Below, in pieces: positions 1 through 32,000 of a DNA stretch of 32,000 nt; the first letter of the stretch is position 1, and each line of letters starts with the position of its first letter. The translations under genes and the position numbers were made by a program. This stretch comes from Candidatus Saccharibacteria bacterium oral taxon 488 (GTDB lineage Bacteria > Patescibacteriota > Saccharimonadia > Saccharimonadales > Saccharimonadaceae). The notes beneath the pieces were generated by a model that saw only the letters and a list, made by a program, of their open reading frames with translations, did no database searches and had not been told where the DNA came from. The stretch is from contig CP047921.1 of NCBI GenBank assembly GCA_010202845.1, positions 420,001-452,000 on the forward strand. The letters are read 5' to 3'.

Positions 1-40
1 TGCACCGCAGAAATGTAGCGAAAAGTAATCCGACTCACCA

Positions 41-80
41 AGATAAAAGAAAATCCCCTTCTCTAACAAAGGGGATTTTA
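41..80 (-). terminator. Rho-independent terminator after rplO
   Basis: Minus strand reads AAAATCCCCTT-TGTTAGAG-AAGGGGATTTT (hairpin 50-79) followed by CTTTTATCT. Confidence 0.7.
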
Positions 81-97
81 TAGTCACCAAAGGAAGA

Positions 98-571
98 TTA
101 TTTTTCTTCGGCTTCTTTCATGCTTCGACGCAGTGGCGTTGCGACTTTCTCAAATGAGCCACCAGCTTTTTCAATCGCTTTGACAACTGAAGCGGAAGCA
201 GCTTGTACTTTCAAGTCAACCTTAGCTTTCAATTCGCCGCGGGCGATCACCTTGACCGTGTGGAACGGCGTGGCGATGTAGCCTTCGGTAAACAGCAATG
301 CGTTGTCGACGGTTTTTCCGTCAAAGGCATTCAAGTGGTCGAGGTAAACTACCTGAGCTGGTGTGCGCAGACTCTTGAAACCGCGAGCTTTTGGTACAGC
401 CTGAGCCAGTGGACGCTGACCGCCCTGGAACATAGCGCGAAGCTTTTTACCAGTGCGGGCGTTCTGACCCTTGGTACCGCGACCAGCAGTTTTACCCTGG
501 CCAGCAGCGATACCGCGGCCAACACGCTTTTTATTCTTGTTTGCTGAAACTTGGAGATCGTTGTATTTCAT
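98..571 (-). CDS. rplO: 50S ribosomal protein L15
   Basis: VGRGIAAGQGKTAGRGTKGQNAR Gly-rich L15 motif. ATG overlaps the rpsE TAA (TAATG). Confidence 0.96.
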   Translation of the reverse strand: MKYNDLQVSANKNKKRVGRGIAAGQGKTAGRGTKGQNARTGKKLRAMFQGGQRPLAQAVPKARGFKSLRTPAQVVYLDHLNAFDGKTVDNALLFTEGYIATPFHTVKVIARGELKAKVDLKVQAASASVVKAIEKAGGSFEKVATPLRRSMKEAEEK

Positions 572-1161
572 TACTTAGCCTCCTTCTTAGCAGCTTTTTT
601 GACTGGCTGAGCGTTGAGCCACTGTTCTCGTGGAACCAATGATTTCAATGCTTCAATGGTTGCGTAGGCGATGTTCACCTTGTTGGTTGAACCAAGCGAC
701 TTGGTGAGCAGATTACGAACACCGGTCACACCGATGATTTGTCGGACAACACCACCAGCGATGATACCAGTACCAGGAGCAGCCGGCTTGATCAGCACGC
801 GAGCGCCTGAGAACTTGACTTCGCTGTCGTGTGGAATGGTCTCGCCGTTGAGCGGCAAAGTGATCAAGTGCTTCTTGGCAACTGAGGTTGCTTTGGCGAC
901 CGCAGCTTGCACGTCGGCGCCTTTGGCTACACCGACACCAACCTTGTCCTTGCGGTTACCGACAACCACCAACGCCTTAAAGCGGAAGCGGCGGCCACCC
1001 TTCACCACGCGGCTCACGCGGTCAATGTTGATTACCAATTCTTCAAACTCTTTTGGTGCGTCATCACGCACATTTCGCCGGTCATCGCGGCGACCACCAC
1101 GCGGACTGCGAGGCCGGCGGCCTTCTGCGCGTGGGGTAGTATTTGCAGCTTGTTCTGCCAT
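571..1161 (-). CDS. rpsE: 30S ribosomal protein S5, with an Arg-rich N-terminal extension
   Basis: DRVSRVVKGGRRFRFKALVVVGN S5 core. I place the start at ATG 1161 (MAEQAANT), 1 nt after the upstream micro-ORF stop (TAGTATG) and preceded by GGAGAG. The ORF track extends to 1188. Confidence 0.95.
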   Translation of the reverse strand: MAEQAANTTPRAEGRRPRSPRGGRRDDRRNVRDDAPKEFEELVINIDRVSRVVKGGRRFRFKALVVVGNRKDKVGVGVAKGADVQAAVAKATSVAKKHLITLPLNGETIPHDSEVKFSGARVLIKPAAPGTGIIAGGVVRQIIGVTGVRNLLTKSLGSTNKVNIAYATIEALKSLVPREQWLNAQPVKKAAKKEAK

Positions 1162-1162
1162 A

Positions 1163-1381
1163 CTAATCCTCTTTCTCTCCTTCTTCAATTCTAACCTTCA
1201 ACTCATGCAAAGCACTTCTAGGATCAATCGCCGCTGCAGCCATGGTGTGCAAGAGACCATCAATCTCACGTTCGACGACCTCACTTGGAGATATGCAGAG
1301 GCCTTTAAAGTTCTCTGGGTCCCACTTGCGCGGGCCAGTGTAATAACGACGCTCAGTTTCTTTTGGTACATCCTTTACCAT
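1163..1381 (-). CDS. 72-aa hypothetical protein embedded between rplR and rpsE
   Basis: MVKDVPKETERRYYTGPRKWDPENFKGLCISPSEVVEREIDGLLHTMAAAAIDPRSALHELKVRIEEGEKED. The heptamer TAGTATG forms both junctions (rplR stop/ORF start and ORF stop/rpsE start). GGAG lies 7 nt upstream. The ORF fills the gap exactly. Confidence 0.7.
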   Translation of the reverse strand: MVKDVPKETERRYYTGPRKWDPENFKGLCISPSEVVEREIDGLLHTMAAAAIDPRSALHELKVRIEEGEKED

Positions 1382-1382
1382 A

Positions 1383-1733
1383 CTAGAACTCCAATCCTTC
1401 TTGGCGCGCAGCATCAGCCAATGCTTTCAAGCGACCAGCGTACTGGCGGCCATTGCGGTCAAAGACTACTGCGCTAATTTTACTCTTCTTTGCTTTCTTG
1501 GCAATTTCCGTACCGATGGCAGCACATTTTTCGCTCATCGTACCTTTTGCTTTGGTGCCAACGGTGGTTGCGGCAGCCAATGTCTTGCCCGCAGTGTCGT
1601 CGATCAGCTGAACACTAACGTGCATATTGCTGATGGTGACTGTCAGGCGTGGGCGCTCCGCAGTACCTGAAACCTTGGCACGAACGCGGTTTTTGCGGAG
1701 AGCGCGGTTGAGTAATTTCTTATTTTCTGCCAT
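1383..1733 (-). CDS. rplR: 50S ribosomal protein L18
   Basis: RLTVTISNMHVSVQLIDD and FDRNGRQYAGRLKALADAAR motifs. Confidence 0.96.
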   Translation of the reverse strand: MAENKKLLNRALRKNRVRAKVSGTAERPRLTVTISNMHVSVQLIDDTAGKTLAAATTVGTKAKGTMSEKCAAIGTEIAKKAKKSKISAVVFDRNGRQYAGRLKALADAARQEGLEF

Positions 1734-1735
1734 GA

Positions 1736-2275
1736 TTACTTACCTGTCTTTCCTGCTTTGCGCAAAATTTGCTCGTCAGCGTACTTGATACCCTTGCCCT
1801 TGTATGGCTCAGGCTTCTTCAGTGCGCGGATTTCCGCAGCAACTTGGCCAACTTGCTGTTTATTGATACCGCTAACGATGATGGTCATCTTTTCGTTGGT
1901 AACGGTGATGCCCTCTGGGGCTTTGTATTTGACTGGGTGTGAAAACCCGAGCGCCATTTCCAGCTCATTGTTACTGGAGCTCACGCGGAAACCGACACCA
2001 TTGACCTCGAGACGTTTCTCGTAGCCTTTGGTAACGCCGATTACCATGTTGTTGATCAGCGCGCGCATCAGACCGTGCTGGGCGCGAGCAGTTTTGGACT
2101 CATCCTTCGGATGAACCGTGACTTGTCCGTCTTCGACTTTCACCTCAACTGCTGGCGTGATGAATTGTGTCAATTCACCTTTCGGGCCCTTTACGACCAC
2201 ATCGCCAGAGTCAACCGTGATTGTCACACCGGCCGGAATAACCACCGGCAGTTTTCCGATTCGACTCAGACTCAT
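1736..2275 (-). CDS. rplF: 50S ribosomal protein L6
   Basis: MSLSRIGKLPVVIPAGV N-terminus and KGKGIKY C-terminal motif. SD AAGGTGA upstream. Confidence 0.96.
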   Translation of the reverse strand: MSLSRIGKLPVVIPAGVTITVDSGDVVVKGPKGELTQFITPAVEVKVEDGQVTVHPKDESKTARAQHGLMRALINNMVIGVTKGYEKRLEVNGVGFRVSSSNNELEMALGFSHPVKYKAPEGITVTNEKMTIIVSGINKQQVGQVAAEIRALKKPEPYKGKGIKYADEQILRKAGKTGK

Positions 2276-2311
2276 TACTCACCTTTCGTGTGATTTGATA
2301 TTAACCCTGGT

Positions 2312-2341
2312 ATTTTAGCATGGATTAGGGGTGAAATGCAA
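2312..2341 (-). promoter_or_regulatory. Candidate sigma70-type promoter for rplF-rplR-orf72-rpsE-rplO
   Basis: Minus strand TTGCAT, 18-nt spacer, TGCTAAAAT (extended -10). It lies about 35 nt upstream of the rplF SD. Confidence 0.5.
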
Positions 2342-2386
2342 GGTATAAGCTCAGTGATATAACGATTCAACTCTCGGGGACTTTGC

Positions 2387-3352
2387 CTACTTTTGAGGAT
2401 CAGTCCCAGCGGCGTTTTTCAAGAAGTCGAACATACGGATGGCCTTAGTGCTGAGTCTCGAGACGGTTTCAATTTTTCCTCCGGCACCCATCAGTTCATC
2501 GCGCCATATCTGCTGACGCTCTTTCATATCTGCCTCTAGCCCGTAAAAGCTTTCCAATACCTTTTCTTCCAAACCGCCAATTTCCTGGATAGATATTGTA
2601 TCAGTTGTAATCTGGATACCCGCTTCATTCAGCTGATCGGAGAGTTCCTCGTTCACAGATTCTGTTAGACCCGATAATACACGTGCAGCCCTCCTAAGTC
2701 CGTCAATTGTTTTGGCGGTAGCGGGCTGTGCGTCATTGTAGCCGACAATTCCATGCTCGTAGCTGCGCCCCATTCCCTTACATTTGAACTGACTGAGAGG
2801 CATTCCCTCCAGATAGGTGCCGAAGGTTAAGTCATATGTAGCGCCATCTCTATCGTGACTCACATCTACTGACGAACCTGCTACTAGATTAAATTCGCGC
2901 ACCTCCTTGAGTTCTTCTTTGAGAAGCCTGTATAGGTCATATTGCTTAGCATCTAAGCCTTTGAATACAAGATCATGCTGACCATCTGCACAATAATGGG
3001 CGAAGGTATTCTGAAGTGATAGCATATGCTCCGTCGGATCACCATTGATCACATCCAGCTCACGATAAGCTTCGCCTATGGTTGAAAAATCCTCCGAAAG
3101 GCCGTATGGTCGAATTTTCTTGGAGTCAAATACCGTTTGCCATAATTCAGTCCGTTTCTGGAAAAGATCATCATAATAGCCATGAATGGCGTTCATTTGA
3201 TCTGGCGTCAGCATCTTGATGTTTAATCCTGGACCCAATGTATTCACGATAGCAGCGGCACTGAGACGATTTGTCGTATCAGTATGATCAATTGGTCTTT
3301 CATGTATCTCAAGACGGCTGTCTTTGTCGTTTGGTTGTGCTAACTCGTGCAT
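2387..3352 (-). CDS. Hypothetical protein, 321 aa, predicted soluble, His/Asp-rich
   Basis: Long ORF with GGGAGA SD and a consensus promoter upstream. I recognise no family motif. Confidence 0.75.
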   Translation of the reverse strand: MHELAQPNDKDSRLEIHERPIDHTDTTNRLSAAAIVNTLGPGLNIKMLTPDQMNAIHGYYDDLFQKRTELWQTVFDSKKIRPYGLSEDFSTIGEAYRELDVINGDPTEHMLSLQNTFAHYCADGQHDLVFKGLDAKQYDLYRLLKEELKEVREFNLVAGSSVDVSHDRDGATYDLTFGTYLEGMPLSQFKCKGMGRSYEHGIVGYNDAQPATAKTIDGLRRAARVLSGLTESVNEELSDQLNEAGIQITTDTISIQEIGGLEEKVLESFYGLEADMKERQQIWRDELMGAGGKIETVSRLSTKAIRMFDFLKNAAGTDPQK

Positions 3353-3409
3353 GTGCTATTCTCCCAAAGAGTGAAAACTCCACTTTAATACAAATTATCT
3401 AGCCTCTCA

Positions 3410-3437
3410 ATTATACTATATGTGTGCCGTATGTCAA
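3410..3437 (-). promoter_or_regulatory. Near-consensus promoter for the 321-aa ORF
   Basis: Minus strand TTGACA, 16-nt spacer, TATAAT. Confidence 0.6.
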
Positions 3438-3549
3438 TATATACACAGTGCCGGTTTATGCTGAAGCTTTACTGACTAACCGCAAATTATTTTGGCAGTT
3501 TACTTACCCATAGGCGCGTATCATGAGGCCATCGGAAGTGTGCTAATAT

Positions 3550-4095
3550 ATGCTTGTGATCTCAAAATACCTCATCGTAAAAATAAGCTTCGTCGTCTTT
3601 TCTGTATCCACGGTGCTACTGTATATTTTGGCGCGCAATGGAACGATGACTGCGGTTTTTGGGCCGATACTAGCTTATGTTGTATACCTGCTCAATTTTG
3701 CGCTGCTTATCGCGTCCACACTTTTCTACATCTGGCAGTGCGCTCACAAAGACACGCCGCAGAGGGATCGCTTGGAGGCACTCGAGACATATGCGCGACT
3801 AGATAATGATGGCCTGTTGATTAGTGGCGCGGTAACTATTATCGAGATTGAGGCGGACAGCTTTTGGCGGCTCAAGGAATATGGCAAGACGATCACTATA
3901 CCTATCAACACCATGAATCCGCTGCGCCTGCCACCGGTGGGCACGCGGGCAACATTCGCGCCGATTGGCAATAAAGACAATCGAGTCATCGGCGTGATTA
4001 CCGAGATAACGAACGGGAGGATAACGGTCACGCCGGCACCGACAACCAAGCCTAGTAGACCGCAACTCACCGCCAAAACCACGACGTCCAACTGA
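3550..4095 (+). CDS. Hypothetical membrane protein, 181 aa: N-terminal TM helices plus a C-terminal beta-rich soluble domain
   Basis: Hydrophobic N-terminal half (FVVFSVSTVLLYIL, VFGPILAYVVYLLNFALLIASTLFYIW). TGCTAATAT (3541-3549) abuts ATG 3550, so GTG 3556 may be a leaderless start. The stop is TGA. Confidence 0.55.
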   Translation: MLVISKYLIVKISFVVFSVSTVLLYILARNGTMTAVFGPILAYVVYLLNFALLIASTLFYIWQCAHKDTPQRDRLEALETYARLDNDGLLISGAVTIIEIEADSFWRLKEYGKTITIPINTMNPLRLPPVGTRATFAPIGNKDNRVIGVITEITNGRITVTPAPTTKPSRPQLTAKTTTSN

Positions 4096-4615
4096 GCGGT
4101 ATCAGCATGAGCAAGGACGCTATCGCTAGCGTGATGTACGCCCCCAGTGCCGGCCGCGTCAACTGTGGCGTGTCATAATGATACACCCGCCGCAGCTCAT
4201 AATAATCCCACAAACGCCATGCACAAATCATTAATAAAACGGCAGAAATGAGCGACAGCATCCCACTAAGCTCAAAATGATACGTTTGATTACTAAAGTT
4301 AACAACAAACATGAACTCCGCCACCGCCAAACACGACCACCATCGCTTATCTCGTTTTAATCCCATTACCGCTACACAAAATCCCAACGGAATGATCAAT
4401 CGCACCACCGGCGTGTAGTCAAAAAATAGCTGCGTGTAATATTCAATCGGATATTTATTATTGCCTGCAGCCGCCACCAACGCACCTACGCCATAAAACA
4501 ATGTTAATAACACGATGGCAAACACAAACAGCCGCAACATATCATTATACAACACATCTCGCAGTGTGATGACGTCAGTTTTAGAAGTAGCGGGAAGCTT
4601 CAGAAACGGGATCAT
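4067..4615 (-). CDS. Hypothetical polytopic membrane protein, 182 aa, about 5 TM segments
   Basis: Repeated 20-aa hydrophobic stretches. Its 3' end overlaps the convergent plus-strand ORF by 29 nt. The stop is TGA. Confidence 0.7.
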   Translation of the reverse strand: MIPFLKLPATSKTDVITLRDVLYNDMLRLFVFAIVLLTLFYGVGALVAAAGNNKYPIEYYTQLFFDYTPVVRLIIPLGFCVAVMGLKRDKRWWSCLAVAEFMFVVNFSNQTYHFELSGMLSLISAVLLMICAWRLWDYYELRRVYHYDTPQLTRPALGAYITLAIASLLMLIPLSWTSWFWR

Positions 4616-4645
4616 TTTTAGCTACCGTTAGTCCGTGGACAGGTC

Positions 4646-4696
4646 CTTATGATTTTTCATAAGAATATCGTAGTTTGTGAGGTCGGTACGTGTCAA
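4646..4696 (-). promoter_or_regulatory. Candidate promoter plus an 18-bp palindrome upstream of the 182-aa membrane gene
   Basis: Minus strand TTGACA (4691-4696), 18-nt spacer, TACGAT (4667-4672), then CTTATGA-AAAA-TCATAAG (4646-4663). Confidence 0.45.
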
Positions 4697-4721
4697 GGCA
4701 ACGGGGCGTTTAGCCGAGAGA

Positions 4722-5327
4722 CTACTTCTCTTTTACCTCGCACCAGCCGTTGTTACCGTTAGGATAGCAGGTGATATCAAGATCCTTGCCGGTAAATTTT
4801 GTAAAGCCAGAATAGCTTACTGTACCCCAATCCTTCTTCGTTCCACCACAACCAACGGAAACTTTTATTTTTTCGCCGATCACGCCCACCATGTCTTTAG
4901 CATCAACGACTGACCGGTCGCTAGTCGGGGTAGTTTTCACCCAACCAGATTCTAGTGTTTCCTCATTCGCTCGTTCCACCCAAGCACCGACGAACTCATT
5001 ACCGTTGGCACAGGTGATTTTCCCGCCGATAGTGACGATGTCTCCTTCTTTCGGCGTAGTCTTTGTCGGACGCGAGGTTGGTTCTGACGGGGACGGCGTC
5101 ACGGTTTCAGTGACGCGTACGGTTTGCGTCGCCCGTGGCGTCTCGGTCGTTTGCGGATGCCTGTTCGTCGTGGTCACGGTAACAGTCGCTGGGGCTGGCT
5201 TGGCGTCCAATCCCGACAGGCCGCAGCCAGAGGCAAACAATGCCACTACGCCCATAAGGCTAGCTAGCGGCCGGTGTAAAACGTTACCAATTTTTTCGCT
5301 GATGGTGTCTGGGGATTTACGAGTCAT
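4722..5327 (-). CDS. Putative lipoprotein with a Thr/Pro-rich linker and a 4-Cys C-terminal domain
   Basis: Signal-like LASLMGVVALFASGC with a lipobox-like ASGC. Linker PATVTVTTTNRHPQTTETPRATQTVRVTETVTPSPSEPTSRPTKTTP. C-terminal domain carries Cys in ITCANG, VGCGG, ITCYP and GWCEV. Confidence 0.7.
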   Translation of the reverse strand: MTRKSPDTISEKIGNVLHRPLASLMGVVALFASGCGLSGLDAKPAPATVTVTTTNRHPQTTETPRATQTVRVTETVTPSPSEPTSRPTKTTPKEGDIVTIGGKITCANGNEFVGAWVERANEETLESGWVKTTPTSDRSVVDAKDMVGVIGEKIKVSVGCGGTKKDWGTVSYSGFTKFTGKDLDITCYPNGNNGWCEVKEK

Positions 5328-5571
5328 GATTATTCCTTTCTTGTGGTTGATTATCTAATAAGTCGCCGGATATTATAGCCTCGTAAATATGCGCTGCGAG
5401 ACCGGCTGCAGCAATTTTATCAACCGTGTCTCCCCTATATTTGCTGCCCTGTTTATTAATCTTGTTAACTTCATTACTTATCATGCAACTGACTCTGTGA
5501 TCTAGCTTCTTTTGAGTAGCGCGTCTCTCTTTTTGGATGTTAGACCACTTAATTTCTCGAGCTGTTTTGAG

Positions 5572-5895
5572 TCAATCACGCACAGCGCTTAGTCTGGCTA
5601 TAGTAGGCCTAATTTTAGCTATTTCACAAGGAGACTTGGGATTTTCAAGTATTTTCTCTAGTTTTACTATACTATCATCAATCTCTGCTATCTTGGTATC
5701 AATGCGATGTACCTCTTCTAGCTTATTTTTATCGTCGATAATCTCGCCAAGCAGAGCCTCAATTGAAGACTGGGCCTCAGGGTCACGATTCTTTGTACTG
5801 CACATATCTTTTATCACTGCTATAGGATGATGCCATAAAATAACCTTACTGGCAAGTAAAACGCTCTTGTGAAATGGCACGTTACCACGAGACAA
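5572..5895 (-). CDS. Hypothetical coiled-coil-like protein, 107 aa from a TTG start; possibly the 5' part of a disrupted 5317-5895 gene
   Basis: The ORF ends at TGA 5572-5574, but the same frame stays open for 84 more codons down to TAA 5317-5319. The start is uncertain: no SD at TTG 5895, and ATG 5805 (MCSTKNRD) is an alternative. Confidence 0.45.
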   Translation of the reverse strand: MSRGNVPFHKSVLLASKVILWHHPIAVIKDMCSTKNRDPEAQSSIEALLGEIIDDKNKLEEVHRIDTKIAEIDDSIVKLEKILENPKSPCEIAKIRPTIARLSAVRD

Positions 5896-5955
5896 TGATT
5901 AGATTTCACATCAGAGGCACAAGAATCCTCCGCCGTGTGCTATAGTAATATCATC

Positions 5956-6414
5956 ATGGATAAGGATTCTATTGAAACGCCGCCAACACCTCAGGGTGCT
6001 ACACCACCACAGAGTGAAGTGCCGCAATCTCAAGACGAAGCAACGAAACCACAAGACAGCACCACAAAGCGACGATGGCTGGCTCGGTTTGTCGATCGTT
6101 TGACGTGGTGGCAGGCGACAGCAATTATCGCCAGTATCTTCGCATTACCACCAGTGGCTGTTGCTGGTGTGATTGATAAGGGAGTGCCGCTTAATGGTTT
6201 TTTCGGTATTTATAATGGTTCATCATTTGATACTATTATTTTCATTCTGTGTTTGCTCGTCACACCACCGTTAAGCCCTCTGTGTGCACTGATGTTTGCT
6301 ACATACTTTGCCACGAGGCGAAAAGACTTAGCCACCCTGAAGCGCATGATGCCAGTCGCGCTAATCGCCTGTATATTTTTAGTTGCCCTGCTGTCTACAC
6401 TGCTGGGGTCTTAG
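5956..6414 (+). CDS. Hypothetical membrane protein with a Pro/Gln/Thr-rich N-terminus and 3-4 TM segments
   Basis: MDKDSIETPPTPQGATPPQSEVPQSQDEATKPQD followed by hydrophobic segments. TGCTATAGT (5938-5946) lies 9 nt before ATG 5956 with no SD. The ORF track starts at GTG 5935. Confidence 0.65.
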   Translation: MDKDSIETPPTPQGATPPQSEVPQSQDEATKPQDSTTKRRWLARFVDRLTWWQATAIIASIFALPPVAVAGVIDKGVPLNGFFGIYNGSSFDTIIFILCLLVTPPLSPLCALMFATYFATRRKDLATLKRMMPVALIACIFLVALLSTLLGS

Positions 6415-6444
6415 CTTGTTGTGCCGATGTATTTGATAGACAAC

Positions 6445-6485
6445 TAAAAGCGCCCGGAGATTATTTTCCCCGAGCGCTTTTTATT
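6445..6485. terminator. Bidirectional hairpin terminator between convergent orf159 and rpsH
   Basis: AAAAGCGCCCGG...CCGAGCGCTTTTTATT. A T-run follows on the plus strand and CTTTTAG on the minus strand. Confidence 0.65.
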
Positions 6486-6501
6486 GCTGACAAAGCGTAA
6501 T

Positions 6502-6903
6502 TTAATACACCTTCAGTAGCAATTCACCGCCAAGTTTCGCCTTGGCTGCTTCGGCACCAGTCATGACACCTTTTGAGGTTGAGATGAGTACTAGACCGCG
6601 GCCGCTTTTCACCTTTGGAATCTCGCTAGCGCCGACGTAAACACGACGACCTGGCTTTGAGACGCGGGTGATCTCGTTGATGGTGCTGTTGGTACCCTCT
6701 TCGTTGATAGTAACAACCAGCACGCCACGAGGCTTGGCGTCCTCTAGCTTAACATCTGCGAGGTAGCCGTTTTTGACTAATTGTTCAGCGATGACTTTTT
6801 TCATTTTGCTGGACGGAACACGAACTTCCGTCTTGCCAACCAGTTTCGCATTGCGAATGCGCGTCAGAAGGTCGGCGATTGGGTCTGTAGTTTGCATAGA
6901 CAT
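6502..6903 (-). CDS. rpsH: 30S ribosomal protein S8
   Basis: TDPIADLLTRIRNA motif. I place the start at ATG 6903 (MSMQTTDP), 8 nt after AAAGGAGA. The ORF track extends to 6930. Confidence 0.95.
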   Translation of the reverse strand: MSMQTTDPIADLLTRIRNAKLVGKTEVRVPSSKMKKVIAEQLVKNGYLADVKLEDAKPRGVLVVTINEEGTNSTINEITRVSKPGRRVYVGASEIPKVKSGRGLVLISTSKGVMTGAEAAKAKLGGELLLKVY

Positions 6904-6923
6904 TGTCGAATCTCCTTTCCTTC

Positions 6924-7193
6924 TTACCAACTACTCTTTGTTATGCCTGGGATTTCACCCTTGGCTGCTTTTTCGCGGAAATTGATGCGGCTCAGACCAA
7001 ACTGGCGCATATAGCCGCGTGGACGGCCGGAAATGCTGTCGCGGTTCTTGTGCCTGGTTGGGCTCGAGTTGCGAGGCAATTTCTGCAAACCGTCGAGGTC
7101 GCCAAGTTCTTTCAATTTAGCGCGTTTGGCTGCAAACTTAGCTATCATCTTCAGGCGCTTTTTGTCGCGAGCGACCATTGATTTCTTAGCCAT
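6924..7193 (-). CDS. rpsN: 30S ribosomal protein S14, long form without the zinc-binding Cys motif
   Basis: [14 protein letters not shown]-terminus and [28 protein letters not shown]-terminus. GGAGGT SD 9 nt upstream. Confidence 0.95.
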
Positions 7194-7357
7194 TAATCAT
7201 TACCTCCGTCTAACTCAACTGTACGCTCATCATCTGGGATGCCCCAACCTTCTTGCTCGGGTGTCCAGTCCTCTGGATCAATCGCACCCCAACCTTCCTG
7301 TTCAGGTGTCCAGTCTGCATAGTGTTCACGATTGAGGCTATTAATAGTTTCGCTCAT
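7193..7357 (-). CDS. 54-aa acidic Trp-repeat micro-protein between rplE and rpsN, absent from the ORF track
   Basis: Hand translation gives [59 protein letters not shown] overlaps occur at both ends. AAAGGAGGTG SD lies 7 nt upstream. The internal repeat differs only at synonymous sites. Confidence 0.75.
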
Positions 7358-7941
7358 TACCTGACACCTCCTTTCTTCTCAAACGGCATGCCGAACTTCT
7401 CGAGCAAGGCCTTTGATGCTTCCTTGCTGCCGTTCTTGATGACAAATGTTACCTGCAACCCGTGCAGAATCTGCGTTTCTTCGAAGGTCAACTCTGGGAA
7501 AATTGACTGTTCGATGATGCCCAGGTTGTAGTTACCACCCTTGTCAAATTTCAGGCCAACGCCGTGGAAGTCGCGCACGCGTGGGAGCGCCACGTTGATC
7601 AGGCGATCCATGAACTCGTACATCCTGCCGCCGCGCAGCGTGACGCTCACGCCAATTGGCGCACCCATACCTTTACGGATGCTAAAGCCAGCGATTGACT
7701 TCTTTGCCTGGCGGGCAACTGGTGCCTGACCGGTGATCTTTGCAACGGTGTTTTTGACAATTTCAAAGTGACGCTTGTCATCTTTCTTTTTGCCGGTGCC
7801 AACGCTCACGATGATCTTTTCCAAAGCCGGCACTTGGTGCACGTTCTTTAGATCTAATTCGGCTTGCAGTTCCTTCAGGTATTTCTCCTGGTACAAGGCT
7901 TTCAAGCGAGGAGCTGGCACGACAATTTTCTTCTCTGCCAT
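7357..7941 (-). CDS. rplE: 50S ribosomal protein L5
   Basis: PRLKALYQEKY and NYNLGIIEQSIFPE motifs. TAATG coupling with rplX. Confidence 0.96.
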   Translation of the reverse strand: MAEKKIVVPAPRLKALYQEKYLKELQAELDLKNVHQVPALEKIIVSVGTGKKKDDKRHFEIVKNTVAKITGQAPVARQAKKSIAGFSIRKGMGAPIGVSVTLRGGRMYEFMDRLINVALPRVRDFHGVGLKFDKGGNYNLGIIEQSIFPELTFEETQILHGLQVTFVIKNGSKEASKALLEKFGMPFEKKGGVR

Positions 7942-8261
7942 TATTTAATCTCCTTATTTTTTGCTTGGCGAGCGACGCGAGTTTTGCCGCCGTCAGCGTT
8001 CTTTACTAAACCAACCCGGCTGGTTTTGCCTGACTTTTCGTCAACAACCAGCGCGACTTTGCTGATGTCCATCGGTACGTGGATATCTTTCTTGCCGCCT
8101 TTTGGATTGTACTGGCTTGGCTTGACGTGGCGGTGTCCGACGCCAACACCTTCGACCAAAACGGTTTGATCTTTAGTATTAACTTTCAGGACTTTACCAG
8201 TCGTACCCTTGTTTTTACCAGCAATGATTTTTACGGTGTCATCTTTGTGAATACGAGCCAT
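7941..8261 (-). CDS. rplX: 50S ribosomal protein L24
   Basis: IHKDDTVKIIAGKNKGTTGKVLKV KOW motif. Confidence 0.96.
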   Translation of the reverse strand: MARIHKDDTVKIIAGKNKGTTGKVLKVNTKDQTVLVEGVGVGHRHVKPSQYNPKGGKKDIHVPMDISKVALVVDEKSGKTSRVGLVKNADGGKTRVARQAKNKEIK

Positions 8262-8629
8262 TAGAGTACCTCCGGAGCCAAGCTGATGATCTTCATGTAG
8301 CCCATGTCGCGTAGTTCGCGTGGTACTGGGCCGAAGACGCGGGTGGCCTTTGGCTGCTTGTCATCGTTGATAATCACCACGGCGTTGTCATCAAAGCAAA
8401 TGGTTGAGCCGTCTTTGCGGTGGATTTGGTCGCGGGTGCGAACCACCACAGCTTTAACGACAGATTTCTTTTTGACGTTGCCGGTTGGGCTGGCGTCTTT
8501 GACTGAACAGACGATCACGTCACCAACGCGAGCGTAGCGGCGGCGGGTACCACCGAGGACGCGGATGCACAATACTTCTTTGGCACCCGAGTTGTCAGCT
8601 ACCTTGAGGCGAGATTCTTGTTGGATCAT
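8261..8629 (-). CDS. rplN: 50S ribosomal protein L14
   Basis: [27 protein letters not shown]. Confidence 0.97.
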
Positions 8630-8937
8630 TTGTCATCCTCCTTAGCCTCTTCCTCAGCTTCGCCGGAAACTTCAGCCTTTAGTTTGATAGAACCGCGAGA
8701 CTTCTCAATCACCTTGACCAGCGTAAAACTCTTGGTCTTGGAAATTGGGCGGGTCTCTTCGATTTGCACCTTGTCGCCTTCGCCTGCTTGATTGGTCTCA
8801 TCATGAGCAGTGTATTTGCGAGTCACGGTGTACTGTTTGCCGTAGAGCGGATGCGTTTCGCGGCTGGTGACCGTCACGGTGATGGTCTTGTCGCGCTTGG
8901 CACTCGTTACGACGCCAATCAGTGTTCGTCGGGCCAT
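8626..8937 (-). CDS. rpsQ: 30S ribosomal protein S17, with an acidic C-terminal extension
   Basis: [18 protein letters not shown] and THPLYGK motifs. ATGA overlap with rplN. Confidence 0.95.
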
Positions 8938-9143
8938 TACTTGCTCTCCTTTTCGTTAAGTTGTGTCAGCAGGCGTGCGATATCCTTGCGGAGTGAACGC
9001 AGCGCTTTTGGATTAACTAATTCGCCAGCAGCGTGAGAACGTTTTGCCTGAAGCAGGTCATTTCGCTTTTCGGCGAGTTCCTTCTTCAAATCGTCAACGG
9101 TCTTTACGACTGCTGCCTTTGCGGTTTTCTTTGCGTCAGCCAT
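8937..9143 (-). CDS. rpmC: 50S ribosomal protein L29
   Basis: LKKELAEKRNDLLQAKRSHAAGEL and LRKDIARLLT. Confidence 0.94.
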   Translation of the reverse strand: MADAKKTAKAAVVKTVDDLKKELAEKRNDLLQAKRSHAAGELVNPKALRSLRKDIARLLTQLNEKESK

Positions 9144-9556
9144 TATGCGTCCTCCCGCTTGATGAACTTACATTTGACTGGTAGTTTGTGGCTCGCTAGG
9201 CGCATTGCCTCACGGGCTACTTCCTCGGAAACGCCCTGCATTTCAAACATCACCGTGCCGGCCTTGACCTTGGCAACAAAGAACTCTGGATTACCCTTAC
9301 CACCACCCATCTTCAAACCAAGTGGCTTGCGTGTAACTGGGGTGTGCGGGAAAATCCGGATCCAAATCTTACCACCACGCTTGATGTAGCGGGTCATTGC
9401 CTGACGAGCAGACTCGATTTGGCGGGAGTTGATGCGCTCGTTTGATTGTGACTGCAGTGCAAAGTCGCCGAACGCGATGTAATTACCACGGGTTGCTTGA
9501 CCACGGTTTTTACCGATGCGCACTTTGCGGTGCTTGGTTTTCTTTGGTAACAGCAT
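9143..9556 (-). CDS. rplP: 50S ribosomal protein L16
   Basis: [25 protein letters not shown]. Confidence 0.97.
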
Positions 9557-10192
9557 TTAGCGACTCCTTTCTCCCTTATAAATCCACACTTTCACGCCGA
9601 TGATACCAGCTGGTGTCTGGGCGCGAGCACAGTGGAAGTCAATATCAGCGCGAAGGGTGTGCAGTGGCACTGAGCCTTCAATCACCTTCTCGCGGCGTGC
9701 CATTTCAGCACCGTTCAAACGACCAGCCACCTCGATGCGGATACCTTTGGCACCAGCACTCATGGTGTTTTGCGCGGTCATTTTGGTTGCGCGGCGGAAG
9801 TTGATACGGCGTTCCAACTGGCGGGCGATGTTTTCTGCCACCAATTTGGCTGCTAGTTCTGGTCGGCGCACTTCTTCGATGTTGATGCGAACTGCCTGAC
9901 CGACGATCTTCTCAACTTGCTTTTTCAATTCATTCACGCCCGCACCGCCACGGCCGATCACCACACCAGCTTTCGCCGTGTGAATGGTTACCGTGATTAA
10001 GTTGGCACTTCGCTCAATCTCAATGCGATTGATGGTTGGGCGTGAGGCAAATTTCTTCTCAATCAATTCGCGGATTTCGTGATCCTGGCGAATTGCCTCC
10101 GCAAACTCTTTCTTATTGGCCGTAAACCAACGAGAGCTCCAGTTCTTGTGAACTTGTAGGCGGAAGTTGATTGGATTCACTTTTTGACCCAT
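9557..10192 (-). CDS. rpsC: 30S ribosomal protein S3
   Basis: MGQKVNPINFRLQVHKNWSSRWF and the KH-domain GRGGAGVNELK. Confidence 0.97.
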   Translation of the reverse strand: MGQKVNPINFRLQVHKNWSSRWFTANKKEFAEAIRQDHEIRELIEKKFASRPTINRIEIERSANLITVTIHTAKAGVVIGRGGAGVNELKKQVEKIVGQAVRINIEEVRRPELAAKLVAENIARQLERRINFRRATKMTAQNTMSAGAKGIRIEVAGRLNGAEMARREKVIEGSVPLHTLRADIDFHCARAQTPAGIIGVKVWIYKGERSR

Positions 10193-10657
10193 TTACTTCT
10201 CCTCCTTTTTTGCCGTGGTTTCGGCGGCTTTTTTCGCTGCAGGCTTGGCAGGTTTGGTTTCTGCTTTGACCTTGGTCTCTGGTTTTTTCGCAGGCGCTTT
10301 CTTTGGCTTCTCAGTACCAGTTACTTCAACCAAAATATTTGACGTCTTTTTCTGGAACGGCAAGGCACGACCGCGTGACGCTGGCTTAAAGCGGCGCAGA
10401 CGCGTACCAGTGGTAACGCTCAACGTGGTAATCACCAAGCTTTTAGCGTCCAAACCGTGGTTGTTGATGGCATTTGCCTTGGCGCTGTCGATTGCCTTTT
10501 TGACTGGCATAGCAGCGCGTTTTGGCACGTGTTCCAAGATAACCAATGCATCAGCGACGGTGCGGCCGCGTACTAGTGCAGCCACCAAGCTAACCTTGCG
10601 TGGTGTTTGGTCAACACCTTTGGCGTAAGCGCGAACAGTATAAGTTGTATCAGCCAT
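10193..10657 (-). CDS. rplV: 50S ribosomal protein L22, with a Lys/Ala/Glu-rich C-terminal tail
   Basis: TPRKVSLVAALVRGRTVADALVILEHVPKRAA core and KKAPAKKPETKVKAETKPAKPAAKKAAETTAKKEEK tail. Confidence 0.95.
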   Translation of the reverse strand: MADTTYTVRAYAKGVDQTPRKVSLVAALVRGRTVADALVILEHVPKRAAMPVKKAIDSAKANAINNHGLDAKSLVITTLSVTTGTRLRRFKPASRGRALPFQKKTSNILVEVTGTEKPKKAPAKKPETKVKAETKPAKPAAKKAAETTAKKEEK

Positions 10658-10659
10658 GA

Positions 10660-10926
10660 TTACTTCTTATCCTTTCCGCCGTGCTTACGGAACTTACGAG
10701 TTGGGCTAAACTCACCGAGTTTGTGGCCAACCATGTTTTCAGTAATCAGCACAGGCACGTGCATCTTACCGTTGTAGACGGCGATGGTTCGACCGACCAT
10801 TTCTGGGGTGATGGTCGAAGCGCGCGCCCACGTTTTGATAACGGTTCGATCGTCAAGGCTGAGAGCAGCGACTTTTTTCGCAAGCTTCACATCGACGAAT
10901 GGACCTTTCTTTAATGAACGACTCAT
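10660..10926 (-). CDS. rpsS: 30S ribosomal protein S19
   Basis: [12 protein letters not shown] and [13 protein letters not shown]. Confidence 0.97.
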
Positions 10927-10932
10927 CGTGAT

Positions 10933-11772
10933 TTACCTCTTCCTCTTCGCGTCGTGACGCGTGCGTACGATTAATTTATTTGAGCCTTTGCGGCGGCGAG
11001 TTCGATAACCCAGCGTCAATTGACCCCATGGCGTACGTGGTGCTTTACCAGTACCGTGGCGACCACCGTCACCACCACCATGCGGGTGATCTGCAGCGTT
11101 CATGACGACACCGCGAACCGTTGGGCGAATACCCTTGCGGCGGCGGCGGCCAGCTGAACCGATCTTCACGTTCTGGTGCTGGATGTTACCGACTGTACCG
11201 ATGGCAGCGGTAGCTTCCAGGCGAACTTTGCGAACTTCACCAGACGGCAATTTGATAGTTGCGTAATTGCCTTCTTTGGCCATCAACTGAGCTTTGGCAC
11301 CAGCAGCGCGAACCATTTGCGCACCTTTGCCGGCAGTCAGTTCAATAGCATAAATCATCGTACCAACAGGGATAGCAGACAGCGGCAGGCGGTTTGAGGC
11401 CTCAATTGGCGCTTCCTCGCCAGTCTGAATCGTCTTGCCCTTGACCATTGAGGTGTCAGCCAATACATAGTGGTACAAATTGTACTGATCCTTCACCCGA
11501 GCGATGCGTGCTGAGCGGTTTGGATCGTACTCAATTTCTTCAACCGTCAACGTCAGACCAGCCGGTAAATTGTGGTTCACCAAACGGTAGTGACGGCGAA
11601 CGCCACCGCCGCGATGACGCACGGTGATGCGGCCTTGGTTGTTGCGGCCGGCATTTTGCTTTTTGGCTTTGATCAGACTTTTGAGCGGTTTTCTTGTCGT
11701 GATGTCCGACAAGTCCTGGCTCGTCATGCCGCGACGAGCAGGAGTGGTTGGATTGTAAGCTTTCACTGGCAT
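10933..11772 (-). CDS. rplB: 50S ribosomal protein L2
   Basis: GGGVRRHYRLV and VVMNAADHPHGGGDG motifs. Confidence 0.97.
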   Translation of the reverse strand: MPVKAYNPTTPARRGMTSQDLSDITTRKPLKSLIKAKKQNAGRNNQGRITVRHRGGGVRRHYRLVNHNLPAGLTLTVEEIEYDPNRSARIARVKDQYNLYHYVLADTSMVKGKTIQTGEEAPIEASNRLPLSAIPVGTMIYAIELTAGKGAQMVRAAGAKAQLMAKEGNYATIKLPSGEVRKVRLEATAAIGTVGNIQHQNVKIGSAGRRRRKGIRPTVRGVVMNAADHPHGGGDGGRHGTGKAPRTPWGQLTLGYRTRRRKGSNKLIVRTRHDAKRKR

Positions 11773-12092
11773 TACTTGGTCTCCTCCATCTGCTGCTCTA
11801 CTGCGTCAAACACATCGAGCTTATCGCCATCTTTCAGCGTCACGTAAGCTTTCTTCCAATCCTTGCGCGTGGTCGTGCCAGGATAGCGGTTCTTGCCTCG
11901 TGAGAAACGCACAGCTTTGCCGTCTTGGACCAAGGTTTTTACCTTCAGAACAGTAACGTCAAATTGCGCTTCAACCGCTGCTTTGATCTCGTTTTTATTC
12001 AGGTTCAGCGGAACGCGGAACACGTACACGCCATTGGCGCTCACGGCGTAGGCTTTCTCGCTAATGCGTGGGATAATTGTCATCTGTTTCAT
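11772..12092 (-). CDS. rplW: 50S ribosomal protein L23
   Basis: IIPRISEKAY, FRVPLNLNKNEIKAAVE and WKKAYVTL. Confidence 0.95.
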   Translation of the reverse strand: MKQMTIIPRISEKAYAVSANGVYVFRVPLNLNKNEIKAAVEAQFDVTVLKVKTLVQDGKAVRFSRGKNRYPGTTTRKDWKKAYVTLKDGDKLDVFDAVEQQMEETK

Positions 12093-12093
12093 A

Positions 12094-12693
12094 TTACGCT
12101 TCCTCCTTACTCAGCCACTCAGTGATTACTGGCAGAGCTTTCGGGGTCATGACAATGGTATCCGCATTCAGAATGTGGTAGACGCTGAGGTAGCTCGCAC
12201 GAATTACCAATACGTTCTGGATGTTGTTTGTCGCACGCATTAATTCTGGCGTCTTTTCGTCAACGACGATCAGTACGCGGCGCTCAAACTTGTTGTCAGC
12301 CAAGAAGGTTGCGACCTCTTTGGTCTTGCCAGTCGTCTTGATGTCTTTGACGACGATCTTCTTCGCTTCATTGGCTACCGTCAAGGCTTGGCGAATTGCC
12401 ACTTTCTTGGCGGTTTTAGACAATTTTTTGGTGTAGTTTTCGTTGCCGCGCGGGCCAAAGACTACACCACCACCGTGCCAGATTGGGTTACGGGTTGAAC
12501 CGAAACGTGCCCGGCCAGTTCCCTTTTGCTTCCATGGTTTTTTACCACCACCGGAAACTTCACCGCGCTGCTTGGTGGTTGCGCTTGCTAGGCGGGCGTT
12601 TGCCAGGTAGCTGTCATATGCCAATTTCAACAGTTCGTGGTTTGGCACTTCAACAGCGAAAATGTCTTTAGGAAGTTTGGTTGATTCAGCCAT
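12094..12693 (-). CDS. rplD: 50S ribosomal protein L4
   Basis: GGGKKPWKQKGTGRARFGSTRNPIWHGGGVVFGP. Confidence 0.97.
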   Translation of the reverse strand: MAESTKLPKDIFAVEVPNHELLKLAYDSYLANARLASATTKQRGEVSGGGKKPWKQKGTGRARFGSTRNPIWHGGGVVFGPRGNENYTKKLSKTAKKVAIRQALTVANEAKKIVVKDIKTTGKTKEVATFLADNKFERRVLIVVDEKTPELMRATNNIQNVLVIRASYLSVYHILNADTIVMTPKALPVITEWLSKEEA

Positions 12694-13307
12694 TACTTGT
12701 TACCTCCTAAAATGATCAGCCCTTTTCGTGGCCCAGGGACAGCGCCCTTCACCCCGATCAGATTGGTCTCTGGGTCAACATATGCCACTTCCAGGTTCTT
12801 GACCGTAACACGCTCGTGACCCATGTGGCCAGCCATCGTCTTACCCTTGAACACTTTTTGTGGATACATTGAGCCAATTGAACCTGGCTTACGAGTATTA
12901 CCTTTACCACCGTGCGTCTTGCGGTGACGCTTAAAGTTGTGGCGTTTAATGGTTCCAGCGAAACCTTTACCTTTGCTGGTTCCGGTCGCATCGACAGAAT
13001 CGCCGACTTCGAACGCGGAAACGTTGATTTCATCGCCAACTTTGAGACCTTCAGGGATCTCGTCGACGCGGAATTCCCGAATGTGTTTCGGGGTCACTTG
13101 GGCTGGCTTGACGTGTCCAGCCACGGCCTTGCTCAGGTTCTTACCCTCTCCATAAGCGACCTGTACCGCATTGTAACCGTCGGTTTCGACAGTCTTCACC
13201 TGAGTCACGGTGACAGGGCCGGCTTGGATCAGCGTTACCGGAATGGCTTTGCCGTCTTCAGCCAAGAGCTGGGTCATACCAAGTTTGGTACCGAGAAGTG
13301 TTTTCAC
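12693..13307 (-). CDS. rplC: 50S ribosomal protein L3
   Basis: LGTKLGMTQL and FKRHRKTHGGKGNTRKPGSIG. GTG start after GGAGTGAGGA. Confidence 0.96.
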   Translation of the reverse strand: MKTLLGTKLGMTQLLAEDGKAIPVTLIQAGPVTVTQVKTVETDGYNAVQVAYGEGKNLSKAVAGHVKPAQVTPKHIREFRVDEIPEGLKVGDEINVSAFEVGDSVDATGTSKGKGFAGTIKRHNFKRHRKTHGGKGNTRKPGSIGSMYPQKVFKGKTMAGHMGHERVTVKNLEVAYVDPETNLIGVKGAVPGPRKGLIILGGNK

Positions 13308-13456
13308 TTTTCCTCACTCCCACTTAAATACTCCTGATGACGTGCGGTTTCTGGGTTCTGGGTGAGGCGTTCATGACAAGCGCTTTAATCATAACCAGAC
13401 CTGCTCATTCATCAAGGAGAACAGTTGATATTACGCGTAATAGAAATTACCTTGTG

Positions 13457-13486
13457 ATTGTAGCATATGTGGCGCTCTAAAGTCAA
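13457..13486 (-). promoter_or_regulatory. Candidate promoter of the rplC-to-rpsH operon
   Basis: Minus strand TTGACT, 18-nt spacer, TGCTACAAT (extended -10). It implies a leader of about 140 nt. Confidence 0.55.
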
Positions 13487-13557
13487 CGCTAGAAACACCT
13501 CTGGGGAGATAGCTTGGGCACAGTAGTCATACCCTATTTTATTATTTTATAAATAGT

Positions 13558-13573
13558 GCTACAATGTTAACCT
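13558..13573 (+). promoter_or_regulatory. Extended -10 promoter placed for a leaderless or near-leaderless transcript of orf241
   Basis: TGCTACAAT (13558-13565), then 8 nt, then ATG 13574. No SD. Confidence 0.45.
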
Positions 13574-14299
13574 ATGACTGTCAATATCTTGCAACGAGCC
13601 GGTGAGTTTGCTCGTTTTGTGGGTCAGAATAATCCAGATAAATTACTCGAGGTAAGAAACCCTGCGCGTAGATTACTTTTACAAGGAGCAATGGCTACAA
13701 AGTTACTGCCACTATTGTTTGGACGCTACTATAACCGTAAGGATTATTCTCCCATAGAACGCTTCGGTTTGAGTGTTATTGGTCGGGGCCACCACTCTAT
13801 CGCCGCCCATGATCCCAAGACAGATACAGTGATAAAATTTCATTATCGTCACTCTAATCACACCGAGGCAGAAATGGAGCAGATGGTGCGAGAGCTTGAA
13901 GGCAAACAACAAAAATGCTTATCAGCGCTTGGAGCAATCGCGGTCAGTCAAACGTACGAGATAGACAGTTCTCCGTACAATCCATCGCGGCCAATGATTA
14001 TCGCCCGCCAGCAATTTATACCGACGAAGCGCGCCATAATGTTAGCCGATATACCAAGACAAGGTATAAGGTCTATCCCCGATATCCGAGAGTTTATGGC
14101 TGGTAATACAAAAATGCTCTACGGACATAAGGCAGTGGCCGACATATTTGGACACGGGAATCTAGTAGTTAATGATGATAATAAACTTAAACTTGTCGAC
14201 CCGATACCACTAGTTGCCGAGGAAGCTTCCCAAGCACGATATCACGAGGCAAAAAACATTGTCAAAGAAATGTCCGACGCGTTAGTATGCAACCATTAA
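13574..14299 (+). CDS. Hypothetical protein, 241 aa, with motifs resembling an atypical (RIO/APH-like) protein-kinase fold
   Basis: VIGRGHHSIA (Gly-loop-like), TVIKFHYR (Lys), EAEMEQMVRELE (helix C-like), FGHGNLVVNDDNKLKLVDP (catalytic-loop and DFG-like, with Asn where the catalytic Asp is expected). The assignment rests on motifs only. Confidence 0.6.
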   Translation: MTVNILQRAGEFARFVGQNNPDKLLEVRNPARRLLLQGAMATKLLPLLFGRYYNRKDYSPIERFGLSVIGRGHHSIAAHDPKTDTVIKFHYRHSNHTEAEMEQMVRELEGKQQKCLSALGAIAVSQTYEIDSSPYNPSRPMIIARQQFIPTKRAIMLADIPRQGIRSIPDIREFMAGNTKMLYGHKAVADIFGHGNLVVNDDNKLKLVDPIPLVAEEASQARYHEAKNIVKEMSDALVCNH

Positions 14300-14359
14300 T
14301 ATGGCGCGAGCTACCCGCTCAATCCCGATAGCAAGCACTCTGAGGCCACCTACTAAATA

Positions 14360-14386
14360 CCGCCCCGATAAGGAGCGGCATTTTTT
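14360..14386. terminator. Hairpin terminator between convergent orf241 and fusA
   Basis: CCGCCCC-GATAA-GGAGCGG followed by CATTTTTT on the plus strand. The minus-strand U-tract is weaker (TATTTAG). Confidence 0.6.
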
Positions 14387-14406
14387 AGCATTGTTATCAC
14401 TACACC

Positions 14407-16494
14407 CTAGGCATTGCGCTTCTCGATGATCTCCTGCGCCACGTTTGGCGGTACTTCCTCGTACTGTGCTAGCTCCATGGTGCTGGCGGCGCGACCCTGC
14501 GACATCGAGCGGATGTCTGAGGTGTAGCCAAACATATTTGCTAGCGGCACAAAGGCCTTGACCAATTTGGCGCCGCCCATCAGATCTTCCATAGCGTCGA
14601 TACGGCCGCGGCGTGAATTCAGGTCGCCGATGATGTCGCCCATGAACTCTTCTGGGGTGGTGACTTCGACTTTCATGACTGGCTCAAGCAGAATTGGTGT
14701 GGCTTGCTTGATACCTTCACGAGCTGCCAACGAACCTGCTAGAGAGAAAGCTAGTTCTGAGGAGTCGACATCGTGGTACGAACCATCATACAGCGTCGCC
14801 TTGACATCAACCACTGGATAGCCAGCGATAACGCCGCCCTCCAACGTCTCTTTGATACCCTTCATCACAGCCGGGCGATATTCCTGAGGAACCACACCGC
14901 CTTTAATCTCGTCGATAAATTCAAAGCCTTTGCCAGCTTCGTTTGGCTCAAAGCGTACCCAAACGTCACCGTACTGACCGCGACCACCAGACTGCTTGGC
15001 GTGCTTACCCTGGACTTCGGCGCGGCCCTTGATTGACTCGCGGAAGGCCACTTGTGGCTCACCGATGTTTGCTTCAACCTTGAACTCGCGCTTCATGCGG
15101 TCGATCAAGATATCGAGGTGTAACTCACCCATGCCGGACATGATGGTCTGACCAGTTTCTTCGTCAGTGTGAATACGGAAGGTTGGGTCTTCCTCGGCCA
15201 GGCGCTGCAGGGCGAGTGCCATCTTTTCCTGGTCGGCCTTTGACTTTGGCTCAACGGCGATAGAAACTGGCGGCTCTGGGAACTCGATACTTTCCAGGGC
15301 AATTGGGTGTGCCGGGTCAGTCAGGGTGTTACCGGTACCGGTGTTCTTCAAACCAACCACCGCAGCGATGTCACCAGCACCAATCTTGTCAATCTCCTCA
15401 CGCTTGTCAGCGTGCATGCGCACGATACGGCCGATGCGCTCTTTGTCACCAGTGGTGGTATTCAGGACGTAGCTGCCCGAGCTCAAGACGCCGGAGTAGA
15501 CGCGGATGAAGATCAACTTACCAACAAATGGGTCAGTGGCGATCTTGAACGCCAGGGCGCTCATTGGCTCTTTCTCGTCTGGCTTGCGGCCCACTTCATC
15601 ACCAGTCTTTGGATTCTTACCCCAAATTTCGTCAACGTCCAATGGGCTTGGTAAGAAGTCAACCATCAAGTCAAGCAGCTTCTCGACGATGACGCCGCGG
15701 CCGTCACCGCCAGTCACTAGGTAAAAGTCGCCAGCCAGCACCCGCTTACGCAACGCAGATTTTAGTTCATCAATAGTAATTGCCTCTTCACCCTGGTCGA
15801 GGAACTTCATCATCAATTCATCGTCAGCTTCAACGGCATTCTCCACTAGCAGGGCGCGAGCATTCTTCGCCTTCTCCAGCATGTCGGCTGGGATCTCGCC
15901 GACCTTTAGCTCATGATCAGTGTAGTCATCGTAGGTGTAAGCTTTCATGTCGATGAGGTCAACCACGCCGTTGATAGTCTTTTCAAAACCAATTGGGATG
16001 TGAATCGGAAAGGCTTGTTTACTCAAGCGATTATGAATCGACTCTAGCGATTTCCAAAAGTCGCCGCCGGTCTGGTTGATCTTGTTAACGAAACAGATGC
16101 GTGGCACGCCGTATTTGTTAGCCTGGCGCCACACCGTCTCGGACTGAGCCTCGACACCCATTTTGCCGTCGAATACAGTAACAGCGCCATCGAGCACGCG
16201 CAGCGAACGCTCCACCTCAGCGGTAAAGTCGATGTGCCCTGGGGTGTCGATGATGTTAATCTTATGGTCTTTCCAGAAGCAGGTCACCGCCGCCGAAGTG
16301 ATGGTGATGCCGCGCTCCTTTTCTTGCGCCATCCAGTCGGTGGTAGCACCATCGCCATCACCCTTGACCACGCCAATTTTATGCGTCAAACCAGTGCGGT
16401 ACAAGATGCCCTCAGTGGTCGTCGTTTTACCGGCGTCAATATGGGCAATAATACCAATATTTCTAAAGTTTTGTAATGGAACGTTTGCTGCCAT
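14407..16494 (-). CDS. fusA: Elongation factor G
   Basis: [18 protein letters not shown]1 motif, DTPGHIDF G3 motif, 695 aa. Confidence 0.98.
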
Positions 16495-16577
16495 TCTTCT
16501 TTCCTTTGTTAAAAATGGTTATTGTTCGAGATTCTCCGGAGCTATTTTTACGCACCAAAAAACTACGCTTGAGCTGT

Positions 16578-16606
16578 ATTATAGCAGACGATCAGCATTT
16601 TGTGAA
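16578..16606 (-). promoter_or_regulatory. Candidate dedicated promoter for fusA
   Basis: Minus strand TTCACA, 17-nt spacer, TGCTATAAT. Confidence 0.5.
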
Positions 16607-16623
16607 TGTGAATGAGCCCTGTC

Positions 16624-17535
16624 TTACCGTGGAATTTGACTACGACCTGATTGGATCCATTGTATTCCCTTGGCTACAAGCAGGTAATCTCTATTTTGAG
16701 CGTCAGACCGACCAAGGAGCGTTGCACGCACCATCATCACCAAAGAATTGTAGCCTTCGGGATCCGTGATAGCCTCTAGGGAGATAGACTGCACATACAT
16801 CGCACCTTTCGCCTCTAATCCAACCCACCCCTCGTTGCGAAAGGCGGGGCCCATATACGTAACGTCATACGGCATATATGAATCAAGTGAAGCCAGCACC
16901 TTGCAATGAATGTTTATCGCCTTAATCACTCGATTGAGGTCTCTATTTGACAATCGCCCAAAAGGAATTTCATCAATCGGAACATCTGCTAGCTCCCTGA
17001 TCATCCGAGCTGAGTCGATACAATTATTGTTTGGATCAACTGGTCGTATATTATTCAAATAATCAAGGACTTCAGGCGTGTACAGCTGTAAAATAGCCTT
17101 GGCCTGTTCAATATCCATCAGCTGCGGAAATTGAATAAGGACATCTAGCGGAACAACATATTGAGTCGTGGTATCCCCTGGTGTTACGCCAAGACCACCA
17201 AGTGCAATTTCTGGATCAGACTTGTTCGCGACAATCAGACAACCGGCGCACTGGAGTTTATGATCTTCAATATATACGTATTCTGCTCCGTTTTTGGTGT
17301 ATTGTTGCACCCATCCGCTTACCGTCATCAGCTGACCTATAAACCCGGCAAATAGTTCTTGGTTAATCTGCACAGTGGCTTCTGGATACTGATGAGGACT
17401 GAGCTTTCGAATGTCGGACGTTCGTTCTCGAGCTAGGCGGAGGACAGTGGCAACTTGCTGATTGAAAACAGCCTTATCAAGTAACGCAAGGTTCTCGGGC
17501 AGCGGGGCGGCAGATGGGCTAGGCTCAGTCGTCAT
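16624..17535 (-). CDS. Hypothetical protein, 303 aa
   Basis: Long ORF between yajQ and fusA. I recognise no motif. Confidence 0.7.
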   Translation of the reverse strand: MTTEPSPSAAPLPENLALLDKAVFNQQVATVLRLARERTSDIRKLSPHQYPEATVQINQELFAGFIGQLMTVSGWVQQYTKNGAEYVYIEDHKLQCAGCLIVANKSDPEIALGGLGVTPGDTTTQYVVPLDVLIQFPQLMDIEQAKAILQLYTPEVLDYLNNIRPVDPNNNCIDSARMIRELADVPIDEIPFGRLSNRDLNRVIKAINIHCKVLASLDSYMPYDVTYMGPAFRNEGWVGLEAKGAMYVQSISLEAITDPEGYNSLVMMVRATLLGRSDAQNRDYLLVAKGIQWIQSGRSQIPR

Positions 17536-17588
17536 CCCTTAATCATACGGCGTAAAAGCCGACTGACGCAACCATAACCGTAAAGCTC

Positions 17589-18083
17589 TTAGCGATAATT
17601 CACGCACTGCAGCGGCGTGTCATAATCATTCTCACGCACTAAACTAATGACTTTTTGCAACTCATCTTTCGAGGCGGAAGTGACGCGGACAAGGTCGCCT
17701 TGGATTTGCGGCTTGGCTTTGGGCGCGTTAGTACGAATATCGGCGGCAATGCGCTTGGCGGTCGGCTGGTCGAGGCCCTGTTTGAAGGGAATTTCCCACG
17801 TGGTTTTGAGATTTGAGGTGACTTTTTCTTTGGCGAGGTCGAGGACCTTGCTCGACTGACCCCGGGCCGCCAGTTTCTTGCGCACGATATCCAGCACCGC
17901 ATCAACCTGCCAGTCGTTATCGCCGGTGAGCTTGAATCCTTTTTTATCATCCAGCCAGTCAATCCCAGCATTCGTTCCCTTAAAATCGTACCGCCCTTGG
18001 ATTTCTTTTTCCGCCTGCATGAAAACATTATTTAGCTCGGCTTTGTCAATTTCTGACACGATGTCAAATGAAAAACTTGTCAT
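17589..18083 (-). CDS. yajQ: YajQ-family (UPF0234) nucleotide-binding protein
   Basis: It aligns end to end with E. coli YajQ as I recall it: SFDIVSEID, RYDFKG, PKAKPQIQGDLVRVTSASKDELQ, PLQCVNYR. Confidence 0.9.
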   Translation of the reverse strand: MTSFSFDIVSEIDKAELNNVFMQAEKEIQGRYDFKGTNAGIDWLDDKKGFKLTGDNDWQVDAVLDIVRKKLAARGQSSKVLDLAKEKVTSNLKTTWEIPFKQGLDQPTAKRIAADIRTNAPKAKPQIQGDLVRVTSASKDELQKVISLVRENDYDTPLQCVNYR

Positions 18084-18102
18084 TTACCCCTCCTCGTTTT
18101 CT

Positions 18103-18110
18103 CCATTATA
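18103..18110 (-). promoter_or_regulatory. Extended -10 element (TGTTATAAT) for yajQ, immediately after the rpsG terminator
   Basis: Minus strand TTTTTGTTATAATGGAG, then GAGGAGGGG SD 5 nt before the ATG. Confidence 0.4.
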
Positions 18111-18139
18111 ACAAAAATCGCCCGTTTTTCAGAGCGATT
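18111..18139 (-). terminator. Rho-independent terminator after rpsG
   Basis: Minus strand ATCGCTC-TGAAAAAC-GGGCGAT followed by TTTTTGT. Confidence 0.6.
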
Positions 18140-18163
18140 TCTGAGTTTACATTTTCCCGACAA

Positions 18164-18643
18164 TTAGCCGCGAGCAAAGTGCGCAAAGGCGCGGTTGGCT
18201 TCGGCCATCTTGTGGGTGTCTTCTTTCTTCTTGAAGGCAGCACCAGCTTCGTTGTAGGCGTCAACGATTTCCAATGCCAAACGCTGCGAGTACGGCATAC
18301 CCTGTCGAGCACGAGCCGACTGTACTAGCCAGCTAAACGCATAGTGCAACTGCCGATGTCCCTGAACTGGGAACGGGATCTGGTAGTTCGCACCACCGAC
18401 GCGGCGACTCTTCACTTCAAAGTTTGGGCTAACGTTTTTCAAGGCTTTTTCAAACACTGCCAATGGATCTTCTGAATCCAATTTCTTGGCAGCCGTTTCC
18501 AGCGCGGTGTAAACAGCACGTTCAGCCGCTAACTTCTTGCCGTCCAGCATTGACTTATTGATCAAGCGCTGTACTAACACGCTTTGGTAGCGGCGGTCAG
18601 GTTGCAATTGGCGTTGTAATTTCTTGGTAACTTTACGAGGCAT
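18164..18643 (-). CDS. rpsG: 30S ribosomal protein S7
   Basis: MPRKVTKKLQRQLQPDRRY and GGANYQIPFPV motifs. Confidence 0.97.
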   Translation of the reverse strand: MPRKVTKKLQRQLQPDRRYQSVLVQRLINKSMLDGKKLAAERAVYTALETAAKKLDSEDPLAVFEKALKNVSPNFEVKSRRVGGANYQIPFPVQGHRQLHYAFSWLVQSARARQGMPYSQRLALEIVDAYNEAGAAFKKKEDTHKMAEANRAFAHFARG

Positions 18644-18645
18644 GA

Positions 18646-19059
18646 TTACTTATCCCCTTTCTTAGTACCGTACTTTGAACGGCCCCGCTTGCGGTTGTTG
18701 ACACCCTGAAGGTCCAACGCACCGCGGACGATGTGATAACGCACACCTGGAAGGTCAGGCACGCGGCCGCCGCGTATCAAAACCACAGCATGCTCCTGCA
18801 AGTTATGGCCTTCACCGCCGATGTAAGCCCAGACTTCGTAGCCGTTGTTTAGTTTCACACGAGCAACTTTACGCAGCGCTGAGTTTGGTTTCTTTGGCGT
18901 CTTGGTCGTCACACGCACACACACACCACGCTTGAGCGGTGCATTTTGGTCGTAGTAACGCGTTTTCAGGGCGTTATGAATGCGACCCAGTGCTGGCGAC
19001 TTGGACTTTTTCTTAGCCGTTTGGCGCGGTTTGCGCACCAACTGGTTGATTGTTGGCAT
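18646..19059 (-). CDS. rpsL: 30S ribosomal protein S12
   Basis: [13 protein letters not shown] and [15 protein letters not shown]. Confidence 0.98.
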
Positions 19060-19267
19060 CCAATTTCTCCTTGGTTGATTTACTAATTATGGCGATTCGC
19101 CTGGTGGCGTAGAGTGAACTGGCGGCAGCGTTTGCACGCAAAAACTAGCTTCTCTTAGCGCCTACGGCTTGGATTCAGCAACTCCGCCCCGTGTCTATAC
19201 CTTTTCTGCCGAGCGTGCAGCCTGTACACATTCAAACCACCGCGCACCCCGAAAAGAGGAAACTCTG
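19060..19267 (-). promoter_or_regulatory. Long GC-rich 5' leader of rpsL, about 200 nt, candidate cis-regulatory RNA
   Basis: It lies between the predicted promoter and the rpsL SD AAGGAGA. It contains several mutually exclusive complementary segments. Confidence 0.4.
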
Positions 19268-19273
19268 GGGGTC

Positions 19274-19303
19274 ATTATAACACAGGTTCAGCCGATACTT
19301 CAA
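19274..19303 (-). promoter_or_regulatory. Candidate promoter of rpsL-rpsG
   Basis: Minus strand TTGAAG, 18-nt spacer, TGTTATAAT. Confidence 0.55.
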
Positions 19304-19367
19304 GTGGCGGCCCTCTTTAGATCTCTTACACGAGGAATACGCCTGCTACACGCCGCGTTGTATCGTA

Positions 19368-20816
19368 TCAGTTGTCGCTATTATTCTGATATCGCACGCC
19401 ACGTGCATCCATCAGTTTATCAAAGTCAGTACTTATCTCCTCAGTACGAGGTACACGACGCGACGTGTCGATATCAGCCTTGAAGAACTGGACTGTTACC
19501 AATGTGTAGCCGGGCTTATGCTCATGCCTATTACCAATATCAACGATTCTGTATGCATTTGCACCACGAGGTTTTATTCTGCGCACCTGATCAAGTGTAT
19601 AACGCAGAAAGAATTCCTCATCTACCATAAAAGTCTTACATTCCCCAACTGGAGTACATGATTTCACCAGATACTCCATGTCACTAGAGTCCATGTATGG
19701 TTTCTTTAGAGAATCTTTTGGATAACGTGTGAACGTCTTTCCTCCAATGTCACCCAGTCGCACAGGCGTAATCACTGACACATTCTCTCCATCAGTCGAC
19801 CGCATGAACCGTTCTGGGTCTTCAGATAGTATTTCTTCTGCTGTAGGTAGTTTGCCGATACCGGCTTCTATATCTGCTTCTTTTGGCACAGCCACAAAGT
19901 TACTAAAGGATCCTGGATCGGCAAAATATGGACTAATCAGCATCTCGTTTCGCCTAGCATACAGTGCTTGAAAATCTCCAATACCAAGTATATGCGCCGC
20001 GGCATTCCTCCCTAAAGCAGCAATTCGTTCCATATGTTCTGTATATGATAGATGACGAGGCATTGGTTCGCTTAAATCATGCCCCCTGGTCTCGAAGACA
20101 GGTTCAATAATGTGCACAGGATCTCCATATATCAGTCTCCCGGCTCGTCTCAATACGTCTTCTGCTAGGTTTGCCTGCGTACATAGATATCTACATGCCT
20201 GCGAGCCCAAACGCATCCTTGTCAGCGGATCACGCATAGCCTGATGTAGGTCGAGTAGCCTCTCACCATTCGCAGCGAGGCATCTCTTCCTTACAAAATT
20301 CTCATAGTCTACTTTATCAAGCACGGTTACTTCTGGAATATTGACATCATCCTTATATACCTGCCCAGCCGAGGGAACAAAAGCATCGACATCAATAACC
20401 TTCACCTCCCCGTAGTCACCATTTTCTAGACTACGAAACTGCTCCGTACTAATTACCCCTCCTGGGTTTTCTTGAAGATCATGGTCATAGGCCTCCGTGA
20501 TTCCATCTAACGTAGACAGCGGACCAACACCATGAGCCACGATGATTTTTTGGCGATGATCAGCACCCGTTCCGACATATTCACCACTTGCACTAGTGTA
20601 AGCCTGATTCCATGCCCTCATGAGCGGCACTTCATCCCTCCCCATTTTACCGTGATGATTTCCATAGAAAGACTTATGAGCCGCCTCTCTTGCTTCAATG
20701 ATCTCCGGGAGTGTCGCGATATGCCCTCCTTCACCAGCATACCGCAGGGCGTATTTCCAAGCAGTTTCTATATCCCGATTTCCTGCTGACATCAATGGAC
20801 GACCGCGTTCTGACAT
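19368..20816 (-). CDS. Hypothetical protein, 482 aa
   Basis: Long ORF with GGAG SD and a consensus promoter. It looks more AT-rich than the flanking rpoC and rpsL. I recognise no motif. Confidence 0.75.
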   Translation of the reverse strand: MSERGRPLMSAGNRDIETAWKYALRYAGEGGHIATLPEIIEAREAAHKSFYGNHHGKMGRDEVPLMRAWNQAYTSASGEYVGTGADHRQKIIVAHGVGPLSTLDGITEAYDHDLQENPGGVISTEQFRSLENGDYGEVKVIDVDAFVPSAGQVYKDDVNIPEVTVLDKVDYENFVRKRCLAANGERLLDLHQAMRDPLTRMRLGSQACRYLCTQANLAEDVLRRAGRLIYGDPVHIIEPVFETRGHDLSEPMPRHLSYTEHMERIAALGRNAAAHILGIGDFQALYARRNEMLISPYFADPGSFSNFVAVPKEADIEAGIGKLPTAEEILSEDPERFMRSTDGENVSVITPVRLGDIGGKTFTRYPKDSLKKPYMDSSDMEYLVKSCTPVGECKTFMVDEEFFLRYTLDQVRRIKPRGANAYRIVDIGNRHEHKPGYTLVTVQFFKADIDTSRRVPRTEEISTDFDKLMDARGVRYQNNSDN

Positions 20817-20875
20817 ATCTTCTCCTATATTTTTAATAAAATAGTCTACCTATGATAATGCCCACACATTTTATG

Positions 20876-20904
20876 ATTATACATACTTATTGTATTATCG
20901 TCAA
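20876..20904 (-). promoter_or_regulatory. Consensus promoter for the 482-aa ORF
   Basis: Minus strand TTGACG, 17-nt spacer, TATAAT, in an AT-rich spacer region. Confidence 0.6.
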
Positions 20905-20935
20905 TCTATATAACTAGTCTATCGCTACTGAATAC

Positions 20936-20970
20936 AGCAAAAACCGCCCCGTACCCATCGGAGCGGTTTT
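20936..20970 (-). terminator. Strong rho-independent terminator after rpoC
   Basis: Minus strand CCGCTCCG-ATGGGTA-CGGGGCGG (8 bp including one G-U pair) followed by TTTTTGCTG. Confidence 0.8.
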
Positions 20971-20992
20971 CTGAGAAAGGAAGCTAGTTGGC

Positions 20993-23900
20993 TTATACGG
21001 CTACAGCTAATTCCTCTTCCTGACTGTCTGCGAACTCGTCCTCGCTTGGCTCGTCGGTTTCCGTTTCTTCAACGACACCAGTTCCCACTGGGATCTTGCG
21101 GCCGATGATGACGTTTTCCTTGAGGCCATGCAAGTGGTCAGCGCGGCCAGATACGGCAGCGTTGATCAGCACGCGAGTGGTGTCCTGGAAGGACGCAGCA
21201 GATAGCCATGAGTCGCTCCAGATGGACACCTTGGTGATACCGAGCAGCAACTGAGTGTAACTGATGAGATTTTTACCCTCAGCAGCCAGTTGCTTGTTGG
21301 TGTTCACCACCGCAGCCTTAGAGACGATGTCACCAGTCACAAAGTCGCTATCGCCCGCATCTTCGATCTGGACGCGGCTGAACATCTGGCGAACGATGAT
21401 CTCCAGGTGCTTGTCGGCCACGTCTTGACCCTGAGCGGCGTAAATGCGCAGGACTTCGTTAATGATGTAGCGCTGCGTAGCTTCGACACCCTTGAGACGC
21501 ATCAAGTCGTGCAGATTCAATGAACCGGCTGTCAAGCGGTCACCAGCCTCAACGACGTCATTAGCCTTAACAACCAACTGCATGGTGCCTGGGATTTCGT
21601 AACGAGCTGGTGCGCCGGCTTCAGCGGCGATGACCAAGGTGTCCTCAGCCGCCTCAACCACACCGTCAAATGGTGCGACCAGCGGACGAGTGTCGCCTTC
21701 GCCAGTTGCCAATACGTCGCCAGCCTTGACGCTTGAACCGGCCTTGACCACGATGGTTCGGCCGTCTAGCGGCAAGCGCTCAACCTTACCAGATTCTGGG
21801 GTAACTTGGACGATGTACTTTTTGCCATCTTCCCAAACGTCAACTAACCCGGCAATTTCCGTAACAAACGCCTGACCCTTTGGTGTACGCGCCTCAAACA
21901 ATTCTTCAACACGCGGCAGACCCTGGGTGATGTCACCACCGGCCACACCGGAGTTGTGGAAAGTACGCAAGGTCAGCTGAGTACCTGGCTCACCGACTGA
22001 CTGAGCAGCGATGACACCGACTGGCTGATGATTACCAACCAATTTACCAGTTGACATGTCAACACCGTAGCTGCGCTGCGGGATGCCGTTGAGGTTGTTG
22101 GTTGACAGGACTGATTGAATCTTGACGCTCTGGATGCTTTCATCGTCATCAATTGAGTCAGCAATTTCCCGAGTGATCAATTCGTCCTTGTTGATGTGAC
22201 CCGGAATCGTCTCAGCAGCATACCGACCAGCCAAGCGGTTCGAGAAGTCGATCATCGTTTCCTCAGTTTCTGAGCGGTAGATCGCGTAACCTTCGTCGTC
22301 ACCTTCAACGTCCTCAACGGTGAAGACGTCCTGTGCCACATCAACTAAACGTCGCGTCAGGTAGCCTGAGTCGGCAGTCTTCAAAGCGGTGTCGATCAGA
22401 CCCTTACGCGCACCACGGGTCGCCACGAAGGCCTCCAGGCTGGACAAACCACCGGTGTAGGAACTACGGATTGGCAGCTCGATCTCGCGGTTAGCCGCGT
22501 CAACCTGGATACCGATCATGGCGCTGGCCAGCTTGACATTGGAGATATCACCACGAGCACCAGAGTTGACCATCATCGAGATACTGGTGTCCATGTGCGC
22601 CAGCTGATCCTGGAGGAAGGCCGTAATCTTATTATCCACATTTCGCCAGGCATTCACCGTCAAGTTGTAACGCTCGTCCTCGGTGATCAAACCTTGGTCG
22701 AATTGCTCGGAAATCAAGGCCGCCTTGGCGTCACCCTCAGCCACGAACTCAGCGATCTCGTCAAAGTGCACGTAGTCGGTCATACCAGTTGACACGGCCG
22801 CGGTTGTCGCGAAGCGGAAAGCCTGACCCTTCATGCGGTCAGCGATTTTGGCAGTTTCCTCGGCACCGTACTTGTTGAAGATCTGTGCCAATACTTTTTT
22901 CAGCTGCTTCTTGGTCTGAACGTTGTTGTCGTATGGGAAGTCCTCTGGCAGAATCTCATTAAAGAAGACCCGGCCCAAGGTTGTCTGGCGCAGCTTGCCC
23001 TTGGCATAGATGCGAATTGGCGTTTGCAGTTGAATATCACCCTTGTCGTACGCCAGTTCCGCCTCGTAGACCGAGCTAAATGCCTTGACATTATCAGTTT
23101 GCGCCTGCGGCTTGTCATAGGTCAGGTAATAGTTACCCAGCACGATGTCCTGCGAGATATGCAGCACCGGCGCACCGTCGGCAGGCTTCAATAGGTTGTT
23201 GGTGGCGCTCATCAACTCGCGCGCCTCGGCCTGCGCTTCCTTGGAAAGCGGCAGGTGGACAGCCATCTGGTCACCGTCAAAGTCGGCGTTAAAGCCGGCA
23301 CAGACCAGCGGGTGAAGCTGAATCGCCTTACCCTCGACGAGGACTGGCTGGAAGGACTGAATTGACAAGCGGTGCAAGCTCGGTGCGCGGTTGAGCAGCA
23401 CGTACTTGCCCTTGATCGCCTCGTCAAGCGCGTCCCAAACGACCGCCTCACCCGACTCAATCAGGCGAGTTGCTGAGCGGATGTTGTGGGCAAATTCGCC
23501 CTTGATCAGCCAGCTGATGACGAACGGCTTGAATAGTTCCAGCGCCATTTGCTTTGGCAGACCGCACTGATTGATCTTTAGCTTCGGGCCGACGACAATG
23601 ACCGAGCGACCAGAGTAATCGACGCGCTTACCGAGCAGATTCTGGCGGAAGCGGCCTTGCTTGCCTTTGAGCATGTCGCTGATTGACTTGAGGCGACGAC
23701 GGCTACCAGTCGAGCTGACTGCCCGACCACCACGCGCCGCTGCATTGTCGATCAAGGCATCGACGGCCTCTTGCAGCATGCGTCGTTCATTGCGCTGAAT
23801 CACTTCTGGTGCATTGAGCTCGACCAGTTTCTTCAGACGATTGTTACGGTTGATGATGCGGCGGTACAGGTCGTTCAGGTCTGAGGTAGCGAATCGACCA

Positions 23901-24841
23901 CCACTGAGGGCCACCATCGGGCGGAGGTCCGGTGGGATGACCGGCAGCACGGTCAGGCAGAGGCTGGATGGCTTGATGCCAGCAGCCTGCATGCTCTCGA
24001 GCATCTTTAGGCGCTTGAGCAGTTTCTTCTCACGCTGACCCTTGGCGTGTTCAGCCTCCTCGCTCAGCTGGGCGATCAGTTCTGACAGATCAATCTCATC
24101 CAGCAGTGCCTTGAGCGCACTGGCACCCATGCCGACCTCAATCAGCTCATCGTACTCCTCTGGCAGGTTGCGATAATCCGTCTCTGAGATCAGCGCACCC
24201 TTGATGAGGCTCTCGAGCTGTGATTTCTTCGTGGTGTACTTATCGTTAAGTTCCTCAACCTCGCGGCTTTGTTCTTTCGCCAGCTGCTTGATATCAGCGC
24301 CGTCAGCCTCGGCGAGCTGCTCGTAGCGCATCTTGATCGCCATTCGGCCAGCCTCGGTCTCGGCCTCCAGATCCGCCAGGTATTGGTCGCGCGTGACTTC
24401 ATCAACCTTGAGAATGACATAGGTCGCAAAGTAAGCGATCCGCTCGATATTACGCACCGTCATCCCGAGGAGCAAGCTCATGGCGCTTGGTGTGCCGCGC
24501 ATAAACCAGATGTGCGCGACTGGCGCGGCCAGTTGAATGTGGCCCATGCGCTCGCGGCGAACGATTGATTTGGTAACGAGTTCGCCGTTTTTATCGACGG
24601 CAGCCTCGCGTGAACGCACGCCCTTGAGCTTGGAATCATGCGGGTTGATGTCCTTGACCGGGCCAAAGATTCGCTCGCAGAACAAACCGTCGCGCTCTGG
24701 CTTTTGGGTGCGATAATTGATCGTCTCTGGCTTGAGAACCTCGCCGTGACTCCACTTTAGGATGTCCTCGGCGCTGGCCACCGCTAGGCGCACCGCATCA
24801 AAATCGCTAATTCCGGTCGCGTTAAATGAATATTGCGCCAT
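20993..24841 (-). CDS. rpoC: DNA-directed RNA polymerase subunit beta-prime
   Basis: 1282 aa. NADFDGDQM catalytic motif and an acidic C-terminal tail. Confidence 0.99.
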
Positions 24842-24842
24842 C

Positions 24843-27800
24843 TTACGCCTCCTCCTTTATTTCTTCTACTTCGTCAATATCTTGTACGCTCATACCGGCC
24901 TCGATGTCACCAATGTCGTCTGATTCGTCCAGGTAAACTTGGTCATCGTCATCATCGTCGTCGCTGGCAGTTTGCGGTACGGTCTTGTCGGCTGGGCCGC
25001 TGGAGGCAATGACATGCTCAGCGTCAACTACACCGCCCTCGTCAAGCAGGTCAACCCGAAGGCCCAAGCCCTGCAGTTCCTTGACGAGCACGTTGAAGGA
25101 CTCTGGGAGTTTTGGACCGACGATTGGCTCGTCCTTGATAATGGATTCGTACGCCTTGGCACGACCATAGACGTCGTCAGACTTGATGGTTAGCATTTCC
25201 TGCAAGGTTGCGGCGGCGCCGTAGGCTTCCAGTGCCCAGACCTCCATCTCGCCGAAGCGCTGACCACCGTTCTGCGCTTTACCACCGAGCGGCTGCTGAG
25301 TGACCATGGTGTACGGGCCAGTTGAGCGGGCGTGAATCTTGTCAGACACCATGTGGTGTAATTTGATCATATGCATCACACCGACTGTGGTGCGCTCCTC
25401 AAAGGCTTCACCAGTCCGGCCGTCAAACAATTGACTCTTGCCATCGCGTGCTAGTCCTGCTTTTTCTAGTTCATCAGAAATTGTGGCTGATGGTACACCG
25501 TCAAACGACGGCGTTGCCACGCGGTAGCCCAACGCTCGTGCTGCCATACCGAGGTGCGTTTCAAACAGCTGACCGAGGTTCATACGGCTCGGCACACCCA
25601 GCGGGTTCAAGATCACGTCAACTGGCGTACCGTCTTCCATGAATGGCATATCCTCGACCGGCAGTACCCGCGCGACCACGCCCTTGTTACCGAAGCGACC
25701 AGCCATCTTGTCACCGACACCGATCTTGCGCATCTGCGCCACAAAGATTTGGATTTGCATCAACACGCCGGCCTTGAGCTCGTGGCCATTCTCGCGGCTA
25801 AAGATCTTGACACCGACGACCTTGCCGCCACCAGCGTTATTCATCCGCTGTGAGGTATCGCGCACATCCTTGGCTTTTTCACCAAAGATGGCGCGGAGCA
25901 GACGCTCCTCAGAGCTGAGTTCCTGCTCACCCTTTGGTGTAATTTTACCAACCAAGACGTCACCAGCCTTAACCTCAGAACCAATTTGGACGATACCGTT
26001 TTCGTCCAAGTGGCGCAGGCTATCCTCCGACACATTCGGAATATCGCGGGTGACGATCTCTGGGCCGAGCTTGGTCTCGCGAACCTCCACGTTATAATCC
26101 TTGATGTTGATACTGGTCAAGCGATCGTCCTCCACCAAGCGGCGGCTGAGGATAATCGCGTCCTCCATGTTGTAACCGCCCCACGGCATAAAGGCCACCG
26201 TCAGGTTTCGTCCCAGCGCGATCTCGCCCTCGGCAATCGACGCACCCTCGACGAGGATATCGCCCTGCTTGACCGCATCGCCACGGGCTACGCGAACCTT
26301 TTGGTTGTAGCAGCGATCGTCATTGTTCTTGACGAAGTGTCGCAACGCGTAGACCTTGACGCCATCGGCGTACTTGACATGAATTTCATCAGCATCAGCC
26401 CGCACCACTTCACCGTCAGCCTCGGCCTGGATCAGGTGGCCGCTATTCTCGGCTACCGCCTGCTCGATACCGGTACCGACAACCGCTGGCTCTGGTGCGA
26501 GCAGCGGCACTGCTTGGCGCTGCATGTTCGAGCCAGTCAAGGCACGGTCAACACGGGTTTTCTCGATAAATGGCACCAGCGCCGCCGTCGAGCCGAGGAT
26601 CTGCTTGTGAGCAGCATCCATAAAGGTAACTTCTTCGACGTCGACCTGACCTGGCTGGAGAAACTTGCGAGCGCTGACGCGGCTATCGGTGAACGACTTG
26701 TCATCATTCAAGCGCGCCCCAGCATCGGCGATAACTTCGCTGGCCTCCTGAGCGGCGTCCAGATAGACCACTTCATCCGTCACCCGACCATCGGTGACGC
26801 GCAGGTACGGCGTCTCGATAAAGCCATACTCATTGACCCGTGCGTAGGTCGCGAGGTTCAGCACCAGACCAACGTTGGCGCCCTCTGGCGTTTCCACCGA
26901 GCAGATACGGCCGTAATGCGTTGGGTGAGCGTCGCGCACATCAAAGCCGGCGCGCTCGCGGCTCAAACCACCAGGGCCCATCGAGCTCAATCGGCGCTTG
27001 TGGCTGAGCTCGGACAGTGGGTTAACCTCATCGAGGAGCTGACTCAGCTGCGAGCTAGTAAAGAACTCGCGCACTGCTGCCACCACTGGTCGTGCATTGA
27101 TCAATTGACTCGGCGTGACGTTCTCCATGTCGGCCACACTCATCCGGTCCATGGCGTTGCGCTGCATTCTGAGCATACCGACGCGGAACTGACGGGCAAT
27201 CAGCTCGCCGACCAGCTTGACGCGGCGATTACTCAGCGCATCGATGTCATCAGCTGGCTCTTGGGTATTGTTGAGGCGAATGATCTCGCGGATAATGGCC
27301 ACCAAGTCACTCATCTGAAAAATACGGTTTTCGGCGGTATTAGCAACGTCGAGACCCAGGCGCTGGTTCATCTTGTATCGGCCGACCCGAGAATAATCAA
27401 ATCGCTTGAAATCAAAGAACATTCGCTCAATCATCTGGCGCGCATTGTCAACTGTCGCCAAGTCACCCGGCCGCAGGCGACGATAGACTTCGATCAGCGC
27501 TTCATTGGCGCCACGCGCAGTGTCTTTTTCAAGCGTTTCTTGGATGTAGCTGGTCTCGCCCGTGTCAATGTCGGCAAACAGTTCGCGAATTTCTGAAGTC
27601 TTTGGATGACCCAAAGCCCGCAGCAACGTCGTCACTGGCAATTTGCGGCGACGGTCAATCTTGACATAAATCGTACCATTTGGCGCGGTCTCAAACTCCA
27701 GCCAGGCACCACGGCCCGGAATCATCTTGGCGCCGTAATAGTTACGACCAGCCACGGTGTCGGCCGTAAAGAATACACCGGCTGAGCGGATCAACTGGCT

Positions 27801-28214
27801 GACTACCACGCGCTCCGTACCGTTGATGATAAAGGTACCGCGCTCGGTCATCCATGGATAATCGCCGAGGTAGATTTCTTGTTCCTTGACTTCGCCCGTG
27901 ACTTTGTTGGTTAGTTCGACGGTTGCATGCAGCGGCGCTTCAAATGTCAAGTTGTTTTCCTTGGCGAACTGATCGGTGGTCTTTGGTTCGTCAAAATGAT
28001 ACCTGCCGAACCGCAGCGCCAACTTCTGACCAGTGTAGTCGTCAATTGGGTTAATTTCTGAAAAGATTTCGCTCAAACCATCCTCGACGAACCAGCGCCA
28101 CGAGTCCTCTTGGTGAGCGATGAGATTTGGCATGGCGATCGCACTGTCTGTTCTAGTGAAAAAGACGCGCGCGCCACGAGTGGTCTGTTGAGCCACAGGC
28201 GTTACTCCTCGCAT
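24843..28214 (-). CDS. rpoB: DNA-directed RNA polymerase subunit beta
   Basis: 1123 aa by the ORF track. GTG 28196 is a likelier start, 8 nt after GAGGAG. The C-terminus contains DDDDDDD and an acidic tail. Confidence 0.99.
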   Translation of the reverse strand: MRGVTPVAQQTTRGARVFFTRTDSAIAMPNLIAHQEDSWRWFVEDGLSEIFSEINPIDDYTGQKLALRFGRYHFDEPKTTDQFAKENNLTFEAPLHATVELTNKVTGEVKEQEIYLGDYPWMTERGTFIINGTERVVVSQLIRSAGVFFTADTVAGRNYYGAKMIPGRGAWLEFETAPNGTIYVKIDRRRKLPVTTLLRALGHPKTSEIRELFADIDTGETSYIQETLEKDTARGANEALIEVYRRLRPGDLATVDNARQMIERMFFDFKRFDYSRVGRYKMNQRLGLDVANTAENRIFQMSDLVAIIREIIRLNNTQEPADDIDALSNRRVKLVGELIARQFRVGMLRMQRNAMDRMSVADMENVTPSQLINARPVVAAVREFFTSSQLSQLLDEVNPLSELSHKRRLSSMGPGGLSRERAGFDVRDAHPTHYGRICSVETPEGANVGLVLNLATYARVNEYGFIETPYLRVTDGRVTDEVVYLDAAQEASEVIADAGARLNDDKSFTDSRVSARKFLQPGQVDVEEVTFMDAAHKQILGSTAALVPFIEKTRVDRALTGSNMQRQAVPLLAPEPAVVGTGIEQAVAENSGHLIQAEADGEVVRADADEIHVKYADGVKVYALRHFVKNNDDRCYNQKVRVARGDAVKQGDILVEGASIAEGEIALGRNLTVAFMPWGGYNMEDAIILSRRLVEDDRLTSINIKDYNVEVRETKLGPEIVTRDIPNVSEDSLRHLDENGIVQIGSEVKAGDVLVGKITPKGEQELSSEERLLRAIFGEKAKDVRDTSQRMNNAGGGKVVGVKIFSRENGHELKAGVLMQIQIFVAQMRKIGVGDKMAGRFGNKGVVARVLPVEDMPFMEDGTPVDVILNPLGVPSRMNLGQLFETHLGMAARALGYRVATPSFDGVPSATISDELEKAGLARDGKSQLFDGRTGEAFEERTTVGVMHMIKLHHMVSDKIHARSTGPYTMVTQQPLGGKAQNGGQRFGEMEVWALEAYGAAATLQEMLTIKSDDVYGRAKAYESIIKDEPIVGPKLPESFNVLVKELQGLGLRVDLLDEGGVVDAEHVIASSGPADKTVPQTASDDDDDDDQVYLDESDDIGDIEAGMSVQDIDEVEEIKEEA

Positions 28215-28327
28215 TGATTATAATTGGTGATCACGGCCGGAAGATCTCTTAGTCTCAGCACGAGCCCGAGGTTTGCCCGCCCATCAAGCTCGCCCCTCGC
28301 TAAAACTACACTACTTCACTGTGACAC

Positions 28328-28356
28328 ATTATGACGCATGGGGCGACGAATTGCAA
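28328..28356 (-). promoter_or_regulatory. Candidate promoter of rpoBC
   Basis: Minus strand TTGCAA, 17-nt spacer, CATAAT. Confidence 0.45.
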
Positions 28357-28384
28357 GAGAAAAATAATGAAAAATTGACTGTCG

Positions 28385-29047
28385 TTAAGCAGCGGCTAGC
28401 TCTAAACGAAGGCACACTTCACCCAGTAATCTAGCCGCACGCTCACCGTCAGTGATCGTCGCTAACCACTCCCAGCTTCCATCGGTTTGAAGTTGCGCCG
28501 TATGTAGTCGATAATCACCAGCGACACCGCCAACCGAGTCACGTTTGACAATACGGCTAACTTGGTGATTTTGCGGATTAATATCTTTGACGTGACCCGG
28601 TAGTAGTAGAGCCCGCTCGTCAATATACATACCAAGATATATTAGCTGATTATTTGGCCCAGTCTCATGATTAAGTACTGCACTTACCAGTCCCCGAAAC
28701 AGATCCCAGCGTTTCATATTTCTAGCCCCATACCGCTCGAGATATATCAGATTATTATCCTGTACATCCGGAATATCTGAGGCCAAGCCTAAGGTGTCGG
28801 TTCGACCTACACTTGCTGCCGCCTTGATTGACGCATCTGCGAGCGCAACATAGATACCACCCTCGGCAAGATCGGCTTGCCTCCGAAGTACTTCGGGCGT
28901 AAACTGTTCAGATTGATACAATCGCCTTGTCTCGCAAGCGCTGATATCTGGCTTCACATGTACGAGAGACTCAACCCACAAGTGGCGTAGCTCATCACAC
29001 AATGAATCGGTAATATCACCACCACTTAATCGAACTGTCTCGATCAT
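28385..29047 (-). CDS. Hypothetical protein, 220 aa, third gene of the dcd-tmk operon; possibly a degenerate GNAT-like fold (weak)
   Basis: AGGAGAGGA SD lies in the 25-nt gap after tmk. The alternating beta/alpha pattern (IETVRL, IYVALAD, LIYLERYG, LFRGLVSAVL) is only suggestive. Confidence 0.7.
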   Translation of the reverse strand: MIETVRLSGGDITDSLCDELRHLWVESLVHVKPDISACETRRLYQSEQFTPEVLRRQADLAEGGIYVALADASIKAAASVGRTDTLGLASDIPDVQDNNLIYLERYGARNMKRWDLFRGLVSAVLNHETGPNNQLIYLGMYIDERALLLPGHVKDINPQNHQVSRIVKRDSVGGVAGDYRLHTAQLQTDGSWEWLATITDGERAARLLGEVCLRLELAAA

Positions 29048-29072
29048 GTCCTCTCCTGTTTATGAAAATATA

Positions 29073-29720
29073 CTACAAGTATCGAGTAATGCTGTCAAGA
29101 ATCCGCGCGTGTACTTCCTTCGGCGTGCCGGTGGCTGACAATAGCGGGATATTTCGCTCGGCGGCGATGGCCTCATAGGCGTGGTTAACCCTGTCCTGAA
29201 ACGACTGCTCACGCGACTCAAATGTATCAGGATGAGTGATGCGCCCGCGCTTCGCGATGCGCTGCTGGCGCTGGGCGTTGCTGAGTGTCAAGACCACCAT
29301 CGCGTCCGGCTGCAGGTATCGCTCGTCGGTAAATAGCTTCGTCATCCGCATAATCTCCTCCGTGTCCAGCCCGTCGCCATAGCCCTGATAAGCCAGTGTC
29401 GAGATGTAATTACGCGCGCTCAGGACGATCTCGCCGCGCTGCAGAGCTGGCTGAATCTTTTCGCGCCACAACTCGCGCCGTGCCGCCGAGAACAACGCTA
29501 CGTTAATTTCGCTAGAGCGCACTAGGTTTCCATTCTTGACAATACGCCTCAGTTCATTGGCTACGGGCGTCGACTTTTCTGGATCGTCGCTACCTGGCTC
29601 TTCGACCATACACACGACATGGCCGCGCGCCCGAAAATAATCCGCCAGCATGGCTACTTGCGTTGACTTGCCGGTGCCGTCGTTGCCTTCGATGACGATG
29701 TATTGACCGGGACGACTCAT
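29073..29720 (-). CDS. tmk: Thymidylate kinase
   Basis: IVIEGNDGTGKSTQ P-loop. ATGA overlap with dcd. Confidence 0.93.
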   Translation of the reverse strand: MSRPGQYIVIEGNDGTGKSTQVAMLADYFRARGHVVCMVEEPGSDDPEKSTPVANELRRIVKNGNLVRSSEINVALFSAARRELWREKIQPALQRGEIVLSARNYISTLAYQGYGDGLDTEEIMRMTKLFTDERYLQPDAMVVLTLSNAQRQQRIAKRGRITHPDTFESREQSFQDRVNHAYEAIAAERNIPLLSATGTPKEVHARILDSITRYL

Positions 29721-30436
29721 TTGACACCCTCGCCTAGGCCATTAATAATCGCCGGAGCATGACGCCGATCCTTGAACGCTCGCGGCAGCATCGTTTCCGG
29801 CCGCCAGCTATGGATAAGCTCGGCGAGGTCGTCGGTGTGCTGGTACTTGCCACTGATGCCGCCGCGCCCATCGGCGTAGCCACCATCCACCGGCCCGGTA
29901 TGGTGGAAAATTAATTGCCCGATACGCTCGCCAACTGGCAGTACCACGCTTTCGTGCTTGTTTAAATTGTAAATCTCGAGCGTAATCCGATTGATATAAC
30001 CTGGGTCGATCCAGCCCGCGTCAAAACACACCGCCACACCGTTACGACCCCACGAGCTGCGGCTCTTCACCTCGGCTGCGCCGCCATGCGCCCGAATACC
30101 CACAAACTCGTGCGTGTGTGCCAAGATCCGCTCGCCGGGACGCAGCACAATGATCGGATGCTCGTCCGGAATATTACGAAACCGCCTAAAGCCGTTGTGC
30201 TCGCACCACTCGGCGTGCGGTATCGCCATCAGCGGCCCCTTGAAATACCGCGCTACCTCCGCTTCGTCGAATGGATTATAGACGCTTGACTGATCGTCAA
30301 ATTCCTGTTTATAAAAATAATGCCCCAGTGTAAAATCCAAGCTAGCCTCTGACACATTATCTGGGTCAAACGGTGTACAGACGATCGTTCCCTCCTCGAT
30401 CGCTGCCAAAATTTCCCGGTTTGAATACACGCTCAT
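29717..30436 (-). CDS. dcd: dCTP deaminase family protein (dUTPase superfamily), 239 aa
   Basis: SLDFTLG, SRSSWGRNGV, AGWIDPGY and IGQLIFH match conserved dCTP deaminase blocks. Confidence 0.85.
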   Translation of the reverse strand: MSVYSNREILAAIEEGTIVCTPFDPDNVSEASLDFTLGHYFYKQEFDDQSSVYNPFDEAEVARYFKGPLMAIPHAEWCEHNGFRRFRNIPDEHPIIVLRPGERILAHTHEFVGIRAHGGAAEVKSRSSWGRNGVAVCFDAGWIDPGYINRITLEIYNLNKHESVVLPVGERIGQLIFHHTGPVDGGYADGRGGISGKYQHTDDLAELIHSWRPETMLPRAFKDRRHAPAIINGLGEGVK

Positions 30437-30483
30437 GCCGCGCCTCCTCTTGTTTATCTTACCTCACTCCCCCGAGTGATTCT

Positions 30484-30512
30484 ATTATGACAACATTTAC
30501 CCGCTCGGGCAA
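30484..30512 (-). promoter_or_regulatory. Candidate promoter of dcd-tmk-orf220
   Basis: Minus strand TTGCCC, 17-nt spacer, TGTCATAAT. The leader has a CACTC-GGGG-GAGTG hairpin and an AGAGGAGG SD. Confidence 0.45.
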
Positions 30513-30534
30513 GCTTTTCGTAAATTTTACATCA

Positions 30535-30549
30535 TGCTAGACTGGGGTT
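30535..30549 (+). promoter_or_regulatory. Extended -10 promoter positioned for a leaderless folA mRNA
   Basis: TGCTAGACT (30535-30543), then exactly 6 nt (GGGGTT), then ATG 30550. Confidence 0.45.
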
Positions 30550-31047
30550 ATGGAGAAAGCCATCATCGTTGCTTATGATAAAAATCGCGCCATCGGTCAG
30601 GGTGGCGATTTGCCGTGGGGTCGCAGCCTACCGGCGGATCTAGCGAATTTCAAGCGGCTGACCAAAGGTAGCGACGTCATCATGGGCCGAAAAACTTTCG
30701 AGTCGATCAGCTGCCGTCCGCTGCCGGAGCGCGAGAATATTGTCATTTCCTCGCGGCCGACGGGTGTTAAGGGCGTGCTGACTGCGGTAAACTTAGAAAG
30801 CGCCCTAGCGCTAGCTCGTTACAAAACCTTCATCATCGGTGGGGCGCGGGTGTATAGCGAGGCGCTGAAGACGCCGGAGACCGACACCATTTACGCCACC
30901 GAGGTTGACGCGTCATTCCCGGATGCCGACACCTTTTTCCCAGAGCTTGACATGACCGCTTGGCAGGAGGTGAGCCGCGTCCATCACCCCGCGGACACCG
31001 AGAATAAGTACGGCTTTGATTTTGTGACGTATCGTAGAATAATTTAG
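30550..31047 (+). CDS. folA: Dihydrofolate reductase
   Basis: IIVAYDKNRAIGQGGDLPW, LPADLANFKRLT and VIMGRKTFESI. Confidence 0.93.
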   Translation: MEKAIIVAYDKNRAIGQGGDLPWGRSLPADLANFKRLTKGSDVIMGRKTFESISCRPLPERENIVISSRPTGVKGVLTAVNLESALALARYKTFIIGGARVYSEALKTPETDTIYATEVDASFPDADTFFPELDMTAWQEVSRVHHPADTENKYGFDFVTYRRII

Positions 31048-31107
31048 CTGGGATCAACTCCGAACACCTTTGGATAATTTAGTACGCCAACAAATTGTCC
31101 GAACACA

Positions 31108-32000
31108 TTACACCGCAATCGGCGCCTTGATCGGTGGATGGTGTTCATACCCCTCTAGGCGAATATCATCAATGGTAAAATCGTCAATATTCTTGATGTC
31201 TGGATTCAGCCACAGTTTCGGCAGCGGCAGCGGACGGCGCGACAGTTGCTCGTCAACCTGCTGGCGGTGATTGTTATAAATATGCGCGCTATTCAGGGTG
31301 TGAACGAACTCGCCCGGCTGCTTGTCGGTCACTTGGGCGATCATGCTGAGCAGCAGCGCGTAGCTGGCGATATTAAACGGCACGCCCAGGAACATGTCCG
31401 CCGAACGCTGCGTCAGTGCCAAATCCAACTTATCTTTCTCGCCATTTTCACCCGGCCGCACATTGAACTGGAACATGGTGTGGCACGGCGGCAGCCCACC
31501 AGCTCGGGCGATATCGTCAATTTCCGCCACGTTCCAGGCGCTGACGATGTTGCGCCGCGATGTCGGATTATTCTGTATCATGTCAATAGCGTTTTGGATT
31601 TGGTCAATCGTTCCGCCCTTGCTGTCGGGCCATTTCCGCCACTGCACGCCGTAGACTGGTCCCAAGTTACCCCACGTTTCAGCAAACGTGTGATCAGTCG
31701 CGATTTTACCGATAAACTCCTTCATGCCAGCGCGCCACTCCTCACCGTTAATCTCTGGAATGCTCTGGTCAGTTTTCTCCAAATAATTCTTATACGGCCA
31801 CTCGTCCCAAATATGCACGCCGTTTTGTGCCAAATATTCAATGTTGCCGGTGCCTTTGAGAAACCACAGCAGCTCGTGCGCCACGCTAGTAAAGTACAGT
31901 TTCTTGGTAGTCATAGCCGGAAACCCGTTCGCCAAATCATACCGCGTTTGCACGCCAAACACTTCCGTCATGCCCGTGCCGGTGCGATCGCCTTTTTTCA
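31108..32000 (-). CDS. thyA: Thymidylate synthase (ThyA type), 5' end beyond the window
   Basis: The frame stays open upstream of ATG 31971 to the window edge and encodes KKGDRTGTG (the DRTGTG motif). PPCH active-site Cys block and [16 protein letters not shown] are also present. Confidence 0.95.

Follow-up and report, generated by a model that had tools for sequence, protein, structure and literature searches.

The question raised by this locus is what a 72-aa open reading frame, hereafter X, is doing between rplR (L18) and rpsE (S5), inside a ribosomal protein operon. Such operons are regarded as the most stable gene arrays of bacteria and are used to anchor phylogenies, above all in the CPR. 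The window, i.e., the entire 32,000-nt stretch of DNA analyzed, comes from an oral Candidatus Nanosynbacter (Saccharibacteria/TM7) and contains its S10-spc ribosomal protein cluster on the minus strand, with the local gene order L6, L18, X, S5, and L15 (Table 1).

The first-pass annotation, made from the nucleotide sequence, described X as filling the interval between the two genes exactly, and the boundaries agree with this description: the L18 stop codon occupies positions 1385-1383, X extends over 1163-1381, and S5 starts at 1161. Both copies of the heptamer TAGTATG were found where they had been placed (1379-1385 and 1159-1165), as was GGAG 7 nt before the ATG of X (1389-1392). At either end of X, a stop and a start codon on the same strand are one base apart (TAG-T-ATG), and the exact direct repeat flanking X comprises 8 nt (TAGTATGG) with a spacing of 220 nt. 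Methionine at position 1381 was correctly taken as the coupled start. The alternative 83-aa reading takes its start from an ATG further upstream, which lies within the 3' end of L18 in the +1 frame; since this ATG is also present in L002, an uninserted relative, where it is in frame with S5, the 83-aa ORF is a gene-calling artifact. Inspection of L002 also showed GGAG located likewise 7 nt before the S5 ATG. Judged by its junctions, X has the anatomy of a gene that is probably translationally coupled on both sides.

Table 1. Coordinates of X, its junctions and neighboring genes in the window, and of other junction inserts
Feature	Sequence	Coordinates	Strand	Remarks
rplF (L6)	Window	1736..2275	-	
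rplR (L18)	Window	1383..1733	-	116 aa; Pfam Ribosomal_L18p, E = 8e-37; stop TAG 1385-1383; GGAG for X in 3' end
GGAG, Shine-Dalgarno-like	Window	1389..1392	-	7 nt 5' of X ATG, inside L18
Junction copy 1, TAGTATGG	Window	1378..1385	-	L18 stop, one spacer base, X start
X, 72-codon ORF (stop included)	Window	1163..1381	-	ATG 1381-1379; stop TAG 1165-1163
Variable 5' part of X	Window	1247..1381	-	ORF nt 1-135; 27/30 variant alleles
Conserved 3' part of X	Window	1166..1246	-	ORF nt 136-216; 3 variant alleles; encodes second predicted helix
Second GGAG, putative replacement Shine-Dalgarno from insert	Window	1177..1180	-	3' end of X
GAGG, putative replacement Shine-Dalgarno from insert	Window	1168..1171	-	6 nt 5' of S5 ATG
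Junction copy 2, TAGTATGG	Window	1158..1165	-	X stop, one spacer base, S5 start
rpsE (S5)	Window	571..1161	-	196 aa; Pfam Ribosomal_S5 and S5_C
L15	Window	98..571	-	
54-aa ORF	Window	7193..7357	-	Between L5 and S14; TAATG on both sides; independent insertion
92-aa family (87-94 aa)	L078	855-1133		L18/S5 junction, other Saccharibacteria
92-aa family (87-94 aa)	L095	3001-3264		L18/S5 junction, other Saccharibacteria
92-aa family (87-94 aa)	L096	128-406		L18/S5 junction, other Saccharibacteria
Hydrophobic peptide ORF, 35-36 aa (MDNLAMWLLPVV...)	L074	2655-2762		Between L24 and L5
Hydrophobic peptide ORF, 35-36 aa (MDNLAMWLLPVV...)	L079	1953-2060		Between L24 and L5

A ribosomal protein gene to which X can be compared is uL30 (rpmD), a small gene usually located next to rpsE in spc operons and known to be missing in CPR bacteria. 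Like rpmD, X is a small ORF adjoining rpsE, but it is upstream rather than downstream of this gene, is strain-variable, and has no Pfam match at E ≤ 1. No rpmD gene separates S5 from L15, the stop codon of the former overlapping the start of the latter (window positions 571-573), which rules out X as a displaced L30. Consistent with this, no Ribosomal_L30 signal was obtained for X (no Pfam family at E ≤ 1 and no PDB sequence match).

For comparative analysis, the S5 neighborhood was taken from 80 species-representative genomes, and the operon proteins were mapped onto each of them. X was absent from all 80 species representatives. A single TAGTATG directly joins L18 to S5 in all 78 uninserted Nanosynbacter representatives (78/78), which bears out the earlier statement that the two genes are normally adjacent and indicates that the window carries a 220-nt insertion duplicating the junction rather than a chance arrangement. 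Alignment of carriers with non-carriers revealed one clean gap of 220 nt, and the insert consists of about 213 nt of extra sequence plus the second junction copy (220 = 7 + 213).

A search of 5.8 billion proteins with X returned only six clusters (83-99% identity), five of them with a length of 72 aa and one called at 83 aa. The contigs of these clusters, supplemented by two from a metagenome scan, gave 14 independent loci and eight distinct DNA haplotypes of X, the window included; the haplotypes come from oral metagenomes. All 14 contigs have the arrangement L18-TAGTATG-X-TAGTATG-S5, and X was found at no other site. No further copy was detected in the window or in related loci (about 1 Mb of sequence). 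Ranked by nucleotide distance over S5 and L15, the carriers are interspersed with non-carriers; most have non-carriers among their closest relatives, and for L081, L090, and L091 the nearest relatives are non-carriers. X is a strain-variable insertion polymorphism of some oral Nanosynbacter (TM7) strains. The expectation that the ORF would be conserved in relatives at the rplR/rpsE junction did not hold, with X in 0 of 80 species representatives and an amino acid sequence that is close to neutral in its evolution. In haplotype L081 the flanking repeat reaches 10 nt (TAGTATGGCA), and removal of the 3-nt insertion from L084 would give a repeat of 12 nt (TAGTATGGCAGA), the latter read by eye rather than computed. 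Given these longer repeats in other haplotypes, the junction duplication may originally have reached the first codons of S5.

By sequence comparison X is an apparent orphan, with homologues undetectable in all libraries searched. It had no match at E ≤ 1 in Pfam, PHROGs, NCBIfam, PADLOC, or PDB sequences, and no match in collections of phages, plasmids, and viral contigs (IMG/VR). A profile search against 1.84 billion representatives recovered, besides X itself, no more than three long repeat proteins, which were judged spurious because their scores add up 4-12 weak stretches. One of these, P0008, is a 419-aa "protein" built of alternating LQWGPASFAGMC and ASMGPGFVRRDV units with variable spacers between them; its match to X is confined to the short motif WGP..F.G.C, and it looks like a translated DNA repeat array.

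An origin of X as a tandem duplicate of the L18 3' end or the S5 5' end fits the register (220 = 7 + 213), but the similarity is absent. Neither DNA nor protein comparison of X with L18, S5, and L6 gave similarity above codon-shuffle controls, which argues against a diverged tandem duplicate of its neighbors; a 31-nt repeat of 71% identity, considered as a trace of duplication, was within chance. Terminal inverted repeats were not found on X either, the only pair of arms (9 nt, 89%) being located away from the insert termini.

The eight haplotypes of X contain 30 variant alleles, 23 nonsynonymous and 7 synonymous, versus a neutral expectation of 21:9 obtained by mutating the consensus at random under the observed ratio of transitions to transversions. 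Since 9 synonymous changes were expected and 7 observed, nonsynonymous changes in X are not depleted. Over codon positions 1, 2, and 3 the variants are distributed as 11:11:8. Among five representative carriers, the Nei-Gojobori dN/dS of X was 0.44-0.76, with one pair at 3.4, versus 0.03-0.12 for L18 and S5 of the same contigs; the ratios for X are inflated among very close alleles and the variants number only 30, which leaves room for weak purifying selection. The amino acid sequence of X evolves about neutrally, and purifying selection on it was not detected. Nothing in the data indicates that X is a new ribosomal protein or a conserved protein of another kind.

No coding constraint was found in any other frame of X, on either strand, in the eight haplotypes. 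The alternative readings of the insert as a real gene, namely the antisense frame and a 57-aa ORF on the same strand, were rejected, as both are without constraint and without a significant Pfam match. An antisense ORF of 268 codons (window positions 671-1477, plus strand) crosses S5, X, and L18; within X its frame is open in all eight haplotypes, and it is probably a compositional artifact of purine-rich codons. Adenine-specific mutagenesis of the DGR type was also rejected, the variant spectrum of X not being adenine-specific.

With regard to frameshifts, tolerance of which had been named as evidence against X being a gene, the frame has been kept, at limited statistical power. It is intact in 8 of 8 haplotypes, and the two indels seen are each 3 nt long and compensate each other in one haplotype, within the variable 5' part. 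Matches in the protein databases cover 99-100% of the query, and so no truncated alleles of X were seen. These data support frame maintenance only modestly, because the variants were expected to include just 0.7 stop-creating mutations and because most carriers were retrieved by protein search, which favors intact copies. The W-x-P-E motif noted in X is likewise present, as W-x-P-E-N, in all variants; its retention says little, since the variants are at least 83% identical. The codon-position base composition of X is coding-like (GC1 0.59, GC2 0.38, GC3 0.45).

AlphaFold2, run with a shallow alignment, predicted a disordered N-terminus followed by helices at residues 32-49 and 54-71, forming a helical hairpin. 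The mean pLDDT was 71.5 and the pTM 0.38, with block-mean pLDDT of 80-85 over residues 31-70. A Foldseek search of the predicted structure against PDB gave no match. The predicted helices, the intact frames with both indels in register, the coding-like composition, and the near invariance of residues 46-72 would suit a functional accessory micro-protein that combines a conserved hairpin at its C-terminus with a disordered N-terminal part evolving fast and possibly diversifying. The movement of X alleles through diverged backgrounds, described below, would possibly reflect an advantage conferred by such a protein. Placed in this operon it would be expressed at a very high level and might be associated with the ribosome or take part in the interaction of the epibiont with its host. 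This is the main rival of the reading that we prefer, and we regard it as unlikely although worth keeping in view: an excess of synonymous changes is found nowhere in X, the ORF is rare (none of the 80 species representatives), it has neither a homologue nor a fold match in the databases searched, the pTM is only 0.38, and the conservation of the 3' third appears to concern nucleotides rather than amino acids.

The last point follows from the distribution of the variants, of which 27 of 30 fall into ORF nt 1-135, evenly distributed over codon positions, and 3 into nt 136-216 (binomial P = 0.0008). In the latter segment no synonymous changes were found, while about 4 were expected from the 5' rate; since synonymous sites are frozen too, the conservation acts at the nucleotide level. 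These 81 nt at the 3' end of X are purine-rich, carry the motifs GGAG and GAGG, and, together with the S5 start, are less structured than shuffled sequence (fold z = +1.03). They are probably conserved as the new translation-initiation region of S5, and constraint on the second peptide helix may also be a cause.

An unconstrained protein sequence combined with a 3' part conserved at the nucleotide level would also be expected if the insert were an untranslated spacer or a cis-regulatory RNA in which the ORF is incidental. However, the insert has no stable fold (z = +0.46; +1.03 for the 3' part with the S5 start), no match in Rfam, and no promoter or terminator was found inside it upon search. 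Moreover, the frame opens precisely at the putative re-initiation ATG and closes with a stop codon that a single base separates from the S5 ATG. Since about 3% of random 71-codon stretches are open, such an exact frame in X and in three other independent inserts described below is very unlikely to be due to chance, and we consider a spacer or RNA very improbable.

The divergence of X was compared with that of its flanks. Synonymous divergence (dS) of X was 0.02-0.11 versus 0.18-0.36 for the flanking genes of the same contigs. Ten pairs of carriers have identical X (ORF nt 31-219), while their S5 and L15 genes are up to 11% apart, and between L086 and L089 the tract of near identity covers only about 300-400 nt centered on X. 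Being neutral yet less diverged than the synonymous sites of its flanks, X is not as old as the strains that carry it. Its low divergence and the identical copies in diverged backgrounds point to recent movement between backgrounds, for which homologous recombination through the conserved ribosomal flanks is the most plausible route.

The insertion anatomy, the patchy distribution, the near-neutral substitution, the low diversity relative to the flanks, and the lack of homologues in the libraries searched are the observations on which our preferred reading is based. We consider it somewhat more probable than not that X is a young, recombination-spread, strain-variable passenger or relay ORF, for which translation matters and the product does not. 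An orphan DNA segment of ~213 nt would have been inserted into the translation-initiation region of rpsE in one oral Candidatus Nanosynbacter lineage, and the insertion would have duplicated the TAGTATG(G) stop-start junction. X would then start where S5 formerly did, 7 nt downstream of the GGAG borne by L18, and would most likely be translated by termination-reinitiation after L18. The 3' end of X would supply GAGG 6 nt upstream of the S5 ATG and the re-created stop-T-ATG, thereby handing ribosomes over to S5. Selection on S5 expression would act on the open frame and on the purine-rich, unstructured 3' 81 nt, and not detectably on the amino acids. From its lineage of origin, the insert would have spread among diverged strains by homologous recombination via the conserved ribosomal flanks.

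A second small ORF of 54 aa lies in the same cluster between L5 and S14. The first-pass annotation pointed to the short motif W-x-P-E-[NQ] common to both, a similarity that it said could be chance; if real, it would make X and this ORF two members of a single small-protein family within the spc operon. BLASTP gave E = 0.32 in a single pairwise comparison, and the profile-profile comparison with hhalign gave a probability of 1.4%. In addition, the junction motifs differ (TAGTATG for X, TAATG for the 54-aa ORF), as do the sets of carriers. At the level of detectable sequence similarity the one-family reading is refuted, and we give it practically no credence; as far as the sequences can tell, the two ORFs have a common architecture and not a common ancestry. 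TAATG is the native L5/S14 junction in 38 of 38 uninserted relatives. Of the species representatives, 42 have a flank extending to S14, and one of these carries the 54-aa ORF; it also occurs in numerous metagenome contigs, each time at the L5/S14 site. The ORF includes a tandem repeat of 45 nt, and in an allele of 39 aa one of the 15-residue repeats is missing. Nucleotide diversity was 0.3% in the ORF versus 3.6% in its flanks, i.e., about 12-fold lower.

Other inserts of this architecture were found in related loci. At the same L18/S5 junction, L078 carries a 92-aa ORF that is unrelated to X and has TAGTATG on both sides; kinship of the two was rejected (BLASTP E = 3.7, hhalign probability 0.3%). 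The 92-aa family comprises 14 clusters with 61-100% identity, and the three members with examined context are all located at the L18/S5 junction. Its dN/dS is about 1.0, with variants over codon positions distributed as 24:21:12, and its dS is 0.18 versus 1.2 for the flanking S5. The first ~75 nt are almost identical between lineages in which L18 identity is only 52-75% over most of the gene. In L095 the flanking repeat is a perfect 15-mer, GGAGTTTTAGTATGG, that includes the Shine-Dalgarno motif. The fourth insert encodes a hydrophobic peptide of 36 aa, putatively membrane-located, between L24 and L5. Unlike X, it is under purifying selection (dN/dS 0.125), and its junctions are of the TAGTATG type, versus TAATG at L24/L5 in 32 of 32 uninserted relatives. 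All four insert types have GGAG or GAGG at their end, at a distance of 6-10 nt from the start codon that follows. Where compared (X, the 92-aa family, and the 54-aa ORF), the inserts are less diverged than their flanks. Each of these three was found at one locus only, and hopping between junctions is therefore not supported.

The recurrence of unrelated micro-ORFs at coupled junctions is a more interesting finding than X itself, and no description of such junction inserts was found in the searchable literature. It could result from survivorship, if an essential operon retains only those insertions by which coupling is restored, or from an insertion process that duplicates initiation regions. 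In the latter case, X would be the product of a site-directed process or a minimal mobile element colonizing the stop-start junctions of ribosomal operons and duplicating the downstream initiation region. Such a process would explain why four unrelated ORFs (X, the 92-aa ORF, the 36-aa peptide, and the 54-aa ORF) have one stop-start motif on both sides and a terminal Shine-Dalgarno of their own, why the repeat extends to 10-15 nt in some haplotypes, how the 36-aa ORF came to have junctions of a type different from that of its uninserted relatives, and why three of the inserts are much less diverged than their flanks. Against it are the single locus of X, of the 54-aa ORF, and of the 92-aa family, the absence of terminal inverted repeats from X, and the fact that the inserts encode no enzyme and share no sequence; survivorship in an essential operon could give the same pattern. 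We consider a site-directed or mobile origin of X quite unlikely.

A broader proposal, which we hold to be doubtful but slightly less so, is that oral Saccharibacteria harbor a class of minimal insertions at S10-spc stop-start junctions, with four independent examples, each duplicating the initiation region of the gene downstream, equipped with its own Shine-Dalgarno, riding on translational coupling, and spreading between strains faster than the surrounding genes diverge. The members of this class would be either selfish coupling parasites or micro-proteins that are specific to strains and expressed at very high levels, some of which would be associated with the ribosome.

Several other irregularities of the ribosomal operon were observed in the same set of loci. 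L076 has a 91-nt spacer between S5 and L15 (positions 1487-1577), while all other loci have an overlapping TAATG; the spacer contains a 17-codon ORF and a short run of TCATTCA-type repeats and is not in the exact junction register. In the window, a block of orphan genes of ~4.2 kb on both strands (2276-6501) separates rpsH (S8) from rplF (L6) in the spc operon, and these genes had no significant Pfam match. Across related loci reaching S8, the length of the S8-L6 gap lies between about 0.1 and about 6 kb, and in other strains the gap contains genes for a zeta toxin, a HU-HIG protein, and Ham1-like and CYTH proteins. The block appears to be a hypervariable island splitting the ribosomal operon. 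Apparent single-base frameshifts were seen in rpsN of L053 (about 838-1131; CP076459, Ca. Minimicrobia vallesae) and in rplE of L042 (about 300-534; OX335598); both are complete assemblies, and the frameshifts, which could be mistaken for junction insertions, are probably sequencing errors.

Translational coupling by termination-reinitiation at overlapping or nearly overlapping stop and start codons has been reviewed (PMC12548453) and surveyed (PMC6728339). X resembles coupled gene pairs in that its stop and start codons are one base apart at the junctions, with a Shine-Dalgarno-like motif 6-7 nt upstream in the preceding ORF, and the anatomy of its junctions is that of the native L18/S5 junction. 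It differs from them in being an extra ORF spliced into an existing junction, without detectable constraint at the protein level, and in re-creating the junction on both sides in only some strains. With lineage-restricted orphan small ORFs and young accessory genes it shares the occurrence in a narrow clade, a dN/dS near 1, and a patchy distribution. Unlike these, X sits in one of the most highly conserved operons in base-pair-exact register, and its diversity is several-fold below that of its flanks, implying that it spread horizontally in recent times. Insertions of the MITE or IS type are similarly short, non-autonomous, and flanked by a direct repeat, of 7-8 nt in the case of X; however, X has no terminal inverted repeats and occupies a single locus in all genomes seen, and its flanking repeat falls exactly on a functional stop-start signal, which selection would re-establish in any case.

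In a genome-reduced epibiont, base-exact coupled junctions of a ribosomal operon can take in foreign micro-ORFs, and such inserts move between strains. If X has to be translated only so that ribosomes are passed on to S5, it would be a natural instance of an ORF kept by selection on the act of translation rather than on the product, a case that would bear on gene birth and on the annotation of small ORFs in metagenomes. If, on the contrary, X and its analogues are functional, few strain-specific proteins of these organisms would be expressed more highly.

Follow-up and report, generated by a model that had tools for sequence, protein, structure and literature searches.

Genes between rpsH and rplF in an episymbiotic saccharibacterium as the probable allele of a flexible-genome hotspot

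The spc operon is among the most conserved of bacterial gene orders. Hotspots of horizontal gene transfer between core genes are a general concept, the islands of Prochlorococcus being an example, and many of them lack integrases; chromosomal hotspots were reportedly the subject of work by Oliveira et al. in 2017. The hypervariable region HVR2 of SAR11 (Pelagibacter) lies between the 16S-tRNA-tRNA-23S cassette and the 5S rRNA gene (PMC3448164). The junction of rpsH and rplF in Candidatus Saccharibacteria bacterium oral taxon 488 resembles HVR2 in that a streamlined, highly syntenic genome contains, at a fixed position within an ultra-conserved and normally contiguous translation operon, a hypervariable region of strain-specific content (PMC3448164). 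HVR2 splits an rRNA operon and comprises approximately 50-80 genes, whereas the rpsH-rplF site splits a ribosomal-protein operon, comprises 1-10 genes (0.7-8.5 kb) and has an evident conserved bracket of terminator and promoter. The site shares with horizontal-gene-transfer hotspots a fixed core-gene position, content that varies among close relatives, atypical composition and cargo of defence or accessory type, but it is flanked by two neighbouring spc genes and lies in the genome of an ultra-small episymbiont in which mobile elements are very few. Some of its alleles resemble defence islands in carrying an IetA/IetS pair, a zeta toxin, a Mom-family protein or NUDIX and other nucleotide-sanitising genes, whereas the six genes described here have no PADLOC match and most families of cargo lie outside the known defence genes. 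In outline the site is also like the cassette platform of an integron, with small modules exchanged at a fixed site that has resident expression signals; unlike in integrons, the search yielded neither an IntI-type recombinase nor a conserved repeat at island ends or between modules, most modules have their own predicted promoters, and genes lie on both strands.

The 4.2-kb stretch is probably the allele that this strain has at a fixed flexible-genome hotspot of Nanosynbacter-type Saccharibacteria, where cargo would be exchanged without a recombinase. In the window analysed (32,000 nucleotides, CP047921.1:420001-452000), rplF (ribosomal protein L6; Pfam Ribosomal_L6, E 2.5e-40) is located at 1736-2275 and rpsH (ribosomal protein S8; Pfam Ribosomal_S8, E 2.5e-39) at 6502-6930, both on the minus strand. 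The rpsH gene ends the proximal spc unit and forms the left-hand conserved flank; rplF heads the distal spc transcription unit and forms the right-hand flank, and is 92-100% identical among Nanosynbacter-type loci. An earlier sequence-only reading had reported that unassigned orfs split the two genes, and this was confirmed: the spacing is 4226 bp, with five intact orfs and one nonsense-mutated gene. The gap measures 684-8478 bp in all 55 Nanosynbacter-type loci, and at the other 16 ribosomal-gene junctions the median gap lies between -7 and +2 bp (30-82 loci each), excepting rplB-rplV, where the median of 275 bp is rpsS itself, counted as a gap because rpsS was left out of the query genes. 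The rpsH-rplF gap far exceeds chance. Some related loci (designated L001-type, L075-L079 and L118-type F0 loci) have no rplF within 10 kb, which could be due to rearrangements rather than very large islands; in L078, rpsH and rplF are 14 bp apart.

A comparison of synteny at rpsH/rplF had been proposed as a check, and it found the content to be variable. The junction is open in all 55-56 related Nanosynbacter-type loci, by more than 10 kb in some, and 56 loci have 36 gene architectures drawn from approximately 41 families (of at least 80 amino acids). Ten contigs with a 100% identical L6 protein have eight architectures, and the same six genes were not seen as a fixed set at the site in the complete genomes of close relatives. 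Synteny in relatives thereby replaces the notion of a one-off envelope island with that of a genus-wide hypervariable hotspot. The variable cargo region of the window (2345-6501) is defined by relatives that align at the flanks (47-80 of 80 related loci) and rarely inside, where parts of it align to just 1-12 of the 80. It is a mosaic with module boundaries near 3554 and 5354, and is homologous module by module to six loci (L018, L022, L024, L026, L034 and L074). Homology to all 80 loci stops at the rpsH stop codon or terminator, and similarity to all relatives restarts at a breakpoint near 2344, 69 bp upstream of rplF.

Each side of the junction has a conserved element. A putative bidirectional intrinsic-terminator hairpin with a 15-bp stem (6446-6481, both strands) has a folding energy of -29.4 kcal/mol on the rpsH strand (z -7.6) and -23.6 kcal/mol on the opposite strand (z -4.5), where it is accompanied by a U-run; the hairpin noticed earlier after rpsH is thus real by folding energy, and is predicted to close both the proximal spc unit at the rpsH end and the I6 gene described below. 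Nearly every related locus has a hairpin and T-run 15-25 nt past the rpsH stop codon, with two or more classes of sequence, and no rpsH-distal hairpin is present in L078, where rplF directly follows. The other element, recognized by conservation among relatives, is a putative 69-bp promoter/leader of rplF (2276-2344, minus strand), comprising the -35 hexamer TTGCAT (2336-2341), an 18-nt spacer, an extended -10 element TGCTAAAAT with the conserved hexamer TAAAAT (2312-2317) and a conserved Shine-Dalgarno site AAAGGTGAG. When 50 loci were compared from the right-hand anchor, both hexamers and the Shine-Dalgarno site proved to be kept even where the spacer has diverged (L067, L070-L072). The 69-bp element occurs in one copy per locus, always immediately upstream of rplF, and is missing where rpsH and rplF lie close together (L078, L073). 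A promoter at 2312-2341 that restarts rplF had been proposed; the consensus scan did not call it because its -35 hexamer matches at only three of six positions, but it is conserved in every Nanosynbacter-type locus. The conserved promoter/leader and Shine-Dalgarno site together with the sharp limits of homology argue for a permanent division of the spc operon into two transcription units; the predicted bracket is probably active in transcription. The predicted terminator and rplF promoter are conserved parts of the split operon whichever allele is present; the transcriptional insulation attributed to the island holds as regards this bracket, but not as a feature of the island itself.

As to how such a hotspot might arise and persist, the spc operon would be permanently cut after rpsH in this clade, with the terminator closing the proximal unit and the conserved leader restarting rplF-rplR-rpsE-rplO. 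The space between them may tolerate almost any gene and would be filled differently in nearly every lineage, as cargo is acquired, dropped and rearranged one module at a time. DNA taken in by natural transformation may recombine with the site, either homologously or by homology-facilitated illegitimate recombination, in which the near-invariant ribosomal genes would serve as homology arms and no dedicated recombinase would be involved.

None of the six genes (I1-I6, numbered from rplF to rpsH) matched Pfam, NCBIfam, PHROGs or PADLOC, in agreement with the earlier failure to assign them to families. Their dN/dS ratios of 0.14-0.52 (0.01-0.04 in the flanks) show that they are real genes under purifying selection. 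The island has the lowest G+C of 278 sliding 4.2-kb windows, approximately 46.5-46.6%, which is 5-6 points below the adjacent ribosomal genes (51.6-52.2%) and 9 below rpoBC (55.9%); a hand estimate of 45-52% against about 55% in rpoC was right about the direction of the difference, and the computed values of 46.5% and 55.9% supersede its figures. The cargo of this strain is lineage-restricted: a polymorphic predicted lipoprotein, three small membrane proteins, a soluble orphan and a decaying gene.

The soluble orphan of 321 amino acids, I1 (GWK78_02200, 'hypothetical protein', 2387-3352, minus strand), occupies the rplF-proximal slot and adjoins rplF in all eight contigs inspected; elsewhere it is swapped for hydrolase/F26, HU-HIG or other genes. 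It has no detectable relatives outside this lineage: its homologues form only 25 clusters (at least 71% identity), its profile, run against 1.84 billion representative proteins, retrieved I1 itself, a fragment and one weak match, and no relative was found in the PDB; its AlphaFold model (pLDDT 35) is unusable. Both near-consensus promoters noticed earlier were recovered by the scan, a predicted sigma-70-type promoter upstream of I1 (TTGACA-16-TATAAT, 3410-3437, minus strand, 12/12 positions) and a promoter-like site upstream of I3 (TTGACA-18-TACGAT, 4667-4696, minus strand, 10/12). I2 (GWK78_02205, 181 amino acids, 3550-4095, plus strand; dN/dS 0.43 in seven loci) has two N-terminal hydrophobic segments and a C-terminal domain, and is found solely alongside the window-type allele of I3. 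It converges with a 29-bp overlap on I3 (182 amino acids, 4067-4615, minus strand), which has four predicted transmembrane segments and a conserved motif WRLWDYYE, so that the two convergent membrane-protein orfs were as described, with two and four hydrophobic segments in a crude hydropathy scan.

In the rpsH-proximal half, I4 (201 amino acids, 4722-5327, minus strand) encodes a predicted lipoprotein with a signal sequence, a lipobox FASGC, a Thr/Pro-rich linker and a C-terminal beta-sandwich domain with four cysteines. The lipobox cysteine (Cys35) and the four C-domain cysteines are invariant in 35 homologues, and the lipoprotein with a Thr/Pro linker of the earlier description was accordingly upheld. 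I5 (5317-5895, minus strand) is a nonsense-disrupted copy of a 192-aa gene: its in-frame TGA (5572-5574) corresponds to the arginine codon CGA in L022 and L024, both of which have the orf intact. The TGA itself had been noticed, in what was taken for a coiled-coil orf; the interpretation now changes to a CGA-to-TGA nonsense allele, apparently a recent inactivation, and the dN/dS of 0.52 suggests relaxed constraint. By eye, the I5 sequence looks helical and coiled-coil-like. I6 (159 amino acids, 5935-6414, plus strand; dN/dS 0.36) has a Pro/Gln-rich N-terminus and three hydrophobic segments in the crude hydropathy scan, and converges on rpsH. Its slot, the rpsH-proximal one, differs among contigs with identical I1: in sister strains, an RDD-family membrane gene replaces or joins I6.

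The best of the other explanations, though an unlikely one, is a dedicated envelope or host-interaction module, in which the six genes would work as a unit to build or decorate the surface of the episymbiont, for example for attachment to the bacterial host, with this as the purpose of the locus. The hydrophobic segments of I2, I3 and I6 and the lipobox of I4 bear out, at the level of the crude scan, the statement that membrane or exported proteins make up four of the six products. I4 combines its stalk with a confidently modelled domain (residues 91-201 all beta, AlphaFold pLDDT mostly 82-91, with 60-71 in two 10-residue blocks), for which the nearest PDB neighbours are a carbohydrate-binding module (CBM41, E 7e-3, TMt 0.59) and transthyretin-like folds. 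It is also highly polymorphic, with homologues in 63 clusters (48-97% identity), mosaic variation in the C-domain and a C-domain dS of 0.63 (flanks 0.15-0.19). In several strains I4, I5 and I6 travel together, and I2 and I3 likewise separately. Against such a module, the structure search of I4 found nothing in the PDB at E 1e-3 or better, the match is to what the model suggests is a generic beta-sandwich, which is the only structural support for the host-interaction idea, and the dN/dS of I4 (0.18 in the N-part, 0.22 in the C-part) gives no sign of gene-wide positive selection. The gene set is unfixed, with I1 and I6 exchanged and I5 a pseudogene here. At the same site, sister genomes mostly have genes for cytoplasmic enzymes, toxins or defence. 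Their cargo is of a kind typical of flexible genomes, with NUDIX, Ham1, CYTH, HIT, ABC-F-like, alpha/beta-hydrolase, RDD and glycosyltransferase families, a zeta toxin, a Mom-family protein, HU-HIG and the IetA/IetS pair (PADLOC E 9e-36 and 5.5e-64), and only 16 of 41 hotspot families look membrane-associated; therefore the locus is not dedicated to envelope functions. An envelope function is compatible with the hotspot model for the cargo of this allele only. Within the hotspot model, I4 would be a surface lipoprotein on a stalk, its beta-sandwich domain being polymorphic, I2, I3 and I6 may be small integral membrane proteins, and a role of this cargo at the cell surface is plausible.

A degraded mobile element of the integrase type (integrative island, prophage remnant or transposon) that targeted the 3' part of rpsH is a far poorer explanation, already weakened by the lack of any integrase, transposase, relaxase or phage protein in the window or among approximately 55 island proteins scanned from other loci. 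As noted earlier, the window has no integrase, transposase or flanking direct repeat; it also has no flanking inverted repeats, tRNA or Rfam match. No DNA similarity to phages or plasmids was found, and no relatives of I1 or I4 in viral contigs. The lower G+C of the island and the toxin and defence cargo of some alleles would be in keeping with a mobile element, as would partial copies of the rpsH 3' part within five islands (L008 with 309 bp at 95% identity, L023, L030, L016 and L014), which resemble the displaced target-gene ends left by islands that integrate at the 3' ends of tRNA or tmRNA genes; here, however, the target is a protein-coding ribosomal gene and no att repeats were found. 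In L008, the module inserted upstream of the remnant has genes for a histidine phosphatase, for two glycosyltransferases and for an NDK-NUDIX protein, but none for a recombinase. The remnant pattern fits homology-facilitated illegitimate recombination equally well. ComEC-dependent natural transformation has been demonstrated in S. epibionticum, and linear DNA with homology arms (approximately 1 kb in S. epibionticum) was also integrated in N. lyticus ML1 and TM7x (PMC10633639). Together, the lack of integrases, the five rpsH remnants and the transformability of Nanosynbacter suggest that recombination, homologous or homology-facilitated, proceeds through the ribosomal flanks, as the hotspot model supposes; from these scars and the lack of recombinases, we infer that this was the route.

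Equally improbable is a fixed, lineage-specific extension of the operon, of housekeeping or ribosome-linked function, inherited vertically and evolving fast. The I3 family ('F0') is the most widespread at the hotspot (34 of 78 surveyed regions) and the sole gene of a minimal allele of approximately 685 bp; its metagenomic homologues are again found amid island families or beside rpsH/rplF, and its dN/dS is 0.14. Purifying selection on all of the orfs would also fit, as would the observation that islands are less similar than flanks in 112 of the 167 species-level pairs that have 1 kb or more of island DNA in common, from which it follows that much of the content is vertically inherited and faster-evolving. 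But I3 is missing from many alleles, I1 is present in only two of the 78 surveyed regions, I5 is inactivated, and presence or absence of genes varies between contigs with identical L6 or identical I1. The I3 family itself falls into three deep allelic classes, mutually 40-61% identical among genomes with rpsH 94-99% identical to that of the window. Clear cross-species transfers appear to be few; the island shared by L092 and L032 is probably one of them, being 95.4% identical versus 86-89% in the flanks, and the island of L014 and L045 likewise exceeds its flanks by 6 points of identity.

That assembly or binning joined unrelated DNA between rpsH and rplF is scarcely credible: metagenomic contigs do often break here, and of the eight I1 contigs shown, six are pieces of 4.6-4.9 kb (three running from rpsH/S8 to rplF/L6, the end genes of the others being unannotated), but the arrangement recurs in the complete chromosomes CP128407.1, CP146064.1, NZ_CP076459.1 and NZ_CP157587.1 and in 55 of 55 independent loci, and the exact proteins were deposited from an 853-kb genome.

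The genes rplF (1736-2275) and rpsH (6502-6930), identified by Pfam and both on the minus strand, are separated in the window by 4226 bp, and the six ORFs that the sequence-only reading had placed between them were recovered with their coordinates. I1 (2387-3352, minus strand) encodes a soluble protein of 321 aa, I2 (3550-4095, plus strand) a protein of 181 aa with two N-terminal hydrophobic segments, I3 (4067-4615, minus strand) a protein of 182 aa with four predicted transmembrane segments, and I4 (4722-5327, minus strand) a protein of 201 aa consisting of a lipobox (FASGC), a Thr/Pro linker and a C-domain with cysteines; I5 (5317-5895, minus strand) is interrupted by a TGA (5572-5574) into parts of 107 and 55 aa, and I6 (5935-6414, plus strand) encodes 159 aa with an N-terminus rich in Pro and Gln and three hydrophobic segments. 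The window proteins (locus tags GWK78_02185 to 02340) are each annotated as hypothetical. I1 to I6 had zero matches in Pfam, NCBIfam, PHROGs and PADLOC, and I2 and I5 had none in PDB sequence searches. Both promoters proposed within the island were found again by a consensus scan, at 3410-3437 (12/12) and 4667-4696 (10/12). The base composition of the island is atypical: its G+C is 46.5%, compared with 51.6-52.2% for the adjacent ribosomal genes and 55.9% for rpoBC, and is the lowest among 278 sliding 4.2-kb windows.

The island is very unlikely to be an integrase-type element, prophage or transposon. No integrase, transposase or other recombinase was identified by Pfam, NCBIfam or PHROGs in the island or among about 55 island proteins of other loci, and no repeat pair, direct or inverted, brackets 2345-6501, in agreement with the earlier impression that integrase, transposase and flanking direct repeats are absent. 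The island DNA had no match in phage and plasmid collections, viral contigs contained no relatives of I1 or I4, and neither a tRNA nor an Rfam family was found in the window.

The same junction was compared at 80 species-representative loci around rpsH, with 18 added through exact-protein look-ups and 80 through homologues of the I3 family; loci with rpsH at least 89% identical were considered Nanosynbacter-type. In every Nanosynbacter-type locus that holds both genes (55-56 loci), rpsH and rplF flank a gap of 684-8478 bp (median about 3.1-3.3 kb), and in several more loci rplF is not within 10 kb. As a control, gaps were measured at 16 further S10-spc junctions of these loci, and their medians are -7 to +2 bp, except for rplB-rplV, where the 275 bp are rpsS itself; inserts at the control junctions are rare and small, none exceeding about 220 bp apart from a single one of 363 bp. 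Close spacing of rpsH and rplF is confined to distant Saccharibacteria, with 14 bp in the locus L078 and 165 bp in Saccharimonas aalborgensis (L073). The position is thus fixed, and the content differs even between close relatives: the 56 complete gaps display 36 gene orders made up of 41 families (at least 80 aa), 15 of which are singletons. Eight architectures were found among ten contigs with an L6 protein identical to that of the window, and among eight contigs with identical I1 the slot adjacent to rpsH is occupied by an RDD-family gene in some and by I6 in others. The synteny comparison that the sequence-only reading had itself proposed therefore disposes of a one-off envelope island.

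The DNA of the window ceases to be homologous to that of its relatives at the rpsH stop codon or just past the terminator, and homology starts again near position 2344, 69 bp upstream of rplF. The 69-bp element consists of TTGCAT, an 18-nt spacer, TGCTAAAAT and a leader in which the Shine-Dalgarno site is AAAGGTGAG; there is one copy per locus, always before rplF, and none in L078 or L073. In the more distant loci L067 and L070-L072, the spacer has diverged and both hexamers and the Shine-Dalgarno site are retained, the pattern expected for a working promoter. The hairpin noticed after rpsH (6446-6481) has a strong predicted fold on either strand, with energies of -29.4 and -23.6 kcal/mol and z scores of -7.6 and -4.5. 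Nearly all loci have a GC-rich hairpin with a T-run 15-25 nt past rpsH; its sequences fall into at least two unrelated classes, and L078 lacks it. From the conservation of terminator and promoter element we conclude that the spc operon is predicted to be constitutively split in the Nanosynbacter-type clade, and that both signals would belong to the chromosome rather than to the island. In the window, the gap with its predicted terminator and promoter element separates rpsH from rplF, which are not adjacent and would not share one transcription unit. The island had been described as transcriptionally insulated; the bracket of predicted terminator and promoter is indeed present, but its signals are chromosomal fixtures and not the island's own. 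The description of the junction as a hotspot within a split operon is very probably correct.

The 165-bp gap of S. aalborgensis (L073 10418-10585) contains a hydrophobic ORF of 44 codons (MDVLAIVLTIVPIVLLVILIQ...); perhaps the junction was already open when Nanosynbacter radiated. In the loci L075-L079 of a more distant clade, with rpsH 76-77% identical, a terminator hairpin follows rpsH and rplF is not within 10 kb (about 10418-20417); the genes past the hairpin, named by sequence inspection only, are P-type ATPase-like, UvrD/PcrA-like helicase, Dus-like and ATP synthase epsilon. Here, too, this junction is where the operon is interrupted, through either rearrangement or a very large insert. 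Another class of I3 homologues, of 65-70% identity (L126 4547-8263 and loci of the L118-L149 type), sits after genes of the island families F4, F23 and F26 and is followed by DUF1697, a HAD hydrolase, an LD-carboxypeptidase and a choline-kinase/APH-like kinase; the rplF promoter element was not found within 4 kb in these loci, where the island is much larger or else the operon is broken a second time. Contig ends inside the gap were considered as a sign of strain heterogeneity and dropped, because contigs of fragmented bins end about equally often in the upstream 10 kb; contig-break evidence is restricted to contigs of 4.6-4.9 kb that bear the I1 island.

The cargo of other alleles is varied. 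Matches of representative proteins include three NUDIX families, two Ham1/ITPase families, CYTH, HIT, an ABC-F-like double ATPase, five alpha/beta-hydrolase families, RDD, DUF6591, HU-HIG, a Mom-family protein, a zeta toxin, an NDK-NUDIX fusion, and GT2 and GT4 glycosyltransferases with a histidine phosphatase. PADLOC identified the IetA/IetS defence pair (E 9e-36 and 5.5e-64) in L032 and L048, and the pair is also present in L044 and L092; matches to known defence-system models occur in other alleles only, and the window allele, with no PADLOC match, does not qualify as a defence island. Only 16 of the 41 families look membrane-associated, so the locus is a general accessory-gene site: the cargo of this allele has the envelope flavour that had been attributed to the island, but elsewhere the site is mixed. 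Family F4, found at 18 loci (for example L062 15441-16385, 314 aa) and mostly paired with Ham1 and the I3 family, has no Pfam or PADLOC match; its motif HIYEH, read by eye, fits the HxxEH of inverted zincins (M16 peptidases).

Among the proteins of the window allele, I1 appears restricted to this lineage, as far as homology searches can tell: an exhaustive profile search of 1.84 billion representatives returned nothing informative, nor did a PDB profile search, the sole weak match (P0102) has a low-complexity or coiled-coil look, and AlphaFold with a 12-sequence alignment gave a pLDDT of 35, too low for a fold search. The I3 family is the commonest at the site and the sole gene of the minimal allele of 685 bp. 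It comprises three deep allelic classes that are mutually 40-61% identical, in hosts whose rpsH is 94-99% identical to that of the window, and that have the motif WRLWDYYE in common; metagenomic homologues adjoin rpsH or rplF or lie among island families. I3 is probably the ancestral resident of the site, and I2 is found only with the window-type I3 allele. The I4 family comprises 63 clusters. Its predicted N-terminal signal sequence leads into a lipobox; the segment, LASLMGVVALFASGC, contains Cys35, which is invariant in 35 homologues by a pattern-level test. The C-domain (residues about 92-201), with four invariant cysteines and mosaic sequence blocks, forms a beta-sandwich in the predicted model, where pLDDT is mostly 82-91 but 60-71 in two 10-residue blocks; the domain has no sequence match in PDB or Pfam, and its best Foldseek match is CBM41 (2j71; E 7e-3, TMt 0.59, 11% identity), with transthyretin-like folds also near and none reaching E 1e-3. 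For I4 and the membrane proteins, a putative surface or host-facing role is the best guess, at a rather low probability.

Codon comparisons with homologous modules of other loci gave dN/dS values of 0.14 for I3, 0.18-0.22 for I4, 0.36 for I6, 0.43 for I2 and 0.52 for I5, and of 0.04 and 0.01 for the flanking rpsH and rplF. The reading frame of I1 is uninterrupted in 25 clusters with identity down to 71%. Where I5 has its in-frame TGA, the loci L022 and L024 have CGA (Arg) and an intact ORF of 192 codons, so that I5 of the window is a recent nonsense allele and not a case of recoding; an alternative genetic code was rejected for the same reason and because TGA terminates ordinary genes here. 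Gene-wide positive selection on the I4 C-domain was also rejected (dN/dS 0.22). At 0.63, the dS of this domain exceeds the values for the flanks by a factor of three to four, suggesting old alleles that were kept or re-imported through recombination.

Partial copies of rpsH were found inside five islands (L008, L023, L030, L016 and L014) and not in that of the window. In L008, 309 bp of the 3′ part of rpsH, 95% identical, are located between a newer module of 5.4 kb and older cargo; the remnants in the other four are shorter. Discrete breakpoints near 5354 and 3554, both at gene boundaries, delimit the modules of the window. Partial copies of rpsH are the expected outcome if homology in or upstream of rpsH were to fix one end of the incoming DNA and its other end were joined illegitimately; integration of a circular intermediate through a single crossover would be expected to leave them as well. 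Southlakia epibionticum has been shown to undergo natural transformation in a ComEC-dependent manner, and linear DNA with flanking homology arms (about 1 kb in S. epibionticum) integrates in N. lyticus ML1 and TM7x too (PMC10633639), so a recombination route is available to these organisms. We infer that cargo is exchanged by recombination of transformed DNA, with less assurance than we attach to the hotspot and the split operon.

Vertical descent with faster evolution and differential loss explains much of the diversity, because in 112 of the 167 species pairs that share island DNA the similarity of the island is below that of the flanks. The IetAS-Ham1 island shared by L092 and L032 is 95.4% identical, versus 86-89% for the ribosomal flanks, and in the pair L014/L045 island identity likewise exceeds that of the flanks; import of cargo across species looks occasional. 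A comparison of left and right flank identity in pairs that share only one adjacent module was ungapped and is confounded by phylogeny and indels. A further reading goes beyond recombination of transformed DNA and is possible, if on balance doubtful: the junction, in the most conserved part of the Nanosynbacter genome, might be a recombinase-free platform for cassette exchange, in which the bracket would deliberately keep the spc operon split, the near-invariant rpsH and rplF would serve as universal cross-species homology arms for transformed DNA of any relative, and the same logic might apply to small ORFs in other ribosomal-gene junctions. If so, it would be a main route of pangenome flexibility in these mobile-element-poor, genome-reduced episymbionts.

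As an example of a horizontal-transfer hotspot flanked by core genes, or flexible genomic island, the junction is of a known kind, with two genes of the spc operon as its flanks. The S10-spc ribosomal cluster is the textbook case of frozen gene order. Genomes of G1 Saccharibacteria have been described as having unusually high synteny (PMC7427843). Given both, a hypervariable hotspot in the middle of the cluster is unexpected. The closest analogue is HVR2 of SAR11, a hypervariable region of conserved position between the 23S and 5S rRNA genes of a genome streamlined and syntenic like this one (PMC3448164). The site is without mention in the open-access text of the main comparative papers on Saccharibacteria, which emphasise high synteny or strain-level variation in gene content (PMC7427843, PMC9040727, PMC11659515, PMC7739484). 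In groundwater Patescibacteria, translation genes are over-represented in predicted genomic islands, and those acquired horizontally are mainly ribosomal proteins (PMC12455944), an observation that is consistent with the hotspot and yet a different finding. Primers in rpsH and rplF could provide a strain-typing marker for oral Nanosynbacter, and the hotspot would explain frequent breaks of MAGs in the block of ribosomal markers used for binning and phylogenomics. The strain-specific genes gathered at the site (surface, defence and nucleotide sanitation) are obvious candidates to account for why otherwise alike strains would differ in host range and phage resistance, and the junction could be a natural landing pad, predicted to be pre-insulated, for engineering these newly tractable organisms.

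Small insertions are present in other ribosomal-gene junctions. An acidic ORF of 54 aa (7193-7357, minus strand), with a tandem repeat of 10 residues (DNA repeat 7242-7270 and 7287-7315), lies exactly between rplE and rpsN in a 159-bp insert with AGGTAATGA at both ends; the TAATG stop/start overlap is doubled, so that translational coupling would persist. This insert occurs in 1-4 of 79 species loci and its product on 76 contigs. Between rplR and rpsE, an ORF of 72 aa (1163-1381, minus strand) is contained in an insert of 212-221 bp with TAGTATGG at both ends, again a doubled stop/start junction; it is present in none of the 47 species loci covering the site, is present in the contig L096, and falls in the same 90%-identity cluster as N. 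lyticus WP_285441213. Small unannotated ORFs elsewhere have 57 aa (rplV-rpsC), 122 aa (rplB-rpsS) and 110-123 aa (rpsJ-rplC, with an additional 375 aa in L095); single small junction ORFs overall are of 54-122 aa. With these further ORFs in other strains (L092 742-915, L097 4515-4688, L090 1129-1497, L089 1189-1521, L095 954-2474), insertion into junctions looks like a recurrent habit of the clade.

In the window at 13308-14406, an ORF of 241 aa without family match (13574-14299, plus strand) is located between fusA (14407-16494) and rplC, where other strains have Ldh-rpsJ-orf110-rplC; this segment is common to one of about 58 loci and the adjacent fusA to five, and neither rpsJ nor tuf is in the 32-kb window. 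The str region of the window is interrupted by non-ribosomal genes: fusA and rpsG are separated by a DUF520 protein and an ORF of 303 aa (16624-18083), rpsL and rpoC by an ORF of 482 aa (19368-20816), and neither ORF has a family match; PADLOC found no match for these three. The rpmJ gene was called in some loci only. The distal end of the cluster varies as well: some strains have an ORF of 234 aa (minus strand) between rplO and secY, and others have between secY and infA an ORF of 193 aa, a Penicillinase_R (CopY/BlaI-like) repressor and an HMA P-type ATPase (variants at L089 13643-17118 and L090 12028-12732). Elsewhere in the window, 29073-31971 is an ordinary dTMP-synthesis cluster of thymidylate kinase, a dCTP deaminase-like protein, dihydrofolate reductase and thymidylate synthase.

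Follow-up and report, generated by a model that had tools for sequence, protein, structure and literature searches.

Between the genes for ribosomal proteins L5 (rplE) and S14 (rpsN), some members of the Saccharibacteria oral-taxon-488 clade carry a 54-codon open reading frame (ORF) that their close relatives go without. We favor, with a probability of about 60% and on the basis of sequence comparison, the reading that this micro-ORF is an accessory, translationally coupled micro-gene cassette placed within the rplE/rpsN TAATG overlap, and that it would encode a disordered acidic peptide acting in trans. In the genomes compared, the micro-gene is accessory and polymorphic for presence and absence, also among strains of oral taxon 488, and it is not a core part of the ribosome.

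The micro-ORF and its coupled junctions

The features of the locus, all on the minus strand of the window (the 32,000-nt stretch of DNA analyzed here), are as follows.

7357..7941 (-), rplE, encoding uL5 of 194 aa (Pfam Ribosomal_L5 and L5_C; sequence)
7365..7374 (-), Shine-Dalgarno (SD) sequence AAAGGAGGTG of the micro-ORF, within the last rplE codons
7193..7357 (-), micro-ORF of 54 codons encoding 54 aa, QHU93839.1, annotated as a hypothetical protein
7271..7315 (-), repeat unit 1 (15 aa), partly or wholly missing in 39-aa single-repeat alleles
7226..7270 (-), repeat unit 2 (15 aa), with the ERT...DGG tail the most conserved part of the family
7202..7207 (-), GGAGGT, replacement SD for rpsN, in the last micro-ORF codons (Gly-Gly)
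6924..7193 (-), rpsN, encoding uS14 of 89 aa (Pfam Ribosomal_S14)
6502..6903 (-), rpsH, encoding uS8, the final gene of this transcription-unit segment (sequence; PF00410 in relatives)
6446..6481 (-), terminator-like hairpin of 15 pairs directly 3' of rpsH (terminator search)

The position of the hairpin just past rpsH places the micro-ORF three cistrons from the probable end of the transcript. A sequence-only reading of this DNA had claimed that a 54-aa ORF on the minus strand fills the 163-nt gap between rplE and rpsN, and both its coordinates and its translation proved exact. The identical peptide is deposited in GenBank as QHU93839.1 (GWK78_02240, Candidatus Saccharibacteria bacterium oral taxon 488), where its neighbors on the 853-kb contig are QHU93840.1 (L5) and QHU93838.1 (S14); the micro-ORF is already annotated, yet uncharacterized. 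About 190 contigs from independent assemblies, complete genomes among them, carry it, and it is thus not an assembly artefact. CP047919.1 is a further carrier genome of oral taxon 488. One carrier contig is labeled human oral metagenome, and the single metagenome match is a near-identical 54-aa copy.

Both ends of the micro-ORF overlap the neighboring gene by one base, as the sequence-only reading had described. The rplE TAA (7359..7357) shares base 7357 with the micro-ORF ATG, and the micro-ORF TAA (7195..7193) shares base 7193 with the rpsN ATG, giving TAATG in each case. The seven other boundaries for which this junction had been reported (571, 7941, 8261, 8937, 9143, 11772 and 12693) are all TAATG as well, each with a GGAG-type SD 8–10 nt upstream. 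The strong SD described for the micro-ORF, AAAGGAGGTG, indeed lies in the rplE tail 7 nt ahead of the ATG. The GGT within this SD is specific to the window, with GGC present in other carriers and in the non-carriers that were inspected, and we rejected a carrier-linked polymorphism in the SD because other carriers do not have the GGT.

At its 3' end the insertion consists of GGAGGT and 8 further nt, followed by the rpsN ATG. GGAGG thereby ends 9 nt before the rpsN ATG, with identical spacing in cassette-free genomes. Since this ancestral spacing is reproduced, the cassette is seamless for rpsN translation. The micro-ORF has what is expected of a translationally coupled cistron, namely an overlapping or abutting start and an SD within the upstream gene, with the same arrangement repeated at its downstream boundary. 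These features support the conclusion, drawn from the layout of the junctions, that the micro-ORF starts and stops in a way suited to coupling its translation to that of the ribosomal genes.

A 13-nt direct repeat (11/13 identical) was noticed between the rplE-stop/ORF-start junction at 7351..7363 (CAGGTAATGAGCG) and an ORF-internal segment at 7224..7236 (CAGATGATGAGCG). It is probably due to chance, but could be a trace of the cassette's construction. A tandem duplication spanning the junction, which would give TAATG at both ends together with an L5-like tail, is unsupported, though an old event would be erased. When aligned locally to the 3' end of rplE and the 5' end of rpsN, the ORF scored no better than shuffles did, and the same was true of a 72-aa ORF located elsewhere in the operon (described below).

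Presence and absence among relatives

We retrieved the rplE locus from the 80 nearest species-representative genomes, in which L5 identity ranges from 99% down to 74%. In 79 of these 80, rplE and rpsN are joined directly by a single TAATG (for example ...GGAGGCGTCAGGTAATGGCTAAG), and one representative (L026) is the sole carrier. The non-carriers include about 29 representatives whose L5 is 98–99% identical; a complete oral-taxon-488 genome, CP128407.1, is likewise a non-carrier. Compared with the fused junction, the window has a 164-nt insertion, made up of the ORF plus one TAATG, with TAATG on either side. The cassette thus measures 164 nt, or 119 nt in the single-repeat (39-aa) alleles. We treat the fused TAATG junction as ancestral and the insertion-bearing rplE/rpsN junction as the putatively derived state.

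The sequence-only reading had proposed a lineage-specific factor made in step with ribosomal proteins. One part of this stands, as the ORF recurs between rplE and rpsN in other Saccharibacteria; the other does not, as the ORF is not lineage-wide. The lineage-wide conservation of a bona fide ribosomal protein is lacking (79/80 representatives without the ORF and six protein clusters in total), whereas the micro-ORF does resemble one in being encoded within the operon, with TAATG overlaps and SDs at both ends. Carriers and non-carriers are 97–99% identical in their L5 and S14 proteins, and no co-adaptation of the neighbors is visible. The peptide cannot be an obligatory ribosome component, and the ribosome-associated, assembly or regulatory role suggested for it is putative.

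Homologues and purifying selection

A word-indexed search covering 5.8 billion protein clusters, which represent about 15 billion sequences clustered at 90% identity, returned four clusters, all at the rplE/rpsN junction and one of them the 39-aa single-repeat allele. Two distant members, P0005 (55 aa, from lineage L093; MNAEGLVVCDRHHDWTPEDEGWGRIDPQDWMPEDEDWGTPNNERTIVIEPDGGDK) and P0006 (46 aa, from lineage L095), came from a full HMMER scan of 1.84 billion representatives, and the whole family therefore amounts to six clusters at 90% identity among 5.8 billion. Both distant members occupy the rplE/rpsN junction, with GGAGGT...TAATG at their 3' ends. In nucleotide sequence, the flanking ribosomal genes of L093 and L095 share only 70–77% identity with the window, with each other and with all 80 representatives. 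The upstream junction differs by lineage (TAATG in the window, ATGA in L093 and TAATATG in L095), and the downstream junction is TAATG, with GGAGGT 9 nt upstream of rpsN, in all three.

The sequence-only reading had looked to two sequence comparisons for its coding claim, recurrence of the ORF at this junction and dN/dS across orthologues. Where the gene exists, both came out in its favor: conserved ORFs of 55 aa and 46 aa occupy the same junction in two divergent Saccharibacteria lineages, and dN/dS among the window, L093 and L095 is well below 1. Specifically, pairwise pN among the three lineages is 0.20–0.26 as against a pS of 0.55–0.95 (Nei-Gojobori), with pS saturated in two of the three pairs, and dN/dS between the window and L093 is 0.23–0.30. 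The frame is open in 30 of 30 carrier loci; because an open frame of equal length also arises in about 4% of same-base shuffles, openness alone is weak evidence for coding. Fifteen alignment columns are invariant, including D30, W31, P33, E34, E36, W38, P41, E44-R45-T46, E48 and D50-G51-G52, and conservation is densest in the last ~27 residues. The terminal Gly-Gly is encoded by the rpsN SD, and the invariance of D-G-G may for this reason be a nucleotide constraint. By its substitution pattern, the micro-ORF is a genuine protein-coding gene under purifying selection and not a spacer.

The conserved core of the ORF has a between-lineage similarity of 0.69–0.77, about equal to that of the surrounding ribosomal genes, which indicates that the family is old and that the three copies are not recent mutual transfers. 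Recent transfer among the three deep lineages was also rejected for want of an identity peak around the cassette.

The same substitution data bear on the possibility that the cassette is a neutral or selfish insertion with a functionless peptide, kept only because its open frame, SD and TAATG spare the coupling of rpsN and rpsH. Survivorship could produce such a pattern, since any insert at this site must stay open, and 4% of shuffles do so; moreover, most genomes go without the cassette with no visible consequence, and the 72-aa ORF between rplR and rpsE (pN/pS 3.3) has the appearance of such a case. It would not, however, explain a pN of 0.20–0.26 against near-saturated pS across three deep lineages, the invariant W, P, E and ERT, or repeat cores that are identical in protein but synonymously saturated, and the cassette has no other genomic copies, inverted repeats or transposon hallmarks. 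We regard this explanation as very improbable.

An RNA element was rejected because the cassette has no Rfam match, folds no better than shuffled sequences (z = -0.9) and contains no inverted repeats or palindromes. Autoregulatory mRNA structures are frequent in ribosomal operons (PMC3616713), which would speak for a non-coding regulatory RNA or spacer, such as a leader bound by a ribosomal protein, in which the ORF is incidental. Against this, the protein is conserved despite saturation at synonymous sites, and no promoter or terminator match was obtained within the cassette. The chance that the ORF is incidental in this way is close to negligible.

Repeats, composition and predicted structure of the peptide

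The peptide contains two copies of a 10-aa core spaced 45 nt apart, which is also the length of the repeat unit. As had been claimed, the two copies differ at four DNA positions, all of them synonymous (CCT/CCC, GAA/GAG, CAG/CAA and GGT/GGC). By the Nei-Gojobori count, 4 of 5.3 synonymous sites differ and 0 of 24.7 non-synonymous sites do, so the argument of the sequence-only reading that this pattern reflects selection on the peptide is correct. Its tally of charged residues also held, at 7 Asp and 9 Glu with 2 Arg and no Lys. The computed net charge is -14.4 at pH 7 for a product of ~6.2 kDa with four Trp and four Pro, and the basic RNA-binding composition typical of most small ribosomal proteins is not found in it. 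AlphaFold2, run with the family alignment, returned low-confidence coil (mean pLDDT 52, pTM 0.14), and from this model the peptide is probably unstructured or intrinsically disordered. Across the family, a variable N-terminus is combined with one or two motif copies and a conserved W/P/E pattern, a layout suggestive of a disordered acidic peptide that carries a short linear motif.

A short acidic ORF ahead of rpsN might alternatively work in cis, as a nascent peptide that arrests the ribosome or destabilizes it intrinsically and thereby tunes S14/S8 output relative to L5. Intrinsic ribosome destabilization is described as being triggered by negatively charged stretches interspersed with prolines (10.1101/2021.02.02.429294; PMC9718836), and the micro-ORF peptide is D/E-rich with interspersed P. 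Its conserved last ~27 residues correspond to about one exit-tunnel length, and its stop codon overlaps the rpsN start. In these respects it resembles MgtL-type leader, arrest or destabilization peptides, which are likewise short D/E/P-rich ORFs that directly precede the regulated gene and overlap its start. The micro-ORF departs from them in its position within the operon instead of in a 5' leader, and in the peptide itself. On inspection of the aligned family, the longest D/E run is three residues and no SecM/TnaC/MgtL-like or other known arrest motif is present. In L093 the interval between motif and stop differs by 2 residues, and the motif copy number is either 1 or 2, so that neither spacing nor copy number is fixed. 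Furthermore, the invariant Trp residues would be left unexplained, and there is no mRNA structure for a stall to remodel (z = -0.9). Action in cis consequently appears improbable to us.

Profile searches of Pfam, NCBIfam, PADLOC and PDB with the micro-ORF peptide gave no match, and PHROG gave chance-level matches only (E ~0.5–1.4). No paper on the micro-ORF or on Saccharibacteria ribosome composition was found in the literature. The family is new and uncharacterized; as a kind, small coupled cistrons are already known.

Variation and probable spread within the oral-taxon-488 clade

The 30 carrier loci resolve into nine DNA haplotypes. Segregating sites in the clade cassettes comprise 6 synonymous and 10 non-synonymous ones, against a neutral expectation of ~1:4. 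Within the clade, pN/pS is ~0.3–0.4 in the ORF versus 0.03 in the flanking genes, and about 15 amino-acid variants of the peptide segregate. Constraint on the peptide is therefore far weaker than on the ribosomal proteins. Two distinct single-repeat alleles exist, one with the codons of copy 1 and the other with those of copy 2, which means that a repeat unit was lost on more than one occasion, unless one of these alleles represents the ancestral form. Codon choice in the micro-ORF is not ribosomal-like, with a GC3 of 0.38 versus 0.49–0.66 in the ribosomal genes.

Carriers and non-carriers are interspersed in a tree of the flanking sequences. Carriers occur on flanking haplotypes that differ to within ~20 nt of the cassette, and the genes 3' of rpsH vary between carriers. 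Among carriers, synonymous divergence of the flanks is 0.10–0.29, and the cassette averages 0.33 of that expectation. An initial view of the insert as near-identical among carriers, and hence very recent, was softened when further haplotypes showed synonymous diversity of about one third of that of the flanks. This combination of diverse flanking haplotypes with a cassette of reduced synonymous diversity is in keeping with spread by recombination. The simplest reading of these sequence data would be that the cassette entered the clade after the flank diversity had arisen and then moved by homologous recombination; alternatively, it may have been present since ancient times and then undergone many precise losses.

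A mobile-element, phage or plasmid origin was rejected, as the viral contigs and the phage and plasmid collections searched held no copy of the micro-ORF and no second copy of the cassette was found in the window or in 92 loci. Dispersed copies of the MITE/RPE-like kind were absent from the same window and loci, and every carrier contig whose surroundings were read has the ORF at rplE/rpsN.

The patchy, strain-variable distribution and recombination-like spread, the atypical codon usage, the small and very acidic product and the hypervariable accessory island that starts just past rpsH in carrier genomes would all suit a function in conflict or immunity. The peptide would then be an acidic decoy that shields a target, for example the translation machinery, from a toxin, a phage or a host factor, and the operon would be an always-on expression site. 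Other observations make this unlikely in our judgment. The neighbors of the micro-ORF are rplE and rpsN and no cognate toxin adjoins it, neither PADLOC nor Pfam gave a match and those to PHROG are at chance level, there is no phage or plasmid copy, and the ORF is under strong purifying selection with no sign of diversifying selection.

Other junction micro-ORFs and the neighborhood of the operon

Two further small ORFs occupy ribosomal-gene junctions. In the window, a 72-aa ORF (1163..1381, minus strand; MVKDVPKETERRYYTGPRKWDPENF...RIEEGEKED) fills the gap between rplR and rpsE, with TAGTATG at both ends. It is also present at rplR/rpsE in a Nanosynbacter genome, whereas in 10 relatives without it rplR and rpsE are fused. 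The protein collection holds six clusters of it only. With 12 non-synonymous versus 1 synonymous change (pN/pS 3.3), it gives no sign of purifying selection and, as judged from these counts, appears either not to be selected as a protein or to be read in another frame. In two Saccharibacteria MAGs, a 35-aa hydrophobic ORF (MDNLAMWLLPVVALLVILIALFVIGSDGKSKKEKK) sits at the rplX/rplE junction (about 2391..2498 of locus L079 and the corresponding position of L080). It has its own SD, begins at TAGCATG or TAGTATG, is followed by TAGTATG at the rplE start, has a pN/pS of 0.16, and is missing from all other loci compared. It is predicted to be a membrane-type peptide.

Like the micro-ORF, both of these ORFs fill a stop/start junction, repeat the junction motif at both ends, provide an SD for the downstream gene and have close relatives without them; unlike in these shared features, their sequences are unrelated to that of the micro-ORF. 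That unrelated micro-ORFs are found at other ribosomal junctions means that location says little about function, and the inference from position to a ribosomal role is weakened accordingly. It suggests instead that the coupled junctions of the operon are permissive, strongly expressed and recombination-friendly sites.

Several other peculiarities of the region were recorded. Between rpsH and rplF, ~4.2 kb (window 2276..6501) interrupt the spc gene order, with 5–6 ORFs on both strands and no significant Pfam match. Close relatives differ in what this island contains (Ham1p-like/CYTH, NUDIX, Abhydrolase_11 and unknowns), which marks it as a hypervariable site. Neither rpsJ (S10) nor tuf is present in the interval 13308..14406 between fusA (14407..16494, minus strand) and rplC (12693..13307, minus strand), which holds an opposite-strand ORF of 241 aa (13574..14299) with no NCBIfam match. 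A 482-aa ORF (19368..20816, minus strand), also with no NCBIfam match, is an unusual occupant of the space between rpoC and rpsL. Finally, in the complete genome of Ca. Minimicrobia vallesae (NZ_CP076459.1; locus L063), tblastn aligns only residues 1–79 of S14 at 75% identity, as compared with 89/89 residues at 97% in neighboring genomes; its rpsN may have a frameshift or a divergent C-terminus.

Proposed mechanism and comparison with known systems

Under the reading that we favor, ribosomes finishing L5 would re-initiate on the micro-ORF, whose start lies on the rplE stop and whose SD lies in the rplE tail, and such termination-reinitiation would yield the peptide at roughly ribosomal-protein levels. 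The cassette's own GGAGGT SD and its second TAATG would preserve the coupled translation of S14 and S8. The ~6 kDa acidic, disordered peptide would act in trans via a short linear motif that it contains once or twice, D-W-x-P-E-x-E-x-W-x-x-P-[DN]-[DN]-E-R-T, and this motif would dock on a basic or hydrophobic surface of a partner. For that partner, a newly made ribosomal protein or the ribosome surface is the most economical candidate, which we put forward tentatively. A more specific form of the proposal seems doubtful to us: that the peptide is a strain-variable, stoichiometric partner of the translation apparatus, either bound to the ribosome as an optional acidic subunit or acting for a basic ribosomal protein, uS14 for example, as its dedicated chaperone or mimic, and that stop/start junctions of ribosomal genes are landing pads for micro-gene exchange across species. 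Between lineages, the cassette would move by homologous recombination with the ultra-conserved ribosomal genes as homology arms, a route that we propose because the gene ends are conserved and Saccharibacteria are reported to be naturally competent (PMC10633639).

Parts of this arrangement have parallels elsewhere, and the differences are as instructive as the likenesses. Archaeal spc-type operons contain extra small cistrons, the genes later identified as eS4, eL32 and eL19, that are like the micro-ORF in being small additional ORFs co-expressed between the universal spc ribosomal-protein genes. Their products, however, are basic, conserved across archaea and eukaryotes, and structural components of the ribosome, whereas the micro-ORF peptide is acidic (net -14), predicted to be disordered and missing in 79/80 related species. 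The docking proposed for the peptide is analogous to that of the acidic C-terminal tips of SSB and Hfq and of eukaryotic chaperones of single ribosomal proteins, in which short acidic or aromatic disordered segments bind basic RNA- or DNA-binding surfaces. The analogy is functional only, as there is no sequence relationship and the known segments are tails of larger or folded proteins; we know of no example of a free-standing bacterial acidic docking peptide encoded inside a ribosomal operon. Rickettsia palindromic elements are small in-frame insertions tolerated in conserved genes, and they share with the cassette a short insert in a conserved locus, preservation of frame and expression, and a patchy distribution among relatives. 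In contrast to these elements, the cassette is single-copy and confined to one site, has no palindrome or terminal inverted repeats, forms its own cistron and not an extension of a host protein, and is under clear purifying selection.

Ribosomal-protein operons are regarded as the least changeable part of bacterial genomes and serve as phylogenetic markers, and here a selected micro-gene appears to be gained, lost and exchanged inside one such operon, in ultra-small bacteria living as epibionts in the human mouth. Junction cassettes of this sort can be overlooked or mishandled by gene callers and marker-gene pipelines. Among sequenced oral-taxon-488 genomes, some have the cassette and others do not, and natural-transformation genetics is available in the phylum. 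If the peptide does bind the ribosome or a ribosomal protein, it would represent strain-level ribosome heterogeneity or a dedicated bacterial ribosomal-protein chaperone; if it does not, coupled stop/start junctions would still be sites that host and express foreign micro-ORFs while leaving the operon intact.
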